A stretch of 64,000 nucleotides of DNA, taken from positions 11,320 to 75,319 of the forward strand of contig JACPBB010000001.1 in NCBI GenBank assembly GCA_016180525.1. Reading direction: 5' to 3'. The DNA comes from Parcubacteria group bacterium. Lineage in GTDB: Bacteria; Patescibacteriota; Minisyncoccia; Phycocordibacterales; UBA2135. Both the position numbers and the translations under genes were made by a program. Shown here one piece after another: positions 1-64,000 of the stretch (the first letter of the stretch is position 1; each line of letters begins with the position of its first letter). The notes beneath the pieces are model-generated. The model was given only the letters and a program-made list of their open reading frames with translations, ran no database searches and was not told where the DNA came from.

Positions 1-1
1 T

Positions 2-577
2 ATTAAGTTTCCAAATATAAAGGGGAGGCGCATTGATGAGCAAATTTCAAATATTGACATATTACCCACTCTTCTAGAGACGCTTGGCATTCCAATACCA
101 AATCAGGTTGAAGGTAAAAGTTTTTTTTCGTTTCTTTTTAAAGAAGATGTTTCACCTCCTCGCGAATATGCTTTTATCGAACGTACTCCATTGTGGGAAA
201 ATATCATTATAAACAACGTAACAACGTTACCCACCGAAGAGAAAGAGTGGCTTAACGAATTTAAGATCCTAGATGATAAAAATTCTTTTAAGGATATTGC
301 CGTTAGAACAAAAGATTGGAAACTTATTTATAGAAAAAGTTTTGATATACAAAAAAGATTCTCTTGGTGGCAACATTTATCTGGAAAATCCACGCTTTTT
401 ACCGAATACGAACTTTATAATCTTATTGAAGACCCCAACGAAAAGAAAAATGTGTTTGATCAATATCCTGAAATCGGCCTTGTGTTAAAAGAGGTATTGT
501 TAACCTGGGATAAACAAATTAATAAAAAGGGGGCAAGCATTCAACAAATAAATGGTCCATTACAGCCATATTTTTAA
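2..577 (+). CDS. sulfatase-family protein, C-terminal fragment (5' end lies outside the window)
   Basis: Frame 2 is open from nt 2. The translation IKFPNIKGRRIDEQISNIDILPTLLETLGIPIPNQVEGKSF...ELYNLIEDPNEKKNV matches the conserved C-terminal motifs of arylsulfatase/LtaS-type sulfatases. Confidence 0.6.
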   Translation: MKFPNIKGRRIDEQISNIDILPTLLETLGIPIPNQVEGKSFFSFLFKEDVSPPREYAFIERTPLWENIIINNVTTLPTEEKEWLNEFKILDDKNSFKDIAVRTKDWKLIYRKSFDIQKRFSWWQHLSGKSTLFTEYELYNLIEDPNEKKNVFDQYPEIGLVLKEVLLTWDKQINKKGASIQQINGPLQPYF

Positions 578-642
578 AAGAGCACGGGCTTGTTTTTTGA
601 AGGAAATGTGATATTTTAAATTCGCCTCACTTTATCTTTTAT

Positions 643-1485
643 ATGTCTCCCGATACACAAAAAAAAATATATTCTATATTGCAGTTTGTCAGAAACAACA
701 AGCATAGCTCGTTGTATAAAAATATCCCCAAAATAAAAAAGGGGGGGCTAGAGTTAATGTTTAATCGTATTCCCCGGACTACAATAAATAACCTGCAGGA
801 ATATTCAAAAAATTTATTTCATTATCCTGAAAAAGATATTCGTTATCTTGTTTCAGAGTTTGACCCTAATAATCTCAAATCCTTATTTCTTCTGCCGCAG
901 AGAGTTGATTATGAATGGAGTTTATTAAAGGAGGAAGTAGAAAAAAAAGATCCTATTGTTGCAATTCTTGTGGTGCCCACCTTCTGGCAAATGGGGCCGA
1001 TGTTTTACCGTACCTGCAGGAAAAGCAAGATTCCGGTATCTGTTTTATCCCATAGAAATCTCCCGCTTACCGTACAGGTTATAAAAGAAATAAAAGCACG
1101 GCTGGTGGTGACAACGCCAGATATTGCAATTGGAATCCAAAAAATGCTCTCTGACGAAGGGTATGAAAATCAGGTTAAAAGATGGCATTTGATTGTTCCT
1201 GTGGGGCCTCTTCCGCGCATTCCATGGCTTTCAGGAGAAATAAATATAGAATTCCATATATTTCCTGGAATTCCAGTCGGGTATCTTCCTTACAAATTTT
1301 TGAAAGAAAAAATAAACGGCTTTTTGCCAAACCCAGAATATTTTTTTGAAATAGAGAACAGTACATGCTTTATCACGAGTCTTATTTCACACGCGTTACC
1401 GCTCATAAGACTGCAAATCTCAAAAAAAGCAAAAAAAAATATTCATAAAGGAAAAGAAATTATCACAATCTATGAACCCGCCTGA
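643..1485 (+). CDS. hypothetical protein (280 aa), overlaps the downstream adenylate-forming enzyme gene by 14 nt
   Basis: Long ORF with host-like codon usage. Co-directional with the next gene and overlapping it. No recognisable motif. Confidence 0.4.
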   Translation: MSPDTQKKIYSILQFVRNNKHSSLYKNIPKIKKGGLELMFNRIPRTTINNLQEYSKNLFHYPEKDIRYLVSEFDPNNLKSLFLLPQRVDYEWSLLKEEVEKKDPIVAILVVPTFWQMGPMFYRTCRKSKIPVSVLSHRNLPLTVQVIKEIKARLVVTTPDIAIGIQKMLSDEGYENQVKRWHLIVPVGPLPRIPWLSGEINIEFHIFPGIPVGYLPYKFLKEKINGFLPNPEYFFEIENSTCFITSLISHALPLIRLQISKKAKKNIHKGKEIITIYEPA

Positions 1486-2731
1486 AGCACAAAAAGAGGC
1501 GTTAGCTGTTTTGAATGGTGTTTTGGAAAGTAACTATAGTAATTTTTATAGAAAAAAATATAAACACTGCACCAAGTTTGATGATTGGGTCTCTATACCA
1601 TTTTTAACACGGAGCGAAATGCAGAGGACTTCGTTTTTTGACAGGTTGTTTATTCCTTTAGGAGATATGGACATGGTACGTCCGACCTCGGGGACATCCG
1701 GTCGTGGGATATTGCTAATGCCTAAATGGGGGAAAAAACCTCAGAGCTATAAGCCGCCCCTTCACGTTAAATACATAAAACAAAAATCCCTTAATCGTGC
1801 AGTTACGTTTAGCGGTGCGCATAGTTATTATGCCAACGATGTAAGGAACAGACTGGGAATTGATTATTTATATCTTGACCCTGGAGATATGCAGACTTCG
1901 GCACGTCTGTTTAATCTATATAAACCAGAAATCATTTACGGATTTCCATACGCTATCGCATCGCTTGTTTCATCTCTTTCTGAAAAATCTTTGGCACAAA
2001 AAGTTCAAGCAATAATTTTTTTTGGCGAACGATGTTCAGATACACAATGGCGATTTATTCAGAAATATTTTGCAAATGCCGTTATTTTTTCAGAATACGC
2101 GAGCATAGAAACACAAGCGACGATAGCTGGACCGTGTACAGAAATTGTGCGAAAAAAAGAAAAGTACGTGCATCCGTTACCGGATTATGTTTTTTTTGAA
2201 ATTATTGACTCATCCGGTGAGACCCTTACAAAGGAAGGAGCTTCGGGTGAACTGGTTATTACTACCATATCGCCGGTTGTGTTTCCTCTTATTAGATATC
2301 GAACAGGGGATTCGGCGACAATAATTTATTCCTCTTGCCCTTGTAGTATAAAAACTCCCGTTATTTCAATAGACGGAAGAATCGAAATTGACAGACTTAG
2401 AATACCAGGAGGAGAGTTGAATTTGGCTGAAATAGAGAGAGTAGTATCGCAATGCCAAGAATACGTGACTGGTGGAGATTTTCTTGTGCAATACATTGAA
2501 ATAAAAGACAGATATGGAGTGCTCAAACCAAAGGTAACAATAGAGCTCTCGTGGAATAAGAAGAAGAAGGCAGATTCCACCGTGTTGGCTAAAATATTTG
2601 CCCAAACTCTTCGCGTTGCTCCGCAGTACACATACGCCGACGGGGTTAGAGAAGGAAAATACGAACCACTTACTATTCAATTTCTGCCGCAAGACACGAA
2701 CATGGGAAAGAGAAGGATTATCAGAAATTGA
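1472..2731 (+). CDS. adenylate-forming enzyme, phenylacetate-CoA ligase (PaaK)/coenzyme F390 synthetase-like
   Basis: AMP-binding P-loop-like motif TSGTSGRG. Downstream RYRTGD motif typical of the PaaK/ANL superfamily. ~419 aa. Confidence 0.6.
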   Translation: MNPPEAQKEALAVLNGVLESNYSNFYRKKYKHCTKFDDWVSIPFLTRSEMQRTSFFDRLFIPLGDMDMVRPTSGTSGRGILLMPKWGKKPQSYKPPLHVKYIKQKSLNRAVTFSGAHSYYANDVRNRLGIDYLYLDPGDMQTSARLFNLYKPEIIYGFPYAIASLVSSLSEKSLAQKVQAIIFFGERCSDTQWRFIQKYFANAVIFSEYASIETQATIAGPCTEIVRKKEKYVHPLPDYVFFEIIDSSGETLTKEGASGELVITTISPVVFPLIRYRTGDSATIIYSSCPCSIKTPVISIDGRIEIDRLRIPGGELNLAEIERVVSQCQEYVTGGDFLVQYIEIKDRYGVLKPKVTIELSWNKKKKADSTVLAKIFAQTLRVAPQYTYADGVREGKYEPLTIQFLPQDTNMGKRRIIRN

Positions 2732-2765
2732 TTTTCTTTTTTAAGCGTGATAGTGTTCTTTCAGA

Positions 2766-3338
2766 ATGAAACAAAAAGAGACGGTACTCATGCGACTTCT
2801 GGGCAAAAAAGTTTATCTGCGACCCATGACCGCAGAAGATGTCCACACTCTCAAGAAATGGCTAAATGACCCGGATGTAACAAAATATCTTGATATGACG
2901 ACTCCGTTTATGCGCGGAATACAACAAGATATTATCGGTAATAATTCCCTTCTTTTACAACATACCTTTATCACTGTTGTTAAAGACACCGAGGAGCCGA
3001 TTGGTTTTGGGCGCTTGCAAGAAATAAGTGAAGTTGATAAAAATGCTAAATTTCTGCAGGTTATCGGAGAAAAAAAATATTGGGGTTGTGGATTTGCTTT
3101 CGACGCCCGAATGCTTTTACTGTATTACGCGTTTAACACTTTAAAGTTAATAAAAGTTTACGGAAGAGTATATCGGGAAAATGCTCGTATGTTAAATCAA
3201 GCAAAAAAAGCCGGAGCACGGATAGAGGGTGTTTTAGAAAAGCACAAATTTAGAGACGGAAAATTTCATGACCTTGTCTTAACCGCAACATTTAAAGAAG
3301 GCTGGGAACAAATTTTTGAAAATTATCAAAACTCATGA
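2766..3338 (+). CDS. GNAT family N-acetyltransferase (RimJ/RimL-like)
   Basis: N-terminus VYLRPMTAEDVHTLKKWLNDPDVTKYL and overall length fit the RimL-type GNAT fold. Confidence 0.55.
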   Translation: MKQKETVLMRLLGKKVYLRPMTAEDVHTLKKWLNDPDVTKYLDMTTPFMRGIQQDIIGNNSLLLQHTFITVVKDTEEPIGFGRLQEISEVDKNAKFLQVIGEKKYWGCGFAFDARMLLLYYAFNTLKLIKVYGRVYRENARMLNQAKKAGARIEGVLEKHKFRDGKFHDLVLTATFKEGWEQIFENYQNS

Positions 3339-3386
3339 ACTATTATCCTGTTGAAACCGTTATTTAAAATTATAAATAGCGGTTTT

Positions 3387-4715
3387 TTAATTAACATTTT
3401 GAAACCACATTTCTTGATACGCAGTTGTCGTACATTTATCAGTTAGTATTGGATTTCCGACAAAATTACATAGTTCTTTCATTTCTGCCTTAGTTTGTGC
3501 TGAATGTGCTATTAAAGCGCCGATACCCTGAACACAACCGGTTTTTAAATCTGCCCCTGGCGCCGAAGTACACAGTGCCTTAGTTTGAGAAAAATCCATT
3601 TCCAGTATCTGTCTTGTAAGTGATGGCTGAAAATACGCACATCGTTCTCGGTGCTCTTTCGGAAGAGTCGCGCAGGTCCGCCATATATTATTTTTATCTA
3701 GTTGGTCTTGCTTTGCAAAAAAGGCATATTCTATAAAGACACCGTCATAGCAATATTGTCTATTGCCTACAGACAGTCCATCGCATAACAAAAGAGTATT
3801 TTTAATATTAAAATCGGTTTCAATAAGAAGCGGGTGTGCAATGCCTTGCAAGCAAGCGATAGCAGAAAAACTTAAGTTGCCAATAGTCTCTGAAAACATC
3901 TTAACGCATTCGTTTTCCACAGTAACGATATCATTTTTGTGTTCCAACAAAAACCCGGTAATAACGCCGTGTTGGCATCCATAGGTAAATTCATGAGTAC
4001 AATAGTTTAAACTCCCGATACCATATTTTTTAAAAAGAGAATTTCCGATAATATGTGCTAATGAATGGGTGTCGACAATTTGTTTCCCATTTTCAAACCC
4101 AACAAAAGTCAAATATTTTAGAGCAATGCTGGGGAATTTGTTGCTTAGCCGGATAATGTGATTTTTTTGCTCGTAAGAATAAAGGGATGCAAATTTTCCT
4201 TTGTTTAGATAAACTAAAATATCATTTATTTTTTTAGAATCAAATGGAGAACTAAACGCAAGTTTATTTTTAAAATCAACTAAACGGGTATGTCTATCTT
4301 CCTCTGCTTCTACATATACTGTTCCGACCATTTCAGGAAATAAATGATCATGATAACTCCACGCCCCTTCAAATGCATAAATAAATGACCATTGTTCGTT
4401 TGGATTGAGTCCGCGACACGCGTCAAATAAGCTTCCCAAGCAATCTCTTGGAGATGTTTGCGGGTAATTGCTGTGAGTTACGTGCTCATCTGACGCTGGC
4501 CAGTGCTTCCGTGTTCCTTTGTTTATAAAAGTAATCGTTTCTCCGGTTTGTACATATGTGTTTTGTGGTATAAATTTAGAGTCGGTTATAACAACCACGC
4601 TTGGGTGACTTTCATATTTGCTCGGAATGAGGAGCGCCATTATAATGAGGGCAATTACTGCGACGCTATATTCTATATATTTTTTCATAATATATTGTGT
4701 TATATATGATAACAA
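3387..4715 (-). CDS. secreted/membrane-anchored Cys/His-rich family protein with N-terminal Cys-less cupredoxin-like domain
   Basis: N-terminal TM helix. Cupredoxin-like block (WPASDEHVTHSNYPQ ... AWSYHDHLFPEMVGTVYV). Family motifs AHIIGNSLF and CTHEFTYGCQHGV. Many Cys. Paralog of 4697..5668 and 12342..19883. Confidence 0.55.
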   Translation of the reverse strand: MLSYITQYIMKKYIEYSVAVIALIIMALLIPSKYESHPSVVVITDSKFIPQNTYVQTGETITFINKGTRKHWPASDEHVTHSNYPQTSPRDCLGSLFDACRGLNPNEQWSFIYAFEGAWSYHDHLFPEMVGTVYVEAEEDRHTRLVDFKNKLAFSSPFDSKKINDILVYLNKGKFASLYSYEQKNHIIRLSNKFPSIALKYLTFVGFENGKQIVDTHSLAHIIGNSLFKKYGIGSLNYCTHEFTYGCQHGVITGFLLEHKNDIVTVENECVKMFSETIGNLSFSAIACLQGIAHPLLIETDFNIKNTLLLCDGLSVGNRQYCYDGVFIEYAFFAKQDQLDKNNIWRTCATLPKEHRERCAYFQPSLTRQILEMDFSQTKALCTSAPGADLKTGCVQGIGALIAHSAQTKAEMKELCNFVGNPILTDKCTTTAYQEMWFQNVN

Positions 4716-5668
4716 AATATTTTCAAAATAAAAAAAGATTTCCTATTTTACTATTGTGCTTTATATTTGTGGTCTTAATTTTTTCATATACGCAATTGTT
4801 TCATCCGTGTCTATATTTTGATGAAAATAATATAAAAACCCAAACAGAACGTTGGGGGGACTGTATTGATGTGTGGGGTGGAAAAGTGGCACATGCCTTC
4901 TTTAAACAGACAAACAAAGTGGTTCCTAATCAATACAAACATATTAACGCGCATATGTTTGGCAATGCCCTTTACAACAATTACAGCCTTGAAAAAGCCC
5001 TTCTCTTTTGCGATTACGCGTATTGGGAAGGATGTTTCCATGAGCTTTTGTCTCGAGCATTTTTAGACGGGGGATATTCCACTTTAAAAAATATTGCCGA
5101 AACATGCAAAAAAATACTCTCTAGCACTTATTCTACAACTTGTCTGCATGGTTTTGGACATGGCCTTATTGCTCTTGGGAAATATACAACTGATGACTTG
5201 CGCGAAGCTCTTGATTTTTGTTCTTTACATTTTTCTGATACAGAAGGGAAAAAAGATGCTTCAAGGCGAGGGTCAGATTATTTTGGAAACGAATGTTACC
5301 ATGGTGTATTTATGGAATATAATGAACGTAATATGTTACCGGAGTTAGGTCCCCGAGAATTAGATTTTAAAAATATATATACGCCATGTGATACATTGGA
5401 TTCTGAATACAAGGCAACGTGCTATCACAGGCTCGCTTTTAATCTGTGGCCTCACAACATATCAAACATAAATATTACTGTTAAGTATAATACACTGATA
5501 TCGTGGTGTCGTGACATTCCCCAAAAAGAATACCATTATTCTTGCGTAAGTGGAGTTCGTACTTCGATGTTTTTTGTCCCAGAAATATCCGCAAAAGAAA
5601 AAAAGAAGGTTTTAAACTTAGTAGATGAGGTCCTCCGAGAAGTACGGGCCTTTTCTGCCCCGATCTAA
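4697..5668 (+). CDS. secreted Cys/His-rich family protein (CxHGxGHG motif)
   Basis: N-terminal hydrophobic segment. Motifs CFHELL and TCLHGFGHGLIALG shared with the paralog family. Confidence 0.5.
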   Translation: MLYMITKYFQNKKRFPILLLCFIFVVLIFSYTQLFHPCLYFDENNIKTQTERWGDCIDVWGGKVAHAFFKQTNKVVPNQYKHINAHMFGNALYNNYSLEKALLFCDYAYWEGCFHELLSRAFLDGGYSTLKNIAETCKKILSSTYSTTCLHGFGHGLIALGKYTTDDLREALDFCSLHFSDTEGKKDASRRGSDYFGNECYHGVFMEYNERNMLPELGPRELDFKNIYTPCDTLDSEYKATCYHRLAFNLWPHNISNINITVKYNTLISWCRDIPQKEYHYSCVSGVRTSMFFVPEISAKEKKKVLNLVDEVLREVRAFSAPI

Positions 5669-5688
5669 CCATCTCAAAAATAAGTACT

Positions 5689-7401
5689 TTATTTAGGAAT
5701 TTGCCTTGTATAGATTATCAAATCGCTCTTTTTAATAATATCTATAATTGCTTGACGCGAATATGTATCTTGTAAATCATTTTTAAGAGATATTAACCCG
5801 TTTTTCTCCAGATTTTTTTCTTTATGAGTAATGAGAAATGGAGTGTCTGTAACAATGCTCTTATTAAAACTCAAAAAGGCTGATGATGGTGCGGCGTAGA
5901 AAAGAAACAAATCATGAAAATCAACCTTTACCCCCAATAACGCAAGTGTTGATAAAAATTTGCTATATCCGGTAACGGCAAAGATAAGCTGGTCCACGTA
6001 TGCTGTTTTTGTGCGATAGAGCGTCAACAACCGTTCAATAAACAATAATTCATTTGTATTGAAATTTGTTTTTAAATCTTTTGCTCCATACAAAAAAGAA
6101 AGGGTGTTTAAAAAAATGACGACGTCATCTTGATACACAATCGGAAAAGCTGTTATTTTTTCCTGGAGTTCAGTAATTGTTTTATTGCCCAAAAACCAAT
6201 CATGTTCGGAGAGCAGGGACCGAATTTTAAGAATTGCCATTATCTTTACAAAATCAGTGCCATAATCCGGACAAGAATAGGAAGTTGGTATTGGTTGATA
6301 CAAAAGAGGAAAGGCCGCATTCGTTTTTTCCTGAAGAGCACGCTGAAGCGGCTTTTCTGTATTTTTTGAAATATGAAAATATAGGTCATTTAAAAGAACT
6401 ATTCTCGGGCTGAATTCACTACCGTATTTCTGCGGCATGACAGTGTAATATGCGGGGGTATCTTCAAGAGCACAGGCGCTGCTCCCGAGAACAATGACCG
6501 GCATGGATTCATACCATTGTTTCTCTGTCTCATTAGATACACTGAGTATTGAGTAGTAATTACGAATTAAAGACGCGTTGCTTTTGATAATTTCAGGAAT
6601 ACTATAAAAATTTTCTTGTTCAGATACTTCTTGTGAATTTAAAAAGGGCTGAAAAGAAGCTGATGCTAAAGAACATTTTTTTATATTCCCATTAAAACAC
6701 TTCATTCTATTGTTTCTTTTTTCGTCAATATCGTATGAAGCATTAATCAGAGTATTTAAAAATGTTACATATGTTTCATTTGAAATAGTTCCTGTTGGAA
6801 GAAAAAAATTTTTCTGGTCATGCTCAGCATATATGTGTTTCATTTTTTCAGCGTTTTTGCGATATATCTTAACCGTTCTCTCCAGTAACGCATCGTATGT
6901 TTTGATGTTTTCGACTGAAGGACGTTCCACTACGTCTCTGCGTGCCTTCTCAAGGTCGGCAATTGAATATAAAAAATCAGTCGGGTATAGATTTGACCTT
7001 AAAATTTTTTCCTCTCGTGGATAATAATACCCCGCAAAATTATCAAAAGATTGTTCCATACGAGCGATAGAGTTCCTCAATGTTTCTATGTCAGTTTCCG
7101 GAATAGCAAGAAACGGCTCTACGCGGGTCAAAAGTGAGTAATATCCTGCGCGAAGCGCCACAACTTCGCGCTTAAGAGTAGGAGGCGCCTCAACAAAAAC
7201 AATGCTGCCTTCAGAAATAGTATAGTGTTTCTCGTCTATAACAATTTCAGGAAGAATAAATTGGGCAAGCTCTTTTGAAAAAAACTTTTTTTCTTTTTCC
7301 AACTGAACTGTATTTTTAAATACGCTGACATAAAAAACCAATAATATAAAAAAACTTAGAATTATCGGTATACATACTCGGCGCTTTAACTGATACTTCA
7401 T
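5689..7401 (-). CDS. hypothetical membrane-anchored protein (570 aa)
   Basis: Long ORF with N-terminal TM helix. Last gene of a 4-gene minus-strand string (8738->5689). Confidence 0.45.
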   Translation of the reverse strand: MKYQLKRRVCIPIILSFFILLVFYVSVFKNTVQLEKEKKFFSKELAQFILPEIVIDEKHYTISEGSIVFVEAPPTLKREVVALRAGYYSLLTRVEPFLAIPETDIETLRNSIARMEQSFDNFAGYYYPREEKILRSNLYPTDFLYSIADLEKARRDVVERPSVENIKTYDALLERTVKIYRKNAEKMKHIYAEHDQKNFFLPTGTISNETYVTFLNTLINASYDIDEKRNNRMKCFNGNIKKCSLASASFQPFLNSQEVSEQENFYSIPEIIKSNASLIRNYYSILSVSNETEKQWYESMPVIVLGSSACALEDTPAYYTVMPQKYGSEFSPRIVLLNDLYFHISKNTEKPLQRALQEKTNAAFPLLYQPIPTSYSCPDYGTDFVKIMAILKIRSLLSEHDWFLGNKTITELQEKITAFPIVYQDDVVIFLNTLSFLYGAKDLKTNFNTNELLFIERLLTLYRTKTAYVDQLIFAVTGYSKFLSTLALLGVKVDFHDLFLFYAAPSSAFLSFNKSIVTDTPFLITHKEKNLEKNGLISLKNDLQDTYSRQAIIDIIKKSDLIIYTRQIPK

Positions 7402-7405
7402 GCTA

Positions 7406-7834
7406 TTATAGCGGGTTTACGGCTATAACCTCCGCAACAAAATACCCGTCTTGAATATCATATAAAATTTGAACTTTGTCGCCAGCATATAGATCACTTA
7501 TTGTTGTGTCTTTTATATCTAAAAAGACCAGTGCATTATTCTCAAAATGAGGGATATTTTTTACCACGCGTGTTTCTTCATTAAACACAATTTTAATTTT
7601 TTGATTTTCACGGGTCGGATGATAGTGATTGTTGATTTTCACAATCATATATTTTTCTTCTGGGTTAATGAAAAAAATATTTCCGCCCCTGAAGACTTCT
7701 TCTGATGAGAACGGCGTATAAAGCACTGGTTTATTTTTTTCAGCCATCAAAAATAAAAAAAATAATAAACTCAAACAAAAAACCATGATAATGACAAAAA
7801 AATAACATATTCTTCTTTTTGTTAAAGGAGGCAT
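7406..7834 (-). CDS. hypothetical small membrane-anchored protein
   Basis: ORF with N-terminal TM helix. Only a 4-nt gap to the downstream gene. Confidence 0.4.
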   Translation of the reverse strand: MPPLTKRRICYFFVIIMVFCLSLLFFLFLMAEKNKPVLYTPFSSEEVFRGGNIFFINPEEKYMIVKINNHYHPTRENQKIKIVFNEETRVVKNIPHFENNALVFLDIKDTTISDLYAGDKVQILYDIQDGYFVAEVIAVNPL

Positions 7835-7849
7835 TTGTTTAACATAGTT

Positions 7850-8347
7850 TTACTTTTTATACGTTTTATATTGAATGATTTGTGTTGCGTAAAATCTTTC
7901 TTTATTTCTCTGTACGTAGATAACCAATAAATCTCCCGAAGAAAGTTCATTTAAAAATGATATATCTTTATCATAATAAAAAAACTTATTTGAAATAGTA
8001 TAGCCTTCACGAACAGAGACGCGTGTAGAATCATCAAAATAAACTTTTGTTTTACCGGACACTTGAAAAAATGGATTTGCAATTTGACTCAAAATAATAG
8101 ACTGTTCTTCAAAATTTACCAAATCCAGAGTGACCCACAGCTTCTCTGTTTTTGATTTCATCTGGCTTAATTTGATATCAGAATTTCTTTCATTCACAAG
8201 CGCGGTCTGTTCATTGGTATTTGTTGAAAAAAGAAAGACATGCCCCAAAATAATGCCTAAACTAAAACTGGCAAAAAACAACAATAAGCAGTATTTAAAA
8301 TAAATATTCTCCATGGAGTATAAAGGGCGTGTACTTGGAATTATCAT
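7850..8347 (-). CDS. hypothetical small membrane-anchored protein (true start probably the Met at ~8314)
   Basis: ORF with N-terminal TM helix after an internal Met. Co-directional string. Confidence 0.4.
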   Translation of the reverse strand: MIIPSTRPLYSMENIYFKYCLLLFFASFSLGIILGHVFLFSTNTNEQTALVNERNSDIKLSQMKSKTEKLWVTLDLVNFEEQSIILSQIANPFFQVSGKTKVYFDDSTRVSVREGYTISNKFFYYDKDISFLNELSSGDLLVIYVQRNKERFYATQIIQYKTYKK

Positions 8348-8738
8348 TTAACGAACTATAAACAATGACATACTCACCGGGACGAATATTTTCAATAGAG
8401 CTCTCAATAGTGTCTTTTATGCTATACACTATATCGTCTTTTGAAAAAATAAGAGCTCTTTGAACAATAGTATTTTTATCAAAATAAATTTCATTGATGA
8501 CCCTTTTTTCCGGTGAAAATCGACTTCGTTCTTCAAATTTAATCGTATTTTTTTTAAGATCAACAGACTGAAGAATTCCATATTGCCTTCCGATATATGT
8601 TATTATTCCAGTCTTAATATTTTTATTAACTTGATGTTGCAATACAAAGGATACAGCCAAAAAACCAATTAAAAATCCTGATAATAAAAAAAGGAGGAGC
8701 CCCCAGAAATTGATTCTATTTTTAAACATAATACACAA
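8295..8738 (-). CDS. hypothetical small membrane-anchored protein
   Basis: ORF with N-terminal TM helix. First gene of the string. Confidence 0.4.
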   Translation of the reverse strand: MCIMFKNRINFWGLLLFLLSGFLIGFLAVSFVLQHQVNKNIKTGIITYIGRQYGILQSVDLKKNTIKFEERSRFSPEKRVINEIYFDKNTIVQRALIFSKDDIVYSIKDTIESSIENIRPGEYVIVYSSLNDNSKYTPFILHGEYLF

Positions 8739-8769
8739 TCTATATTCTATACTATACTATAATTAACAC

Positions 8770-10437
8770 ATGATTTCGTCTCAAAGGACAGTGGCTATTT
8801 TTATTTTTTTTATAGGCTCTTTTTTATTGCCGCTTTTTTTAATTCCCGGATACTCTTATCTATTCTCAGAAGCGGGTAAATTCGTACTTTTTTTTATTAC
8901 CATACATGTATCGGCGGGGTTTTTATTATATTCATGGTGGAAAAACAACTCTATTGACCTGCCCGCCCATCCTCTTTTTGCATCTCTATACTGTATCTTT
9001 CTTTTTATTTTTCTTTCATCGCTTTTTTCAAAGTCATATTATGTTTCATGGATATACTTTATAAATCATGAAAACACATTTTTCTTTTTTTATCTTTTGT
9101 TTCTCGTACTGTTTTTGTCTATATATTTTTTAAAATATAAGCAAGTAATTTTATATATATATGAGATTATTCTTTTCTCCTTCGTAACCCTCATCCCATT
9201 AAGTGGGGCAATGAATTTTTTTAATAAATTGGGCTTCATTAAAAATATAGAATCATTTCTTGACACAACAACTAATGTCATTATATTTTCAGGACTTGTT
9301 GCCGTTGTTTCATTGCTTTTATATATATTTTCAGAAAGTAAGATGATGCGCGTGTTTCCAATTATTACACTTGTCCTTTCATCACTGATTCTCTTTTGCG
9401 CATTTAAAGAAGAGGCAAAACTTGCCCTTTCTTTTCCCGTTGAAAATATGGCTGTCTTACAAGAAACAATAAAAGAATCTCCCCTGCGAGCACTTTTAGG
9501 AAGTGGGCCTGGAACTGTTCAATATCAATACGATCTATACGCACCTGAAGAAACTCCCACACGATCGTGGAGTAGCAGTCTTTTAATCCAATTTGGACTT
9601 TTAGGTGGATTTGCGTGGATTGTATTTTTTATTTTATTTTTGTATTTTGGCATATGGTCATTTTTGGAAAAAAATGCTTTGGCAATTGGAAATTTTATTG
9701 TTGCTCTATACTTGTGGATTTTTGCCCTTCTATATCCAGTAAATTTTACCCTCGTTGCCTTTACATTTTTATTTACAGGCATTTGTATCACACTCCAAAT
9801 CATTAAAGATTCTGAAAACAAGATCATTATTCCATTACAAAAAAGAAGCTCTCGCGTTGTGTTTGCATGTTTGGTGGGCATTGTACTTTTTACAAGCACG
9901 CTTGGTATTATAGTTTATACAAAAAAATCAATTTCATATGCTTTTTATCAGAATGCTCTTGTGATTGAAAGTAAAGAATTATTTTTAGACACCGTGAAGC
10001 GGGCATTGCAGATTTCAAAAGAGGACATATATTACAGAAAGCTCGCGGATTTTTATATTAAAAAAACAGAGATGGCACAGGGCCTTGTTCTCTTTACTGA
10101 ACAGAATAAAAAAATAGTTGAATATGGCGGAAACGCCGTTTCTTATGCCAATGAAGCCGTTCGTATAAATCCGAGCGATTACAGAAATTGGGGGACGCTC
10201 GGAAACATATACCTTGTATTTGAAAGGTTGGGCGTACGCGGAGGATACGAGCTTGGAAAAAATGCTTATTCAGAAGCACAAAAACTAAGTCCCAAAAATG
10301 AAATATTGCTCTTGGAGCGCGCGGAGTTGGCGTTTCTTGCCAAAGATATTCATTTTAGGGAACTATTGAAAGAATTACTGCAATATAATCCACATAACAT
10401 AGAGGCTCAAAAAAGATTGCGTGAGTGGGGATTGTAA
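8770..10437 (+). CDS. polytopic membrane protein, O-antigen ligase (Wzy_C)/O-oligosaccharyltransferase-like, with C-terminal TPR repeats
   Basis: >=10 hydrophobic helices. Central loop GSGPGTVQYQYDLYAPEE...RSWSSSLLIQFGLLGG resembles a Wzy_C loop. The C-terminal ~150 aa has TPR-like repeats. Confidence 0.4.
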   Translation: MISSQRTVAIFIFFIGSFLLPLFLIPGYSYLFSEAGKFVLFFITIHVSAGFLLYSWWKNNSIDLPAHPLFASLYCIFLFIFLSSLFSKSYYVSWIYFINHENTFFFFYLLFLVLFLSIYFLKYKQVILYIYEIILFSFVTLIPLSGAMNFFNKLGFIKNIESFLDTTTNVIIFSGLVAVVSLLLYIFSESKMMRVFPIITLVLSSLILFCAFKEEAKLALSFPVENMAVLQETIKESPLRALLGSGPGTVQYQYDLYAPEETPTRSWSSSLLIQFGLLGGFAWIVFFILFLYFGIWSFLEKNALAIGNFIVALYLWIFALLYPVNFTLVAFTFLFTGICITLQIIKDSENKIIIPLQKRSSRVVFACLVGIVLFTSTLGIIVYTKKSISYAFYQNALVIESKELFLDTVKRALQISKEDIYYRKLADFYIKKTEMAQGLVLFTEQNKKIVEYGGNAVSYANEAVRINPSDYRNWGTLGNIYLVFERLGVRGGYELGKNAYSEAQKLSPKNEILLLERAELAFLAKDIHFRELLKELLQYNPHNIEAQKRLREWGL

Positions 10438-10489
10438 GGGTATCCACAGTTGTCGACGATTAGATTAGCATGTATAATGATATGCAAAT

Positions 10490-11056
10490 ATGAAAAGTGC
10501 TGAAAAAATGTCATTGTTCATCGGAGGATTATTTTTAATGCTCATTCCATTTTTGGCGTCTGGTCAATCCGGGTCAACAAAATTAACTGATTCAGTAACA
10601 ATTGGAGGTAGTATAAATATTACCGGCTCTATTGCAAAAGGAAGCGGTACGCTTGTCATAGATCATCCGCTTGATCCAGCGAATAAACTGCTCTATCATT
10701 CGTTCGTTGAATCTCCGGATGTTAAAAATATTTACGATGGTGTTGTGAAATTAAATAGAAACGGAGAGGCAAAAGTAAAACTACCAAAATATTTTGAAGC
10801 GCTTAATAAAGATTACCGGTATCTTGTGACCCCAATTGGAAAACCATCTCCCAATCTTTACATTAAACAAGGTGTTGAAAATAATATGTTTATTATTGCT
10901 GGAGGGGAAGCGGGAATAAAAGTCTCCTGGCAAGTAACGGGTATCCGCCGTGACCCACATATTATTGCAAACCCAATTATTCCTGAAATTGAGAAGGGGA
11001 CCAGTGCGTTAGTAGATAAAGGAGTTTATATATTACCTGAAATATATGGAAACTAG
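10490..11056 (+). CDS. small secreted protein, tandem family member 1
   Basis: Signal peptide MSLFIGGLFLMLIPFLASG. Shares a near-identical block GSG(T/S)(L/F)VIDHPLDPANKLLYHSFVESPDVKNIY with the two downstream copies. Confidence 0.55.
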   Translation: MKSAEKMSLFIGGLFLMLIPFLASGQSGSTKLTDSVTIGGSINITGSIAKGSGTLVIDHPLDPANKLLYHSFVESPDVKNIYDGVVKLNRNGEAKVKLPKYFEALNKDYRYLVTPIGKPSPNLYIKQGVENNMFIIAGGEAGIKVSWQVTGIRRDPHIIANPIIPEIEKGTSALVDKGVYILPEIYGN

Positions 11057-11534
11057 ACAAACACCTGTTGTTATAATTATCACATCCGGAATTATGGGGG
11101 CAATTTTTCTTTTCCCGTATATTGCGTCGGCAATCTCTCGTATTAATGAAAGTGTTACGGTGCGAGGAAACGTGGTTGTTACCGGCGCGCTTGCAAAAGG
11201 TTCCGGCTCATTCGTCATAGACCATCCACTTGATCCTGCTAATAAATTACTCTATCATTCGTTCGTTGAATCTCCGGATGTTAAAAATATTTATTTTAGA
11301 TATCAATTCTCCTCTCTTGAAAAACCTTCTCCTAATCTTTATATAAAACAAGAAATACGAAATAATAGATTTGTAATCTCCGGAGGTGAACCAAAAATTA
11401 GAGTATCGTGGCAAGTAACAGGCGTGAGACATGACCCGTATATTCTTAAAAATCCGATTATACCAGAGGTAGAAAAAGGGTCTAATGAGTTGGTAAATAA
11501 GGGAGAATATGTATTTCCTGAATTATATGACTAA
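11046..11534 (+). CDS. small secreted protein, tandem family member 2 (internal ~25-aa deletion relative to member 1)
   Basis: Same conserved block. The middle segment DGVVKLNRNGEAKVKLPKYFEALNKD is absent. Confidence 0.5.
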   Translation: METRQTPVVIIITSGIMGAIFLFPYIASAISRINESVTVRGNVVVTGALAKGSGSFVIDHPLDPANKLLYHSFVESPDVKNIYFRYQFSSLEKPSPNLYIKQEIRNNRFVISGGEPKIRVSWQVTGVRHDPYILKNPIIPEVEKGSNELVNKGEYVFPELYD

Positions 11535-12265
11535 AACAACATTTAAAAAAAAGAATAACACTAACAAACTATTTTTTCTCTTTTTGATAGGTTTTTTGTT
11601 TTATTTTCAATTACCATCTATAGCAAAAGCTGCTTATAGTCAGGGTTATTACTATGCTCAAGGTTACTACTATGGCGAGGGTTATTACTATGCAGAAGGC
11701 TATTACTATGCTCAAGGAACATATAGAACAACTTTTACTACTAATACCACATTTACCCAAAATTTAACGATTACCGGAGAATTAAAAAAAGGTTCCGGCT
11801 CATTCGTCATAGACCATCCACTTGATCCTGCTAATAAATTACTCTATCATTCGTTCGTTGAATCTCCGGATGTTAAAAATATTTAGAGTTGTAACGCTTG
11901 ATGAAAAAGGTGAAGCAGTAGTCGAGCTTCCTGCGTATTTTGAAGCACTCAATAAAGATTTTAGATATCAGGTTAAGCCAATAAATAAATCGTCTCCTAG
12001 TTTGTATATAAAAAGCGAAATAAAGGATAATCAATTTATGATTGCCGGAGGTGAACCAAAAATTAGAGTATCATGGCAAGTAACAGGCGTGAGACATGAC
12101 CCGTATATTCGCGCAAACCCAATTATTCCCGAGACAAGAAAGGGGCGAAATGAAATAGTAAACAGGGGAGAGTATTTGTTTCCCGAGCTGGCAGGAAAAT
12201 ATATTGAAACCCAAATATCTTTATGGGAAAAAATGGTATTCTTCTTTAACTCTCTTTTCAAGTAA
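11509..12265 (+). pseudogene. tandem family member 3, interrupted by an apparent 1-nt deletion (ORFs 11509..11886 and 11822..12265)
   Basis: Copy 1 reads NIYDGVVKLNRNGEA. Copy 3 reads NI* in frame, then continues as RVVTLDEKGEAVVELPAYFEALNKDFRYQVKP in the +1 frame. The N-terminal part carries a Tyr-rich (GYYYA)x4 repeat. Confidence 0.45.
11641..11720 (+). repeat. 15-nt tandem repeat encoding (GYYYA)x4-5 within tandem-family copy 3
   Basis: cagggttattactatgctcaaggttactactatggcgagggttattactatgcagaaggctattactatgctcaagga translates to QGYYYAQGYYYGEGYYYAEGYYYAQG. Confidence 0.7.
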
Positions 12266-12289
12266 GATTATATAGATTTTAAAAACAAA

Positions 12290-12322
12290 ACAGTATATTG
12301 TATATGCAATATACTGTTTTTT
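12290..12322 (+). terminator. intrinsic terminator after the tandem secreted-protein genes
   Basis: Perfect palindrome acagtatattg-tatatg-caatatactgt followed by tttttt. Confidence 0.65.
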
Positions 12323-12341
12323 GTGTCATGCATATCTAAAT

Positions 12342-13367
12342 ATGAAATTGTTACCATATCAAAATATATTATTTATAGCTGTAATTATCATAGGAGGTGT
12401 TTTGCTCCATAAAAATCTGTCGTCGGAATCATTTTTAGGATTTTCTCTAAAAAAAGAACAAAAATATTGGTCTGAACACATGAGCACTAAAAACGCCGAA
12501 CAGATTTCTGAAATATTCCAAAAGAAATATAAGAAGCTCAATCCCGCTGAACAACATGCCGCAGCCCACATCGTTGGCGAAGCTATTTATAAAAAACAAA
12601 GTTATTCGGGAATTGTGTTTTGTGATTACGTAATTGGAGACGCTGGATGCGTTCATGAGTTGATGACGTTGGCAATTTTAGAAAATGGACTTAATATAAT
12701 ACCATCAATAAATAAAGAATGCTTGAATTTGCCAAGCAACAAAAGAACAGCCTCGTGCCAACACGGCGTGGGCCATGGAATATTGTTTTATTTGGGATAC
12801 GATTATAAAAGTTTACTCAAAGGGCTTGAACAATGTTCCCTAATTACCGCTCCATATCTTAGAGAGAGTGTCCGCTACGTGGAAGGATGCGTTGGGGGTG
12901 TGCTTATGGAATATAATTCAAACCCGTCATTAAATAAAAGCCAAAAACCAAGAGTTTTTGCGCTAGATTCCGTATACGTTCCGTGTACTTCTCTGGGAGA
13001 AGAGATGCGCTCAGTTTGTTATTTTTGGCAAACTCAGTGGTGGAATGCAAATTTAAAAGATTATAATACTATAGGAAAATATAAAAAAATGGGAGAACTA
13101 TGCACTGTTATAGTTAATGCGAATGAAAAAACATGGTGTTTCCGTGGAATCGCGCATGCAATGATCCCAGACACTAAGTGGATAGTAAAAAAAGCATTAC
13201 ATTTTTGCAATTCCATAACATTAGACGCGGGAAGACAGGAATGCCAGGCATACGCCGCTTTTCTTTTTAAAGATGAGGGGTTAGAATCCGTATGTAATTT
13301 TGTAAATGATGAAGAAAAAAAAGAGTGTGTTGAAATATCGTCTTCTCTTCTTGCAAGCGAGAGTTAA
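12342..13367 (+). CDS. secreted Cys/His-rich family protein
   Basis: Signal/TM MKLLPYQNILFIAVIIIGGVLL. Motifs AAAHIVGEAIY, GCVHEL, SCQHGVGHGILFYLG. ~18 Cys in repeated C-x(8-12)-C units. Confidence 0.55.
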   Translation: MKLLPYQNILFIAVIIIGGVLLHKNLSSESFLGFSLKKEQKYWSEHMSTKNAEQISEIFQKKYKKLNPAEQHAAAHIVGEAIYKKQSYSGIVFCDYVIGDAGCVHELMTLAILENGLNIIPSINKECLNLPSNKRTASCQHGVGHGILFYLGYDYKSLLKGLEQCSLITAPYLRESVRYVEGCVGGVLMEYNSNPSLNKSQKPRVFALDSVYVPCTSLGEEMRSVCYFWQTQWWNANLKDYNTIGKYKKMGELCTVIVNANEKTWCFRGIAHAMIPDTKWIVKKALHFCNSITLDAGRQECQAYAAFLFKDEGLESVCNFVNDEEKKECVEISSSLLASES

Positions 13368-13373
13368 ATTATC

Positions 13374-14444
13374 ATGAAATTTCAATCTGAAAAAAACATA
13401 ATAATTTTTCTTGTGATTATTTCCGGAATCTTTTTTTTATATAACAAAAATATTCCGGAGTTTTTTGTAGGTACACCTCTAGGCCCTCAGCTCTCAAATA
13501 TTGGCAATAGTCGTGAAGATCTTCAAATTAAAAGGGATCATTGGAAAAGCCGTATAAACGAAATTGGTCCAGAGAGCGCCTACTCTGAATTCTTACAAAC
13601 ATACAACCATATGAATTTTGAGAAACAGCATACTTTTGCGCATATCATGGGTGAGCTTCTTTATGAAAAAGTAGGAGTTAATGGTTTAGCAATATGCGAT
13701 AAGTCATTCGCGTTTGGCTGTTTCCACGGTTTTTTTACGGGAGCAATTAGCAAAGAGGGAATTGGAGTTATAGCTAAGCTCGACAATGCCTGTCTTAAAA
13801 AATTTGGACCATATGGAACAGGGTGTCAACACGGTATTGGGCACGGTATTTTAGAGCACGTAGGACCGGATTCACTGGTTAAAGGGCTTGAGGCATGTAG
13901 ATTCACTACTCAGATAGAATCATCGCATTTTGGTTGCACCTCCGGTGTTTTTATGGAATATAATACACAAACTATTTTTACTAGAGATAATGTCTATCAA
14001 AAAGTGAGAGACTTAAAAGAACAAAACCCTTTTGAGCCCTGTAATACACTAGTACCAAGCAAATTTAAAAACTCTTGTTATTTTGAAATAAGCGCATGGT
14101 GGATGCAGGTATTTAACAAAGATCATATAAAAGTAGGCCAACTCTGCCAAATGATACAAGGGGAAGAATATAGAAAGTCGTGTTATTTGGGATTTGGTAC
14201 GGTAAGCGCACATCTTGCTCAATATAATGTTTCAGATGCAATAAAAATATGTAAAGAAACGTCAGGCGGAAACATAGAAGCTGAATTATTATGCCGAGCA
14301 AGCGCTTCATGGTCTTTTTGGGCGATGCCGGGGCATAAACAAGAGTCTCTTGCCCTGTGTGATAATTTTGAAGATGAAGAAGTTGAATTTCGTTGTGTGA
14401 GCGAATCTGACCTTATCGGAACAGGAGAAAAATTCAATAAATAA
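13374..14444 (+). CDS. secreted Cys/His-rich family protein
   Basis: N-terminal TM. Motifs FAHIMGELLY, GCFHGFFTG, GCQHGIGHGILEHVG. Confidence 0.55.
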   Translation: MKFQSEKNIIIFLVIISGIFFLYNKNIPEFFVGTPLGPQLSNIGNSREDLQIKRDHWKSRINEIGPESAYSEFLQTYNHMNFEKQHTFAHIMGELLYEKVGVNGLAICDKSFAFGCFHGFFTGAISKEGIGVIAKLDNACLKKFGPYGTGCQHGIGHGILEHVGPDSLVKGLEACRFTTQIESSHFGCTSGVFMEYNTQTIFTRDNVYQKVRDLKEQNPFEPCNTLVPSKFKNSCYFEISAWWMQVFNKDHIKVGQLCQMIQGEEYRKSCYLGFGTVSAHLAQYNVSDAIKICKETSGGNIEAELLCRASASWSFWAMPGHKQESLALCDNFEDEEVEFRCVSESDLIGTGEKFNK

Positions 14445-14456
14445 TTTTGTATATCA

Positions 14457-15932
14457 ATGGGAAAAAAAACTTTACGCATATTAATTATAGTAATTTTTTT
14501 AATTGTATTGTCGGGAATATACTATACTCTTTTTGAGACCCAAAAAAATAAAAATCATATCATTGAGCTTCGTGAAACCGGTTTTTATCCAAAAACAATT
14601 ACGATAATTCAAGATGATGCTGTCTTGTTTAGAACAAAACTTAATGAAACATTCTGGCCGGCAAGCGATCCGCATCCAATTCATAATTATTACCCTGAAG
14701 AAAATTTTGACCCCCAAAGAGCCCTTGGGCCCGATGAAGAATGGCAGTTTACATTTACACAAGCCGGCACGTGGAGATATCATGACCATTTAAATCCATC
14801 TTTACGGGGAGAAATTACAGTACTTCCAAATAAAAGCTATACTGCGTATTTACCGTGTAAAAAAGAAACCGGACAATGTTTTGACGAACTTATACGAAAA
14901 ACAGTTTCTGAAAAAGGAATAGCCGCTGCGTACGCGCTTTTTACCGAAACATACGCAAAAGGAGAGTTACCGCGTGCATGCCACTGGACAGCGCACCAGA
15001 TAGGGGAAGAAGCGTATGAGTTATTTAAGGGCGGGGAAACATTTCCCATAACAGGCGAGACATCATATTGCGGATATGGATTTTTTCACGGTTTTCTTGA
15101 GAGCTTGTTGCGGGAAAATCCCGATGTTAAATTTGCTCTTTCTTTTTGCGATGAGGCTGAAAGGCAATTGGGTATATTAGGACTTCAGAACTGCTATCAT
15201 GGCATAGGGCATGGATTTACCGAAGACCCTCCGGATCCATCCGTATGGGGCAATTTTGAAGGAATGGTAGCACCTGGCATAGAGATATGCGAATATTTAT
15301 TTAAAAATTCATTTACAAACCTTAATTTATGCCTTACGGGCGTATTTACCGTCCCTGTCGGATTTGCGGAAAAGAAAGAGTATGGGTTGTCGCTAAGCCC
15401 CAGTGACCCATTTGCCATATGCAGAGAGCAGCCATACAAATACCAAAAAGCCTGCTATGGAGAAATTACACCAAAACTGGACTCTATTTTAGAAGGTGAT
15501 TTTTCTCAATTTCCAAAACACCTTGCCGGTATTACTGATGAAAAAATAAGAAATTTAATTATTTGGGTTGCTCCATCTGTCATGGTCGCGCGTGAGATTC
15601 TTAAAGACGATTATGGTGGGTTTATAGAAGTGTGCAGAAACAACTTTGTCGGTATTGAAAGAGAAATTTGCTGGGGCGGAATAATACTCGGATTTTTTAC
15701 GCATGGAGAGCCTGAAAAACAATATAAAAAAGGAATTTCATTCTGTAAATCACAGCTGTTTAATGCTTCGGAAAAAAAATTCTGCTATAAACAATTATTT
15801 CACAGAATGCACGCTGAATACACAGAGGATAAAATAAAAAATATTTGCACTAATGAAGTTTCGGAAACATATCGCTCTTCATGCTTATCAAAAAATCAAC
15901 AATCCATATACAAAGACCCTGTTTTTGAATAA
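14457..15932 (+). CDS. secreted Cys/His-rich family protein with N-terminal Cys-less cupredoxin-like domain
   Basis: N-terminal TM. Cupredoxin-like block (TITIIQDDAVLFRTKLNETFWPASDPHPIHNYYPE ... AGTWRYHDHLNPSLRGEITV). Motifs CHWTAHQIGEEAY, YCGYGFFHGF, NCYHGIGHGF. Confidence 0.55.
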   Translation: MGKKTLRILIIVIFLIVLSGIYYTLFETQKNKNHIIELRETGFYPKTITIIQDDAVLFRTKLNETFWPASDPHPIHNYYPEENFDPQRALGPDEEWQFTFTQAGTWRYHDHLNPSLRGEITVLPNKSYTAYLPCKKETGQCFDELIRKTVSEKGIAAAYALFTETYAKGELPRACHWTAHQIGEEAYELFKGGETFPITGETSYCGYGFFHGFLESLLRENPDVKFALSFCDEAERQLGILGLQNCYHGIGHGFTEDPPDPSVWGNFEGMVAPGIEICEYLFKNSFTNLNLCLTGVFTVPVGFAEKKEYGLSLSPSDPFAICREQPYKYQKACYGEITPKLDSILEGDFSQFPKHLAGITDEKIRNLIIWVAPSVMVAREILKDDYGGFIEVCRNNFVGIEREICWGGIILGFFTHGEPEKQYKKGISFCKSQLFNASEKKFCYKQLFHRMHAEYTEDKIKNICTNEVSETYRSSCLSKNQQSIYKDPVFE

Positions 15933-15933
15933 C

Positions 15934-17409
15934 ATGCAAAAATTTAAAATAAAAAAATATCTTTTCGGACTTTTCATTATCATTCCGATTGTCGGACTAA
16001 GCGGGTATCACGCATATCAAAAATCAACCCCTGCAAATGTTATATTCTCAGAAATTGGAACATACGGAGCAACATTAACGGAGCAAGGTTTTATGCCAAA
16101 AGAAATTACTATTCCAATTGGCTCAACTATCGTTTTTTCCACAACACTAGATAAATTTTTCTGGCCAGCATCAAATTTTCATCCATCTCATGCAATATAT
16201 CCTGAATTTGACGCTAAAAATCCAGTTCCATCCGGAGAAAGTTGGAAATTTCAATTTAAAGAAGCTGGAACATGGGAATATCATGACCATCTATCTCCTT
16301 ACTTTGGAGGAACGATAAGAGTAACGGATGAAATAAATACAACATTAAAAGAAAACCTATGTGAAAATAACAAAAAACAATCAGCATGCTGGCGGTCCCT
16401 TTTATTTTCTCAATTAAAAAATAATGGTATTGACACAACATTTTCTATCCTTGAGAGCCTGTACAAAACAGAGTTAGGATTTAGAGAAACGTGCCATGGA
16501 ATTACCCACGATCTTGGGATTGAGTCATACCAGTATTTTTTAAAAAACAAAGATTTAATTTTAACTACAAAATCATCGGCATGCGCGTATGGATTTTATC
16601 ATGGATTTATGGAGGCGCTTCTTACTCATACGGGTGACATACAACAAGCGCGTGAATTTTGTCTTTTTATTGATAAAAAAATAACCCCAGATATACCAGA
16701 TGCGACACTGCAGTGTTTCCATGGCATTGGACACGGAATTATTGACATGCAGGTCACTTTCAACGGTCGTCAACAGGACAAAGAAATGCTTATAAAAGAT
16801 GCGTTGTCATTTTGTGAAAGCGCTTCTCGGACAGACGAGGAGCTCTATCGATGTGCTTCTGGGATATACAATAGCGTTGCAAACATATACATACTTGAAA
16901 AAAACTGGTCCTTAAAACAAGATGAGATTATCTCTCTTTGTACGCATCAGCCAGAAAAATACAAAGAGAGTTGTTACGGGAATATGAACTCTCTTATGTT
17001 TCGCGCCGCGGATAACAATTTAGGAAAATCACTCATTTTTATAAACGAAATAGAGGAACAATATAGAGAATCTGCTGTCCGCTATCTTTCAAATTTAAGC
17101 GTTATATATACAATTCTGCAGGATAAAGATTACGACGAGGAGGTGGGGGCATGCCGTTCTTTGCCGGACATTCTTTATACAGCATGCCTTGAAGGTCTTG
17201 TACACGGGCTTCTAGAGCATGGACAGCCCAGAGAGGAATATAAAAAAGTAATTGATTTCTGCGAGGCTCCAATCCTTACCATGTCCGAAACGGAGAAATG
17301 CTTTGAATATGGACTTTCAAATCTTGGAGGCTGGTATTTAAAAGAAAAATCGCAAGAAATTTGTAATGAAATACCCGAAACGTATAAACAATATTGTAAG
17401 CAAGTTTAA
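15934..17409 (+). CDS. secreted Cys/His-rich family protein with N-terminal Cys-less cupredoxin-like domain
   Basis: Start moved to the ATG at 15934 (MQKFKIKKYLFGLFIIIPIV TM segment), which removes an 80-nt overlap. Cupredoxin-like block (FWPASNFHPSHAIYPEF ... AGTWEYHDHLSPYFGGTIRV). Motifs CHGITHDLGIESY, CAYGFYHGF, QCFHGIGHGII. Confidence 0.55.
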   Translation: MQKFKIKKYLFGLFIIIPIVGLSGYHAYQKSTPANVIFSEIGTYGATLTEQGFMPKEITIPIGSTIVFSTTLDKFFWPASNFHPSHAIYPEFDAKNPVPSGESWKFQFKEAGTWEYHDHLSPYFGGTIRVTDEINTTLKENLCENNKKQSACWRSLLFSQLKNNGIDTTFSILESLYKTELGFRETCHGITHDLGIESYQYFLKNKDLILTTKSSACAYGFYHGFMEALLTHTGDIQQAREFCLFIDKKITPDIPDATLQCFHGIGHGIIDMQVTFNGRQQDKEMLIKDALSFCESASRTDEELYRCASGIYNSVANIYILEKNWSLKQDEIISLCTHQPEKYKESCYGNMNSLMFRAADNNLGKSLIFINEIEEQYRESAVRYLSNLSVIYTILQDKDYDEEVGACRSLPDILYTACLEGLVHGLLEHGQPREEYKKVIDFCEAPILTMSETEKCFEYGLSNLGGWYLKEKSQEICNEIPETYKQYCKQV

Positions 17410-17414
17410 TTTTT

Positions 17415-18593
17415 ATGGAATCAATATATAAAAAAAATGTTCTGTTGCCTTTTCTCTTTTTGTTCGTGGTAGCGATGATTATTTTTTACATTAAACCAAA
17501 CTCTTCACTTGCACATCACGCAGCATCTATTTTGCAAATATGCGCAACAGAAGAATATAAACCAGCTTGCTACGATAGAGAAATACCCAAATTGATGGAC
17601 ACCGAGCTTTCAATGGAAAATGCGTTTGCTGTTACGAAACTGATTCAACAAAAAGATGATTCATATTTTTACTGCCATGTATTGGGACACAACTTGAGCG
17701 CGAAAGAAACTGCCAAAGACCCTTCAAGGTGGAAAGAAGTTATTGCTCGCACTCCAAGCGGTATGTGTTCAAACGGAGGCATCCATGGTGCTTTTCAGGA
17801 AAGGTTTAGAGCTGAAGCACTGCCAGAGGCAAGTGTTGCTGAATTAGAGCCCATTCTTACTGATATTTGCAATAAACGAGAAAACTGGAACCCGACACGA
17901 CTGGAACAGGCAACGTGCACGCACGCCGTGGGACATCTAGTGATGTACGTTACAGGCGGGGATATTCATAAATCTCTGGCACTCTGTGAAAAAGTCGCAT
18001 TTAACGAAGAGGGGTATGATTTTAAACAAATTTGTTTTGACGGAGCGTTTATGCAAATATTCCAGCCGCTTGAGCCGGAAGATTACGTACTCATAAAAGG
18101 GAGGGAACAGACACGAGAGACCGTTAATTCATTTTGTGAAAAATTTACGGGAGCACGCTATGGATCATGTCGTTCGGAAAGCTGGCCACTTTTTCACGAA
18201 GAAATAAAAACAGCTCCAGGTCTTACTCGTTTTTGCTCTTTTCAAAAAGATTTTGAACAAAAAGAGCGCTGTTATTCAGGAATGTTTTACGTATTAACGG
18301 CAGAATTTAATTTAGACCCCATTAAAATTGAAAATCTTTGCGAAGCATTTCCTCAAGAGTTGAAAAATAAATGTTTTGCAAATGCCGCATCTCGGATGAT
18401 TGAAACTGATTGGAGCAAAATTCCTGACGCAATTTCTTTGTGCGCTATTTCAGAAAAACACGGAGCAGGAGATGCGTGCTATAGAGAATTATTGCTATAT
18501 TCTAACTATAATTTTCACCCAAGATCTAAAGAATTCTATTCGCTATGTCGGCATTTACCTAATGGGTGGGAAGGAAAGTGTCTTTCAGGGTAA
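17415..18593 (+). CDS. secreted Cys/His-rich family protein
   Basis: N-terminal TM. Motifs YCHVLGHNLS, CSNGGIHGAF, TCTHAVGHLVMY. Confidence 0.5.
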   Translation: MESIYKKNVLLPFLFLFVVAMIIFYIKPNSSLAHHAASILQICATEEYKPACYDREIPKLMDTELSMENAFAVTKLIQQKDDSYFYCHVLGHNLSAKETAKDPSRWKEVIARTPSGMCSNGGIHGAFQERFRAEALPEASVAELEPILTDICNKRENWNPTRLEQATCTHAVGHLVMYVTGGDIHKSLALCEKVAFNEEGYDFKQICFDGAFMQIFQPLEPEDYVLIKGREQTRETVNSFCEKFTGARYGSCRSESWPLFHEEIKTAPGLTRFCSFQKDFEQKERCYSGMFYVLTAEFNLDPIKIENLCEAFPQELKNKCFANAASRMIETDWSKIPDAISLCAISEKHGAGDACYRELLLYSNYNFHPRSKEFYSLCRHLPNGWEGKCLSG

Positions 18594-19883
18594 TTGTGTT
18601 AATTTTCCGCACTCATTTCGTATATCTTTAGGAAATTGTTTACAAATCTTTCCAATATCTTCTGGTTCAAAAAGTATGGGGATTTTTTTTATAACCTCTC
18701 CATAACAAAAATTACGAAGCCCTTTTTCTTCTAAGGTTGGATTAGAGCAAAAAACAATTGGGTGTTTGTAAGTTTTTCCTGGTATACCAAACTCGTATAA
18801 TGCGTGCACAATTCCTTTAACGCACCCCTCGTATACTTCCTGTTCAAAAAACTCACACTGCGCAAGAATTCTTTGATATTGGCTTTCTTTCTCGTGTTCT
18901 AGATATATTACATTGTTTAAAACATTATAAAGCATGACTTTTTTAAATTGCCAGTCACCTTCAATTGATTGAATTTTATTAATTACGGGAAAAGTATTTT
19001 TATCGGACAATGTATACATTGTATAAAGTGAGTGAGCCATAATTTTATTGCAAGTAGCATATGCGTTGATTTTTAATCCTTCGCATATTGAAAACGGGTC
19101 TTCTGCGCTCAAGGAAATATCATAACCATTTTTATTACCGTGACCATCAGAATCTTCTTGTATAAAGCGAAGCATCGCTCCGAGTACGCCGGTTTTGCAA
19201 GCTTCTTTTTCATCTTCATTCGCAAGCAAGAGTGCTTCACATTGTTCCACTGGTTTTTCAACGAATACATTTAAATTGCCCCATTTACTTCTTGGTGTTT
19301 GTTCAATGTTTGAATACAAAAGCCCGTGTCCGGCACCAAGGTAACAAATATTACCGATGGATCTGATTTTATTGTTGTAGCGTGTTTTTACGTTTTCACA
19401 TATTTCTGTTACAAATTTTGAACTTGCGTTATCTTGTACTAGGTGACCTACAACAGCATGAGAAAAACCGTAGCCGCACGCTAACATTGATGGTGAAAAA
19501 TCAATAAGAGATATATCCTTTGTATTAAGATAAAGATTATAATATGTGAAATCACCTAAAGAATGCATTAACCGATGGCATCCGTCTTCATAAAAAATCG
19601 CTTTTTTAAAAAAATCTGACACATATGCAGCGCTTACTATGCGCAAGCCAGCACGAGGACCGTCACGCAGTGTTTCATTTTCCATAATTGTATACAGACA
19701 ATCAATTTTTTTATCGTTATCTTTAATAATCTTGCAATTATTAAGTAAGGCGACTGCCCTTATGTCAGATAGCATGTCTGTTTTAAATATTAAAAAAGCT
19801 ACAGCAAGCAATAAAACTATTACAAAAAATGCAAAAGGTGCATTCATCACTTTTTCGGCATAAAGTCTATTAATTATGTTCAT
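18585..19883 (-). CDS. secreted Cys/His-rich family protein (convergent, 9-nt overlap with upstream paralog)
   Basis: N-terminal TM. Motifs CHRLMHSLGDFTY, ACGYGFSHAVVGHL, ICYLGAGHGLLYS. Confidence 0.5.
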   Translation of the reverse strand: MNIINRLYAEKVMNAPFAFFVIVLLLAVAFLIFKTDMLSDIRAVALLNNCKIIKDNDKKIDCLYTIMENETLRDGPRAGLRIVSAAYVSDFFKKAIFYEDGCHRLMHSLGDFTYYNLYLNTKDISLIDFSPSMLACGYGFSHAVVGHLVQDNASSKFVTEICENVKTRYNNKIRSIGNICYLGAGHGLLYSNIEQTPRSKWGNLNVFVEKPVEQCEALLLANEDEKEACKTGVLGAMLRFIQEDSDGHGNKNGYDISLSAEDPFSICEGLKINAYATCNKIMAHSLYTMYTLSDKNTFPVINKIQSIEGDWQFKKVMLYNVLNNVIYLEHEKESQYQRILAQCEFFEQEVYEGCVKGIVHALYEFGIPGKTYKHPIVFCSNPTLEEKGLRNFCYGEVIKKIPILFEPEDIGKICKQFPKDIRNECGKLTQLP

Positions 19884-19958
19884 AAGGGTTATTAACAGGT
19901 ATTTGTGTCAAAGTAGTATAAAAGTCAGTATAATGATTATATAAAAAAATAGTACTCT

Positions 19959-21032
19959 ATGCTTCAAAAAATTACCACTTTTATCAAATACCACAATGCG
20001 CTGCCATTTGGTGCGCTGGTTCTTTTTTTAGGGTTTGGGGCAGCATTTGCGGCAAATGAAGATTTGCGGGAAACAGCAGCAGCGGCGATACTTTCAAGCA
20101 CCCAAACTGTCGTAAAAGTTGATAATTCGCTTATTTTGAGCGTAAACCTTGAGCAGTTTACTCCTTCCGCACAAATTAATACCGTTACTGAAGACGCCGA
20201 AAATTATTACGTTTCGTACACGCTTTACACAATTGATCTCCAAAACGGGGTCTGGAACACGGTTTCTCGTGGAGAGAATGTAACTGTTTCTAAGACCTTG
20301 CTCGGCAACAACGATCTCGGACTCTTTGTTGCAAAACAAATAAAAGAGGTTACTGATAGACAAGTCCAATATTTAAAAGAAGTACAAGATATAGAACAGG
20401 GGAAAGGAGTAACAGAGAAAACTATCGCAACCACATACAGCGGACTCATTGGAAAGTTTCTTGACCCAAAAGAAGAAACATTCCCGGGATACCAGCCAGT
20501 TATTCCTCCTGAGGTAAAGACAGTAGTGAATACTGATTCACAAGAAACACCTACCGTCGCATCCGCACCTGTGTCTGCACCGGTACCAACGCCGACAACC
20601 TCAACGGTAAACACAGCAAACACAAGCAGCGACACTGTTCCGCCAACAGTTACTATAAATGGAAATAATCCGGCAACTATTGAAATCAGAAAAGGATATT
20701 CTGACAATGGGGTAACGGTTACCGACAATGTAGACCAGAATCTAGGTGTTTCTGTAACAGTAGACGGGGTCTCCGTATCTGAAATACAAATTAACACTTC
20801 TATAGCAGGCGAACATACGATTGTGTATACTGCTACAGATTCAGCGGGAAATAGCACCTCTGCAACAAGAACAGTGATTATAGAAGACCCAAATCCGCCC
20901 ATACAACCGCCGCAAGAAATAACCGCAACAACAACTGAAGAAATAGCGGCAACAACAGAAACAGTATCATCAACAACAACCGATACATCAACTGTTTCAC
21001 CAGAAAGCGGAACATCAACGCCAACAGAATAA
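19959..21032 (+). CDS. secreted surface protein with Thr/Ser/Pro-rich linkers and a bacterial Ig-like (DUF5011-type) domain
   Basis: Signal peptide. The segment PPTVTINGNNPATIEIRKGYSDNGVTVTDNVDQNLGVSVTVDGV...GEHTIVYTATDSAGNSTSATRTVII fits the Ig-like surface-domain pattern. T-rich low-complexity tails. Confidence 0.5.
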   Translation: MLQKITTFIKYHNALPFGALVLFLGFGAAFAANEDLRETAAAAILSSTQTVVKVDNSLILSVNLEQFTPSAQINTVTEDAENYYVSYTLYTIDLQNGVWNTVSRGENVTVSKTLLGNNDLGLFVAKQIKEVTDRQVQYLKEVQDIEQGKGVTEKTIATTYSGLIGKFLDPKEETFPGYQPVIPPEVKTVVNTDSQETPTVASAPVSAPVPTPTTSTVNTANTSSDTVPPTVTINGNNPATIEIRKGYSDNGVTVTDNVDQNLGVSVTVDGVSVSEIQINTSIAGEHTIVYTATDSAGNSTSATRTVIIEDPNPPIQPPQEITATTTEEIAATTETVSSTTTDTSTVSPESGTSTPTE

Positions 21033-21037
21033 AAAAA

Positions 21038-21067
21038 TAATCCCGAGTATTCGGGATTATTTTTTTG
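21038..21067. terminator. bidirectional hairpin terminator between 19959..21032 and cysS
   Basis: aatcccgag-tat-tcgggatt flanked by an A-run and a T-run. Overlaps the last codons of cysS. Confidence 0.55.
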
Positions 21068-22403
21068 TTATGCGTGGACCTTGTTCAGTATCTTTAATTT
21101 CAAATCCCAAGTTTTCTATTTCTTTTCGGAGCGTATCCGCAACTGCCCAGTCTTCTTTTTTACGCGCTTCTTCACGTCTTTCTGCGATTTCTAGAACCTC
21201 TGCAGGTATCTCTTCTTTTTTTAGAACTTCAAGACCCAAACCCAATACTGCATCAAACAAAATAAGTGTTTTTTTCTTATCTTTTGGCGCGACAGTTTTA
21301 TCTTTAAGAATATCCCAAACAAGCGCAAGCGCTCGCGGAGTGTCTAGGTTGTCGCCTATATATTGTTTAAATTTTTTAACATGTTTGGCGGATTCTTCTC
21401 CAATATCTTCTCCTAATGCTCTATATTGCTCATAGAGCTTTTTTAGGGCATGTTCACTTGCTTCAAGTGCTTCCCACGTAAAATTAACCTGGGTTCTGTA
21501 ATGGACCTGCAAGAGAAAATATCGATAGGATAGGGGAGTAAACTCTTTTTTTACGATATCGGTAAGTGTCATAATATTTCCTTCCGATTTCGCCATTTTT
21601 TTTCCATCAACAAGTACAAATTCGTTGTGGAGCCAATAACGCGCAAGCGATTTCTCCGTTGCGCCCTCTGATTGCGCGATTTCATTTTCATGGTGGGGGA
21701 ATATGAGGTCTTTGCCGCCCGTGTGAATATCAAATCCTTCTCCGAGATATTTCATAGACATCGCAGAGCATTCAATGTGCCAGCCTGGACGTCCTTTTCC
21801 CAGAGAGGTTTCCCAAAACACATTCCCATCATCCTTGTTCCATGCCTTCCAAAGAACAAAATCTTGCGCGTCTTCCTTTTCATATTCATCATGTACAATG
21901 CGCGCGCCTTGTTTTAATTGAATATTTTTAAGTCCCGCAAGCTCCCCGTATTTTTTAAACGCAGAAATTTTAAAATATACAGAATTATCTTCTCCTTTAT
22001 ACGCAAGCCCACGGCGAAGTAAGGTTTCAATGAGTTCTACCATTTCGTCAATGTGATCAGTTGCTCGAACCAACTTGTGAGGAGTTAAAATGTTTAGCGT
22101 AGCAATATCTTCTTCAAAAAATTTTGTATATCTGTCAGTAAGAGCTCTCAATGAAACACCTTCTTCTTGAGAACGTTTAATTGTTTTGTCATCCACATCG
22201 GTAACATTCATTACTTGTGTAACTTTATAGCCATTCAAAACTAAGGCACGCCTTAAAAGATCCCATGTTGTAAATGAGCGCAAATTGCCAATGTGTGCTC
22301 TCCCATAAACCGTTGGCCCGCAATGATACATTGAAACATGCCCCTTTTTGAGGGGTTTAAACAGCTCTTTTTTTCTGGAGAGTGTGTTGTAGAGATGAAT
22401 CAT
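21057..22403 (-). CDS. cysS: cysteinyl-tRNA synthetase
   Basis: HIGH-type motif HIGNLRSF. KMSKS-type KMAKSEGN. Zinc-binding Cys residues. ~448 aa. Confidence 0.9.
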   Translation of the reverse strand: MIHLYNTLSRKKELFKPLKKGHVSMYHCGPTVYGRAHIGNLRSFTTWDLLRRALVLNGYKVTQVMNVTDVDDKTIKRSQEEGVSLRALTDRYTKFFEEDIATLNILTPHKLVRATDHIDEMVELIETLLRRGLAYKGEDNSVYFKISAFKKYGELAGLKNIQLKQGARIVHDEYEKEDAQDFVLWKAWNKDDGNVFWETSLGKGRPGWHIECSAMSMKYLGEGFDIHTGGKDLIFPHHENEIAQSEGATEKSLARYWLHNEFVLVDGKKMAKSEGNIMTLTDIVKKEFTPLSYRYFLLQVHYRTQVNFTWEALEASEHALKKLYEQYRALGEDIGEESAKHVKKFKQYIGDNLDTPRALALVWDILKDKTVAPKDKKKTLILFDAVLGLGLEVLKKEEIPAEVLEIAERREEARKKEDWAVADTLRKEIENLGFEIKDTEQGPRITKK

Positions 22404-22485
22404 AGGCGTTAGGCGTTAGGCGTTAGGCGTTAGGCAATCTCAATATTATTCCTAGTGCCTAATGCCTAGCTGCCAGTGCCTAAAC
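22404..22485. repeat. intergenic 7-nt-periodic palindromic element (ggcgtta x4 ... cctagtg/cctaatg arm)
   Basis: Tandem heptamers ggcgttaggcgttaggcgttaggc followed by cctagtgcctaatgcctagctgccagtgcctaa, between cysS and the corA-like gene. Confidence 0.6.
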
Positions 22486-23406
22486 TTAAAACCATTTCTT
22501 ATGTTTAAAATATAAAAAGAAAACTCCGGCTAAAACAATCATTGCGCCAACGATAAGCCAAAACCCGTTTTCCTCCTCAACAAGCGGCAAATATTCTGTA
22601 TTCATACTAAACAAGGAAGAAAAAAGCGTTAGAGGCAACATAATAAACGCCATAATCGTCAAAACCTTCATAATGTCGTTCGTTTTTGTTGTAAGCAACG
22701 AGTCGTTTGTTGCTTTCAGCTCTCCAAGGATGTCTTTGTCCGCTTCAAACAGAGATGATACTTTATAATATTCTCCCGTAATTGCATGTAAATAATAGTT
22801 AAATTCTTTTCCAAAAAACCCTTCTCCCTCTCGTTCCAATGATTCCAGCACTTGTTTGTGCTGACTTGTTGCTTTTTTAAAATGAAGAAGTTTTCTGTTC
22901 ATTCTTGAAATATGCGGGACCATTTTATGCTCCTTTCCGTTAAAAATATTATTTTCAATTTTATCCAATTCGCTTTGTACATATTCAAGTTCACCCATTA
23001 AATTTTCATATAATTCTTTCATGAGAAAAAAGAAAAGGTACCCCGCATGAGCGCCAACGTTACATTTTTTAAGTACTGCGTTGACACTAAAGAGCCGATT
23101 TGATTTTTCAAGCGAATCAATACTGCTATAGTGCACGGTAACAAAAAAACTTTTACCGATAATAAAGTCTATTTCCTGCTCTATTTCATCGCCGTGGGAA
23201 TGAGAAATGGTTGGGAAATGAAGGATTAAATAAACCAAATTTTTATACACATCCACCTTGGGACGCGCAGAAGGAGAGAGAAGCTCGTCGGCAACAAGAG
23301 GATGAATCGCGTACTCCTCAACAAGCGAACGTACTTCTTCGTGCGTAGGAGACTCCATGTCAATCCATACGAGATCTCCGCATTTTTCTTTGGTAACCAT
23401 ATACAT
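22486..23406 (-). CDS. CorA-family divalent cation transporter (variant SMN in place of the GMN signature)
   Basis: Soluble N-domain plus two C-terminal TM helices with LFSMNTEYLPL at the CorA YGMNFEYMPEL position. Confidence 0.55.
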   Translation of the reverse strand: MYMVTKEKCGDLVWIDMESPTHEEVRSLVEEYAIHPLVADELLSPSARPKVDVYKNLVYLILHFPTISHSHGDEIEQEIDFIIGKSFFVTVHYSSIDSLEKSNRLFSVNAVLKKCNVGAHAGYLFFFLMKELYENLMGELEYVQSELDKIENNIFNGKEHKMVPHISRMNRKLLHFKKATSQHKQVLESLEREGEGFFGKEFNYYLHAITGEYYKVSSLFEADKDILGELKATNDSLLTTKTNDIMKVLTIMAFIMLPLTLFSSLFSMNTEYLPLVEEENGFWLIVGAMIVLAGVFFLYFKHKKWF

Positions 23407-23464
23407 AGTATAGGGTATAACGTATAAAGTATAAAGTATATTTTACCCACATAAATTAAAAAAT

Positions 23465-23493
23465 TTGACCACATAAGTATATGTGCGATAATG
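23465..23493 (+). promoter_or_regulatory. sigma70-like promoter for the ctpA-like gene (leaderless-type spacing)
   Basis: TTGACC - 17 nt - GATAAT, ending 7 nt before the ATG at 23500. Confidence 0.35.
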
Positions 23494-23499
23494 GACTAA

Positions 23500-24738
23500 A
23501 TGCATAATAATAATTGGAAATTCTTTTTTCTGCTTATGCTCCTTGTTTTTTCTGGGGCAACTTTTGTATTGGGTATATTCGTAGGATATGAAAATAGGCC
23601 CGAAATCTTAAAAGTTATCTCGCTTGCGAATAAAGAGGCCGCGGTAGTGAGTACTGAATCAACTCTTGTAGACTTTTCTCCTTTTTGGAAATCGTGGAAT
23701 ATTATTGATGAAAAGTTTGTGGGCGTTGCAACAACGACAGGAGAACAAGAGCGTGTCTGGGGAGCAATTAAGGGACTTATAGAGTCGCTTGAAGACCCGT
23801 ATTCGGTCTTTTTCCCTCCAGCAGATGCGGAAACTTTTGCCGAAAACATAGCTGGTAATTTTGGCGGTGTGGGAATGGAAATCGGAATGCGTAACAACAT
23901 ATTAACCGTTATAGCTCCTATTAAAAACACTCCCGCGGAAAAAGCGGGAATAAAAGCGGGGGACAGAATCATTTTTATAGATGAAACGCCAACCTCAGAT
24001 TTAAATATTGAGGAGGCAGTTCGCCTTATCCGAGGCCCCGTCGGAACGTCGGTGGAAATTTCCATAGAGCGTGACAATGTTCAGGATCTCATTGAAATAT
24101 CAGTAGAGCGGGCGGTAATTTCAATTCCAACAATTGATACCGAGGAGCGTACGGATGGAATCTTTGTAATCAAATTATATAATTTTTCAGGAACATCACC
24201 TCAATTATTTAGAGAGGCGCTCCGGGAATTTGTTCTTTCAGGCAAAGATAAACTCCTTATTGACGTAAGAGGAAACGTCGGGGGATTCCTTGAGGCGGCA
24301 GTTGATATTACAAGCTGGTTCTTGCCCCCGGGAAAAATTATCGTAACGGAGGATTTTGGCGGAAAAACAGAGAATACCGTGTATAGAAGCAGGGGGTACG
24401 ATATTTTTAATGAAAACTTAAAATTAGTTATTCTAGTAGACAAAGGTTCTGCTTCGGCAACCGAGATTTTTGCAGGAGCACTTTCTGAACATGGTATTGC
24501 GACACTCGTCGGTGAAAAAACATTTGGGAAAGGGTCTGTCCAGGAATTAATCAATATAACAAGCGATACATCGCTTAAAATAACCGTTGCTCACTGGCTT
24601 ACTCCCAAAGGTAATTCTATTTCTAAAAATGGTATCGTGCCTGATGTGGAAATCCTTATAACACAAAAGGACATTGACTCAAAAAAAGACCCCCAGCTTG
24701 AAAAGGCAGTAGAAATATTAAATAATATAAGGCGCTAG
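23500..24738 (+). CDS. ctpA: carboxyl-terminal processing protease, peptidase S41 with PDZ domain
   Basis: N-terminal TM. PDZ block GGVGMEIGMRNNILTVIAPIKNTPAEKAGIKAGDRII. Catalytic-region motif GSASATEIFAGAL. Confidence 0.8.
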   Translation: MHNNNWKFFFLLMLLVFSGATFVLGIFVGYENRPEILKVISLANKEAAVVSTESTLVDFSPFWKSWNIIDEKFVGVATTTGEQERVWGAIKGLIESLEDPYSVFFPPADAETFAENIAGNFGGVGMEIGMRNNILTVIAPIKNTPAEKAGIKAGDRIIFIDETPTSDLNIEEAVRLIRGPVGTSVEISIERDNVQDLIEISVERAVISIPTIDTEERTDGIFVIKLYNFSGTSPQLFREALREFVLSGKDKLLIDVRGNVGGFLEAAVDITSWFLPPGKIIVTEDFGGKTENTVYRSRGYDIFNENLKLVILVDKGSASATEIFAGALSEHGIATLVGEKTFGKGSVQELINITSDTSLKITVAHWLTPKGNSISKNGIVPDVEILITQKDIDSKKDPQLEKAVEILNNIRR

Positions 24739-24811
24739 CCTTTAGGCACTAGGCTCTAGGAAAAATTAAAAAACCTAACGCCTAAAGTCTGACGCCTAAA
24801 GCCTAAAACCT
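24739..24811. repeat. intergenic 7-nt-periodic palindromic element
   Basis: gcctttaggcactaggctctagg - A-rich spacer - cctaacgcctaaagtctgacgcctaaagcctaaaacc, between the ctpA-like gene and rplI. Confidence 0.55.
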
Positions 24812-25255
24812 ATGAAAGTTATCTTATTACAAGATGTCCCTAAGGTGGGAAAAAAATATGAAGTGAAGGAGGTAAAAAACGGCCTTGCCCGTAATTTTCT
24901 TATTCCTAAAAAACTCGTGGAAATAGCAACCGCCGGAACTCTGAAAAAACTAGAAATTTTTAAAGAAAAAAATAAACAGGAGGAAGAAGAAAAAAATAAA
25001 GCACTACGTGACACACTCTCTGCATTAAGCAATAAAACAATTACCATAACCGTACGCGCGGGAGATATGGGGAGCCTTTTTGCTAAAATTACAGCAAAAG
25101 ATATAGCGAACGCAATTAAAAAAGAATATAACGTTAACCTTCCGGAAGAATTAATTATCTTGGAGGAGCCAATTAAAAAAATAGGGGAGTACGATATTGT
25201 GGCGGAAGTAGGGGAGAAAAAAGAAAAATTAAAAGTTGTTATAAAGGCGATATAA
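24812..25255 (+). CDS. rplI: 50S ribosomal protein L9
   Basis: MKVILLQDVPKVGKKYEVKEVKNGLARNFLIPKKLV matches the L9 N-domain consensus. 147 aa. Confidence 0.85.
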   Translation: MKVILLQDVPKVGKKYEVKEVKNGLARNFLIPKKLVEIATAGTLKKLEIFKEKNKQEEEEKNKALRDTLSALSNKTITITVRAGDMGSLFAKITAKDIANAIKKEYNVNLPEELIILEEPIKKIGEYDIVAEVGEKKEKLKVVIKAI

Positions 25256-25267
25256 AAAAGAAGCGTT

Positions 25268-25302
25268 ACAATAAAAACTTCCCGCACGGGAAGTTTTTAT
25301 TG
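25268..25302. terminator. bidirectional terminator between rplI and rpmA
   Basis: aaaaacttcccg-cac-gggaagttttt with flanking caataaaaa / tttattg. Confidence 0.65.
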
Positions 25303-25575
25303 TAATACAACGTCAATTATTTTTTTCCGAATACTATCTCCGTTAAATTTAATTTTTTTCCTGCTTCTGAATTTTACCACTCCTTCTTTGAGCGCAAAGA
25401 GTGTATGATCTTTTCCCATAGAAACATTTTTCCCTGGAAGTACGCGGGTGCCACGCTGGCGTACAAGAACAAAGCCTGCTTTCGCGGACTGACCATCTTG
25501 GATTTTTATACCGAGATATTTAGGATTTGAATCTCGAAGATTTTTTGCTGAACCTCCTGCTTTTTTATGTGCCAT
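25297..25575 (-). CDS. rpmA: 50S ribosomal protein L27
   Basis: [24 protein letters not shown]...[24 protein letters not shown] is the canonical L27 sequence. Confidence 0.85.
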
Positions 25576-25650
25576 ATGTTAGAAGATTAGGCTTTAGGCA
25601 CTAAGCTCTAGGAAAATAATTCCTAAAAGCCCAACCCAACGCCCACCACG
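25576..25650. repeat. intergenic 7-nt-periodic element (degenerate second arm)
   Basis: ggctttaggcactaagctctagg - spacer - cctaaaagcccaacccaacgccc, upstream of rpmA. Confidence 0.4.
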
Positions 25651-25732
25651 CCTACTTGATACCTTATACTCTATACTTATACTGTAATATATGAAAGAGA
25701 GTATACTGAAAATTATATTAAAAGGCAAGCGA

Positions 25733-26068
25733 ATGGCGAAAAACAGAGAGTTTTTGATAGCTCTCCTTATATTGCTTGTCGGTTTCGGCAGTTTCGGCTT
25801 GGGCAGACTTTCCGCATTAGAAAATAATAAAACCCCTGTTTTTATTGAGTATGAAGAAAAAGAAAATGGCAGATTAGAGGCCGCGGCAGGCCTTTCTGAT
25901 ACGGTGGGGGATAAAAAGTTTGTTGCGTCAAAAAACGGCACAAAATATCATCACCCATGGTGCGCGGGAGCGCAGAGAATAAGCGAGGAAAACAAAATCT
26001 GGTTTGCTTCAAAAGAAGATGCAGAAAAGGCAGGGTATACTCCTGCAGCTAACTGTAAAGGACTTTAG
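25733..26068 (+). CDS. membrane-anchored protein with Ada-like metal-binding (sunset-type) C-terminal domain
   Basis: TM helix REFLIALLILLVGFGSFGL. C-terminus KYHHPWCAGAQRISEENKIWFASKEDAEKAGYTPAANC resembles the Ada Zn-binding/sunset domain. Confidence 0.4.
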   Translation: MAKNREFLIALLILLVGFGSFGLGRLSALENNKTPVFIEYEEKENGRLEAAAGLSDTVGDKKFVASKNGTKYHHPWCAGAQRISEENKIWFASKEDAEKAGYTPAANCKGL

Positions 26069-26070
26069 TT

Positions 26071-27276
26071 ATGCGTTATTTTGACGGAAATATTGAAAAA
26101 GGATTTACCGCGCTCCTTTCAATGCGTGCGATACAAACTCTGGCCGGGGGATTGTTGGGAGTATTCCTACCAATATTTTTATATAATCTTTTTGAAGAAA
26201 ACATACGACCAGTAATTTATTTTTTCCTTGCTTCTTCTTTTGTGTACGTCGTATTGCTTGGAATAGGCGCCCAATTTTTAAACACGTTCGGTTTTAGACG
26301 CGCTCTTGCACTAAGTATTTTATTTGGAGTTTCATTTTACGGACTTTTTTCTTTTGTCACCGAAGAAAATGTTTTATATATAATACCGATATTGCTTTTA
26401 CTTTTAACGCTTGATCGATTGTTATATTGGATTCCATACCATGTTGATTTCGCAAAATTTACTGATAAAGAAAACCGGGGGAGGGAAGTGAGTCTTTTGT
26501 TTGCCTCAATTGAATTTTTAGGAGCCTTAGGCCCAGTTGTTGCTGGGTATCTTCTTGATATTTTAAATTTCAAAGTGTTGTTTATTGTTGCAACAGTTTT
26601 ATATTCTTTCATGTTAATCCCTATCTTTAAAATTCCCAAAACAAATGAGTCCTTTAGCTGGTCATATGGAAAAACATGGAAAGAATTTTTTTCAAAAGAA
26701 CGACGAGCGGCTCTTATTGCCCTTGGGGCAATCGGGGCAGAGAACACGGTTGCGGTGGTCATCTGGCCAATTTTCATTTTTGAGATTCTGCATGGAAATT
26801 ATCTCCAAATCGGAGCACTTTCAACAATCGTAGTGGGCCTCACAATCGCTTTACAGCTCGGAACGGGCAAATATATTGATTTTGGTTCAATGGCAAAACA
26901 AAAGACGCTACGTATTGGGAGCCTTTTTTATGCCGTAGGCTGGATTATCAAAATTTTCGTCGCCACCGCGTTTCAAATCTTTATTGTGGGGTTTTACCAC
27001 GGGCTCACTAAAATATTCACTATGACGCCATTTGACACCCTTATTTACGAAATAGCAGCAGATTCAGGGCATTATGTGGACGAATTTACCGTATTACGGG
27101 AAATGGCAATACATACGGGCAGAGTTTTAACCCTAATCCTTATACTCGGGTTTTTGTTTTTCTTTAACCTCGAATCAACGTTTATAATTGCCGCGACAGC
27201 ATCACTACTCCTTAATGCAGTGTATTTTATACGCAAACCGGAGCTTCGTGGAAATATAATGCATAAGCATGTATAA
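26071..27276 (+). CDS. MFS-type transporter
   Basis: ~12 predicted TM helices over 401 aa. Typical MFS hydropathy. Confidence 0.55.
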   Translation: MRYFDGNIEKGFTALLSMRAIQTLAGGLLGVFLPIFLYNLFEENIRPVIYFFLASSFVYVVLLGIGAQFLNTFGFRRALALSILFGVSFYGLFSFVTEENVLYIIPILLLLLTLDRLLYWIPYHVDFAKFTDKENRGREVSLLFASIEFLGALGPVVAGYLLDILNFKVLFIVATVLYSFMLIPIFKIPKTNESFSWSYGKTWKEFFSKERRAALIALGAIGAENTVAVVIWPIFIFEILHGNYLQIGALSTIVVGLTIALQLGTGKYIDFGSMAKQKTLRIGSLFYAVGWIIKIFVATAFQIFIVGFYHGLTKIFTMTPFDTLIYEIAADSGHYVDEFTVLREMAIHTGRVLTLILILGFLFFFNLESTFIIAATASLLLNAVYFIRKPELRGNIMHKHV

Positions 27277-27329
27277 GAAGGGCTAAAGCGCTTTTTGCAC
27301 AGCAAAAACGCTTGCCCAAACATCCCACC

Positions 27330-27540
27330 ATATTATAGGCGGGAGTGTTTTAGGGGATAGCGGTTTTTGAGTGTTTTTGAGATAGAAACAATGTCGCACA
27401 ATATACATTTTCCGACACTAATACAGTGTCGGAACAATGTACTCGCCATTGTGCGACTAAACTGTGTTTTGTCGCACAATGGCTCTTTGCGACGTATATT
27501 CTAATAAAGGGTCGTAAAAGATAAGAAAGGTTGTGCAATG
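27330..27540. repeat. motif-rich convergent intergenic region related to the 57.26/60.45 kb element
   Basis: Shares ttttgagtg and the palindrome ttccgaca..tgtcggaaca. Carries three or more copies of TGTCGCACAATGG / CCATTGTGCGAC in both orientations. Confidence 0.4.
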
Positions 27541-27601
27541 TTTCTCAATTATGAACTATCATGGCTCTTGCGAACTATATTTTCATTTTATATAGATCAA
27601 A

Positions 27602-28117
27602 CTATAAAGATGAGAACTTGTTTTCGATTTCTTTGACTACAAATGGAATTACCATCTCGTTTGTGAGTTGAGTATCGTCTGGTTGAAGTACTTCAATATT
27701 ATATTCATAGTCACCGGGCTCAGTAAGTTTAAATCCTGTAAATATAGCCCTATGCCTGCAGTTAATTTTGTGGGGTTTAAATTCAATTTTCGTAAGAAAT
27801 TCCATTAAAGCTTTACCTTTGGGATTGATCAACGAAATTTTAATATTTGTTTTTATTTCATTATCAAATAATTCATAATTTCCCATTCTTCGAAACATTG
27901 TTACTACTTCGTGTTGTACTGGTACTAGAAGAGCTTCTTTTTTTTGTTGTTTCATTCCTTCAAAATCTATTTTTTGAACATTTACCTGATTGATTAGATT
28001 AAAAAGAGAAATATTATTTTTTTCCTGATCTATAGAAGACATGCTGCAGATCAGACCCCAGACCCCTCTTATCTGTTTTGTAATACTGCTTTTTTTCCCT
28101 ATCGTTTCCTTTGACAT
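27602..28117 (-). CDS. hypothetical protein (171 aa)
   Basis: ORF with host-like composition, directly downstream of the putative toxin-antitoxin pair. Confidence 0.35.
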   Translation of the reverse strand: MSKETIGKKSSITKQIRGVWGLICSMSSIDQEKNNISLFNLINQVNVQKIDFEGMKQQKKEALLVPVQHEVVTMFRRMGNYELFDNEIKTNIKISLINPKGKALMEFLTKIEFKPHKINCRHRAIFTGFKLTEPGDYEYNIEVLQPDDTQLTNEMVIPFVVKEIENKFSSL

Positions 28118-28121
28118 CTAA

Positions 28122-28418
28122 TTAAACCCCAACAAAAGCACTTTTTGCTGTATAAATGGGGTAGTCTTTTTTAAATTCAATAGATTTTGGCTTTTTTGAA
28201 TCTAAATCTGATAATGCTCTTATCACAAGAATATCTCCGTCAATTAAAATAATCACATCATTTTTTGATGAATCTAATATTTCAATTCCAAGCACCTCAC
28301 CCTCTTTATTTACGTCGTAAAAAATGCTTTCATTCAAGGACTTAGTTTTGAATACTTTACCCTTTTTTATAGATACATATTTTGCATCTACTTTTTTATC
28401 GTAAGTTATCTTCATCAT
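28122..28418 (-). CDS. DUF2283-like putative antitoxin
   Basis: MMKITYDKKVDAKYVSIKKGKV...EGEVLGIEILDSS matches the DUF2283 pattern (MKITYDpeaDalYI...GIEIL). 4-nt overlap with the upstream DUF4258-like gene. Confidence 0.5.
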   Translation of the reverse strand: MMKITYDKKVDAKYVSIKKGKVFKTKSLNESIFYDVNKEGEVLGIEILDSSKNDVIILIDGDILVIRALSDLDSKKPKSIEFKKDYPIYTAKSAFVGV

Positions 28419-28624
28419 ATTATTGTAATAATAACAAATTTACCTTTCTCCTTCTTATAAATTACTGTAATATTTCGTCCATCAATTTTTTTTTCTACCT
28501 TAATCCTGCCCTCAAATTGATTAACTTTTGTTGTAGGATTTGAAATTGTTTTTTTAATCTTGTCTGTGTCAATAAAACGCTCCATGGCACGATATTTCGC
28601 ATGGTTTGACATGACTATTTTCAT
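28415..28624 (-). CDS. DUF4258-like putative toxin
   Basis: 69 aa. SNHAKYRAMERFID resembles the DUF4258 signature (HAxxRMxERgI). Translationally coupled to the DUF2283-like gene. Confidence 0.45.
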   Translation of the reverse strand: MKIVMSNHAKYRAMERFIDTDKIKKTISNPTTKVNQFEGRIKVEKKIDGRNITVIYKKEKGKFVIITII

Positions 28625-28722
28625 ATCTAATTATGATACATTTAAACAAAAATTCATAGTTCTGTCGAGATCTTAAAAATAACTTACTCCCCTCTCTGTT
28701 TAGTCGGTAATTTTATTATTTT

Positions 28723-29286
28723 TTATATTATCGTAATCTCCTTATGTGGAAGTTTCCCACTTCTTATCCAATTTTCACGCTCACCAAATTTTAATTTTTT
28801 GGGTATACGCCCATAAGGAGTTTCAAAATAATAATAAATTCTTAAAATTCCTCTATCAAAGTTTCCTCCTATTCTTAAAAAAAGAGTCTTGGCATCTGGG
28901 TGTACGGGCAAACTAGCAACACCTCTATATAAGTAATAATCCTTGCCATCTATAGAATATATCGGTTTTGCACGAGTATCGACTTTCCATAATTTTTCAC
29001 CCTCAAGCGTTATTAGATGTAATTCCTTTTTTTCTATAAAATCTACGGGGAAAAGTAAACCAAATGCAACATCTCCACTAGAAAATCCGAGCCTTGATTT
29101 TGAATTGAATATAGATAAATCTAATATTGGCACCTTATAACCTTTTGTAATTGTTTCCCCTGGTATAAAATTTAAATCTAGTTCTAATTTTGGTATTCTG
29201 TCGAAATGTAACCATAAAGAAAAAACAATTGATGCAATAAGGCTTGATAGTATTCCGATACTAAATGTTTCAATTAGAAACTTCAT
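28723..29286 (-). CDS. hypothetical membrane-anchored protein (187 aa)
   Basis: ORF with N-terminal TM helix. Confidence 0.35.
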   Translation of the reverse strand: MKFLIETFSIGILSSLIASIVFSLWLHFDRIPKLELDLNFIPGETITKGYKVPILDLSIFNSKSRLGFSSGDVAFGLLFPVDFIEKKELHLITLEGEKLWKVDTRAKPIYSIDGKDYYLYRGVASLPVHPDAKTLFLRIGGNFDRGILRIYYYFETPYGRIPKKLKFGERENWIRSGKLPHKEITII

Positions 29287-29493
29287 AGAATTTAGTTTTA
29301 AGTCATTAAGTACTTAAACCATTTTTAGCATTTTACGCTCCCCTGTTTATAAATCAAGCATAAAATTTAAAATTATTTTATCTCGTAAAAACTACTTTTT
29401 TCTCCCTCGCTTTATGTCTCATTAATATATTGACATTTATATACTTTGGTGTTATTTTATTTTTAGTTTTTAATTTGAAAAAAGATTAAGACC

Positions 29494-29964
29494 ATGATCG
29501 TTATTAGCATCAGACATGCCGCAGAAGATATTTCAACCAAAAATTTAAATGAAGAAGGACTTAGGTCCGCCTCACAGCTTGCAGAAATTATTGAAATAGA
29601 ACTTGAAAGACTTGTTCCCCCGATAAAAAATGGTCAAATCATGTTAGTAAGCTCCCCTGTCGCACGTGCATTGCAGACAGCTGAACCTATAGCAAAAATC
29701 CTCGACATTACTACGAATGAGTCTGCGTGCCTTGGTGAAGACTGGATGAAGGAAGAAAAAAGGCTTCAAATGCTTTTTGAGCTTCTTGGAGAAAATTTGC
29801 CCAAAGTGCTTATTATAGTTACGCATTTACATGAGGCAAGTTATATGCCTATTTTAATATCTGAAAAATTATCGGGTATCACACCAAGAAAATTTGAGTT
29901 CAAGAAAGGTAATGCAACCTTACTCAACACTGAAACAGGTCAAAATCGCTGGATCTACCTGTAG
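29494..29964 (+). CDS. histidine phosphatase superfamily protein (SixA-like)
   Basis: N-terminal RHA(A) motif (ISIRHAAED) and SSPVARALQTAEPIA, matching the RHG/SPLxRAxQTA signatures of branch-1 histidine phosphatases. Followed by tandem hairpin terminators. Confidence 0.5.
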   Translation: MIVISIRHAAEDISTKNLNEEGLRSASQLAEIIEIELERLVPPIKNGQIMLVSSPVARALQTAEPIAKILDITTNESACLGEDWMKEEKRLQMLFELLGENLPKVLIIVTHLHEASYMPILISEKLSGITPRKFEFKKGNATLLNTETGQNRWIYL

Positions 29965-29974
29965 CGCCAACAAA

Positions 29975-30075
29975 ACCGCACTCTACGAGCGGTTTTCTTT
30001 TTTCCCAAAAAGACCTACCCCAAGGAAAACAACCGTGCATCCGCCACATAGTCATGTGTGGCGGACTTTTTTATC
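29975..30075 (+). terminator. tandem intrinsic terminators after 29494..29964
   Basis: aaaccgcactctacgagcggttttctttttt, then ccgccacatagtcatgtgtggcggactttttta. Confidence 0.6.
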
Positions 30076-30171
30076 TTCAAACTACTAAATTTTTACAAAA
30101 ACACCTATTGGCTTGAATAGGTGTTTTATTTGTATCATCTTGGAAAATTTACACAGAAACGGAGATATGTA

Positions 30172-30471
30172 TTAATAACTCCATCCTGACAGAAAAAAAT
30201 GTATATATGAATGAGATTCATCACAGAAGTAAAAAACGTCTCCGGAATGCACCTCAACTTTTATTTTATCTGGCTTGTTTGAAATATCTTGCGCGCACAG
30301 TGAACACTTTATTTTTCCGTCATCGTGGCTCAATATATGACTTACTTTCTTAAAAAAATATATGGGGTACGATACCATTCCGTAAAAAAGTATCCACAGA
30401 GCCTCAATGAGCGCATATAACAATGAAAGAAAAAATTTAAGGGCATTCATCTCTAAAGCTCCTATAAACAT
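30172..30471 (-). CDS. hypothetical small membrane protein (99 aa)
   Basis: ORF with N-terminal TM helix. Weak. Confidence 0.3.
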   Translation of the reverse strand: MFIGALEMNALKFFLSLLYALIEALWILFYGMVSYPIYFFKKVSHILSHDDGKIKCSLCAQDISNKPDKIKVEVHSGDVFYFCDESHSYIHFFLSGWSY

Positions 30472-30614
30472 CTGTTGCGCTATTCTCTATTCATTAAAGC
30501 AAATAAATACCGCAAGGCAAGCCCTGCGGTATTAAACCGACACGAGCTCCTCAGCTTCTACTTCGCCAATAAAAAAATATTTTACAAAAACACTCACTGT
30601 AAAAAATGAGTGTT

Positions 30615-31034
30615 TTACTCCCCTGTTTCTCCAATAACCGCTTTTTGGAGTTCATGCAGTCCTATGCGCAATTGTTCGCTTTCTTTCTCTTCTTGCGTTT
30701 CCGGCTGCAGTGGCGGAGTGCGAACCGGAACGATCTTTGAAAATAGCATATTCCACAGAGATGCCGCAAAATACCACATTTTTCCGATTGGAACAGTAGA
30801 TATATGCGGCTCCGGCTCAATAATACGATTTTTTGTATAACCTTCCACAATATCAAGCACAATACGGGAATGTCCTCGTACTTCAGTTTGAAAATGGAAT
30901 AATCGCATTTCAACGTTAGAGAGAACGGCTATATATAAGTCGTTGCCACCATTCATCCACCTCAGCTCGCTAGATTTTGTTTTTTGTAATAGAATTTTTA
31001 CCTGCTCGTACGACTTTAGCGCTCTGCCTTTCAT
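30615..31034 (-). CDS. hypothetical protein (139 aa)
   Basis: ORF only. Confidence 0.3.
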   Translation of the reverse strand: MKGRALKSYEQVKILLQKTKSSELRWMNGGNDLYIAVLSNVEMRLFHFQTEVRGHSRIVLDIVEGYTKNRIIEPEPHISTVPIGKMWYFAASLWNMLFSKIVPVRTPPLQPETQEEKESEQLRIGLHELQKAVIGETGE

Positions 31035-31144
31035 TAACCCACCCCCGCAAAGAATCTTCTTTTTGTATTATACCACGTCGCTTGTTTTTAATTTAAAAGA
31101 GTAGTAGATATAAAACAGAGAAGTAAATAAAGGATTTATGCAAA

Positions 31145-31393
31145 ATGAACAGAAAAGAGTTCACGGATGAGGAGCGAGAAGAAATTGAGGGCTGGGCACG
31201 AGAATTGGCTGACTTAATGGGAAAACATTTTCTTAAACCTCCAAATCCTGCCATTCAAGATAAAGTTAAAAAATTAAGAAAAAAGATTGAAGGTAAAGGA
31301 CTCTATATAACATGGGAAATGTCTATAACTGACCTCCAAAAACTTGAAGGAAAAGCGGATGTGCATCTCTGGGTTCCCAAGCATCTAATGTAG
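31145..31393 (+). CDS. hypothetical small protein (82 aa)
   Basis: ORF followed by a strong intrinsic terminator at 31406..31440. Confidence 0.4.
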   Translation: MNRKEFTDEEREEIEGWARELADLMGKHFLKPPNPAIQDKVKKLRKKIEGKGLYITWEMSITDLQKLEGKADVHLWVPKHLM

Positions 31394-31405
31394 ATCAATA
31401 AAAAT

Positions 31406-31440
31406 CCCCTGCCGAAAAGGCAAGGGGGTTTTATTTTTTT
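31406..31440 (+). terminator. intrinsic terminator after 31145..31393
   Basis: cccctgccgaaaaggcaagggggttttattttttt. Confidence 0.7.
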
Positions 31441-31526
31441 AACAGAACAAAATTATCAAAAAGTCAATTGAATTGAAATATATATATATATATAATCTCT
31501 AAATAGAAGTAAGGAGGAACATTTTT

Positions 31527-32213
31527 ATGCCATACGTTCCGAGCGAAAAAACAACTCCGCCCGCCGAAGATCGCACTGTTCTTGATCCGGCCGTTAATGC
31601 AGTTGCTGAAAAAATTGCTAAAAACGTAACGAACAATTTTTCTCTTTTACAGGAATATAAAAGAGTGTTTATGGCTATTTCTGCTGGAATTGTGTACTTT
31701 GTTTTAGGTGGAAAGAAAAATTCTGAAAATCCTCATCCAGAATATTTACTTGCCTATACTATCTTTAACGTCGCAGAAAAATACGGTTACGAAGGCGCAT
31801 TCCTCGGCGAGCTGAATTATGCGATTACTCGTCTTATCCAGCGTGTCCCGCAAGTCATGGTTAAAAACGGCACATGGAAAGATACGGATGAGTTGCGCTA
31901 TTGGTTGTATGCCTGTACTGCCTCTGCATTGCGATATGCTGCCACACACACTGAAGATTTGAATTTAGGAATTGACGGCGTCTTTGAAGACATCAAAGAC
32001 GAGTATAAATGGCGTGTTAACAGGCCGTACGAAATCGCTCAAATTCTGAAAAGCGGCGACTGCTATGACGCTCCGTATTATTCACGCGTCATTGAAGTTG
32101 TCGATGAAGACGGAAAACTTATTGGGCATCAAGAAATTATGCTGAAGCGCAGTGATGAAACTTTAAAAATAGACTTACTTCCTTTGCAAATTGTTGTTAA
32201 GAAAAAAAAGTAG
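31527..32213 (+). CDS. hypothetical protein (228 aa)
   Basis: Preceded by the Shine-Dalgarno-like sequence aggaggaacatttttATG. Followed by a bidirectional hairpin. Confidence 0.45.
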   Translation: MPYVPSEKTTPPAEDRTVLDPAVNAVAEKIAKNVTNNFSLLQEYKRVFMAISAGIVYFVLGGKKNSENPHPEYLLAYTIFNVAEKYGYEGAFLGELNYAITRLIQRVPQVMVKNGTWKDTDELRYWLYACTASALRYAATHTEDLNLGIDGVFEDIKDEYKWRVNRPYEIAQILKSGDCYDAPYYSRVIEVVDEDGKLIGHQEIMLKRSDETLKIDLLPLQIVVKKKK

Positions 32214-32216
32214 AGA

Positions 32217-32246
32217 AAATCCGCCTTACCGGCGGATTTTAATTAA
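32217..32246. terminator. bidirectional hairpin between convergent genes 31527..32213 and 32239..32817
   Basis: aatccgccttaccggcggatttt. Confidence 0.5.
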
Positions 32247-32817
32247 CGCGATGCGACGTCTGTGGAACAACATGAGAAATCTTTAACACCCCACTCTCGG
32301 TTGCTTTTATTACGCACACATTTTCAATCCAAACTTTAGGCATAATAGCAATAACGCCTAGAATCAAATCTTCGGTGATATTTTCATCAAAATCTTTTAG
32401 AGCAAAAGTTTCTTTTTTAACTTCCGCAAGAAGGCAAACGAGAAATCCGGTAAGCAAAACCCATAGCGCATCTCTTCGTATAAACGAAGGGCCGGAATGT
32501 ACAGAAAAAAGTTTTTGCGCTTCTCTAATACCGGAGAGAACTTTATATATGGCCCGCACGTGTTCACGAGCCGTTATGTGCTCATCTCCATCCCTCAGAA
32601 ACCACAGGAAACTTGTATAGAATGCCATCAAATCGGTATTTAAAACACTGACCAACTCTTTGCTTTTGTCGGGAAACAATTGAGCGTTTGGGGCGTCCTT
32701 AGTAATCCAATCTAAAATAAAGAATGTATTGCTCTTAAGAGCTTCAAGATTTTCTTTTTCTTCCGTCGTATTAGTCATGGCAACTCTATTAGATGCTTCT
32801 GTTAAATAGCATGTCAT
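32239..32817 (-). CDS. hypothetical protein (192 aa)
   Basis: ORF convergent on the 32217..32246 hairpin. Confidence 0.4.
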   Translation of the reverse strand: MTCYLTEASNRVAMTNTTEEKENLEALKSNTFFILDWITKDAPNAQLFPDKSKELVSVLNTDLMAFYTSFLWFLRDGDEHITAREHVRAIYKVLSGIREAQKLFSVHSGPSFIRRDALWVLLTGFLVCLLAEVKKETFALKDFDENITEDLILGVIAIMPKVWIENVCVIKATESGVLKISHVVPQTSHRVN

Positions 32818-32924
32818 AAAAAAATATTAAGTCAACTTTAATTTGGCGGACATTAGATGTCCGCCAAATACATCAAAAACTCCCCGCAGGAGGAGTTTTT
32901 GATTCATAATTCCTGATTCTTTGT

Positions 32925-33251
32925 TTATGGCACTTGCGGAGCGTTCAATTCAAAATCATGAGACTGGCCAGCCTTGATACGCTCCAAGTTGCTTACAAAA
33001 GATTCCCACAATAAATTTATGAAAATATTGTTCCAAAAATATAAGACGGGGCTTCTCAAGTATTCCTGCCATACTGTTACTGTAAAACCCCACACATATT
33101 GTAAATTTGATTGCGTTTGCGGCGCTTCTATAATGCCCCGAATATCAATATTGAAATAGCTTAAGACGATAATAACAATAATGATGAGCAGAATGAGACG
33201 CAAAAATCCTTTTTGATTACGTATGTAAAGCATGAATGTATTATAACACAA
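32925..33251 (-). CDS. hypothetical small membrane protein (108 aa)
   Basis: ORF with TM helix. Weak. Confidence 0.3.
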   Translation of the reverse strand: MCYNTFMLYIRNQKGFLRLILLIIIVIIVLSYFNIDIRGIIEAPQTQSNLQYVWGFTVTVWQEYLRSPVLYFWNNIFINLLWESFVSNLERIKAGQSHDFELNAPQVP

Positions 33252-33328
33252 ACGAGGCTTTAGGTGCTAGGCATTAGGCTTTAGGGTTTTGTTTATTGCC
33301 CTAGCGCCTAGTGCCTAACGCTTAGAGC
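33252..33328. repeat. intergenic 7-nt-periodic palindromic element
   Basis: aggctttaggtgctaggcattaggctttaggg - spacer - cctagcgcctagtgcctaacgcttagagcc. Confidence 0.55.
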
Positions 33329-34603
33329 CTACAAGTAAGACAATGGATTTAAGTACGCCTCTGTCGGCGCAATGGGAATATCAACATTTTTACAATTTTT
33401 ACTATTAACAAACCGCTCAACACGAACCCCTTGTGACGCATATACCGTAAAGTGCAAATGAGGGCCTGTGGCATATCCGGTTTTTCCGCTATATCCGATT
33501 ATCTCCCCTACAGATACCTCTTGGCCAGGAACAACTTTTATAAGAGAAAGATGCGCGTACAAAGTTGCGAGACCATTAAAATGTCGTATAAGAACCCATT
33601 TGCCGTATGAATAGCATCCTCTAACCGCATCGGTATTACCAACATCCATCACTGTTCCGTTTGCGGCACTCAAGACGACTGTTCCTACTGACGCTCTTAA
33701 ATCAATTCCGTTATGACCCCGATTGTTGTACACTTGGGGATTTTGGTTCGCAAAAGAAGTATTCCCAAAATATTGTGTGATTTTTATAGAATTAAGCGGC
33801 CAGCGCAAAATACCCTTACCCGGTTTTGGAAGACTTGTTGGATCAATTTCAATTCGTAATTGAGCTTCAAACTCCCGTAACTCTTCTTCAAGTGCCTCCC
33901 GTTTTTGCAACTGTTCAGCAAGAATTTTCTTATAATCGGATTCTCTGTTTTTTGTCTCTTTAAGCAGCGCGCTCTGGTTTGCTTTGTTTTGCCTCACAAT
34001 TTCCTTTTGGTCGGCAAGGCGGGCGTTAAATGCGACCAGGTTCCGTTTCTCTTTTTCTGACGCCGCCTTTGCTTCCTCGTGGTCAATTTTTAATTCCTGC
34101 AGTGTATTTACTTTTTCATGTACTTCATTTTGAAATTGCTGCAAACCTTGCACGCCATTCCAAAATCCGGCAAATCCAAATTCTGAAAAAATAATTTCAA
34201 TAAAACTATGTGATTCAAGCTCGTTTATTTTACGTATTGACTGACCAAGCGCCGCGTCTCCATTTTTAATTCTTTTTTCTTTATCTACAATTAAAAGCGC
34301 GAGCTCTGCTATCGTCGCATTCGCTTTTCCGATTCTTTGTTCTGTGAGCCGAATATCAGCGGTTAATTTTTTATCAGTAAGCTCGAGCTGTTTAATCGCA
34401 CTTTCAAGTGTCTGCGCTTCGTTTCCGACAGATTCTATTTGAGAATCTAGTTTGTCAATCTCCGCTTGAATTTCCTGAATTTTAGCATTTCGATCTTCTA
34501 TTTTTGACTGCAACTCATCAACAATCTGCGCGTGAACAAGAAAAAGAGGAGTTGCAAATAGCAGAACAAGGCAGAATATAATTTGATTATGTTTAGCAAA
34601 CAT
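33329..34603 (-). CDS. M23 family peptidoglycan metalloendopeptidase with N-terminal coiled-coil
   Basis: Signal peptide. Long coiled-coil. C-terminal M23 motifs HNGIDL...YAHLS...GYSGKTGYATGPHLHFTVY. Confidence 0.75.
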   Translation of the reverse strand: MFAKHNQIIFCLVLLFATPLFLVHAQIVDELQSKIEDRNAKIQEIQAEIDKLDSQIESVGNEAQTLESAIKQLELTDKKLTADIRLTEQRIGKANATIAELALLIVDKEKRIKNGDAALGQSIRKINELESHSFIEIIFSEFGFAGFWNGVQGLQQFQNEVHEKVNTLQELKIDHEEAKAASEKEKRNLVAFNARLADQKEIVRQNKANQSALLKETKNRESDYKKILAEQLQKREALEEELREFEAQLRIEIDPTSLPKPGKGILRWPLNSIKITQYFGNTSFANQNPQVYNNRGHNGIDLRASVGTVVLSAANGTVMDVGNTDAVRGCYSYGKWVLIRHFNGLATLYAHLSLIKVVPGQEVSVGEIIGYSGKTGYATGPHLHFTVYASQGVRVERFVNSKNCKNVDIPIAPTEAYLNPLSYL

Positions 34604-34728
34604 GCCTATATAAAATTTTAATTTCTAATTTTAAATTTTGAATGAATTTTAAATGATTTAATGTTTCAAAATTAATACATTAGAATTTCATTCAAAATTC
34701 AGAATTCAAAATTGAAAATTTATCATAT

Positions 34729-36054
34729 TTAAATTAACTTCTTCGCGTGCTCAAGCCTCCGCAGGGTTTCTTCTTTTCCAAGGACTTCGGCTATCGCAAA
34801 CGGATCAGATGATTTTTCTTTTCCCGAAAGAGCGAATCGAAACGGCCACAAGACGCTTCCCCGTCCCATTTCCGTCGCATACTCCCACACGCCTTCTTTT
34901 ACGCGCAAAGCCGTAAATTCTTTCTCCCCCACCTGGGAGAGTATGCTCATTAATTCAGAGAGATATTTTTTTACAACTGATAAATCAGTCTCATTCTTCC
35001 ACAAAAGCCCTTTTTTTTCATACGCGGGCTGTTCCCAAAAATAAGTAAGTTCTCCAGCATCATAAAGACCACGAATATCGCCGAAAACATCAATTTTTTC
35101 GGTCAAAATAGCTATAAGTGCCGCAAGGGATGCTTCGCTCATATTCTGCGCTTCTAGGGGCAAAAATGGCTTAATTTCATCGTGTAAACGTTCCCTGGAA
35201 AGCCGTTTAATATGTTCCCGGTTTATCCATTTTAATTTATCAATGTTAAATACTGCTCCGCTTTTTTGAATCCCCTCAATTGAAAAAACGTTAATAAGTT
35301 CTTCGGTTGAAAATACTTCATTATTATCTTTACCATGCTGAGGAGACCATCCCAAAAGAACCATAAAGTTAATGAGCGCTTCCGGCAAATAGCCTTCTTT
35401 GCGATATTCTAATACAGACATAGCACCATGCCGCTTTGATAATTTGGAACGATCTGGAGAGAGAATGAGCGGAATATGAATATAGAGAGGGCGAGGAGCA
35501 CCGATTGCTTCTTGAATAAGAATTTGCCGGGGCGTGTTTGAAACATGGTCTTCTCCGCGGATGATGTGCGTTACATTCATCTCATAATCATCTATAACCA
35601 CGGCAAGGTGATAGAGCGGGTCACTTTCGTTCCGCGCAATAACAAAATCATGAAGTTCCGTCGTATCAAATATGATGTCACCCCGCACAAGATCGGTAAA
35701 AATAATTTTTTTATTGGGATTTTTAAAACGAATAACACTGTCCTCGGCAACATATGCATGTCCGTTGCGTATAAGAGCCGCGATGTGTTTTTGATATATC
35801 TCCTTCCTCTCAGATTGCCGAAAAAACGCAGGGTGAGTAATCCCAAGCCACTTTAAACTTTCTAAAATATCTGTTTCGTATTCTTTTTTAGAACGTTCCC
35901 TATCCGTATCTTCAATCCGTAAAATCATCTCTCCGTTTTTCTGTTTCGAAAAAAGAAAATTAAAAAGCGCAGTGCGCGCGGCACCAACGTGAAGTGTCCC
36001 GGTTGGTGACGGAGCAAAGCGTGTAATAATTTTATTTTTCATGTTTAAGTGCAA
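34729..36054 (-). CDS. gltX: glutamyl-tRNA synthetase
   Basis: RFAPSPTGTLHVGAARTALFNFLF (class I HIGH region). KLSKRHG (KMSKS-like). ~441 aa. Confidence 0.85.
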   Translation of the reverse strand: MHLNMKNKIITRFAPSPTGTLHVGAARTALFNFLFSKQKNGEMILRIEDTDRERSKKEYETDILESLKWLGITHPAFFRQSERKEIYQKHIAALIRNGHAYVAEDSVIRFKNPNKKIIFTDLVRGDIIFDTTELHDFVIARNESDPLYHLAVVIDDYEMNVTHIIRGEDHVSNTPRQILIQEAIGAPRPLYIHIPLILSPDRSKLSKRHGAMSVLEYRKEGYLPEALINFMVLLGWSPQHGKDNNEVFSTEELINVFSIEGIQKSGAVFNIDKLKWINREHIKRLSRERLHDEIKPFLPLEAQNMSEASLAALIAILTEKIDVFGDIRGLYDAGELTYFWEQPAYEKKGLLWKNETDLSVVKKYLSELMSILSQVGEKEFTALRVKEGVWEYATEMGRGSVLWPFRFALSGKEKSSDPFAIAEVLGKEETLRRLEHAKKLI

Positions 36055-37162
36055 TCCGAATTGCCTCTCGAGCGATTTTTAAAGCCGCGTCTTTTCTAAA
36101 AAACCCCTGTGCTTGTTTTTTCATTTCCTCCTGAAGGGCGCTGTTTTCCATAATCCGATTTATTTCCGAAAGTAACAAATGGGGAGTTAAATTTTTTTCT
36201 TCCATGACAATCGCCGCCCCAGAGCGAGCATAATTAAAAGCATTCTTCCGCTGATGGTCTCCATTCGATTTTGTTATTGGAACAATGATAGACGGAAGCC
36301 CCCATGAAGCAATTTCAAAAATAGTTGAGCCGGCACGTGATATAACGAGAGAAGCAACCCCAGCGGACATCCGAAGAGCAAGGGTGTGTAAATATCCAAA
36401 TGGTTTGTAGCGCCCAGTTTCGAGCCCCCCTTCTTTTAGAATCGCGAATGACATTTGCTCAGCGTTTTTTATATGAGCAACTCCTGTTTGATGAATTAGT
36501 TGATATTTTCCTATAAGCTGTGGGAGAGCATCCAGTATGACATTATTTATAATTTCAGCGCCCTGTGAACCGCCGAGAACAAGTATAACGGGAATATGTT
36601 CTTCAAGTTTGAGATATTCATATGCCCCTTCTTTAATTGGATTAGCAATATCTCTCCGTACAGGCTGCCCCACAACTGCAGTTTTTTCCTTTGGAAAGAA
36701 AGATGCCGCGCTATCCCACGAAACAGCAATCCGCTCTGCGAATTTACCGGCCCATATATTGCTCCTTCCTGGAATAGCGTCTGACTCATGGATGATAATT
36801 GGAATCCGAAAGATACGCGCCGCAAAAACGACGGGAACGCTCGCATATCCGCCCTTGCTGATTACGACGTCAGGATACAGATTGAATAATTTAAAAAGCG
36901 CCTGAATTGTACCAAGACAAAGTATAAACACGTCTATAATATTGAGCACGGAAAGATAACGTCTTAATTTACCGGAAAAAACGTGTTTAAAAGTGATGTT
37001 ATTTTCAAACAATGCTTTTTTATCAAACGGAGAAACCGACATATAAAAAATTTCCGGGTGCAAGAGTTTTTCCGTTTCAGCAATCTTATGTAACTCTTCC
37101 GCAATGGCGATAAGAGGGTAGAAATGTCCGGCAGTGCCTCCGCCGGTTAAAACAATTTTCAT
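36032..37162 (-). CDS. murG: UDP-N-acetylglucosamine--N-acetylmuramyl-(pentapeptide) pyrophosphoryl-undecaprenol N-acetylglucosamine transferase
   Basis: MKIVLTGGGTAGHFYPLIAIAEEL N-terminal G-loop plus the characteristic GT-B C-domain. Located in the dcw cluster context. Confidence 0.8.
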   Translation of the reverse strand: MKIVLTGGGTAGHFYPLIAIAEELHKIAETEKLLHPEIFYMSVSPFDKKALFENNITFKHVFSGKLRRYLSVLNIIDVFILCLGTIQALFKLFNLYPDVVISKGGYASVPVVFAARIFRIPIIIHESDAIPGRSNIWAGKFAERIAVSWDSAASFFPKEKTAVVGQPVRRDIANPIKEGAYEYLKLEEHIPVILVLGGSQGAEIINNVILDALPQLIGKYQLIHQTGVAHIKNAEQMSFAILKEGGLETGRYKPFGYLHTLALRMSAGVASLVISRAGSTIFEIASWGLPSIIVPITKSNGDHQRKNAFNYARSGAAIVMEEKNLTPHLLLSEINRIMENSALQEEMKKQAQGFFRKDAALKIAREAIRIALKHEK

Positions 37163-37230
37163 AGGCTTTAGGCTTTAGGCTTTAGGGATTAGGGATTACA
37201 TATTTTTCCTAACGCCTAGCGCCTAGTGCC
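37163..37230. repeat. intergenic 7-nt-periodic palindromic element between ftsW and murG
   Basis: ggctttaggctttaggctttagggattaggg - spacer - cctaacgcctagcgcctagtgcc. The arm ends 1 nt from the murG start codon. Confidence 0.6.
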
Positions 37231-38325
37231 TTAATTTTTACAATATCGAGATATATTCAAAATAATTCCCGAGCCAATAAACGTGAGAAGTAATGCTGTT
37301 CCTCCATGACTTATGAACGGAAGCGGTAGACCGGTGAGAGGAAAAATGGCGAGCATTGACCCAATGTTTAAAAACGCTTGGCCTGTTATAAGTATAACAA
37401 TTCCCACAACAGCGAGTCTAGAAAAATAATCAGGAGCTCTGTTCGCAATTTGAAATCCTCGTATCGCAAAAAACACAAATAGCAAAATGATAACGAGGGC
37501 GCCAATAAGACCGAATTCTTCCGCGGCGACTGCAAAAATTGAGTCGGAAATAGGCTCCGGTAAATACGTAAATTTTTGAACTCCATGCCCAAATCCCCTA
37601 CCCCATAATCCTCCGGAGCCAACAGCGATGAGTGCTTGCCCTATCTGCCAGCCAGCCCCCTGCACGTCGCTCCATGGGTTTATAAAAGTCAAAATACGCT
37701 CCGCCACATACGGCCGCGTATAAGCAAGCACGGTAAGTCCGACAATTGCCATAACGACAAGCGCGGCGATGTCCCGGAGACGAGCTCCGCTTGCAAAAAA
37801 TATTCCCACTGCGGCGGCAAGCATGACCGCAAGTGTTCCTGTATCCGGCTGTTTTAATAATATAAAACACACAATTCCCAAAAAAATAAAAAGTGGCAAA
37901 AGTCCGTAGGCAATTGTTTGTACCTTGAGACGAACGCCTGAAAACCACGCGGCAAGATAAAGCACCAATCCTAACTTTAATAACTCCGCTGGCTGAAACG
38001 AAAACGAACCAATCTCTACCCACCGAGACGCTCCTTTTAAGGTAAGCCCAATATCGGGAACAAAAACTAAAAGAGTCAGAATAATAGATGCAAGAAAAAT
38101 ATAGAATGAGTATTTTTTCCAAATTTTATAATTAATTTTTGAAACCAAAAAAAGCAGCGCGAGACCTGGTAAAAGCCCCAAAAAAACCTGATTAAAAATA
38201 ATTGATGACATCTTCGCTCCTTCTTCACGCGCAAGAAGGCCAAACGACGCAGAGAGAAAAATAAGAAATCCCCCTCCGGCAAGAAGCAATACGAGTGACA
38301 GAAACCATAGGTCAATTTTGTTCAT
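37231..38325 (-). CDS. ftsW: SEDS family peptidoglycan polymerase (FtsW/RodA)
   Basis: ~10 TM helices. Conserved SEDS segments. Position between murG and mraY. Confidence 0.7.
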   Translation of the reverse strand: MNKIDLWFLSLVLLLAGGGFLIFLSASFGLLAREEGAKMSSIIFNQVFLGLLPGLALLFLVSKINYKIWKKYSFYIFLASIILTLLVFVPDIGLTLKGASRWVEIGSFSFQPAELLKLGLVLYLAAWFSGVRLKVQTIAYGLLPLFIFLGIVCFILLKQPDTGTLAVMLAAAVGIFFASGARLRDIAALVVMAIVGLTVLAYTRPYVAERILTFINPWSDVQGAGWQIGQALIAVGSGGLWGRGFGHGVQKFTYLPEPISDSIFAVAAEEFGLIGALVIILLFVFFAIRGFQIANRAPDYFSRLAVVGIVILITGQAFLNIGSMLAIFPLTGLPLPFISHGGTALLLTFIGSGIILNISRYCKN

Positions 38326-38406
38326 AGGCGTTAGGCGTTAGGCGTTAGGCGTTAGGCGTTTTAGGATTTTAATTTTCCTAGAGCCTAGTGTCCTAGTGCC
38401 TAGAGC
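38326..38406. repeat. intergenic 7-nt-periodic palindromic element between mraY and ftsW
   Basis: ggcgttagg x5 - spacer - cctagagcctagtgtcctagtgcctagagcc. Confidence 0.6.
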
Positions 38407-39459
38407 CTAAATTAAAGCGATCACCATCCCTAAAATCGCGAGCACTCCGCTTAAAATCCAAAAGCGCATGGTAACCTTATACGCGGGCCATCCCAAAGCT
38501 TCAAAATGATGATGAATGGGCGCGATAAGAAATACTTTTCTACCAAATATTTTTTTTCCTATGAGTTGTACAATAACAGATGCCGGAGCGGCAAAGAGAA
38601 AAAAGGCAATGAGCGGCAAAACAATAACAGCCTTTGTAAGAAAGGCGACAACGGCAAGGGTCGTGGTAAGCCCTAAAATCCCCGTCTCTGACATATAGAA
38701 TCGCGCGGGAGGAATATTAAACCACAAAAACGCAAAGGTGCCTCCGGCAATGACACTGCAAAACGCCGCAAGGTCAATTTGGTTTTGAAAAAACGCGATT
38801 CCGGCATACGCGGCAAACGCAGTCGCAAGAATGCCCCCCGCAAGCCCGTCAAGCCCGTCAATAACCCCACCCGAAAAAAGAGCAAGCATGACAAGCATAA
38901 AGAAAGGTATAAAAAAAATCCCTAGAGAAATTTCCCCGAGAAACGGTATCGCGATAGTACTCACGCCCAATTTAACAAAAAACCACCATGCACCGATTGC
39001 CCCAATCCCTAAAACAGTAGCGATACGAAAAGACAATGGAAGCCCCCCGGCAACATATCCGCCTCGCCCAAACACAACTAAAAAATCATCAAATAATCCG
39101 ACACACGATGCCGCAAGAAGCGTAAAAAGGGGTAGCCAAGTTTGACTTCTGCTTAAAAAATTAAATTTTTCAGCTGCTTCCCCGGAAAATAGCTTTGATA
39201 GTAAAAAAAAGAATAAAACAGTAATAAGCGTTGAAAGCCAAATAATAATACCTCCCATACGCGGAGTGTTCGTTTCTTTTTCTTTATGAAGCGCGTTGAA
39301 AAGCGGCGTCTCCCCTCCTCCGAGCGCTTCATTCCGCGCTTTTTTTTTCCAAAGTTTATATTTATAGAGATAGTGCGTAACAAACGGAGTTATTGAAATG
39401 CCAATAGCAAACGCGACTGTCGCAGGAATAAATACTTTTAAGACGTTGATGATTTCCAT
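38407..39459 (-). CDS. mraY: phospho-N-acetylmuramoyl-pentapeptide transferase
   Basis: Polytopic membrane protein with MraY-type conserved loops (DD...DGLDGLAGG). dcw context. Confidence 0.8.
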   Translation of the reverse strand: MEIINVLKVFIPATVAFAIGISITPFVTHYLYKYKLWKKKARNEALGGGETPLFNALHKEKETNTPRMGGIIIWLSTLITVLFFFLLSKLFSGEAAEKFNFLSRSQTWLPLFTLLAASCVGLFDDFLVVFGRGGYVAGGLPLSFRIATVLGIGAIGAWWFFVKLGVSTIAIPFLGEISLGIFFIPFFMLVMLALFSGGVIDGLDGLAGGILATAFAAYAGIAFFQNQIDLAAFCSVIAGGTFAFLWFNIPPARFYMSETGILGLTTTLAVVAFLTKAVIVLPLIAFFLFAAPASVIVQLIGKKIFGRKVFLIAPIHHHFEALGWPAYKVTMRFWILSGVLAILGMVIALI

Positions 39460-39530
39460 GATACTAGGCTTTAGGCTTTAGGCTTTAGGAATTTCGTTTT
39501 TTCTAATGCCTAGCGCCTAGTGCCTCAATA
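39460..39530. repeat. intergenic 7-nt-periodic palindromic element immediately upstream of mraY, at the host-side edge of the GC-rich cassette
   Basis: ctaggctttaggctttaggctttagg - aatttcgttttttc - taatgcctagcgcctagtgcc. Confidence 0.6.
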
Positions 39531-39603
39531 ATATTATAACACTAAATAGACCTCGCTCAGAAGTTCGCCTCGTTAGAAATTCAGCCATTATTGTTTTTTA
39601 AAA

Positions 39604-39648
39604 TAAAAAAAGCCCCCCGAGCTACCGCGTAAGCAGTAGCATCGGGGG
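39604..39648 (-). terminator. intrinsic terminator downstream of the 566-aa GC-rich gene
   Basis: Minus-strand reading: cccccgatgctactgcttacgcggtagctcggggggc followed by ttttttt. Confidence 0.6.
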
Positions 39649-39717
39649 ACGTAGTTTGCTCTCCTCAAGAGTATTTCTCAACTAAAGAGGAGAAAAGAAC
39701 ATTGCCTTGTCGGACCG

Positions 39718-41418
39718 TTAGGCGTGGGCGTGGACCGTTGCGGCCTTCTTCGCCTTGGCCTTGCCCTTCTTGGCCTTCGGCTTGGGCGCGTCGGCGACCG
39801 CTTCGGTGGGAACTTCCTCGGGCTTCGAGGGAGTCTCCGGCGTGGCGGTCTTCTCGGCGGAGCGCCTGGCGATCTTGCCGAGCTCCCGAACGATCTTCTT
39901 GAACTCGTTCGGGTCCGTGAGAAGCGCCTTGTGCTTCTCCGGATACTCGACGGCCGTGATATCGCCGCCAGCTTCCGCGCGCGAGGCGAGGAAGTGGACC
40001 TGGAAGTGCTTCTTGCCCTTGCTGTCCCTCCAGGGGAACTTGATGAAGGAGTAGGACATGCCGGCCTTCGCGGGTTCGCCGAAGAAGTCCCCGAAGGAAA
40101 CGTTGGCCTTGCTGTTGTAGTTGTCCTTCTCCGTCTTGTACGCTTCATGTGCGTCTTCCTGCTTCTGGGCGCACTTGAACGCCCAGGAAAGCCGGCGGTA
40201 CAAGTCCTTCAAATTGCCGAACTCGTGCTGGTTGGGCACGAAGTAAGGCAACTCGAGATAGAACTTGTCCAGATCCTGGAGGGACTCCAGGGGAATCGCC
40301 CACGGGGCGATGCGGTGGCCGCGGTCGGAAACCGGCGAAGCGAGCGACGTCAAGGCCTCGGAGAGGGTCTGATAGACGACCTTTTCATAGCCTTCGCCGT
40401 CGTTCGGATACTCCATCGCCTTGCCGTCGACGACCTGAGGACCTTCGCGGGTAGGCGGTACAAGCGAGACGAAGATGCCCGTGTAGGGAACCTTGTTCCC
40501 GTCCTTGTCCTTCGACATGCGCGTGTCTTCAAACGCGCAGAGAAGGGCGCCGCCTTCGTGGGTCACGAATCGGACTTTCTTGTCCTGTGTGCCCCCCTTT
40601 TGCCGCGGGAACCAAACGTAGCAGGTTGCCGCTGGCACTTGCCGTGGCTTGCCGTCCTTGTCTCGACGTATGACGGTGGTCGTGAGATCTTTCTTGGTCA
40701 CCGAGCGGAACTCGGAGACCCACTTGACCGTCGCCTGGTTGCGAAACGCTGCGGACCCATCCTTGGTGTCGGCGCGGGAGACGAAGTATGCCCCGCGCGC
40801 CTTCTCCGAGAGGAGCATGAGAATGTTGAGGTCATAGACCTCGTTCTCGTACTCCTTGGTCGCGCCGATCCACGTGCCGTTGACCAAGGCGCCGATCGGG
40901 AGCTTCTCCTTGGAGGCGAAGATGATGTTTCGCTCCAAGCCGAACTGATTCATCCGTTCCGCCACGCTCGCAAGAGCACCATCCGGAACGATTTGGCCGA
41001 GCATCGCGGCGAGAAAATGAACTCCCGCCGTATGCATGAACCGGTCCTTCTGATCCCCAACGAAATTCTTGGCGTCGGGGAAAACGTCGACGTCGGCGTC
41101 ACAGAAGCGCTCGGCGGTCTTGACCATCTCCTCGGCGGAATGTCCCGCCTGAAGAAGCGCTGCCGCCTTCGTGGCGTACAGCGCGACGAATTCGGGAACC
41201 TGCGTCATGAGGGTGTTGAAAGCGCCCTCGTTTGCCGCTTGTTCCTCGGGCGTGGACTGGATCGTTGGCAGCGTGAAGCCGCCTGTCTTGGTGGTCTGCA
41301 TGGCTTTCGCCTCCTTGTGGTTGCCGTTTGGTTTTGACTCGTCAGGACGCCGAGTCACCTTGATGCCCTTTGCCTCCAGCGCTTGCTGGGTTTGGGGGTT
41401 GATGATCTCACCAGTCAT
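39718..41418 (-). CDS. hypothetical protein (566 aa) with C-terminal Lys/Ala/Pro-rich histone-H1-like tail; GC-rich, foreign composition
   Basis: ~60% GC, AAG/GCC codons. C-terminus PKPKAKKGKAKAKKAATVHAHA. Own -10-like TATAAT upstream and a hairpin + T-tract terminator downstream (39604..39648). Confidence 0.55.
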   Translation of the reverse strand: MTGEIINPQTQQALEAKGIKVTRRPDESKPNGNHKEAKAMQTTKTGGFTLPTIQSTPEEQAANEGAFNTLMTQVPEFVALYATKAAALLQAGHSAEEMVKTAERFCDADVDVFPDAKNFVGDQKDRFMHTAGVHFLAAMLGQIVPDGALASVAERMNQFGLERNIIFASKEKLPIGALVNGTWIGATKEYENEVYDLNILMLLSEKARGAYFVSRADTKDGSAAFRNQATVKWVSEFRSVTKKDLTTTVIRRDKDGKPRQVPAATCYVWFPRQKGGTQDKKVRFVTHEGGALLCAFEDTRMSKDKDGNKVPYTGIFVSLVPPTREGPQVVDGKAMEYPNDGEGYEKVVYQTLSEALTSLASPVSDRGHRIAPWAIPLESLQDLDKFYLELPYFVPNQHEFGNLKDLYRRLSWAFKCAQKQEDAHEAYKTEKDNYNSKANVSFGDFFGEPAKAGMSYSFIKFPWRDSKGKKHFQVHFLASRAEAGGDITAVEYPEKHKALLTDPNEFKKIVRELGKIARRSAEKTATPETPSKPEEVPTEAVADAPKPKAKKGKAKAKKAATVHAHA

Positions 41419-41509
41419 GGTGATTTCCTTTCTTTCTGTCTGTAGTTGTCAAGGTCTTAAAGGGTTTTTCCGTACAAAAAACGTACACCCTCTTCGTACT
41501 AATTGTTAT

Positions 41510-41563
41510 TATAGCAAAAAAGAAAGGCCCTGTCAAGTACCTTTCTAGGTTCCTGACAGGGCC
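41510..41563 (-). terminator. hairpin + T-tract after the 211-aa cassette gene, also containing a -10-like element for the 566-aa gene
   Basis: Minus-strand reading: ggccctgtcaggaacctagaaaggtacttgacagggcc tttctttttt gctataataacaa. Confidence 0.5.
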
Positions 41564-41588
41564 GCAAAAAACTCTTTACCTGTGAGCT

Positions 41589-42224
41589 TTAATCATCCCA
41601 CCGTCGCCGGGGATCAGCTTCCAACTTAGACATGTGCTCGGGAAGAAAAGACAGGCTTCCGACTTCACGAACGGAGACAACGATATCTCCGTCCTCATCT
41701 TTTGCTTCAATGAACATTGCGCGATGCTCGTCACCCAACTGTATTTTCACAAAAACAGGATTGAAAATGCCATCTTTGCCAGGATAGGCAAGGGGCTGAA
41801 GCGTTTCTGTCGCCCATCCTTTCTTACTTGTCCTTACCATATCGTGCATTGAGAAGCCGAACGGAAATCGCTCTGTTGCTCCTTTTCGTCCGCAGATCAT
41901 GAAGTGACGCGGGTTCTTCCGCTGTAACAACAGCCAATGAAGCGGCTGTGCGAGAGCGCGGCGTGCCCCTGGAAAAGTGATATTCGTTTCCTCTCCGCTG
42001 AACACACGCCCCGGTATGTATGAATATGCAGGAAGCGCGACGTGCACAACCGGCTTACCCTTGTTGCTTCCATGCACTACTAAGTTTGTTTTGAGTGCTT
42101 CAAGTTCCTTGGTCCAATCTGAAAGTTCTGAAGAGAGCGGAAGGTCAAAATTAAGTTGAAAAGCGATTCTCAAAAACGGTGCATCCACCCCAATGGGGTA
42201 GAATTTCCGAGTTTCATTCGTCAT
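41589..42224 (-). CDS. hypothetical protein (211 aa), middle gene of the GC-rich cassette
   Basis: ORF with ~50% GC. Start overlaps the stop of the upstream nuclease gene (ATGA). Followed by a hairpin terminator at 41510..41563. Confidence 0.45.
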   Translation of the reverse strand: MTNETRKFYPIGVDAPFLRIAFQLNFDLPLSSELSDWTKELEALKTNLVVHGSNKGKPVVHVALPAYSYIPGRVFSGEETNITFPGARRALAQPLHWLLLQRKNPRHFMICGRKGATERFPFGFSMHDMVRTSKKGWATETLQPLAYPGKDGIFNPVFVKIQLGDEHRAMFIEAKDEDGDIVVSVREVGSLSFLPEHMSKLEADPRRRWDD

Positions 42225-43690
42225 ATTCCGACCTCCGTTCCATGCTTGGGATAGGCAAACCGTTCGCTGTCCTTGCCCGTAAGATATCGCGTTGCTTGCG
42301 AGAACTCGGCGTGAACAACAACGATTCGTTTGGGAGAGAGCATGTCCACCATGCGCTCAAACTCCCCCTCTTCCTGGTGAGAAGAGGTCGCGAGTCGGTG
42401 CACCTCGCACCGCACTTCATATGTGTCATGCCCGATTTCTATCGTGCATGGATCCGAACTAGCTCCAATACTAACCTCTTCAGCGGCACCATGACGATGC
42501 GCAAGTAAGGCTGTACCGGGCGAACAGGGGTCTTGCCAATTATTGATGACAAACGAGACGTCTGCGTGTTCCACGCCACGAGTAAGCCACCAATGAGCGG
42601 GGCTTCGGTCGGGAAACATGCCTCCGGCAGCAACAACAATCGCATGCCGGCTGCGAAGCACTTCTTCACGCTCCCGCTTGCCGTGGATAAACGTGAGGTT
42701 CTCAAGCAGATGCTGCTGCTCCGGTTCTAAACACTCTTTGAATATTTGAAGCGCCCTGTCTCCGCCATCAATATAGAGCTTTGCGACCTTTTCAAGGCCG
42801 GCATTGCGAATCCGTGCAATGTTGTCCGGCTCACGATGGATGGAAAGCGACGGTACCACCACAATCCCTCCACGGTTAAGTGTCCCGAGAAAACTGTCGC
42901 TCTCAAGGAAACCCTCAACGGGAGTTTCAAGCGGATCCGGAATTTTGCCCAAATTGGTACCATCCGGAATCAACATGTCTATTTTAATGTCAGGACGCAC
43001 TGCGCCCCTGATGAAAATCTGGTCTTTATCGGACGTGTCCCCTGTCGCAAGCACACGGGCCTCTCCGCCATTTGAAAGCTTCTGGCAGAAAAGAAACGAA
43101 GCCGCGCCAAGAATATGCCCTGCCGGAATTACAACCATTGTGAGGGTGGGATTCAACTCAATCATCTCACCAAAGTGTATAATTCGCACATACTCTTCAA
43201 GCGTATCAATATCGTGTTCATCAAAAAGCGGCTGATGACCTTTCCAGTCAGGATTCCGCTTCATTGAATTAACTGTCTGGGTTAACTGATGTTTCGTAAA
43301 TCGCCACGCGGGCCCCGTCATCCAAATACGCAACGAGTCTGGCGTAAGAGACGGGTTTGCCGCGAGCATTAACTTAAACTGAAGCGCAAGCGCTCCGATA
43401 TGGTCAAGATGAGCGTGGGTAATTACAATATCTCGTATCCCCATAAGTGCACCGATGTTTTTGTACAAAACATGGGGAAGTGCTTTCTTGTATGTCTCTG
43501 GTGCCCACGAAACGCGTGGCCGAGTTCCAGATTCAAGCTGAACTTCATATCCTAAAAAGTTCAGAACATATAAAGCTGCTCCAATTTCACGAACTGCGCC
43601 GTACCCAGTGAAAGAAATATCACGCGGGGAGGGAGCCCGAGTTCGGTTCATTTTGTACATCTTTCGTTTAGCTATTCTGTGTGGTGTCAT
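42221..43690 (-). CDS. metallo-beta-lactamase fold nuclease of the beta-CASP family (RNase J/CPSF73/SNM1-like)
   Basis: N-terminal GYGAVREIGAALYVLNFLGYEVQLESG. Motif 2 VITHAHLDHIGAL. Beta-CASP-like AGHILGAASF. C-terminal VVVHAE. First gene of the GC-rich cassette. Confidence 0.6.
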   Translation of the reverse strand: MTPHRIAKRKMYKMNRTRAPSPRDISFTGYGAVREIGAALYVLNFLGYEVQLESGTRPRVSWAPETYKKALPHVLYKNIGALMGIRDIVITHAHLDHIGALALQFKLMLAANPSLTPDSLRIWMTGPAWRFTKHQLTQTVNSMKRNPDWKGHQPLFDEHDIDTLEEYVRIIHFGEMIELNPTLTMVVIPAGHILGAASFLFCQKLSNGGEARVLATGDTSDKDQIFIRGAVRPDIKIDMLIPDGTNLGKIPDPLETPVEGFLESDSFLGTLNRGGIVVVPSLSIHREPDNIARIRNAGLEKVAKLYIDGGDRALQIFKECLEPEQQHLLENLTFIHGKREREEVLRSRHAIVVAAGGMFPDRSPAHWWLTRGVEHADVSFVINNWQDPCSPGTALLAHRHGAAEEVSIGASSDPCTIEIGHDTYEVRCEVHRLATSSHQEEGEFERMVDMLSPKRIVVVHAEFSQATRYLTGKDSERFAYPKHGTEVGI

Positions 43691-43866
43691 TTCGTCCTTC
43701 CTGCTGTTGTTTTAAGCCAGAATTGGCCTAATTTTTTTCAATGTTCCATTCAATGCTTATAATACTACATTACTATAAAAAAGTCAACCCCGATAATATT
43801 ATCAGCAAGGACGATCGTCAGGCTTCTAAAGAAGTCTCAACACCATCGAAGTGTCCATTTCACATT

Positions 43867-44799
43867 TTAAAGTTGCAATGTTTTAAGTGCCGCGAATATA
43901 AGCTGTTCGGCGTCTGAAAAACGTTCGTCAGGAGTTGACCCGAGCACGACAACCGCAATCGGCCGCATAGGCCCTGCATCAAAAATGAGCGCGAAATTTC
44001 CTCCGGCAAGATCAGTTGTCCCCGTCTTTGAGGCGACAATTCCCGGAAATGTTTCAACAAACTTATTCGTATTTTCAAGATTGTGTACTGCCCCATCAAG
44101 AGAGTGCGTCGTAAGCAAAAGATGTGTCGTTGCTTCCATTAAATGCGGATGCTCTCTCTCTACGTATCCAAGAAGACGCGCGAAGTCCTGCGCCGAGCCG
44201 TATGCGCCGCTTACTCCGAGATTTATATCAAACCCCGTTTCATTGATAAAAAATGTTTGACTGAGTCCTATTTGTTTTGCTTTTTGGTTTAACGCTTCTG
44301 TAAGTGGACTCTGTCCAGACGCAAATGAATCTCTGCCGCCAGAAGTGATTACAGACGCAAGCGCATGAGCTCCATCATTTGACGAAGTCAAGAGTGTTGC
44401 GTCAATTAAATCTTTTAAGCGCCAGCGCTCTCCGACGAGAAATCCATGGTCCCCTTCTTCTAAAATTGCTTCCTTGCTTACTATGGCAATACCGTCTTCT
44501 CCCTGTTCCTCAAGAGCGATGAGCGCGGTCATAATTTTAGTAAGGGAAGCGAGAGGAAGTTGTGCTTCTCCGTTTAATGAATATAAAGGCTTCTTTTTTT
44601 CTATATCAAAAACAAATGCCGCTTTTGCTTTAAGGTGTATGAGTGAAAACGGGTCAGGGACTAAAAGTTGTTTTATGTGCTCTTCTTCCGGAGACGTAAG
44701 AATATTCGTTTGTATTAACACCATGCGCCCAAATAAAAAAAGAAAAAAGACGAGCGCAAGCCCGGAAACAATAATGTGGTCTTTGTTCTTAAAATTCAT
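43867..44799 (-). CDS. D-alanyl-D-alanine carboxypeptidase, serine peptidase S11 (PBP5-like)
   Basis: N-terminal TM. SxxK (SLTK), SxN (SSN) and KTG (KTGTT) active-site motifs in the correct order. Confidence 0.75.
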   Translation of the reverse strand: MNFKNKDHIIVSGLALVFFLFLFGRMVLIQTNILTSPEEEHIKQLLVPDPFSLIHLKAKAAFVFDIEKKKPLYSLNGEAQLPLASLTKIMTALIALEEQGEDGIAIVSKEAILEEGDHGFLVGERWRLKDLIDATLLTSSNDGAHALASVITSGGRDSFASGQSPLTEALNQKAKQIGLSQTFFINETGFDINLGVSGAYGSAQDFARLLGYVEREHPHLMEATTHLLLTTHSLDGAVHNLENTNKFVETFPGIVASKTGTTDLAGGNFALIFDAGPMRPIAVVVLGSTPDERFSDAEQLIFAALKTLQL

Positions 44800-44865
44800 A
44801 AAAATTTAGGGTTTAGCGGATAGCGTTTAGACGAAACTGAACCCTAAACGCTGTACGCTAAACGC
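44800..44865. repeat. intergenic palindromic element, sequence variant (gggtttagcg / cgctaaacgc arms)
   Basis: gggtttagcggatagcgtttag - spacer - ccctaaacgctgtacgctaaacgc. Same architecture with different heptamers. Confidence 0.45.
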
Positions 44866-45411
44866 TTATTCTTCTTGATTTTGAAATGTTTCTTCAAATA
44901 CTTTTACTTCGTTCTGAACTGTTTCATATTCAGGCAGCTGTGAAATACGGGTTATGCCCAAATATTGAAGTAATTCAAACGCAGGTCGGTATAACAAAAT
45001 TCGCTTGTCTTTTTCATCTACGATCCTTTCAATTAAACCACGAACAAGCAAGTTTCTCAAAATAAATTGCGAGTTTACGCCACGAATAAAATCAATATTA
45101 CTTTTATTGATCGGGCCACGATAGAGAATGAGCGTAAGTGTTTCAAGAGCCGCGCGAGAAAGCTCCGCGGTAAGCTCTGCTTTTGTTATCTCGGCAAGAA
45201 GCTCTCCGTGTTCAGGCGCGCTCCCCAGCATAACGGTATCTTCTTTAAATAGCAACCTCACACCGCGCCCTTCCAAATTTTTTTCAAGCAACAAAAGAGC
45301 CTCTTTGACTTCTTCTTCCGCAACTTTTAAATGCTTAGCTAAAAAAGCTATACGCACAGGTTCTGCTTTTAAGAAAAGAATCGCTTCAATTTTTTGCTCT
45401 AGGTTAGACAT
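44866..45411 (-). CDS. scpB: segregation and condensation protein B
   Basis: Tandem winged-helix pattern (IEAILFL...EPVRIAFLAKHL...; LETLTLILYRGPINKSNIDFIRGV) typical of ScpB. Adjacent to scpA. Confidence 0.7.
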   Translation of the reverse strand: MSNLEQKIEAILFLKAEPVRIAFLAKHLKVAEEEVKEALLLLEKNLEGRGVRLLFKEDTVMLGSAPEHGELLAEITKAELTAELSRAALETLTLILYRGPINKSNIDFIRGVNSQFILRNLLVRGLIERIVDEKDKRILLYRPAFELLQYLGITRISQLPEYETVQNEVKVFEETFQNQEE

Positions 45412-45444
45412 AGTATGAAGAAATAATTGCTTGACGTTTAGAAA

Positions 45445-46269
45445 TTAGGAATTAGGTGAATTAGAAATTGTATTCTGTTCTATATGAATATCGCCAAATT
45501 GCGTATGCTGGCTTACCAAGACGCTGCCCCTTTTTACTAATTCAAGCACCGCGAGAAAACTGACAATAACATTTATTTTGTCCGCAACTTGAATCTGACT
45601 AAAATCTCCAAATCGCACCTTCATATCTCTCTTGACGCGCTCAAGAAGCGTCGCGATGGTTTCTTCAACGCTCACCATTTTTTTAACGAATGCCTGTGGG
45701 ATTATTTCTTTTGTGGGAAGATACGAGAGTATGTGTCGTATATATTCATGCATCGCGGCCAGTGTAATTTTTTTTGTCGGAGAAAAAACGGGAGGAGTGC
45801 GGCTAATAATGTGTGCGGGGATAAAAATGGGGGTTGTATTAAATTGCTCTTGTACGCGCACGCTTAATTCCTTTATTCTTTGGTACTCTTTAAGCCGCCG
45901 TTCCAAATCCCGTATATCTCCCTCTTCTTCCTCTGTAAGCGTGAGGTTCGGCAAGAGCGAGCGGGATTTTATGAGCACAAGTGTTGATGCTATAAGAATA
46001 AAGTGGGCCGCCTCTTTAAGCGGAAAAGATTCCAACCCTTCAATGTGCGCAAGGTAGTCATCAGTAATTTGGGCGAGCGAGATATCGTTAATATGAAGTT
46101 TCCGTTTTTCTATAAGCTGTAAAAGCAAATCAAGCGGCCCTTCAAACCCTCGCGTGGTCACGGTAAATTCTTTTTTTTCTTCTAACATTATTCTATTGTA
46201 TAGCATAAATCCCGTTCCCGAAAGAAAACATTTCAACGTTCTGGAACAAGATAACAAGCGAGACCCCAA
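45445..46269 (-). CDS. scpA: segregation and condensation protein A (kleisin)
   Basis: FEGPLDLLLQLIEKRKLHINDISLAQITDDYL matches the ScpA N-terminal signature. Confidence 0.7.
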   Translation of the reverse strand: MGSRLLSCSRTLKCFLSGTGFMLYNRIMLEEKKEFTVTTRGFEGPLDLLLQLIEKRKLHINDISLAQITDDYLAHIEGLESFPLKEAAHFILIASTLVLIKSRSLLPNLTLTEEEEGDIRDLERRLKEYQRIKELSVRVQEQFNTTPIFIPAHIISRTPPVFSPTKKITLAAMHEYIRHILSYLPTKEIIPQAFVKKMVSVEETIATLLERVKRDMKVRFGDFSQIQVADKINVIVSFLAVLELVKRGSVLVSQHTQFGDIHIEQNTISNSPNS

Positions 46270-46281
46270 GGACCCGCTTGT

Positions 46282-46500
46282 TCAAAATTTTCCACTCCGG
46301 ACTTTATCAAAACAAGAGTCACAGAGTTGCCCAGAGCCATCCACATAGTGACTCCCTATATGAACGTTTAATGTATCGTTTCGGCGAGGATCATATATAT
46401 GCAGACTGCAAGGAATTTTGGTACCCTTTCCGCAAAGAATACAAGTTTCTGTTTTTCTTTTCTTTTTAAAGTCGGAAAAATTAATAATGTTCGCGGACAT
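46282..46500 (-). CDS. small Cys-rich zinc-ribbon-like protein (72 aa)
   Basis: CxxC...C...CxxC arrangement (CILCGKG...CDSCFDK). Compact intergenic placement between scpA and aspS. Confidence 0.35.
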   Translation of the reverse strand: MSANIINFSDFKKKRKTETCILCGKGTKIPCSLHIYDPRRNDTLNVHIGSHYVDGSGQLCDSCFDKVRSGKF

Positions 46501-46571
46501 TATATTCTCTCCTAATAAAAGTCTTATTATAGTATACGATGAAGTAACCTAAACCTAAAACAGTGTGTGTA

Positions 46572-47903
46572 TTATTCCGACAAAAGTGTGTCTATGCGAT
46601 TTATCTCCCGCGGAAAGAGGGTTGCTTCTTTGACATTTTCCAAATTCAAAAGCCGGGCTGTAATACGCTCAAGCCCTGTTGAACAGCCACCGTGCGGAGG
46701 CATGCCGTATTTAAACGCCTGAAGGTAAAAGCTGAACGTATCAGGGTCAAGCCCCTTTTCGCGGATTCTTCGCACCAGTTCATCAAAATCATGCACCCGC
46801 TGGCTGCCGCTGTTTATTTCAAGTCCGCGAAATAGTAAATCAAAACTCTTTGAATACGCCTTATCTTTTTCATCAATGTATGTATAAAAAGGCCGCTTTG
46901 CTGTTGGAAAATGCGTTATAAACACAAAATCAGAGCCGTGTTTTTCTTTTGCCCACCTGCATATTTCTCGTTCTTCTTCTGGGTTGATGTCAGGTTCATT
47001 ATTACACTGCATTCCTCGCTCGTTTTCCAATATCTTCTGCGCTTCCCGCAACGTAAGGCGGGGAAATCGCTCCGGCATAAGCGGGGCGTCTGTTTTAAAG
47101 CGAGAAAAAATGGAGGCATGTTTTTCAGAAACAGAAGAAACAATGCTGCGGATTGTTTTTTCAAGAACATTCATCACGTCTTCGTGGTCTTTAATAAAAC
47201 CCATTTCAAAATCCATCTGCACCACTTCGCTTAAATGTCGGGTCGTTGCATGTTTCTCTGCTCTGAATATTTTTGCTGTCGTAAACACCCGTTCAAAAAC
47301 GCCCACCATCATTTGTTTGTAAAGCTGTGGGCTTGTCGCAAGAAATGCCTTTTTGTCATTAAAATAATCTACCTGAAACGCGGATGCTCCTCCCTCGGCA
47401 TCGCCTCCAACAATAACAGGGTTTTGATACTCAATAAACCCCTCTTCGGACATTGCGTTACGAAAAGCAGCAATTACGGAGGCCTGAAGAGTAAAGATGT
47501 CACGGGCCCTCTCTGTGCGAAGCGTAAGCGGCAAATGGTTTAAATATGTGTCTAAATTAAGTTCTGCGTTTTTTTCAAAAGGCAGTTCGTGAGCCTGGCT
47601 TAATACCACAACCTCTTTTGCCTCTAACTCAATATCCCCAGTATCAATATCGGGATTTATCATATTGTCAGGACGCTTTTTGACCGCGCCTCCTATCCGC
47701 ACTACCCATTCAGGGCGGCATTCTTTAAGCGCCTCATACGCCTTCTCTTGTTTGGGAGAAACAACGACCTGCACAATACCCGTCTTGTCCCGCAGATCAA
47801 TAAAAATGAGTTTTCCGTGGTCACGGCGAACATCAACCCATCCAGCAACAGTTGCCTCCTTCCCAACATAGTTTTTTAATTCATTTATATAAATTCGTTC
47901 CAT
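46572..47903 (-). CDS. aspS: aspartyl-tRNA synthetase, archaeal/short type (possibly non-discriminating; an AsnRS call cannot be excluded)
   Basis: N-terminal OB anticodon-binding domain (VAGWVDVRRDHGKLIFIDLRD). Class II motifs including FRGLEINSGSQR and GMPPHGGCSTGLERI. 443 aa. Confidence 0.7.
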   Translation of the reverse strand: MERIYINELKNYVGKEATVAGWVDVRRDHGKLIFIDLRDKTGIVQVVVSPKQEKAYEALKECRPEWVVRIGGAVKKRPDNMINPDIDTGDIELEAKEVVVLSQAHELPFEKNAELNLDTYLNHLPLTLRTERARDIFTLQASVIAAFRNAMSEEGFIEYQNPVIVGGDAEGGASAFQVDYFNDKKAFLATSPQLYKQMMVGVFERVFTTAKIFRAEKHATTRHLSEVVQMDFEMGFIKDHEDVMNVLEKTIRSIVSSVSEKHASIFSRFKTDAPLMPERFPRLTLREAQKILENERGMQCNNEPDINPEEEREICRWAKEKHGSDFVFITHFPTAKRPFYTYIDEKDKAYSKSFDLLFRGLEINSGSQRVHDFDELVRRIREKGLDPDTFSFYLQAFKYGMPPHGGCSTGLERITARLLNLENVKEATLFPREINRIDTLLSE

Positions 47904-47975
47904 AGCTATTGTATTTATAGTATCTCGTATTTGGTATCTGGTATTTAGTATGTTTAAAATTATACGAGATACTGT
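47904..47975. repeat. intergenic palindromic element, sequence variant (gtatctcgta / tacgagatac)
   Basis: agtatctcgtatttggtatctggtatttagtatg ... tacgagatact: inverted arms flanking short direct repeats. Between trpS and aspS. Confidence 0.4.
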
Positions 47976-48947
47976 TTAAAAAGTTATTCCAACTTTTTCC
48001 CTCACCTCTTTCATCTTTGCGCGAGCTCTTTTTTGAGCGCGCGCTCTTCCATTTTCAATAACATCAAAAATATTTTTGTTATCACGAGCTATTTTATTTC
48101 TTCTCTCGCGCAACGGACCAATAAATGATGTTATATTTTTAATAAGAATTTCTTTTGACTCTTTATACCCTATGGTGCCATTTTTATATCGCTCGGCAAG
48201 TTCCGCCAATTTCGTTTCGCTGAAAAGCCGATGAAGCGCAAATACCGTATCGGCCTCTACATCCTTTTTTTCTTTTTCTCCTTTTGAGTCGGTCACGATG
48301 CTCATAACGAGTTTTTTAATTTCTTCGTCCGTGGCAAACAAAGGAATCGTATTTTTGTAACTCTTGCTCATTTTTTGCCCGTCAATGCCGGGAACAGTGG
48401 CAACCTCGCGCATGATGTGCGCTTTTGGCAATTTAAACGTCTCTCCGTATCTATTATTAAATTTTTCCGCAATATCTCTTGCAATTTCAACATGTTGCTT
48501 TTGGTCCTGCCCCACCGGAACAACATCCGCGTCCATTATCAAAATATCCGCTGCCATAAGCGCAGGATAATCAAAAAGCCCCACGGTCGCCTCCAATCCT
48601 TTTTCCACCTTTTCTTTATACGCAACGGCACGAGAGAGATATGGAACAGTGATGAGCGTATTAAAAATCCACGCAAGTTCTGTTACTTCCGGAATGTCCG
48701 ACTGAGGAAATAAATTCTCAGGCGTAAGGCCGATTGCTAAATAATCAAGAATCACATTTCTAGTATTCTCGGCAAGAATATTTGCATCTGACACTGAAGT
48801 AAGCGCATGATAATTCGCAACAAAAATAAAACTCTCAAATTCATCTTGAAGTTCAACAAAACGCTTCATCGCGCCAAAATAATTGCCGATATGAAGCGTC
48901 CCCGACGGCTGTATGCCCGAAACTAATATTTTTTTACCTCCAGTCAT
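47976..48947 (-). CDS. trpS: tryptophanyl-tRNA synthetase
   Basis: VSGIQPSGTLHIGNYFG (HIGH region). KMSKS present. ~323 aa. Confidence 0.85.
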   Translation of the reverse strand: MTGGKKILVSGIQPSGTLHIGNYFGAMKRFVELQDEFESFIFVANYHALTSVSDANILAENTRNVILDYLAIGLTPENLFPQSDIPEVTELAWIFNTLITVPYLSRAVAYKEKVEKGLEATVGLFDYPALMAADILIMDADVVPVGQDQKQHVEIARDIAEKFNNRYGETFKLPKAHIMREVATVPGIDGQKMSKSYKNTIPLFATDEEIKKLVMSIVTDSKGEKEKKDVEADTVFALHRLFSETKLAELAERYKNGTIGYKESKEILIKNITSFIGPLRERRNKIARDNKNIFDVIENGRARAQKRARAKMKEVREKVGITF

Positions 48948-49109
48948 TTATCATATAATATCAAAAAAGCCGCTATCTGCATATATTTTAACGATACAAA
49001 GGCTTGACAATGAATGAGGGTATTATGCACATTCGCGATTCGTTGCATAAAAATTGTACCTATATTATACTCTCTCCTAGTTGTACTTTGGACATGGGAA
49101 CCCCCCAGC

Positions 49110-50141
49110 ATGGCACGATTCCTCTCTGCGATCCGCTCTGTTTCTTTCATTACCGCATTTGCGTTTGCTTTGTTTGGATTCCTTTCTGTAAGTGCACAGC
49201 AAAGCTTCGCTGCGACAGGAGAATCTGTGGCAGTTGAGCAAAAAAGTGAAACATCGTCTGCGACACCAGAAGCGAATTCACAAGAAACAATGGTGACAGT
49301 GCTGCGCACTCAAAGATATGTCATTTCAATCCCCGGAGATAGCCTCACAAAACTTTCGGGTCGTTTCGGCGTCAGCAGAAAGATGGTTTTGGATGCAAAT
49401 CCGCAGATTGCTTCCCGCACAGACCCAAAGCGACTCTATTGGCTCTACCTCGGAGAAGAAGTGGCCGTTCCTGTTTTTGTTACCGAACTTAGGAAATTGC
49501 ACGCAGTCGGCGCGGAAGAGTTGATAGCAGTTCCTGCACGAACCCTTATCGAACACAGCAGCACAAAAGGAAAACTTGAAGCCGCATCTGCCGCTCTTGC
49601 GTCAGCGGAGACCAAAAATACCGACCTCACAAACAAAAATATAGCGCTTGGTGCAACGGTTACTGAAATGAGAAAAGCTATGAGGGAGTTTGAGAGAACC
49701 GTTAAAATCCTTTGGACTGGGCTCGTTGCTACTCTTGCGTTGCTAGTAGTTGCATTAGTTGTAGCTATTATGAAGAAACCCGAGCTTCCACTCACCGGTA
49801 ATCGTAATGAGCCCACTCCACCCAAGGCCCCAGGCAAAGATGACTCCGCCTCACTTCAATCAGCAGAAGCCCCGCACCAGACCGGAGAGAAAGGCCAGCT
49901 GGCTGCGCCAGATGTAATGAAATACTTGCAAAGCCTTACAGGAGCAGAACTGAAACGTTTGGCAAATACGCCCCTTGCTGTTGATGAAGCCGGGAATCCA
50001 TCTCCAACCATTAAAAAAGTTTCGGATTTCATGGAAAATCGTCCCGATCTGGATTTAGAAAATCACCCGCTCTCCGAGTGGCCCGAGTTAATTGAGCGTA
50101 AGAAGCGCGAAAGCGCAGAAAAAACGCCAGCCGCGGCATAA
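49110..50141 (+). CDS. LysM-domain protein with internal TM helix and coiled-coil; elevated GC (~47-56%)
   Basis: Start set at MARFLSAIRS (signal-like). LysM-like YVISIPGDSLTKLSGRFGVSRKMVLDANP. TM helix ILWTGLVATLALLVVALVVAIM. Plus-strand gene inside a minus-strand run. Confidence 0.5.
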   Translation: MARFLSAIRSVSFITAFAFALFGFLSVSAQQSFAATGESVAVEQKSETSSATPEANSQETMVTVLRTQRYVISIPGDSLTKLSGRFGVSRKMVLDANPQIASRTDPKRLYWLYLGEEVAVPVFVTELRKLHAVGAEELIAVPARTLIEHSSTKGKLEAASAALASAETKNTDLTNKNIALGATVTEMRKAMREFERTVKILWTGLVATLALLVVALVVAIMKKPELPLTGNRNEPTPPKAPGKDDSASLQSAEAPHQTGEKGQLAAPDVMKYLQSLTGAELKRLANTPLAVDEAGNPSPTIKKVSDFMENRPDLDLENHPLSEWPELIERKKRESAEKTPAAA

Positions 50142-50291
50142 AGCTAACGTTTTCCAATTATAATATTCAGTCTTGATTAAACTAGCGAAAGTTCTGATGA
50201 CAACATCGGAATAGACAAAGGTTTAGCACAAGGCTGTAGCCGTTCCTTCAAAGGGGCGGCTTTTTAATTAAAATTTTGTCTGTCTGATTAG

Positions 50292-51371
50292 TTATATACC
50301 TTCTTTTTTAAGCTCTTCAAATAGTTTTTGTGCTTTTTTAGAAAGATTTTTGGGAAGCCGAATATTTATTTTTACAAGCAAATCACCTCTTTTGCCAGGA
50401 CCAGTAGGAATTCCTTTGTTTCTAATGCGCAATATCTCTCCAAAAGACGCGTTTGCGGGAACTTTAAACGTAATGGGCCCGTCAAGAGTCTCTAGCGCGT
50501 ATTCTGTGCCTAAAAGCGCGTCGGTGAGTTTTATATCAAGAGTTGTAACAATATTTTTTCCCTCCCGCTTAAAGATGGGGTGTTTACTGACGTGTACTCG
50601 AACATAGAGGTCTCCCGAGATGCCTCCAGAAATCGCCTCGCCCATTTGAGAAAGCCGTATCACCTCTCCGTCTTGCATGCCGGGAGGTATTTTAATTGCT
50701 ATTTCCTCTTGCTTTCTCACAACTCCCGCGCCGCGACAAACGGCACATACCTGTTTTGGCACCTCACCTTTCCCGCGGCAAACACTGCATTCTTTCACGT
50801 TAGTAAAAGTGCCAAAAAAAGAATTTCGTGTTTCTTGCACCCTTCCTTGCCCGTTGCAAGTGACACATTTTGTAAATGTCGTACCGGTTGCCGCACCGGT
50901 TCCAATACACGAATCGCACGGGGATGTCTTCGTAAGGAGTACTGAGCGGTCGGTCCCAAACACTCCATCTTTAAATGAAACTTCTAAATCAATTGAAATA
51001 TCACGTCCCCGCTTTGTCCGCTCTCGCCCACCGCCTCCTCCAAAAATATCTCCAAAAATATCTCCGATATCAAATTCCACCCCGCCAAATCCTTGACCAT
51101 TAAAACCACTAAAATCAAAACCGGCAAATCCCGGCCCACCCCCAAACCCGCTTCCCGCGAACGCCTGTCCATATGTGTCGTACTCCGCCCTCCTCTTTTC
51201 ATTAGAAAGAACCTGATACGCCTCATTTATTTCTTTGAATTTTTTTTCATCTCCGCCGGCCTTATTATCCGGATGATATTTGCGGGCAAGTTTATGAAAT
51301 GCTTTTTTAATTTCGTCTTTGGAAGCATTTTTCTCAACCCCTAACGTAGCGTAGTAGTTCTGATGTGGCAT
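50292..51371 (-). CDS. dnaJ: chaperone DnaJ
   Basis: J-domain with HPD (YHPDNKAG). G/F-rich linker. Four CxxCxGxG zinc-finger repeats. Confidence 0.9.
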   Translation of the reverse strand: MPHQNYYATLGVEKNASKDEIKKAFHKLARKYHPDNKAGGDEKKFKEINEAYQVLSNEKRRAEYDTYGQAFAGSGFGGGPGFAGFDFSGFNGQGFGGVEFDIGDIFGDIFGGGGGRERTKRGRDISIDLEVSFKDGVFGTDRSVLLTKTSPCDSCIGTGAATGTTFTKCVTCNGQGRVQETRNSFFGTFTNVKECSVCRGKGEVPKQVCAVCRGAGVVRKQEEIAIKIPPGMQDGEVIRLSQMGEAISGGISGDLYVRVHVSKHPIFKREGKNIVTTLDIKLTDALLGTEYALETLDGPITFKVPANASFGEILRIRNKGIPTGPGKRGDLLVKINIRLPKNLSKKAQKLFEELKKEGI

Positions 51372-51407
51372 ATATTAATTGTAAGACGCAAATTTAAAAT
51401 TTGCAAT

Positions 51408-53300
51408 TTACTTATCTTTTTTATTAGGGTCATCTCCCTCTTTGTAGTCCGTATCTTTTATAGTATCATCTTTTTTCTCCGATTGCGGAGGAGTCTGTGC
51501 CTGCTTTGAAAGTGTCTCACCGATTTTTTGCATTTCCGCTCCTAACGCTTCTGTCGCTGATTTAATTAGAACAGCATCTGTGCCACTGAGCACTTTTTTA
51601 AGAGCTTCAATTTTTTCCTCAACGCTCTTTTTAATATCCGCCGGCACCTTATCGCCAGCATCCTTCAGCGCCTTTTCTGCTATGTGCACGGTCGTCTCTC
51701 CTTGGTTTTTTATGTCTGCTACTTCTTTTTTCTTCTTGTCTTCCTCCGCATGCACTTCCGCGTCTTTTTTCATTTTTTCAATGTCTTCCTTTGAGAGCCC
51801 GGAGCTTGCTTCAATACGAATTGACTGTTCTTTTCCGGAAGATTTATCTTTTGCTTTCACGTTTAAAATACCATTTGCGTCAATATCAAATGAAACTTCA
51901 ATTTGCGGCAACCCACGAGGAGATGGCGGAATGCCATCTAAAATAAATCTGCCAAGCGTTTTATTGTCAGAAGCCATAGGACGCTCTCCTTGCACAACGT
52001 GGATTTCAACAGATGTTTGGTTATCTGCCGCCGTTGAAAAAATTTGCGTTTTTGCCGTTGGAATAGTCGTATTGCGTTCAATAAGTTTTGTCGCGACACT
52101 CCCCAGCGTCTCAATGCCGAGTGAAAGAGGGGTCACGTCAAGAAGGAGTACGTCTTTAACATCCCCTTGTAGAATCCCCGCCTGAATCGCGGCCCCTACC
52201 GCAACCACCTCATCCGGATTAATTGATTTGTTTGGCTCTTTGCCGAATAATTCTCGCACTTTATTTACCATAAGCGGCATTCGTGTTTGCCCACCAACAA
52301 GAATTACCTCATCAATATCTTCCATCTTAAAACCAGAGGCAACAACCGCCTTTTTGGTAATTTCAATAGCCCTCTCAATAAATGAAAGAGATAATTTTTC
52401 AACAGTTGCCCGCGTCAGTTTCATAAGCAAGTGCTTTGGTCCTGAAGCATCTGACGTGATAAACGGAATATTTATTTCAGTCTCCGTCACTTCGGAAAGT
52501 TCATGCTTTGCTTTTTCAGCCGCCTCTTTAAGGCGTTGGAACGCAAGCGGGTCTTTTGTAACATCAATGCCACTTTCTTTCTTAAATTCAGCGCCAATCC
52601 AACTAATAATTTCGCGGTCTATATCTTCTCCGCCCATGTGTGAATCTCCGTCAGTTGCCTTAACATCAACCACCTCCGCGCTAATATCAAGAACGGTTAC
52701 GTCAAATGTTCCACCACCAAAATCAAAAACTACGATTTGCTCGTCTTTCTTTTTATTAAAACCATAGGCAAGCGCTGCTGCTGTCGGTTCATTAATGATG
52801 CGCTTAACCGTAAAGCCGGCGATTTCCCCGGCATCTTTAGTAGCTTTCCTTTGAGAGTCGTCAAAATAGGCAGGAACGGTAATGACTGCTTCGGTGATTT
52901 TCTCTCCAATTTTTGCTTCCGCATCCCGTTTCATTTTCTGCAAAATCAGTGCGGAAATTTCTTCTGGGGAATGAAACTTATCGCCCATTTTAACGCGCGC
53001 CCCCCCATTGTCCGCTTTTTCTACAGCAAACGAAACGGCTTTTTTTTCTTTTTGAATAATGGGGTCATCAAACCGGTGTCCCATCAACCGCTTTATTCCA
53101 GAAATAGTGTTCTGAGGATTTGTGACCGCTTGTCGCTTGGCGAGCTGCCCCACAAGTCGTTCATTGTTTCGCGCGATAGCAACAACAGATGGAGTTGTTC
53201 GCCCGCCCTCGGCGTTTTCAATAATTTTTGGCTCCCCGCCCTCCACAATTGCCATCGCGGAGTTGGTTGTGCCGAGGTCAATGCCCAATATTTTACTCAT
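51408..53300 (-). CDS. dnaK: chaperone DnaK (Hsp70)
   Basis: [39 protein letters not shown]. 630 aa. Confidence 0.95.
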
Positions 53301-53354
53301 AATATTATTAAATTAAGACTTGTAATCTGTAACTTGTAACCCACGATTTTATTT

Positions 53355-53381
53355 TTAGCACATGCACCGCGTGAGTTACAT
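53355..53381. promoter_or_regulatory. degenerate CIRCE-like inverted repeat between grpE and dnaK
   Basis: TTAGCACat-gcaccgcgt-gagttacat versus consensus TTAGCACTC-N9-GAGTGCTAA: 7/9 matches on the left arm, 5/9 on the right. Confidence 0.2.
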
Positions 53382-53404
53382 GTTTCATGCTACCAGTTTC
53401 ATGA

Positions 53405-53959
53405 TTACTCTTTATATTTTCCTACCTTGACTTGAGCAGTGCGAATCACCCTACCTTCTATAACATATCCTTTTTGTATAACTTGTATAACCATTCCTTC
53501 CATATTTTTGTTTTTTGTATCAACTGTTCCAATAGATGTGTGCACATGCGGGTCAAACATCATGTCTTTTGGCTCAATTGTCTCAAGTCCATAATTTTTA
53601 AGAACAGTGCATAACTGCGAGTGGATATATTCTACACCCTTACGCCAGTTTTCATCAACCCTCTCCCATGCCTCTTTATTATTAAATGCTAACTCAAAAC
53701 TATCTAAAACGGGCAAGAGCTGTTCTAGCATATCCTCTTTTACAAACCCCGCAAGTTCTTTGCGTTTTTTTTCTTCTTCTTTTTTGAGGTTAATACTATC
53801 GGCCTTCATTCTCTGCCATCCATCCAAATACTCTTTTCTCTCTTCCAAGCATTTTTGCAGTTTCTCTTTCAGTTTTTTTACCTTATTGACTTCTGTCCCC
53901 TCGTCGTCTGTTTCAACAATATCAATATCATCTTTTTTCTTTTGCTCGTTTTTTGACAT
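53405..53959 (-). CDS. grpE: nucleotide exchange factor GrpE
   Basis: Coiled-coil N-terminus and GrpE C-terminal beta-domain (YVIEGRVIRTAQVKVG). Position upstream of dnaK. Confidence 0.85.
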   Translation of the reverse strand: MSKNEQKKKDDIDIVETDDEGTEVNKVKKLKEKLQKCLEERKEYLDGWQRMKADSINLKKEEEKKRKELAGFVKEDMLEQLLPVLDSFELAFNNKEAWERVDENWRKGVEYIHSQLCTVLKNYGLETIEPKDMMFDPHVHTSIGTVDTKNKNMEGMVIQVIQKGYVIEGRVIRTAQVKVGKYKE

Positions 53960-53964
53960 GAAGG

Positions 53965-53993
53965 TACTATAATCAAGTATTTTACATATGTCA
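53965..53993 (-). promoter_or_regulatory. sigma70-like promoter for grpE (leaderless-type spacing)
   Basis: Minus strand: TTGACA - 17 nt - TATAGT - accttc - ATG. Confidence 0.35.
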
Positions 53994-54001
53994 AGAAAAG
54001 C

Positions 54002-54029
54002 TTGACAAAAAAATAATTTTTAGTATACT
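54002..54029 (+). promoter_or_regulatory. sigma70-like promoter for the 49-aa ORF
   Basis: TTGACA - 16 nt - TATACT, ~40 nt upstream of the ATG with the SD gaaggag. Confidence 0.35.
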
Positions 54030-54069
54030 TTACGAAGTAAATTTGTCCCTTTTGTTGAAGGAGAAAATT

Positions 54070-54219
54070 ATGCAGGGGGAACACGGCTGGCCACAAATTG
54101 GGCGCTCAAGCCCACCTGATGTTAACCTTCGACCAAAAACAGACTGGTCTTTAATCATGTTTTTCTGCTTCTTCGTAGGAGCTGGAATAGTTAGCATCTA
54201 TTCACTTTTCTTTCGATAA
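54070..54219 (+). CDS. small hydrophobic protein (49 aa), divergent from grpE
   Basis: Shine-Dalgarno gaaggag 6 nt upstream of ATG. sigma70-like promoter TTGACA-16-TATACT at 54002..54029. Single TM helix FFCFFVGAGIVSIYSLFF. Confidence 0.35.
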   Translation: MQGEHGWPQIGRSSPPDVNLRPKTDWSLIMFFCFFVGAGIVSIYSLFFR

Positions 54220-54292
54220 CAGAATTAAGTAGCCGTTTTTATTACTGAAAGAGTTATAAAATGGCGAGCATTGGATGCTCGCCATTTTTCTA

Positions 54293-54721
54293 TTATCGCT
54301 TAGACCACTGTGGAGCTTTACGAGCTTTCTTAAGCCCGAATTTACGGCGTTCTTTTGCCCGCGGGTCACGCTTGAGAAACCCGGCCTTTTTCAATCGATC
54401 ACGCCATTCTCCTTCAAATACAACAAGCGCCCGCGAAAGACCATGTCTCACAGCTTCCGCTTGAGACATTGCTCCGCCACCGCGCACCAGCACGGAAACA
54501 TTAAATTTGTTTGTTCCCTTAACCTTCGCGAGCGCTTCTCCTGCCGTAAGCTGAGTCCGTTTAATTTTAAAATAATCAGTAAAGGGTTTTTTATTCACAA
54601 CAATAGCCCCTTTTCCACTTTTGTTTTCTTCAATGCGAACTCGCGCGATAGAAGTTTTACGACGCCCCACCGCTTCAATATATCTTCCTTCGGGTATTTT
54701 TTTTATAACTGTTTCAGTCAT
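54293..54721 (-). CDS. rpsI: 30S ribosomal protein S9
   Basis: C-terminus RDPRAKERRKFGLKKARKAPQWSKR. GGG...QAEAV block. Confidence 0.9.
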   Translation of the reverse strand: MTETVIKKIPEGRYIEAVGRRKTSIARVRIEENKSGKGAIVVNKKPFTDYFKIKRTQLTAGEALAKVKGTNKFNVSVLVRGGGAMSQAEAVRHGLSRALVVFEGEWRDRLKKAGFLKRDPRAKERRKFGLKKARKAPQWSKR

Positions 54722-54731
54722 AGATAATGTT

Positions 54732-55103
54732 TTAATCGGATATGGATAAATTTTTCATCCGTATTACTCTTAATTTATTTGATGGAAGCATACCATAGAC
54801 GGCATTTCTGATTGCTTCTTTATATCCCCGTCTCTTCACCAGATGCCCCAGAGATTCCTTTTTAAGCCCTCCCGGATAGCCGGTGTATCGCACATACTCT
54901 TTTGTACGTAACTTTTTTTGATCTAAAAAAAGTTTTGCCGCATTTACTACCTCTACCTTAACGGCAGCGGGAGTGTTGCGCTTAAAAGTTGCTTTATTTT
55001 TTCCCATAAGAAAAGTTGCTATCTCGGAAGCCACACGTCCAAGTTTTTTCCCTTCCGCATCGACAGTATATAGTACTGTATTTTCTTTTGTTATAGGTGT
55101 CAT
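54732..55103 (-). CDS. rplM: 50S ribosomal protein L13
   Basis: YTVDAEGKKLGRVASEIATFLMGKNKATF matches the L13 N-terminal consensus. Confidence 0.85.
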   Translation of the reverse strand: MTPITKENTVLYTVDAEGKKLGRVASEIATFLMGKNKATFKRNTPAAVKVEVVNAAKLFLDQKKLRTKEYVRYTGYPGGLKKESLGHLVKRRGYKEAIRNAVYGMLPSNKLRVIRMKNLSISD

Positions 55104-55106
55104 ATT

Positions 55107-55457
55107 TTATACAAATTCAATGATTGCCATTTTGCTGGCATCTCCTAAGCGACGAGGCAGTTTGGTAATTCTTGTGTACCCTCCAGCTCGTTCTTTATAG
55201 CGAGGCGCAATATCAGCGATAAGCTTCTTGGCGCCCACCCTGTTACCAAGACGTGCCACCAAAAGTCTGTGTGTAGAAAGTGAACTATTTTTTCCTCTTG
55301 TCACCAATTTTTCAACAAAGGGCCGTAATTCCTTCGCCTTTGCTTCAGTTGTTTTAATTTTTCCTCTAGTGACAAGAGAAAGTGCTAAACCACGAAGAAG
55401 CGCCCTCCTTTGGTCTCTTTCTCTTCCAAATTTTCTGTTTTTGTTATGATGCCTCAT
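55107..55457 (-). CDS. rplQ: 50S ribosomal protein L17
   Basis: MRHHNKNRKFGRERDQRRALLRGLALSLV is the L17 consensus. Confidence 0.9.
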   Translation of the reverse strand: MRHHNKNRKFGRERDQRRALLRGLALSLVTRGKIKTTEAKAKELRPFVEKLVTRGKNSSLSTHRLLVARLGNRVGAKKLIADIAPRYKERAGGYTRITKLPRRLGDASKMAIIEFV

Positions 55458-55538
55458 GTTACTAGGCTTTAGGCTTTAGGCTTTAGGCTTTAGGAATCGT
55501 TGTTTTTTCCTAGTGCCTAGCGCCTTAACGCCTAGTGC
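55458..55538. repeat. intergenic 7-nt-periodic palindromic element between rpoA and rplQ
   Basis: ctaggctttagg x4 - aatcgttgttttttc - ctagtgcctagcgccttaacgcctagtgcc. Confidence 0.6.
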
Positions 55539-56504
55539 CTATTTTAAAGTTATTCCAAAATTTCCAAGCGTCCGTTTAATTTCTTGAACACCTTTCTCGC
55601 CAAGACCTGATACATTCGATAAATCATCCGCGCTTTTTCGTATTAAACCACCTACTGTTCGTATATTTGCCCCTGAGAGTGCATTCGCTGTTCTCGTAGA
55701 AAACCCCAAAGTGTCAATCCGTGTTTTAAGAAAGTCCTTATCAATATTTTCATTCTCTCCTACACCCGCTTCTCCGTCTTCCGATACTGCTTGTTTTATT
55801 TTCTCTTCCGTATCCTGAAAGCCGACAATCGCTTTCAATTGCTTTATCATAATATCAATTGAGTTTTCAAGCGCTTCGCGCGGGGAAAGAGTGCCATCAG
55901 TTTCTATAAAAATACGCAACTTGTTGTAATCAGTTCTGTCGCCAACACGCATATTTTCAACTTCATAATTGACTCGACGAATCGGTGTAAATACCGCATC
56001 AAGTACAATAGTGCCAATTTCAACTTTTTCTTTTTGTAAAACTTCCTTAGGAACATACCCGAGTCCACGTTCAAGCCGAATGCTCGCGTTAAGCGAAGTC
56101 TTTTTATTAGTAATTTCACCAATATATTGTTCGGGGTTTAAAACTTCAACCTGTCCAGGCACTTTTATATCAGCACCTGTAATTTTTTTCATCCCCGAAA
56201 CAGAAAGAGAGACTTCTTGTGATTCATCGGTAACCATTTTAAATCTAACTTTTTTTAAATTTAAAATAAGAGTAATAATATCTTCCTTTATTCCATCTAG
56301 GGTTGAAAACTCATGCTGAACTCCATCAATTTTAATAGACGTAATCGCAGTCCCCGGCAAAGAAGAAAGAATAATGCGCCGTAATGAATTTCCAAGCGTA
56401 TGTCCGTACCCGGGATACAAACTATCAATCTCATACATACCCCTGAATCCATCTTCAGAAATTACTTTTGGTTTTGACGGAAGAATTATAGTATAGTCAG
56501 GCAC
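55539..56504 (-). CDS. rpoA: DNA-directed RNA polymerase alpha subunit
   Basis: YGHTLGNSLRRIILSSLPGTAITSIKIDGVQHEFS N-terminal-domain signature. C-terminal helix-hairpin-helix region. Confidence 0.9.
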   Translation of the reverse strand: MPDYTIILPSKPKVISEDGFRGMYEIDSLYPGYGHTLGNSLRRIILSSLPGTAITSIKIDGVQHEFSTLDGIKEDIITLILNLKKVRFKMVTDESQEVSLSVSGMKKITGADIKVPGQVEVLNPEQYIGEITNKKTSLNASIRLERGLGYVPKEVLQKEKVEIGTIVLDAVFTPIRRVNYEVENMRVGDRTDYNKLRIFIETDGTLSPREALENSIDIMIKQLKAIVGFQDTEEKIKQAVSEDGEAGVGENENIDKDFLKTRIDTLGFSTRTANALSGANIRTVGGLIRKSADDLSNVSGLGEKGVQEIKRTLGNFGITLK

Positions 56505-56636
56505 AATTTTTTGATTCGTTTAATTAAATTTTAAAATTCAAGATAAAAATTTAAAATAATTAAACGAGATATTTATTAATAATAATTTTATTAAACTTTT
56601 AAAAAATAATACAAAATACTTAATACGTTATAATGT

Positions 56637-57242
56637 TTATCTGCTATAAAATCCTATAACTGCGGGTATGCTAAACACATCTCCAGAAATCATTTCTAAT
56701 TTTGGAATCCCGATAACATTTCCTTCCATTTTTTTAGGATCAAGCGAGAGCCATGCGGGAGTAATATGAGTATTGAGAGATTCCGAAATATTCATAAACA
56801 GCTTACTTTCTCTGCTTCCGGGTCGTATTTCTATACGATCCTTACCTCCGACGGTAAAAGATGGAATATTCACCCTTCTACCGTTCACCATAATATGTCC
56901 ATGGGACACCATCTGACGAGCAAGAGGACGTGTTTTTGCAAAACCAAGTCTAAATACTACATTGTCGAGTCTTAATTCAAGATTTTTATATAAATGTTCA
57001 GCTGGATTTACCCCTTTTTTAAGTGTTGCTTTTTTCACATATGTCGCAAACTGCCGTTCGTTTAAATTATACGTCAAACGCATTTTTTGTTTTTCAAGAA
57101 GTTGAATTCCGAATTCGGTAATCGGCGATGGATGTTTCCGTGCGACTGTCTTTTTCGTCAAAATAAATTTTGGGTTTTGTGTTTTAGAAAAAATTCGTGC
57201 CCCTAGACGACGTGCTGTTTTGTATTGTTTTAGTTTTGCCAT
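56637..57242 (-). CDS. rpsD: 30S ribosomal protein S4
   Basis: Start reset to the internal Met (MAKLKQYKTARRLGARIF), the canonical S4 N-terminus. The upstream part of the ORF track overlaps a repeat element. Confidence 0.85.
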   Translation of the reverse strand: MAKLKQYKTARRLGARIFSKTQNPKFILTKKTVARKHPSPITEFGIQLLEKQKMRLTYNLNERQFATYVKKATLKKGVNPAEHLYKNLELRLDNVVFRLGFAKTRPLARQMVSHGHIMVNGRRVNIPSFTVGGKDRIEIRPGSRESKLFMNISESLNTHITPAWLSLDPKKMEGNVIGIPKLEMISGDVFSIPAVIGFYSR

Positions 57243-57260
57243 AAAAATAATGAATGAAAT

Positions 57261-57383
57261 GAATATATTTTTTGAGCACCCCCTTCTTTTCGCGCAAGCG
57301 CGCAAAAGGAGGGGGTAAAGGTTTGGCATCCACAGTTTTTGTTCCGACATGTCGGAACAAAAACTGTGGGCCAATTCACTTTA
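57261..57383. ncRNA. duplicated structured intergenic element, copy A (two hairpins) between rpsK and rpsD
   Basis: gaatatattttttgagcaccccc. Hairpin 1: cccccttcttttcgcgcaagcgcgcaaaaggaggggg. Hairpin 2: ccacagtttttgttccgacatgtcggaacaaaaactgtgg with a 19-bp stem. Ends at ccaattcacttta, abutting the rpsK stop. Confidence 0.45.
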
Positions 57384-57815
57384 CACTCTTCTTGGTTTCT
57401 TTGGCTTAGGACCATTATGTGGAATAGGCGTTTCATCCCGAATCACTTTTAGTTCCACCCCGCGGGAAGCAAAAGAGCGTAGAGATGATTCACGTCCTGG
57501 GCCAACTCCAGATAATACTACAACAACCTCTTTTATTCCTATAGTTTTCGCTTTTTCCCCGATAAGTTCCCCTACTTTCGCGGCGGCAAACGGGGTTCCT
57601 TTTTTTGTTCCTTTAAATCCTAAGGAACCGCTTGACGACCAACAAAGCGTGTTACCTTTTTTATCGGAAAGTAAAAGGTGCGTATTGTTGTATGTTGACT
57701 GGATATGAAGTATTCCATCGGAAACTTTTTTCTTGGGAGATTTACCCAAAGACCTGGTGCGTAATTCCGCATCAAATCCGCCACCGCTTTTTTGTACTGT
57801 TCGTTTTTTTCCCAT
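57381..57815 (-). CDS. rpsK: 30S ribosomal protein S11
   Basis: GILHIQSTYNNTHLLLSDKKGNTLCWSSSGSLGFKG...KVGELIGEKA is the S11 consensus. Confidence 0.9.
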   Translation of the reverse strand: MGKKRTVQKSGGGFDAELRTRSLGKSPKKKVSDGILHIQSTYNNTHLLLSDKKGNTLCWSSSGSLGFKGTKKGTPFAAAKVGELIGEKAKTIGIKEVVVVLSGVGPGRESSLRSFASRGVELKVIRDETPIPHNGPKPKKPRRV

Positions 57816-57902
57816 GATACTAGGCTTTAGGCTTTAGGCTTTAGGCTTTAGGAATATTATTATTTCTTCCTAGTGCCTAGTGCCTAATGTCTAGTCCCTG
57901 AA
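57816..57902. repeat. intergenic 7-nt-periodic palindromic element between rpsM and rpsK
   Basis: ctaggctttagg x4 - aatattattatttcttc - ctagtgcctagtgcctaatgtctagtccc. Confidence 0.6.
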
Positions 57903-58283
57903 TTATGTCTTTTCCAACTTCCGCTTACCGGATCCCATTGTTTTTCTCACATTGCCACGAACCGTTCTTGAATTCGACTTTGTCTGCTGGCCACGAACCG
58001 GCAAATTTTTAGCATGACGAATTCCGCGATATGCCTTTATGTCTTTAAGACGTTTAATATTCCCCGCAACTTCTCTTTTCAACTCCCCTTCAATTACATA
58101 TTCTTCTACTAATTTTCGAATCTTGTTTTCATCCTCTGCTTTTAGGTCAGTTGATTTTAGAGTTTTATCAACGTGCGCTTTCTCTAAAATAGTTAGAGCT
58201 CGTGACCGACCAATGCCATAAACAGCCATGAGTGCAAACTCAAGGCGTTTCTGTTCTGGAATTGTAATACCTGCGATACGCAT
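57903..58283 (-). CDS. rpsM: 30S ribosomal protein S13
   Basis: MRIAGITIPEQKRLEFALMAVYGIGRSRA is the S13 consensus. Confidence 0.9.
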   Translation of the reverse strand: MRIAGITIPEQKRLEFALMAVYGIGRSRALTILEKAHVDKTLKSTDLKAEDENKIRKLVEEYVIEGELKREVAGNIKRLKDIKAYRGIRHAKNLPVRGQQTKSNSRTVRGNVRKTMGSGKRKLEKT

Positions 58284-58374
58284 GATACTAGGCTTTAGGC
58301 TTTAGGCTTTAGGCTTTAGGAATATCATTGCTTTCTCCCTAGCGCCTAGTGCCTAATGTCTAGTGCCTGAATTA
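58284..58374. repeat. intergenic 7-nt-periodic palindromic element between rpmJ and rpsM
   Basis: ctaggctttagg x4 - aatatcattgctttctcc - ctagcgcctagtgcctaatgtctagtgcc. Near-identical to the 57816 copy. Confidence 0.6.
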
Positions 58375-58488
58375 TTATCCTTGTTTTTGTTTATGTTTAG
58401 GATTTCTACAAATAATATACAAGCGACCTCTGCGCCTAACCATTTGACAATTGGGACAAATTTTTTTTACAGAAGCACGTACTTTCAT
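58375..58488 (-). CDS. rpmJ: 50S ribosomal protein L36 (not in the ORF track, <60 aa)
   Basis: The reverse strand translates to [37 protein letters not shown], a clear L36 with its C-x2-C...C...H Zn ribbon. Sits between rpsM and infA as expected. Confidence 0.85.
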
Positions 58489-58588
58489 AAAATAATACTT
58501 AGTATGCGAATTGTACTAATGATGCAAGTAATGCTAATACGGGATATTCGTATCCATTCGTATCATTCGTACATATTTGTATTGTTCT

Positions 58589-58801
58589 TTATATCCTCTT
58601 CACTATTCTACCCCTCCCACCATATGGATCTGTTTCAATCTCAACCCTGTCGCCAACTAAAACTTTTATACGGAACTTGCGCATTTTGCCCGACAAATAT
58701 GCGAGCATAGTTTCTTTGTTCCCAAGCTCTATACGAAATAAGGTGCTGGGCAGCGCTTCTGTCACAACACCAATTACTTTCTCTTGTTTTTTTTCTCTCA
58801 T
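58589..58801 (-). CDS. infA: translation initiation factor IF-1
   Basis: KVIGVVTEALPSTLFRIELGNKETMLAYLSGKMRKFRIKVLVGDRVEIETDPYGGRGRIVKR is a near-canonical IF-1 S1 fold. Confidence 0.9.
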   Translation of the reverse strand: MREKKQEKVIGVVTEALPSTLFRIELGNKETMLAYLSGKMRKFRIKVLVGDRVEIETDPYGGRGRIVKRI

Positions 58802-59012
58802 TCGTTTATATAACGATAGTCACCATCCTAACAAAAAGATAAAAACGTGTCAACCCTGTTAGAAGCTTTTGTCATATTTTCACACATTGCTATATATAGC
58901 TATAAGCCAATTCGTTTTGTCAGACCCCACAAAACCTACATTTCAGATGAACTTTTTAACAAAGGCAACTTCATCGCTCAAAAGCGACAGATCCAAGCCT
59001 TTGTTTTCGGCA

Positions 59013-60365
59013 TTATTCCTCAATGATAGTCTCTATATCTATGTCTTTTGGATCATCAGGGAACGACCCTCTCCAAAACGGACGAAGTACGACCTCTGCT
59101 TTTTGAATGCTGGGGTATTGAGTAAGTACCTGTTTAAATTCCTCTTTAGATTTTTTTGCAGTATCTATTTGTAGTTTATTTGGGTCAAATTCCCAAACAA
59201 CATGAGGATTCCCTTGAACAACAAAAGAAAGAACGGTGTCTTCGGTCGGAGAAAATAATTCTTTGTTTGATACTGCAAATGTGAGACTATCCAAATTTTT
59301 TATCATAATTTTTTCTTGCGTGCCCAGGCCTGGGACAAGTATTTTCCCTAAAAATTGAGAGAGACCATTTTCATTAAAAATAAGTCCGTGAAGCGTCCCT
59401 GAAACAATTACATCAACTTCATTTTTATCAACGTTCGTTTGTATAGCGCGAACCTGTCCTTCGTCAAGAGTAAAGAAAACGGCATCATTGTATAAAATAA
59501 ATTCATCCGGTTTTTGTGAATGGGCTTTTTGAAGTAATTTTGAACGCAGAGAAGCTCCAAGTTCATTTTTTGCTTTTTCCAACTGTTCATTTGAGACAGT
59601 TTTAACAATCCCCGAAAATCCTCCGGTCATAGGAGTTTGCGAGCGGGCATAAAACCCAGGAAACCGAGCAGTGCCCTTAAATCCTGGAATGGTAAAATCA
59701 GTTAACGGAATGTTGTATTTCTCTCCTGGAGCATCAGCATATACCGTAACTTCAACAGAGCCTGGAATTTTTTCTCCACTCACGGTCTTCTGTCCTGGAA
59801 TAACTACCGGCTCGCGAATCCGATAGATGAGGCCTTCGGGAGTTTCAAATCGAGTTCGCACCACTAATTGTTGATTCTTTGAATCAAAATTATTGTAGAT
59901 TATTATTTTCCCCGAGGCTTCTTTGTCAACACGCTCCACTTGCGTTGCTGGCAACGTTTTTTTCTCTTCTCCCGAAAGAGTCATTATCTCAAAAGCCAAG
60001 CTGCCCGATACAGCCACACCCCGCTCTGCGGTAAGAGATTCATTTAACGAGAGAACCTGCTGTTTGGGCGTAATTTTTATGGTTGCTTTCTCAAAAAGAG
60101 AAAAAATCGCAAATAAAACAACCACAATGGATAACGCGGCAATGCCCCATACTATAAGCCGTGAATTGCCTTTCCAATTAAAACCGCTTTTTTGAGAAGA
60201 GGCTCTCGCGTATTCTCCAAAGGGCCGCCGTTCTTTTTTCTCAGCCTTAAAACCGACATCTTTCATATTTATAGATGAAGGCTTCTTGAGAGGTTCTTTT
60301 GGAGGGACAATAATATCCTGTAATATTTGTTTTGCCATGCTAAAAAATAATGACCGAGCACTCAA
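59013..60365 (-). CDS. hypothetical bitopic membrane protein (450 aa)
   Basis: Single TM helix (LIVWGIAALSIVVVLFAIFSLF) followed by a ~380-aa extracytoplasmic domain. Upstream repeat element at 60452..60579. Confidence 0.45.
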   Translation of the reverse strand: MSARSLFFSMAKQILQDIIVPPKEPLKKPSSINMKDVGFKAEKKERRPFGEYARASSQKSGFNWKGNSRLIVWGIAALSIVVVLFAIFSLFEKATIKITPKQQVLSLNESLTAERGVAVSGSLAFEIMTLSGEEKKTLPATQVERVDKEASGKIIIYNNFDSKNQQLVVRTRFETPEGLIYRIREPVVIPGQKTVSGEKIPGSVEVTVYADAPGEKYNIPLTDFTIPGFKGTARFPGFYARSQTPMTGGFSGIVKTVSNEQLEKAKNELGASLRSKLLQKAHSQKPDEFILYNDAVFFTLDEGQVRAIQTNVDKNEVDVIVSGTLHGLIFNENGLSQFLGKILVPGLGTQEKIMIKNLDSLTFAVSNKELFSPTEDTVLSFVVQGNPHVVWEFDPNKLQIDTAKKSKEEFKQVLTQYPSIQKAEVVLRPFWRGSFPDDPKDIDIETIIEE

Positions 60366-60451
60366 ATAAATCTGAGCAATCTGATGTCTATATTGATTAT
60401 TTTATAAAAATTTTTCATAAATATTCTGATGTTATATATTTTGAGTGTTCG

Positions 60452-60579
60452 GGAATATATTTTTTGAGCACCCCCTTCTTTTCGCGCAAGCGCTCAAAAG
60501 GAGGGGGTAAAGGTTTGGCAGCCGCAGTTTTTGAGTTTTTCTCTTCAAAAACTTAAAAACTGCGGGCCAATTCACTTTA
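60452..60579. ncRNA. duplicated structured intergenic element, copy B, upstream of 59013..60365
   Basis: Same flanks and hairpin 1. Hairpin 2 stem is ccgcag...ctgcgg (compensatory relative to copy A) with a different loop. Confidence 0.45.
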
Positions 60580-61854
60580 TTATACCACACCTGCTTTCTT
60601 GTTCAAAAACAAAGATTCCACAATTAAAAATGGATCCTTATAAACACCTAAACCTATGTCACAGTAAGGAGCAAGAGTTTTTTCATCAAATAACGTTACC
60701 TGAAAAGACTTTTCCGCTCCCGTAACGTTTAAAAGTTTGTTTCTAGTAATAATACTCAAAAACCACCCGCGAAGCGGCTCATCAACTGTTAAAAAAATAT
60801 CACGAGGGAATAAAACATTCGAAGAAATATTTTTTAGCTCTTTTGCAAACAAACGAAGCCATTCTGTTTCTGCGTTTGCCAATATTTTTTTTAACCTGTG
60901 CATTTCAAAATCTCCAAGATGCTTTTTCTCGTACATACTAAGCAGTGACTCAGCTTCCCGTATTGAAAGATTAAGTTCAGAGACAACCTGACGAACAACA
61001 GTATTTTTCCCGAAAGGAAACGACACCGTATCATAGAGCACGCCATTTTTGACAATAGACAAATCTGAAATCTCCCCGCTTATATCAAGAAGTAAATAAT
61101 TTTGCTTTTCGTGCCAGATATCACGAACTGCGTTGAAAAAAGCAAATGTGAATGTTGCAAATTGAATTTCAACTCCAGAAAATATTTCTCGCCCGAGGGA
61201 TTCAATTTTTTCTATTGTCGTGGTAAGCATGGAGCTAGCAAATATCGTCATTTCAAGCTCATCGGTCACTTTCCCGATTGGATGGTACGTCGGGTATTTG
61301 TTTAAACGAATATCCAGAACATCTCCTTCAATAATTTCATATTTTTGTTCTACGCGATTCCGAACGTGCGAGGCGTGCATTTTTCGAAATTCATTTAGTT
61401 CTCGCAAAATTAGTTTCCGCATTAAATCTCTCTCAACTAAAAAGGAGTGGTCTTCTTTTTTCTTGATAGTTCTAATCTGCGAGATATGCCATGGACTTGA
61501 GAGTGTAAAGAGGATAAGTACCGGCTTTAATGTATTAAAAAAGGTAAAACGTACATGTGGCAACCCCTCTCGTACAATAAGAAAAGCAACTTCTTGTAAC
61601 GCTTTCGTCATTTTTAAGGTAAGGCCTTCGGGAGTAAGTTTTTTAGATACCTTAATTTCTCTTCGAGATGAATAAAATATTTTAGGGCTGTTGTTTTTAG
61701 AAATACCTACAAGTGCGGCACCAACGGAGGCATTTCCAATGTCAAAAACCACGGCAAGTTTTTCCGTTTTTTTTTTAAACCAAAAAGCTGTCATTACAGT
61801 TATTATATCATGAGATACCATGCTGACGCGCAACCCATTTCCCCACTTTTTCAC
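60580..61854 (-). CDS. actin-like ATPase fold protein (FtsA/PilM family candidate)
   Basis: KLAVVFDIGNASVGAALVGI phosphate-1-like motif near the N-terminus. ~420 aa. Adjacent to a bitopic membrane protein. Confidence 0.35.
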   Translation of the reverse strand: MKKWGNGLRVSMVSHDIITVMTAFWFKKKTEKLAVVFDIGNASVGAALVGISKNNSPKIFYSSRREIKVSKKLTPEGLTLKMTKALQEVAFLIVREGLPHVRFTFFNTLKPVLILFTLSSPWHISQIRTIKKKEDHSFLVERDLMRKLILRELNEFRKMHASHVRNRVEQKYEIIEGDVLDIRLNKYPTYHPIGKVTDELEMTIFASSMLTTTIEKIESLGREIFSGVEIQFATFTFAFFNAVRDIWHEKQNYLLLDISGEISDLSIVKNGVLYDTVSFPFGKNTVVRQVVSELNLSIREAESLLSMYEKKHLGDFEMHRLKKILANAETEWLRLFAKELKNISSNVLFPRDIFLTVDEPLRGWFLSIITRNKLLNVTGAEKSFQVTLFDEKTLAPYCDIGLGVYKDPFLIVESLFLNKKAGVV

Positions 61855-61900
61855 TACATTTTTTACATAAAAAGCGGAGCATTGCTCCGCTTTTAACTTA

Positions 61901-62386
61901 TTAATCTTTCCAACTAATATTCATGCGCATATGACGATGTTCCGTGCGATTATGTGAACATAACGGATGAGCTGGAAAAAATTCGCAGCCATCATGCACG
62001 GAATCTTGCCATGCCCACTCTACTGTATAGCCTTTTGCCACAAGGGGTTGAGCTATCAGCTCATTTACCATTTGAGCAAGCCGCTCCCTCAATTTCACAT
62101 TTTTGTAATTAATATCATGTAGAGCCAAGTCAGTTCCCTCGCAAGAATATTGCCCTTCAAGAGCGCCATCCTGTATCCATCTTAAGGTTTCTTTTAGCGC
62201 GCTCTTACATTGTGTTTCAAAATCTTTCAAAAGATGTGATTCATACCTCTTTTGTGCCTCTTCTTTTAAAGTCGGTTTTTCTTGGTTAATTTTTTGAGCT
62301 ACCTTTTGAAAAAACGACGCAGGTGGAACGCTAACCGGACGCCTGCCAAACAAAATAGCAGAGAGGCCCATCTGACACTTCCTCAC
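61901..62386 (-). CDS. hypothetical protein (161 aa); weak resemblance of the C-terminus to M15-type peptidase Zn site
   Basis: ORF only. C-terminal EWAWQDSVHDGCEF...HxH pattern. Confidence 0.3.
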   Translation of the reverse strand: MRKCQMGLSAILFGRRPVSVPPASFFQKVAQKINQEKPTLKEEAQKRYESHLLKDFETQCKSALKETLRWIQDGALEGQYSCEGTDLALHDINYKNVKLRERLAQMVNELIAQPLVAKGYTVEWAWQDSVHDGCEFFPAHPLCSHNRTEHRHMRMNISWKD

Positions 62387-62463
62387 AAATAAGAAATCTG
62401 TACCTAAAATTAGACTATGTTAGAATAAAAGTCAAGAAAAATAGTTGACAAATTAAATAATAT

Positions 62464-63531
62464 ATGCTAATTTCGTTAAGGCTAAAACAACAGGAGTTAC
62501 GAGCAATGGACAACAGGGTTTTGGTACGTTTTTGGGGAGTGCGCGGCAGCGTCCCCTCACCCTTAACCGCACACGACGTTGCGAGAAAGAAGCTTAAAAT
62601 TCTTGAGGATTATGTTGCTGCAATGAGGTCAGGACGTTACAGCCCAATGCCGACACCGCAAAGCTTTCTTGCGGAGCAGGAACGAGAGACCCCTTCAACA
62701 TACGGCGGTAACACATCTTGCGTTGAGGTGCGATATGAAAACGATATCGTAATTCTTGATATGGGTACGGGGCTTCGGCCACTTGGTAACACGCTTTTCC
62801 CGGAAATGTTCGCACGCAAGGGTTTGGAAGCATACTTTGTTCTTTCCCATGTTCACTGGGACCATATTCAGGGTTTGCCGTTTTTCGGGCCACTATACGT
62901 AAATAAAGCAATTGGTATTTCTAACCGCTGGACATTCCTCGGAGGAGTGGGGTGGCAAAGTACTGCTGAAATATGTCTTAAAGGACAGATGGATCCGCCC
63001 ACATTTCCCGTTGCGTGGAAAGAAATTGAAAAAATGACTGACAATATTACTTATGACGACATGTGGGATGGAAAAAGTGTAAAACTCGGTCAGGCAACAG
63101 CCAGATTTGGAAAACTCAACCATCCGCAGGAAACATACGGCTCCCGCCTACTCTTTCCAAATGGAAAAATTGTTGTATACGCAACCGATCATGAGCCGCA
63201 TGATCCGGCCTGTCCTTATCCACGTTTGGTGTCTCTCGCTCGTGACGCGGATGTGGTTATCACTGATTGCCAATATACAAAAGGACAATATGAGGGCGCT
63301 AAAGAAGAGGGTGGAGTGCCGCGCCACGGATGGGGTCACTCATATCCCGAAGCGATTGCGGCAATGGCGTGTGAGGCAAATGTGAAAACGATTGTTTTGT
63401 TTCACCACGATCCAGCATCGTCAGATGAAAAAATTAAACAGATGGAACAGTATACTCAAAAACTCATTTCTAGCAAAGGGGGAAAAAGCAAGGTTGTTGC
63501 GGCATGGGAAGGTCTTGAGCTTAATCTATAA
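62464..63531 (+). CDS. MBL-fold metallo-hydrolase (true start possibly the Met at ~62506)
   Basis: HxHxDH motif LSHVHWDHIQGLPFFGP. Downstream His/Asp residues (ATDHEPHD, FHHD). Confidence 0.6.
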   Translation: MLISLRLKQQELRAMDNRVLVRFWGVRGSVPSPLTAHDVARKKLKILEDYVAAMRSGRYSPMPTPQSFLAEQERETPSTYGGNTSCVEVRYENDIVILDMGTGLRPLGNTLFPEMFARKGLEAYFVLSHVHWDHIQGLPFFGPLYVNKAIGISNRWTFLGGVGWQSTAEICLKGQMDPPTFPVAWKEIEKMTDNITYDDMWDGKSVKLGQATARFGKLNHPQETYGSRLLFPNGKIVVYATDHEPHDPACPYPRLVSLARDADVVITDCQYTKGQYEGAKEEGGVPRHGWGHSYPEAIAAMACEANVKTIVLFHHDPASSDEKIKQMEQYTQKLISSKGGKSKVVAAWEGLELNL

Positions 63532-63607
63532 ATATTGCGCAATAAAAGTTAAAGAGTCCGGGGAACGGGCTCTTTTTTAAAAAATATATGATACTGTAAA
63601 AATATTT

Positions 63608-64000
63608 TTATTTTTTATCTGACAGGTCTTCAATTATTTGTTCGAGACCTCCCGCGAAAATAGTTTCTATGTTGTGCCAACTTTTTTTAATGCGGTGGTC
63701 GGTAACTCTATCCTGCAGAATATTATATGTCCGTATTTTTTCAGATCTATCCCCCGTGCCAATTTGGTCTTTCCGTTCTTTGGCAAGACTTTTGTTTTCT
63801 TCATCTTCCTTCATTTGCTGCAATTTTGCCGCAAGAACAGAAAGGGCCCGAACTCTATTTTGCTGTTGATTGCGTTCGTTTGTAGAGCGTACGACAATAC
63901 CGCTCGGTTTGTGCAAAATGCGCACCGCGCTTTCAACTTTGTTGACATTTTGCCCCCCAGGACCCCCTCCGCGTGAAAACGCAACTTCAATATCACCTGG
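63608..64000 (-). CDS. peptide chain release factor (class I), C-terminal part; gene continues beyond window end
   Basis: Reverse translation from the window end reads [48 protein letters not shown], including the universal GGQ peptidyl-hydrolysis motif. Confidence 0.8.

What the first reader, a model, noticed from the sequence alone, without database searches (positions are those of the whole stretch)
42221..43690. Beta-CASP metallo-beta-lactamase nuclease as the lead gene of the foreign cassette
The 489-aa product has the MBL HxHxDH-type motif (VITHAHLDHIGAL). It also has an N-terminal G-rich beta-strand block (GYGAVREIGAALYVLNFLGYEVQLESG), a GHxLGAA-type beta-CASP motif (AGHILGAASF) and a C-terminal VVVHAE. 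These are the hallmarks of the RNase J / CPSF73 / SNM1-Artemis clade, which act on RNA or DNA ends. Finding it translationally coupled to an unknown 211-aa protein, inside a laterally acquired island, points to a nucleic-acid processing or defence role rather than housekeeping RNase J. The host would be expected to carry its own low-GC RNase J elsewhere.
Basis: partly seen in the sequence, partly recalled or inferred. Interest (0 to 1): 0.55.

Follow-up and report, generated by a model that had tools for sequence, protein, structure and literature searches.

The report
CPSF73-like RNase module in Paceibacterota
The gene is a real, intact RNA-cutting enzyme of the CPSF73/FttA type (not RNase J), and it leads a rare, fast-evolving gene module of unknown role found at one fixed chromosomal spot in a small clade of ultra-small (CPR) bacteria.

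Summary
The ORF is real: 42221-43690 on the minus strand, 489 aa, with every quoted motif present. A profile of seven cassette MBLs aligns end to end with aCPSF1/FttA, CPSF73 and INTS11 (155-196 bits). RNase J matches only the first ~100 residues, and SNM1/Artemis does not match. All metal-ligand and beta-CASP residues are invariant.

The 211-aa gene (S) is translationally coupled to it (GGAGG plus an ATGA overlap). The 566-aa gene (B) is a separate unit with a 12/12 consensus promoter and its own terminator.

The 'recent foreign island' reading is only partly right. In 65 of 73 related species dac abuts mraY. The cassette fills that junction across one Paceibacterota host clade, in at least three deeply diverged types. 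It has no integrase, tRNA or att repeats.

The GC anomaly is mainly B's own GC3 (0.72-0.88 in every type and host), a conserved family trait. A covarying hairpin whose 3' arm is B's -35 box is the best-conserved element.

S and B match no family, fold, defence or phage model.

Best reading: an accessory RNA-cleavage module whose KH-less nuclease gets substrate recognition from its partners. Its biological role is unproven.

The parts
43759..43787 (-). Promoter-like site of the MBL-S bicistron (TTGACT-17-TATTAT)
   Evidence: It matches 10 of 12 consensus positions. The same TTGACT, T-rich spacer and TATTAT/TATCAT arrangement is conserved upstream of the MBL gene in L001, L002 and L006. A GGAAGGA Shine-Dalgarno precedes the ATG at 43690.
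42221..43690 (-). MBL: 489-aa KH-less beta-CASP ribonuclease of the CPSF73/aCPSF1(FttA)/INTS11 type
   Evidence: All seven motifs are present and invariant in seven orthologues. The family profile scores 196 bits to PH1404 aCPSF1 and ~180 to CPSF73, against 28-51 bits (N-terminus only) to RNase J.
41589..42224 (-). S: 211-aa partner protein, translationally coupled to the MBL, with no known family or fold
   Evidence: The ATGA overlap and GGAGG SD are confirmed. Only 6 cluster representatives exist in 5.8 billion proteins. The AF2 model has pTM 0.75 and is mostly beta. It has no Foldseek match in PDB or BFVD and no Pfam, NCBIfam, PHROG or PADLOC match. A 32%-identical homologue sits in the type B cassette of L029.
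41526..41563 (-). Conserved hairpin (GGCCCTGTCA...TGACAGGGCC) followed by a T-tract. It is the intrinsic terminator of MBL-S, and its 3' arm carries the -35 box of the B promoter.
   Evidence: The inverted repeat is I2. The pattern CCTGTC-N(4-34)-GACAGG occurs once in the window (0.03 expected) and once in each of the 11 cassette loci held at that point. It occurs in none of the 80 other loci then held: 79 cassette-less mraY or unrelated loci, plus L091, whose hairpin is the compensated variant. In the 11-locus alignment, 94% of cells are paired, 13 cells carry compensatory changes, and 0 of 500 shuffles reach the observed score. L091 carries the compensated GCTTGTC/GACAAGC.
41508..41536 (-). 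B promoter: TTGACA-17-TATAAT with an extended -10 TG
   Evidence: It matches the consensus at 12 of 12 positions. It is conserved in all cassette types.
39718..41418 (-). B: 566-aa ORFan with a Lys/Ala-rich C-terminal tail and GC3 of 0.81, transcribed as its own unit
   Evidence: Only 4 family representatives plus 1 weak hit turn up among 1.84 billion proteins. Type D members link the type A and type C versions (E ~1e-7). All types, including type B, share a C-terminal architecture. The AF2 model is poor (pLDDT 47). The antisense ORF 39724-41337 is a shadow of its codon bias.
39605..39649 (-). Intrinsic terminator of B (CCCCCGA...TCGGGGGG followed by T7)
   Evidence: An equivalent strong terminator follows B in every cassette type.

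Best explanation
The finding is the first gene of a module with two transcription units: [promoter - MBL - S] - [terminator hairpin overlapping a consensus promoter] - [B] - terminator.

SHOWN:
- The MBL is a catalytically intact, KH-less beta-CASP enzyme of the CPSF73/aCPSF1(FttA)/INTS11 RNA-cleavage branch.
- S is translationally coupled to it.
- B is separately and, by its signals, strongly expressed.
- The module is an old accessory locus fixed at the dac|mraY junction of one Paceibacterota clade. It has diversified there into types whose partner proteins are barely or not recognisably related.

INFERRED:
- MBL plus S form an RNA endonuclease / 5'-3' exonuclease complex.
- The enzyme lacks the KH domains of aCPSF1 and the CPSF100/symplekin-type partners of CPSF73. 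Substrate recognition is therefore supplied in trans by S and by B. B carries nucleic-acid-binding tails: K-rich here, a C2H2 zinc finger in L027. In type D a cold-shock-domain protein sits next door.
- The hairpin stops MBL-S transcription and insulates B's promoter.
- The patchy distribution, rapid divergence and type replacement at a single site point to an accessory, conflict-type or regulatory RNA-cleavage system rather than core RNA turnover.
For: Enzyme class. KH-less architecture: the alignment starts at residue ~180 of PH1404; the role of the KH domains and partners in aCPSF1/CPSF73 is from PMC3553952. Coupling. Separate strong unit for B. Hairpin conserved and covarying. Site and distribution. 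Host-clade restriction with interleaved types. Divergence of the partners. Nucleic-acid-binding appendages. Rarity.
Against: - No biochemical or expression data exist. RNA rather than DNA as substrate is inferred from motif C being His, the RMMBL domain and the nearest homologues.
- S and B have no recognisable fold or family, so their roles are conjecture.
- No complex prediction could be run.
- PADLOC and PHROGs give nothing for the partners.
- A consensus promoter driving B is unusual for defence systems.
- The conserved synteny among housekeeping genes would also fit a lineage-specific housekeeping role.
Confidence: 0.5

Rival explanations
1. It is a lineage-specific housekeeping factor. 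The MBL would be this clade's FttA/CPSF73-like 3'-end processing or transcription-termination (or RNA-decay) enzyme, embedded in the scp-dac-mraY-ftsW-murG backbone and inherited vertically.
For: - Syntenic position and the same orientation as the housekeeping neighbours across the clade.
- Catalytic residues under purifying selection.
- The closest characterised relatives are termination/3'-end factors that cooperate with U-tracts (PMC7515710 and PMC8716108, titles and abstracts).
- The module has its own promoters.
Against: - It is absent from the same junction in 71 of 73 related species representatives.
- The partner proteins diverge beyond recognition between types, while the flanking proteins stay 47-83% identical.
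- Types A and C are interleaved on the host tree.
- One clade member (L037) carries an unrelated ORF at the junction instead.
Confidence: 0.2
2. One reading: a recently laterally acquired island, flagged by high GC, that encodes a defence system led by the nuclease.
For: - GC of 0.52-0.60 against ~0.40.
- Accessory distribution.
- Rapid divergence and replacement of types at a single site, as in defence islands.
- One type D locus has a large serine recombinase directly upstream of the MBL.
- Distant similarity to the type VII Cas14 effector.
Against: - The GC excess is mostly B's GC3. It is conserved in all orthologues at 36-45% protein identity and in all types and hosts, so it is not an un-ameliorated import.
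- Ribosomal-protein genes and dnaK show no such bias.
- There is no integrase, tRNA, att-like repeat or CRISPR array in the window.
- No PADLOC model matches.
- None of 120 sampled viral pattern loci carries cassette proteins, and no viral relatives were found.
- The Cas14 equivalog scores 62 bits against a cutoff of 800.
Confidence: 0.15
3. A toxin-antidote (addiction-type) pair. The MBL (with or without S) would be a toxic RNase. B, driven by a consensus promoter, would be the abundant neutraliser.
For: - A nuclease sits next to a separately and strongly expressed partner.
- Insulation by the terminator-promoter hairpin lets B be expressed independently.
- Both evolve fast.
- The module is retained at a single locus despite turnover.
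Against: - B (437-612 aa) is far larger than known antitoxins.
- Neither protein has similarity to any TA family.
- The nuclease class is not known as a TA toxin (own knowledge).
- Type C and D cassettes add further genes: NYN-like, CSD and 600-690-aa proteins.
Confidence: 0.1
4. A remnant of an integrated mobile element or virus of CPR bacteria, in which B is an abundant structural or nucleic-acid-packaging protein and the MBL is a processing nuclease.
For: - Serine recombinase next to the type D MBL in L210.
- The MBL hits the phage family phrog_36352 (1e-9).
- B has strong expression signals and a basic tail.
- B's codon usage is foreign to the host.
Against: - No capsid, portal, terminase or replication genes lie near it.
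- No relatives were found on IMG/VR contigs.
- Three genes in stable synteny across a host clade is not what a prophage looks like.
Confidence: 0.05

Closest known systems
aCPSF1 / FttA (archaeal transcription-termination ribonuclease; PDB 3af5, 2ycb, 9bct)
   Same: It is the best-scoring solved relative (196 bits with the family profile), aligned over the whole MBL plus beta-CASP plus C-terminal core. All seven motifs are shared, motif C is His, and the RMMBL domain is present.
   Different: - It lacks the ~180-residue N-terminal KH-domain region that gives aCPSF1 its site specificity (PMC3553952).
- It scores 83 bits against the equivalog cutoff of 580.
- Motif 1 is Glu rather than Asp in type A.
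- It is bacterial (CPR), rare and accessory, whereas aCPSF1 is universal and essential in Archaea.
- It comes with the ORFan partners S and B.
CPSF73 / INTS11 / Ysh1 (eukaryotic 3'-end cleavage endonucleases)
   Same: Full-length profile alignment at 155-180 bits, with the same catalytic motifs. Those enzymes depend on partner subunits, and dependence on partners is inferred here too.
   Different: There is no CPSF100/INTS9-like pseudo-nuclease paralogue and no symplekin/INTS4-like scaffold. S and B are unrelated to any of these. The eukaryotic C-terminal domain is absent.
aCPSF2 / COG1236 and bacterial TTHA0252 (core-only beta-CASP RNases, ~420-430 aa)
   Same: The same domain architecture: an MBL plus beta-CASP core with no KH domain. 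JGI annotates relatives as 'Cft2 family RNA processing exonuclease'. The profile aligns full-length to TTHA0252 (126 bits).
   Different: - It scores lower against TTHA0252 than against aCPSF1/CPSF73.
- Type A has a basic N-terminal extension of ~25 aa and a variable His/acid-rich insert at 400-425.
- It is embedded in a dedicated module with S, the hairpin and B.
Cas14, the beta-CASP effector of type VII CRISPR-Cas (PDB 8yhd, 9j9e)
   Same: A beta-CASP RNase used as an accessory, RNA-targeting effector together with RNA-binding partner proteins. There is detectable similarity: NF045584 at 62 bits, and the profile at ~110 bits.
   Different: It is far below the equivalog cutoff of 800. There is no CRISPR array in the window and no Cas7 or Cas5. 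It lacks the Cas14 C-terminal region.
RNase J (bacterial housekeeping beta-CASP RNase)
   Same: The same superfamily, sharing MBL motifs 1-2.
   Different: Only the first ~100 residues align (28-51 bits). TIGR00649 scores 24 bits against a cutoff of 400. The RNase J C-terminal domain is absent.

Membership tests
beta-CASP metallo-beta-lactamase nucleases | MBL motifs 1-4 (D, HxHxDH, H, D) | tested here: met
   E53 (Asp in types B and C), H92/H94/D96/H97, H192 and D218 are aligned to PH1404. They are invariant in 7 orthologues.
beta-CASP metallo-beta-lactamase nucleases | beta-CASP motifs A (D/E), B (H) and C (H or V) | tested here: met
   D243 (D/E across orthologues), H438 and H460. The Pfam Beta-Casp model itself is not hit in the window protein, only weakly in P0004, so the domain is divergent.
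CPSF73 / aCPSF1 RNA-specific branch | Motif C is His, and the RMMBL (PF07521) RNA-specificity domain is present | tested here: met
   H460 in VVVHAE. RMMBL matches at 424-468 with 33.7 bits against a cutoff of 21.6.
CPSF73 / aCPSF1 RNA-specific branch | Best full-length similarity to members of this branch rather than to RNase J or SNM1 | tested here: met
   With profile A3: aCPSF1 196, CPSF73 ~180, INTS11 ~175, Ysh1 155. RNase J scores at most 51 bits, N-terminus only. SNM1/Artemis gives no hit at E<=1e-5.
aCPSF1 (TIGR03675 equivalog) | N-terminal KH domains and a score above the equivalog cutoff | tested here: not met
   The alignment starts at PH1404 residue ~180-185, so no KH region is present. 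The score is 82.9 bits against a cutoff of 580.
RNase J | A score above the family cutoff and the RNase J C-terminal domain | tested here: not met
   TIGR00649 scores 24 against 400 and NF047419 scores 17 against 820. Only residues ~13-130 align.
SNM1 / Artemis DNA nucleases | Motif C is Val, with similarity to SNM1/PSO2 | tested here: not met
   Motif C is His. There are no SNM1/Artemis chains among the PDB hits.
Type VII CRISPR-Cas (Cas14) | The Cas14 equivalog score, an adjacent CRISPR array, and Cas7/Cas5 genes | tested here: not met
   NF045584 scores 62 against 800. No array-like repeats are in the window. The neighbours match no Cas or PADLOC model.
Known anti-phage defence systems (PADLOC-DB 2.0) | Any component matching a defence-system model | tested here: not met
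   Nothing significant for the MBL, S or B of any type; the only hits are chance-level (E 0.04-0.07).
Integrated mobile element / genomic island | An integrase, a tRNA or att target, and flanking direct repeats | tested here: not met
   No tRNA. No recombinase in the window cassette. The only flanking repeat is a 10-nt exact match that does not recur in other loci. One distant type D locus (L210) does have a serine recombinase.
RNA substrate / nuclease activity | Demonstrated cleavage of RNA | not testable with these tools
   This needs biochemistry.

The most novel reading that the evidence does not exclude
B's extreme and universal synonymous bias may be an adaptation that makes its mRNA resistant to the co-encoded nuclease. 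The bias is GC3 of 0.72-0.88 in hosts of 43-56% GC, with codon choice inverted relative to ribosomal-protein genes, and with fewer A/U runs than synonymous permutations in 10 of 10 genes.

On this reading the module discriminates self from non-self by RNA composition. The MBL-S RNase would attack the A/U-rich transcripts of the host and of any invader, while B continues to be made. The terminator-promoter hairpin would keep the two units independent. This would be a new logic for an RNA-targeting conflict system in CPR bacteria.
Probability: 0.1. Interest if true: 0.85.

Novelty: new variant of a known kind. Interest (0 to 1): 0.6.

Why it matters
CPSF73/FttA-type nucleases are the 3'-end cleavage and termination enzymes of eukaryotes and archaea. 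In bacteria, the KH-less relatives are poorly understood.

Here one is tied to two ORFan partners, a conserved cis element and a fixed chromosomal site. That gives a concrete, testable system in Candidate Phyla Radiation bacteria, whose RNA metabolism and conflict systems are almost unknown. I found no paper combining beta-CASP with Patescibacteria.

The partner gene also keeps GC3 near 0.8 in every host, which is a clean case of strong selection, or biased conversion, at synonymous sites. It is also a caution for genome scans: a GC spike is not by itself evidence of recent transfer.

Tried and rejected
- **Plus-strand reading:** translating the given coordinates on the plus strand gives only stops, so the gene is on the minus strand.
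- **Fold of B:** the AF2 model from 3 sequences is too poor (pLDDT 47), and the Foldseek hits are meaningless.
- **Sequence profiles of B and S against PDB:** nothing.
- **hhalign between the B types:** no signal with shallow profiles. Homology only emerged through the type D intermediates.
- **The hairpin-promoter pattern as a probe on metagenome and viral collections:** Only 2 of 240 loci (L156, L210) were true cassettes, so the motif is not specific outside its context.
- **Viral-contig searches:** the MBL, B and the MBL alignment found no relatives, and the B alignment was too divergent to search with.
- **Rfam on the cassette:** nothing.
- **Conserved structure in the 5' leaders of the MBL and B genes:** no alignable consensus.
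- **Flanking att-like repeats:** a 10-nt match in the window does not recur elsewhere.
- **The antisense 537-aa ORF within B:** rejected as a shadow of B's codon bias. B has only one TTA/CTA/TCA codon, and the promoter, SD and terminator are all on the B strand.
- **High expression as the cause of the GC3:** rejected, because ribosomal-protein genes and dnaK have GC3 of 0.28-0.39.
Full report
OBSERVATION

The ORF at 42221-43690 is real but lies on the minus strand. A GGAAGGA Shine-Dalgarno precedes the ATG at 43690.

Pfam finds the RMMBL RNA-specificity domain above its cutoff, plus Lactamase_B. NCBIfam's best partial matches are aCPSF1 (83 bits, cutoff 580) and type VII Cas14 (62 bits, cutoff 800). 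RNase J models score only 17-24 bits, over the HxHxDH motif alone.

A pairwise alignment to Pyrococcus aCPSF1 (PDB 3af5) places all seven motifs:
- motif 1: E53
- motif 2: H92-x-H94-x-D96-H97
- motif 3: H192
- motif 4: D218
- motif A: D243
- motif B: H438
- motif C: H460

CLASSIFICATION OF THE ENZYME

I aligned seven cassette orthologues that are 26-68% identical. All the metal-ligand and beta-CASP residues are invariant. Only motif 1 varies (Glu in type A, Asp elsewhere), and motif A is D or E.

The profile of this alignment matches solved structures as follows:
- aCPSF1/FttA: 173-196 bits, full length
- CPSF73: ~180 bits, full length
- INTS11: ~175 bits, full length
- Ysh1: 155 bits, full length
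- bacterial TTHA0252: 126 bits
- Cas14: ~110 bits
- RNase J: 28-51 bits, over the first ~100 residues only
- SNM1/Artemis: no hit

So it belongs to the CPSF73/aCPSF1 RNA-cleavage branch. Its architecture is core-only, like aCPSF2/COG1236: the alignment starts at residue ~180 of aCPSF1, after the KH domains. In aCPSF1 the KH domains give site specificity, and CPSF73 needs partner subunits (PMC3553952). A KH-less enzyme therefore plausibly depends on partner proteins.

THE MODULE

The stop codon of the MBL overlaps the start of the 211-aa gene (S) in an ATGA, with GGAGG 8 nt upstream. The same 4-nt overlap is kept in L001, L002, L006 and L029.

Between S and the 566-aa gene (B) lies an inverted repeat at 41526-41563 followed by a T-tract. 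Its 3' arm contains TTGACA, and 17 nt later comes TATAAT with an extended -10 TG. This is a 12/12 consensus promoter. B is followed by a strong intrinsic terminator. B is therefore its own, probably strongly expressed, unit.

This hairpin, T-tract and -10 arrangement is present in every cassette type. The core pattern occurs once in the window (0.03 expected) and once in each of the 11 cassette loci held at that point. It occurs in none of the 80 other loci then held; L091, a cassette locus, carries the compensated variant instead. Across 11 loci, 94% of cells pair (26-48% when the partner is slid), 13 cells carry compensatory changes, and 0 of 500 shuffles reach the observed score. L091 has the compensated GCTTGTC/GACAAGC. 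Outside this context the pattern is not specific: only 2 of 240 pattern-matched public loci were true cassettes.

WHERE IT SITS, AND WHETHER IT IS FOREIGN

The host is a Parcubacteria/Paceibacterota MAG. The backbone aspS-scpA-scpB-dac-mraY-ftsW-murG is widely conserved. Of 80 species-representative loci found with MraY, 73 have dac upstream of mraY. Among these:
- 65 have a gap under 400 nt
- 6 have a gap of 0.4-1.2 kb
- 2 (L027, L029) have an insertion over 1.5 kb, and in both the insertion is a cassette

At least three types occupy this junction:
- Type A: the window, L002-5 and L006/7. L001 is also type A, but there prfA rather than dac lies upstream.
- Type B: L029.
- Type C: L027 and L088/89.

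The MBLs are 26-31% identical between types, against 47-83% for the flanking proteins.

On a MraY+FtsW+MurG NJ tree, the cassette-bearing genomes form one clade with a single cassette-less member, L037. L037 carries an unrelated 193-aa ORF at the junction. Types A and C are interleaved within the clade.

The window has no integrase, no tRNA and no recurrent flanking repeat, and no viral relatives were found. So the cassette is accessory and clade-restricted but old. It is not a recent import.

THE GC ANOMALY

GC3 is 0.81 for B, 0.48-0.49 for the MBL and S, and 0.33-0.42 for the flanks. Ribosomal-protein genes (0.28-0.35) and dnaK (0.39) do not share the bias.

B's GC3 is 0.72-0.88 in all ten B genes examined, in hosts with locus GC of 0.43-0.56. 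It always far exceeds the neighbours.

Codon choice is inverted relative to the flanks:
- AAG: 93% in B against 26% in the flanks
- TTC: 90% against 12%
- ATC: 83% against 14%

The bias is uniform along the gene. A/T 5-mers are fewer than in synonymous permutations in 10 of 10 genes, although each gene individually is only 0.1-2 sd below the mean. The long antisense ORF is a by-product of this bias.

The cause is unexplained. Candidates are selection on the mRNA (for example, resistance to an A/U-directed RNase) and GC-biased conversion at a recombination hot spot.

THE PARTNERS

S has 6 cluster representatives in 5.8 billion proteins. Its AF2 model is usable (pTM 0.75, mostly beta). It has no fold or family match.

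B has 4 representatives plus one weak hit in 1.84 billion proteins. That weak hit, P0131, led to a fourth type. Type D comprises L091 (which encodes P0009), L092, L156 and L210. It has an MBL, the hairpin and a B of 437-489 aa; where the contig extends far enough, a cold-shock-domain protein (L091, L092, L156) and then a 600-690-aa protein (L091, L156) follow. In L210 a large serine recombinase lies upstream.

The type D B proteins match the C-terminal domains of both type A (E ~3e-7) and type C (E ~2e-7) B proteins. All types share a C-terminal architecture. B is therefore one hyper-divergent superfamily.

B carries nucleic-acid-binding appendages: a Lys/Ala-rich tail here and a C2H2 zinc finger in L027. 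The type C cassette in L088 also has a weakly NYN-like 218-aa protein. Nothing matches PADLOC or PHROGs.

INTERPRETATION

Shown:
- an intact CPSF73/FttA-type beta-CASP enzyme
- translational coupling to S
- an insulated, strongly signalled B unit
- a conserved, covarying terminator/promoter hairpin
- a fixed locus with rapid, type-level turnover within one host clade

Inferred:
- The MBL, with S, cleaves RNA.
- S, B and, in type D, the CSD protein supply substrate recognition.
- The role is accessory: conflict-type or regulatory.

The rivals are a lineage-specific housekeeping termination/processing factor, a recently acquired defence island, a toxin-antidote pair, and a mobile-element remnant. 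They are weighed in the rivals section. No paper in the library links beta-CASP enzymes with Patescibacteria, and one review mentions CPR MBL-fold proteins in general.

VERDICT

Novelty: a new variant of a known enzyme kind, embedded in an undescribed module. Interest: 0.6.

Noticed in passing
window 22403-22435, 24770-24812, 37162-37193, 38325-38360, 39465-39489, 55463-55494, 57821-57852, 58289-58320 (partner arrays at 22451, 38377, 57869, 58338): Perfect heptamer tandem arrays (TAGGCTT/TAGGCGT, 3.6-5 copies) directly abut the start codons of many host genes: cysS, murG, ftsW, mraY and several ribosomal-protein genes. Their mRNA leaders therefore read (AAGCCUA)n-AUG. The arrays are often paired with a nearby CCTAGTG/CCTAGAG array that could base-pair with them. 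The cassette genes lack them and use ordinary Shine-Dalgarno sites, and the orthologous intergenic regions of L002 and L006 lack them too.
   Followed up: partly
window 39718-41418 (-) and orthologues L001:7639-9291, L002:10780-12531, L006:10001-11656, L029:6284-7840, L027:5997-7835, L088:8702-10336, L091:9359-10693, L156:1289-2758, L092:206-1519: The large partner gene keeps GC3 of 0.72-0.88 and a codon usage inverted relative to its neighbours in every host, although the proteins are at most 45% identical. It also has fewer A/T 5-mers than synonymous permutations in 10 of 10 genes. The cause is unexplained.
   Followed up: yes
window 39724-41337 (+): A 537-aa antisense ORF lies inside the 566-aa gene. 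It is a shadow ORF, open because the sense gene has only one TTA/CTA/TCA codon. Equivalent long antisense ORFs appear in L027 and L029.
   Followed up: yes
L210:2287-3822 (+), upstream of the MBL at 4750-6327: A large serine recombinase (Resolvase, Recombinase and Zn-ribbon domains) sits directly upstream of, and co-directional with, a type D cassette. This is the only hint of mobility in any cassette locus.
   Followed up: partly
L091:10902-11675, L092:1701-2510, L156:2943-3722; L091:11805-13631, L156:3832-5901: Type D cassettes carry two further conserved genes after B. One is a 257-269-aa protein with a C-terminal cold-shock domain (37-41% identical to each other). The other is an unknown protein of 600-690 aa.
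   Followed up: partly
L037:7318-7899 (+): The only cassette-less genome inside the cassette-bearing host clade has an unrelated 193-aa ORFan at the same dac|mraY junction. The junction is therefore a variable spot in this clade.
   Followed up: partly
window 46572-47903 (-) and relatives: The window's AspRS is the archaeal-type non-discriminating aspartate-tRNA(Asn) ligase (492 bits). Relatives with the same backbone split into two classes, at 45-73% and ~22-37% identity. This implies that two different aspS types occupy the same syntenic slot.
   Followed up: no
window 62464-63531 (+): This is the only other HxHxDH protein in the window: a 355-aa MBL-fold protein with weak RNase Z / cyclic-nucleotide phosphodiesterase similarity, far below the cutoffs. 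No RNase J is in the window.
   Followed up: partly
L092:1560-1625 and L156:2830-2900: Other intergenic regions of these genomes also place a terminator hairpin directly against a TTGAC(A/T) -35 box, with the T-tract serving as the spacer. Compact terminator-promoter fusion may therefore be a general design in these small genomes, beyond the cassette-specific CCTGTC/GACAGG version.
   Followed up: no

Follow-up and report, generated by a model that had tools for sequence, protein, structure and literature searches.

The 64-kb stretch of DNA analysed here (hereafter the window) carries, on its minus strand, two intercistronic spacers that are filled from end to end by hairpins. The first (copy A, 57243..57383, minus strand) is the complete spacer between rpsK, encoding S11 (57381..57815, minus strand; its orthologues have PF00411), and rpsD, encoding S4 (56637..57242, minus strand; PF00163 and PF01479), and runs from the rpsK stop codon to the base preceding the rpsD ATG (57240-57242). 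The second (copy B, 60339..60582, minus strand) is the complete spacer between the stop codon of a 424-aa FtsA-like ORF (60580..61854, minus strand), whose orthologue in L049 gives a weak FtsA match, and the ATG (60336-60338) of a 441-aa ORF (59013..60338, minus strand), in which a Pfam scan found no match and whose start at 60338 was set from orthologues. The portions of these spacers initially recognised as a repeat, 57261-57383 and 60453-60579, are 96-100% identical except within hairpin 2, and repeat finding paired 57261-57341 with 60453-60533 (81 nt, 96% identity); both copies lie where the sequence-only reading had placed them, save that copy B starts at 60453 rather than at 60452. Pairwise alignment of A with B revealed a common flank, a hairpin 1 with a single G/T difference, the linker TAAAGGTTTGGCA, hairpin-2 interiors that are unlike each other and an end, GGCCAATTCACTTTA, that is the same in both, and it confirmed the reported hairpin-2 pair that is A-T in copy A (ccAcag..ctgTgg) and G-C in copy B (ccGcag..ctgCgg). 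The window contains the hairpin 1 23-mer exactly two times (0 matches expected from 100 shuffles), and whichever strand is folded, both copies are very stable (z = -6.5 to -9.0, -51 to -66 kcal/mol; 0/200 shuffles as good), the plus strand giving -65.6 and -66.2 kcal/mol for the two copies versus -63.0 and -51.2 on the other strand. About 20 spacers of the window fold at z < -4. Motif search and covariance model R1 found only the two copies of this particular family within the 64 kb.

Read on the gene strand, copy A begins with a P2 domain (57316..57383, minus strand; covariance model R1 match at 57313-57382, 46.9 bits, E=1.5e-10; inverted repeat I8), in which the closing helices TAAAGG/CTTTA and TTGGC/GCCAA are followed by a 2-nt bulge and then by the variable hairpin 2, a 20-bp stem with arms at 57330-57349 and 57350-57369 and a TCCGAC/GTCGGA palindrome at its apex; the palindrome ttccgacatgtcggaa previously noticed there was located at 57342-57357. 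Next come the hp1 module in its short form, CCCCCTTCTTTTCGCGC-AAGC-GCGCAAAAGGAGGGGG (57279..57315, minus strand), which is also present in L017, L037 and L044, and the conserved flank GAATATATTTTTTGAGCA (57261..57278, minus strand), reading TGCTCAAAAAATATATTC on the gene strand, whose TGCTCAA motif is conserved family-wide. Copy B has the same succession of a P2 domain that contains a hairpin 2 of its own (60508..60579, minus strand, arms at 60522-60540 and 60547-60565; R1 match at 60509-60577, 40.3 bits, E=1e-8; inverted repeat I16), a short-form hp1 in which one G of copy A is replaced by T without compensation (60471..60507, minus strand) and the flank GAATATATTTTTTGAGCA (60453..60470, minus strand). 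It is longer than had been thought, with a second palindromic module (60354..60452, minus strand; inverted repeat I14) between the recognised copy and the ATG at 60338; the arms of this module, CCGAGCACTCAAA (60354-60366) and TTTGAGTGTTCGG (60440-60452), enclose an AT-rich 73-nt interior, and their type, CCGAGCACTCA..., is that of hp1 in L026:7406 and L032:12945. The shared end had been described as directly abutting the upstream stop codon. In copy A the contact is closer than that, the final three bases (57381-57383) being the rpsK stop codon itself, whereas in copy B the ORF stops at 60580-60582 and the TAA of the element (60577-60579) constitutes a second in-frame stop.

A modular family of hairpin repeats

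How widely is the element spread? The sequence-only reading had proposed to look for further copies, and many exist: a search with the 18-nt linker together with a covariance model retrieved ~40 of them across Patescibacteria MAGs and metagenomes. With the linker 18-mer, this architecture was recovered on 9 CPR MAG contigs and ~17 metagenome contigs, and relaxed motifs combined with covariance model R1 gave 38 strong matches in 246 kb of related loci. Copy density reaches 3-4 per 5.6-8 kb, on a single strand at each locus; L008 (5.6 kb), L004 (8 kb) and L032 (13.8 kb) have 3-4 copies apiece. Throughout the family, all copies lie between ORFs. The copies of L050, L054, L055 and L056 were located by protein homology and not by motif, so that they form a sample unbiased by the motif, and in five copies at these four loci GCCAAACCTTTACCC is invariant. 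No Rfam 15 family matches the element (0 hits in a gathering scan of the window), and E-value scans returned generic hairpin (miRNA-model) matches alone, far under gathering scores. The element is a member of a widespread, modular hairpin-repeat family of CPR/Patescibacteria that is apparently undescribed.

On the gene strand, the order is upstream stop TAA-AGnGAATTGGCC, a variable hairpin (hp2), TGCCAAACCTTTA, the hp1 palindromic module, TGCTCAA, frequently a third hairpin (hp0) and then the start codon. The termini of P2, TAAAGGnTTGGC and GCCAAnnCCTTTA, are inverted repeats, and hp1 is a CCC(CC)...(GG)GGG palindrome whose arms are perfect inverted repeats of 12-20 bp, in some copies with an interior of 40-107 nt. 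Individual copies are mosaics in which P2, hp1 (one to three times) and hp0 are joined at the conserved junctions GGGTAAAGG and GGG-TGCTCAA; there are copies without hp1, copies with tandem or nested hp1 and copies consisting of hp1 and hp0 without P2. Copies from one genome also have modules in common: the two window copies share hp1, and the pairs in L038 and in L006 share hp2. In one case, two copies with identical arms carry the hp1 interior in opposite orientations. The element may be pictured, then, as a chain of hairpin modules, in which a P2 with conserved closing helices and a hypervariable, near-perfect Watson-Crick distal stem would be followed by at least one CCC..GGG-armed palindrome, either short or enclosing 40-107 nt, and often by hp0 at the start codon.

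Placement in operons and turnover among relatives

The orientation of the element relative to the genes is the same in 19/19 tandem contexts; three further contexts are divergent and none is convergent. In 14-15/24 cases the upstream stop codon is the first triplet of the element, inside helix P2a, and it is TGA where the motif reads TGAAG. At the other end hp0 is followed at once by the start codon (AAAATTGGC-ATG), the element ending 0-5 nt before the next start. Since the chain fills the whole spacer of co-directional genes in one orientation, it is presumably co-transcribed in the operon mRNA. No Shine-Dalgarno sequence is visible before the genes examined.

The position of copy A directly upstream of rpsD, together with three further members that also precede rpsD (L004, L006/L055), could suggest that S4 or another r-protein binds here to an autoregulatory leader, as the sequence-only reading had considered. 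That reading is contradicted by the family at large and has next to no probability: copy B and ~20 other members sit before other genes, the downstream neighbours comprising at least 15 unrelated ones (including rpsD, rpsH, rplQ, rpsN, rpsM, rpmE, secY, pheT and Rrf2); the element is absent from the rpsK-rpsD spacer in six syntenic relatives (L049, L050, L052, L053, L054 and L056); and no Rfam leader or other family was matched at gathering or E-value thresholds. The hairpins would not act as an rpsD regulator, and annotation should not class a structured RNA as an r-protein leader on the strength of a position upstream of rpsD and a compensatory mutation.

What occupies the orthologous spacers instead? 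In a comparison of rpsK-rpsD, rpsM-rpsK, rpmJ-rpsM and rpoA-rplQ in the window, L049, L050 and L052-L056, these spacers differ among relatives, being empty, holding a heptamer-repeat hairpin, or lacking an element that is found at another spacer. The rpsK-rpsD spacer is 44 nt long and unstructured in L049 and only 11 nt long in L056, and in L050, L052, L053 and L054 it has a heptamer hairpin in place of the element; L050, L054 and L056 have the element at rpsM-rpsK or rpmJ-rpsM. The comparison shows gain, loss or replacement of the element at orthologous spacers of related genomes. The heptamer-repeat hairpins are themselves a second, unrelated family that occupies the same stop-to-start niche in the window genome and its relatives.

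Covariation and the interpretation of the stems

Across the family, 96.6% of stem cells are paired, versus 73% in shuffles and 20-54% with the partners slid, and 12/15 pairs change on both sides. Covariation extends to the closing helices (TTGGC/GCCAA to TTGCC/GGCAA; TAAAGG/CCTTTA to TATAGG/CCTATA). That the hairpins are kept by compensatory change holds at 12/15 stem positions, and the earlier judgement that the similarity exceeds chance is upheld by the many additional copies and their covarying stems. The original 'textbook compensatory mutation' is a real pair change and one instance of a covariation that is Watson-Crick only, with hardly any G-U. The overall pair counts are 458 Watson-Crick, 2 G-T and 7 A-C, and G-U occurs in 2/444 cells, by virtue of which the stems behave as DNA-level inverted repeats. 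This pattern points to DNA-level inverted repeats in preference to a slowly evolving RNA helix.

The same data bear on an independent sRNA gene on the plus strand of the window, antisense to the operon, which would start near GAGCA, extend to a point past hairpin 2 and overlap the upstream gene at its 3' end. The slightly better folding of both window copies on the plus strand would agree with such a gene, as would an A/T-rich TAnAAn hexamer that many copies have 7-8 nt upstream of GCACCCCC. The hexamer is accounted for, however, as the 3' arm of hp0, and no strand asymmetry exists across the family (G-T versus A-C, 18 versus 13 and 2 versus 7; plus strand better in 10/25). A sigma70-like promoter and a U-tract terminator are absent from both window copies, and a trans-acting sRNA would have no need for stop-to-start placement in one orientation, as seen in 19/19 tandem contexts; the sRNA gene is highly improbable. 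Strong GC-containing hairpins right behind a stop codon might also speak for intrinsic termination or attenuation between the genes, but this is very improbable. A terminator scan of both strands did not list hp1 or hp2, no U-tract follows any element hairpin on either strand, and the one terminator-like match in copy B (60445-60471) is the flank stem, followed by CCCCTTCTTT rather than by a U-tract. Canonical hairpin-plus-T-run terminators do exist elsewhere in the window (e.g. 61855-61900, 41419-41588 and 39460-39717), and ending transcription within essential r-protein operons would in any case be unlikely.

Taken together, these observations favour, with a probability of about 0.6, the view that both copies are members of a modular palindromic intergenic repeat family of Patescibacteria (CPR) resembling REP, BIME, Correia and BOX repeats; a 'small mobile structured repeat' had been one of the options initially named. 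The stems would be maintained as DNA inverted repeats by arm-to-arm correction or templated copying, either of which would explain the near-absence of G-U pairs, and the conserved closing helices may be recognition sites for an agent that spreads or maintains the element by transposition or recombination. Within the transcript the hairpins would have only a generic role as stable intercistronic structures, possibly as RNase III substrates or 3' stabilisers. Counting against the repeat family, hairpin 2 is unlike between the window copies, in contrast to freshly transposed MITEs, and no mobilising enzyme came to light, with no transposase or recombinase domains in the 45 window ORFs scanned (64 kb of a 344-kb contig). 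Target-site duplications are likewise missing: by inspection, the hp1 flanks GAGCA and TAAAG are unlike each other, and the AATTGGC motifs at the ends of whole elements do not co-vary between copies (e.g. CTTGGC versus ATTCGC in L033). An integron attC site, which has R'' (RYYYAAC) 5' and R' (GTTRRRY) 3' of an imperfect palindrome after a cassette ORF, was considered and rejected; by inspection, the box order is reversed on either strand (GTTTGGC ... GCCAA), and the elements reside in core operons rather than in cassette arrays.

Could the hairpins instead have been selected as a cis-acting RNA device that punctuates the operon mRNA or couples translation? Neighbouring cistrons would then be coupled or separated in their expression, either through unfolding of the first helix by a terminating ribosome or through cleavage of the hairpins by an RNase such as RNase III or RNase J. 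A further point against the repeat family is that selection on function, and not mere tolerance, is suggested by the fixed orientation, by the exact fit from stop to start and by the invariant GCCAAACCTTTACCC. The stop codon within helix P2a in 14-15/24 cases, the start codon directly after hp0, the deep conservation of the closing-helix sequence (unbiased samples included), the niche shared with unrelated heptamer hairpins, the ~20 spacers at z < -4 and the lack of a visible SD at the genes examined all fit such a device. Nevertheless, the close relatives L049 and L056 have short unstructured spacers at the same junctions, module composition varies freely, three copies sit in divergent spacers without an upstream ORF, hardly any G-U pairs occur, and melting of P2 would leave the start codon unexposed in three-hairpin copies, all of which make the device rather unlikely. 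A bolder version, to which we would give still less credence, holds that hairpin chains and heptamer hairpins alike are selected 'punctuation' of CPR operons devoid of Shine-Dalgarno sequences, recognised by a conserved CPR factor via the invariant P2 closing helix; through ribosome-driven unfolding or RNase processing, the exactly fitting structured spacers would then couple cistrons or keep them apart, possibly with near-leaderless mRNAs as a product.

CPR/Patescibacteria genomes are small (~1 Mb) and thought to be streamlined. Despite this, structured repeats of 70-300 nt lie inside essential ribosomal-protein and cell-division operons and turn over quickly among relatives. If selfish, they would constitute a new system of mobile or recombining repeats within a large bacterial group that is uncultured, one useful in practice for typing strains and also a known hazard in assembly; if functional, they would bear on operon expression and on translation initiation without Shine-Dalgarno sequences in these organisms.

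Comparison with known repeat systems

Among known systems, the S4/alpha-operon leader and the Rfam r-protein leaders have a structured region upstream of rpsD as their sole likeness to the element, which differs from them in not being rpsD-specific, in not being kept there in relatives and in matching no Rfam model. The REP/BIME repeats of enterobacteria and pseudomonads resemble it much more closely, being short extragenic palindromes, present in many copies, often in operons near stop codons, that form mosaics with conserved linkers and give rise to mRNA hairpins by co-transcription (which the element would do as well). REPs within ~15 nt of a stop codon reportedly affect translation of the upstream gene. 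However, REPs occur in both orientations, typically alternating within BIMEs, whereas the orientation of the element is fixed; they have a GTAG-type 5' motif and a tie to RAYT transposases, with no RAYT among the 45 window ORFs; and the element has hypervariable distal stems and extends to the next start codon.

The Correia elements of Neisseria (nemis/CREE) and other MITEs share with the element 100-150 bp units bounded by inverted repeats, long hairpins, presence or absence between related genomes and, presumably, co-transcription with neighbouring genes; Correia hairpins are said to be RNase III substrates in Neisseria. The element differs from them in having no target-site duplication, TA target or known autonomous partner, in interiors that vary within one genome while the termini are fixed, in its strict orientation and in its several chained palindromes. 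BOX elements of Streptococcus pneumoniae are likewise modular (boxA, a variable number of boxB, boxC), intergenic and stably folding, with a module number that varies from copy to copy. They have no sequence relationship to the element, though, and their modules are conserved in sequence, whereas its palindromes are hypervariable; BOX also lacks the stop-to-start fit in a single orientation.

The nearest analogue of the heptamer hairpins of the window are the TAACTGA heptamer repeats of Beggiatoaceae, cyanobacteria and Bacteroidetes, which are intergenic, lie a few nt before start codons without a canonical RBS and also occur in ribosomal-protein operons (PMC4679880). Both are heptamer direct repeats near starts; those of the window differ in repeat sequence (TAGGCNN) and host phylum, and form two opposed arrays that pair into a hairpin with regular 2x2 internal loops.

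Copies and modules of the element family

Two copies of the two-hairpin element lie in the window much as the sequence-only reading had described them, copy A at 57261-57383 and copy B at 60453-60579. An 81-nt block is 96% identical between them and a 16-nt end is the same in both; the hairpin 1 23-mer is present in the 64 kb at these two places only (chance expectation, 0), and folding of either strand gives two long hairpins per copy (z-scores, -6.5 to -9). The genes on both sides of each copy are minus-strand, the gene-strand order being rpsK, copy A, rpsD at one site and a 424-aa ORF, copy B, a 441-aa ORF at the other. The window belongs to a 344,533-bp contig of a Parcubacteria-group MAG, and its RpsK had no exact protein match on record. 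Copy B exceeds the earlier description by an extra palindromic module (arms 60354-60366 and 60440-60452) before the ATG at 60338. Just upstream of copy B, a promoter-like TTGAAC-16 nt-TATAAT with a TG ahead (60579-60606, minus strand) overlaps a double stop (GTA TAA TAA); transcription from it could begin at the element's first base, or the site may be a coincidence, a by-product of the TAATAA sequence.

The earlier reading had also proposed looking for further copies and building a covariance model from them; searches of genomes and metagenomes have since found many copies, which make up a large family, and such a model (R1) was used too. The 18-nt linker GGGGGTAAAGGTTTGGCA, scanned against a single genome from each species, gave 15 loci, nine of them with the element architecture and quite different hairpin sequences, all in Patescibacteria/CPR MAGs (Tagabacteria, Portnoybacteria, Saccharibacteria, UBA2135 and an unclassified bin). 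The same 18-mer retrieved ~17 further members from metagenomes and no match from the viral contigs searched. With up to three mismatches allowed, and with R1, 38 strong matches were counted in 246 kb of related loci (L-numbers below), the densest of which carry up to 3-4 copies per 5.6-8 kb, all copies within one locus being on the same strand; in the window, R1 with filters off returned copies A and B only (next match, E = 0.17). Most members were found via one exact 18-mer, and conservation of the linker is no artefact of copy-finding, because GCCAAACCTTTACCC is invariant in five copies from four loci reached by protein homology and not by motif (L050, L054, L055 with two copies, and L056). 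Rfam 15, at gathering and at permissive E-value thresholds, holds no family matching the element, only generic hairpin (miRNA-model) matches; a tRNA/tmRNA scan yielded none, and no account of the family was found in the literature searched.

Read on the gene strand, the element opens on a TAA or TGA stop codon, runs through AGnGAATTGGCC, continues with hp2, a variable, nearly perfect palindrome of 20-45 nt often bearing a small GC hairpin at its apex, and passes through the linker (N)TGCCAAACCTTTA into hp1. What lies between the CCC(CC)... arms of hp1 (12-20 bp) is a short GC hairpin, the form seen in the window, or else 40-107 nt of non-palindromic sequence. After hp1 comes GGG-TGCTCAA(A/T)TTT and, often, a third hairpin, hp0, whose 3' arm AAAATTGGC adjoins the ATG. 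The outer pairs of hp2 make up the helix TAAAGG..TTGGC / GCCAA..CCTTTA, and the stop codon is therefore base-paired. The palindrome previously noticed inside hairpin 2 of copy A turned out to be a TCCGAC/GTCGGA apex that recurs in several members.

The modules are separable, and copies within one genome have modules in common. It is missing from some copies in the case of hp1 (L006:954), hp1 is tandem or nested in L044, L018 and L050, and in the rpoA-rplQ spacer of L050 hp1 and hp0 occur without P2 (the closing helices plus hp2). Two related copies from the same metagenome, in L026 (~3733-3850) and L032 (~9129-9245), have identical 18-bp hp1 arms and 65-nt interiors that are reverse-complementary (57/66 identical); compared as sequences, this is an inversion of the small segment between the arms. 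Despite this one clear inversion, the idea that hp1 interiors are promoters able to move or invert was rejected, because the best sigma70-like scores show no orientation bias (6 versus 7 of 16).

Gene context and turnover at orthologous spacers

Orientation is locked to that of the genes, being the same in 19 of 19 tandem contexts; three copies have divergent neighbouring genes, and no copy has convergent ones. With ORFs called crudely at the metagenome loci, 14-15 of 24 copies have the upstream stop as their first triplet, a TGA if the motif is TGAAG, and in four the upstream ORF extends 14 nt into the element. The genes downstream include rpsD (three times), rpsH, rplQ, rpsN, rpsM, rpmE, secY, pheT, Rrf2 regulators, a hydrolase and membrane proteins. 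The suggestion of a leader bound by S4 or another r-protein fails on this diversity of unrelated genes, on the absence of the element before rpsD in relatives and on the lack of an Rfam match. In L055 (same organism as L006, UBA2135 lineage), a 297-nt rpsM-rpsD gap without a called rpsK (9704-10000) is wholly filled by a three-hairpin element; rpsK must sit elsewhere in that genome.

Syntenic relatives fetched via S4 homologues (56-78% identity) reveal turnover of these spacers. Between rpsK and rpsD, the window carries the element (138 nt), L050, L052/L053 and L054 carry a hairpin of a different kind built from heptamers, L049 has 44 unstructured nt and L056 only 11 nt. Between rpsM and rpsK, the element is present in L050 and L056, the heptamer hairpin in the window, L052/L053 and L054, and 35 unstructured nt in L049. 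Between rpmJ and rpsM, the heptamer hairpin is found in the window and L052, the element in L054, and 52 unstructured nt in L056. The tail of the L054 copy is almost identical to that of the window: TGCTCAAAAAATATATTCATT...CATTATTTTTTAGC-ATG.

The heptamer arrays, (TAGGCTT/TAGGCGT)x3-5, a loop and (CCTAGTG/CCTAGCG)x3-4, form a second, larger hairpin family, which stands in for the element at orthologous spacers of the relatives as (TAGGCNN)n repeats. When folded, they give helices of 5 bp with regularly placed 2x2 internal loops in between, and lie in the window at 22396-22492, 24722-24810, 25580-25690, 33245-33340, 37150-37240, 38305-38410, 39455-39540, 55452-55548, 57810-57908 and 58278-58392. 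Within r-protein and dcw-cluster operons, these hairpins fill the stretch between the stop codon and a point 4-5 nt ahead of the following ATG (e.g. ..CCTAG-TATC-ATG). One of them forms a 5' UTR after an extended -10 promoter (39460-39717), and the strand that is antisense to the gene downstream folds better by 4-14 kcal/mol. Variants built of (TTAGCTN)n and (TAAACGC)n, likewise stop-to-start, occur in L052 (6845-6935, 11666-11752), L055 (11994-12085, 12440-12498) and the window (44786-44890). Among published repeats, the closest analogue is the TAACTGA heptamer that recurs ahead of start codons (PMC4679880).

Two convergent ORFs are separated by a 325-nt spacer (27277-27601) that is also very strongly structured (-116 kcal/mol, z = -8) and matches no Rfam family; among its several long, perfect hairpins is another TCCGAC...GTCGGA palindrome (27411-27433). 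ORF sequence at 10620-12186 contains direct repeats in tandem (115-200 nt, 71-94% identity) plus an 18-nt TATGCTCAAGGTTACTAC-like repeat, which suggests a repetitive Tyr/Gly-rich surface protein. Some 15 of the 20 ORFs scanned in 1-21000 (128-570 aa) have no Pfam match at E <= 1e-5; a high share of such ORFs is typical of CPR.

Are the hairpins then selected stop-to-start 'punctuation' or translational-coupling devices? The element does fit exactly from stop codon to start codon, an unrelated family fills the same niche, and ~20 spacers in the window are strongly structured. In addition, the genes examined, r-protein genes and their neighbours, show no Shine-Dalgarno-like sequence ahead of the start, hairpin present or not (starts including 57242, 57815, 58283 and 60338, and the L049 spacers), while at least one gene, preceded by the spacer 41419-41588, has GAAAGGAAAT before its ATG. 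However, some relatives are 'empty' at these spacers and module composition varies freely; these points and the near absence of G-U pairs described below speak against selected punctuation, which we take as an unlikely account, if still the main rival.

Covariation and candidate identities

In alignment A3, comprising 30 distinct trimmed copies with GAAA in place of the variable apex to bring the first ten stem pairs into register, 96.6% of cells are paired, versus 73% in shuffles and 20-54% with the partners slid. Both sides change in 12 of 15 pairs (105 such cells), and the closing helices covary as well: TTGGC/GCCAA to TTGCC/GGCAA and TTTGC/GCAAA, and TAAAGG/CCTTTA to TATAGG/CCTATA. G-U fills just 2 of 444 cells, and across the family G-T oppositions are as rare as A-C ones (18 against 13 in one count, 2 against 7 in another). 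Fold energies and these counts are inconsistent across the family as to strand; copies A and B fold slightly better on the plus strand. Watson-Crick-only covariation without a strand signal is the mark of true DNA inverted repeats, not of long-lived RNA helices. The exchange of A-T for G-C between the hairpins 2 of copies A and B is real, as had been claimed, and this 'textbook' compensatory change is one case of the family-wide pattern. We infer that the stem covariation fits arm-to-arm correction, for example by quasipalindrome template switching.

Several other identities were discarded. Neither hp1 nor hp2 is trailed by a U-tract on either strand, which speaks against a terminator; the lone terminator-like match (60445-60471, in copy B) consists of a flank stem tailed by CCCCTTCTTT and was not counted. 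Canonical hairpin-plus-T-run terminators and sigma70 promoters occur elsewhere in the window, and the promoter/terminator scan returned no promoter-like site inside either copy. An antisense sRNA gene is unconvincing, the element having no promoter, terminator or strand-specific covariation. The AATTGGC motif at both ends does not behave as a target-site duplication, since it is uncorrelated between the ends of individual copies. On sequence grounds, attC, DNA-uptake sequence, T-box, tRNA-like and ribozyme identities were dropped (wrong box order, copy number too low, defining motifs absent). No transposase or recombinase domain was found among 45 window ORFs.

Relation to known intergenic repeats

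We favour, with a probability of roughly 0.6, a modular palindromic intergenic repeat family. Its members would be co-transcribed within operon mRNAs, their stems presumably kept up at the DNA level and their conserved closing helices recognised by a putative mobilising or recombining activity, and the hairpins would affect mRNA only generically, through stability or RNase III processing. So read, the element is of the same kind as the REP/BIME, Correia/nemis and BOX elements.
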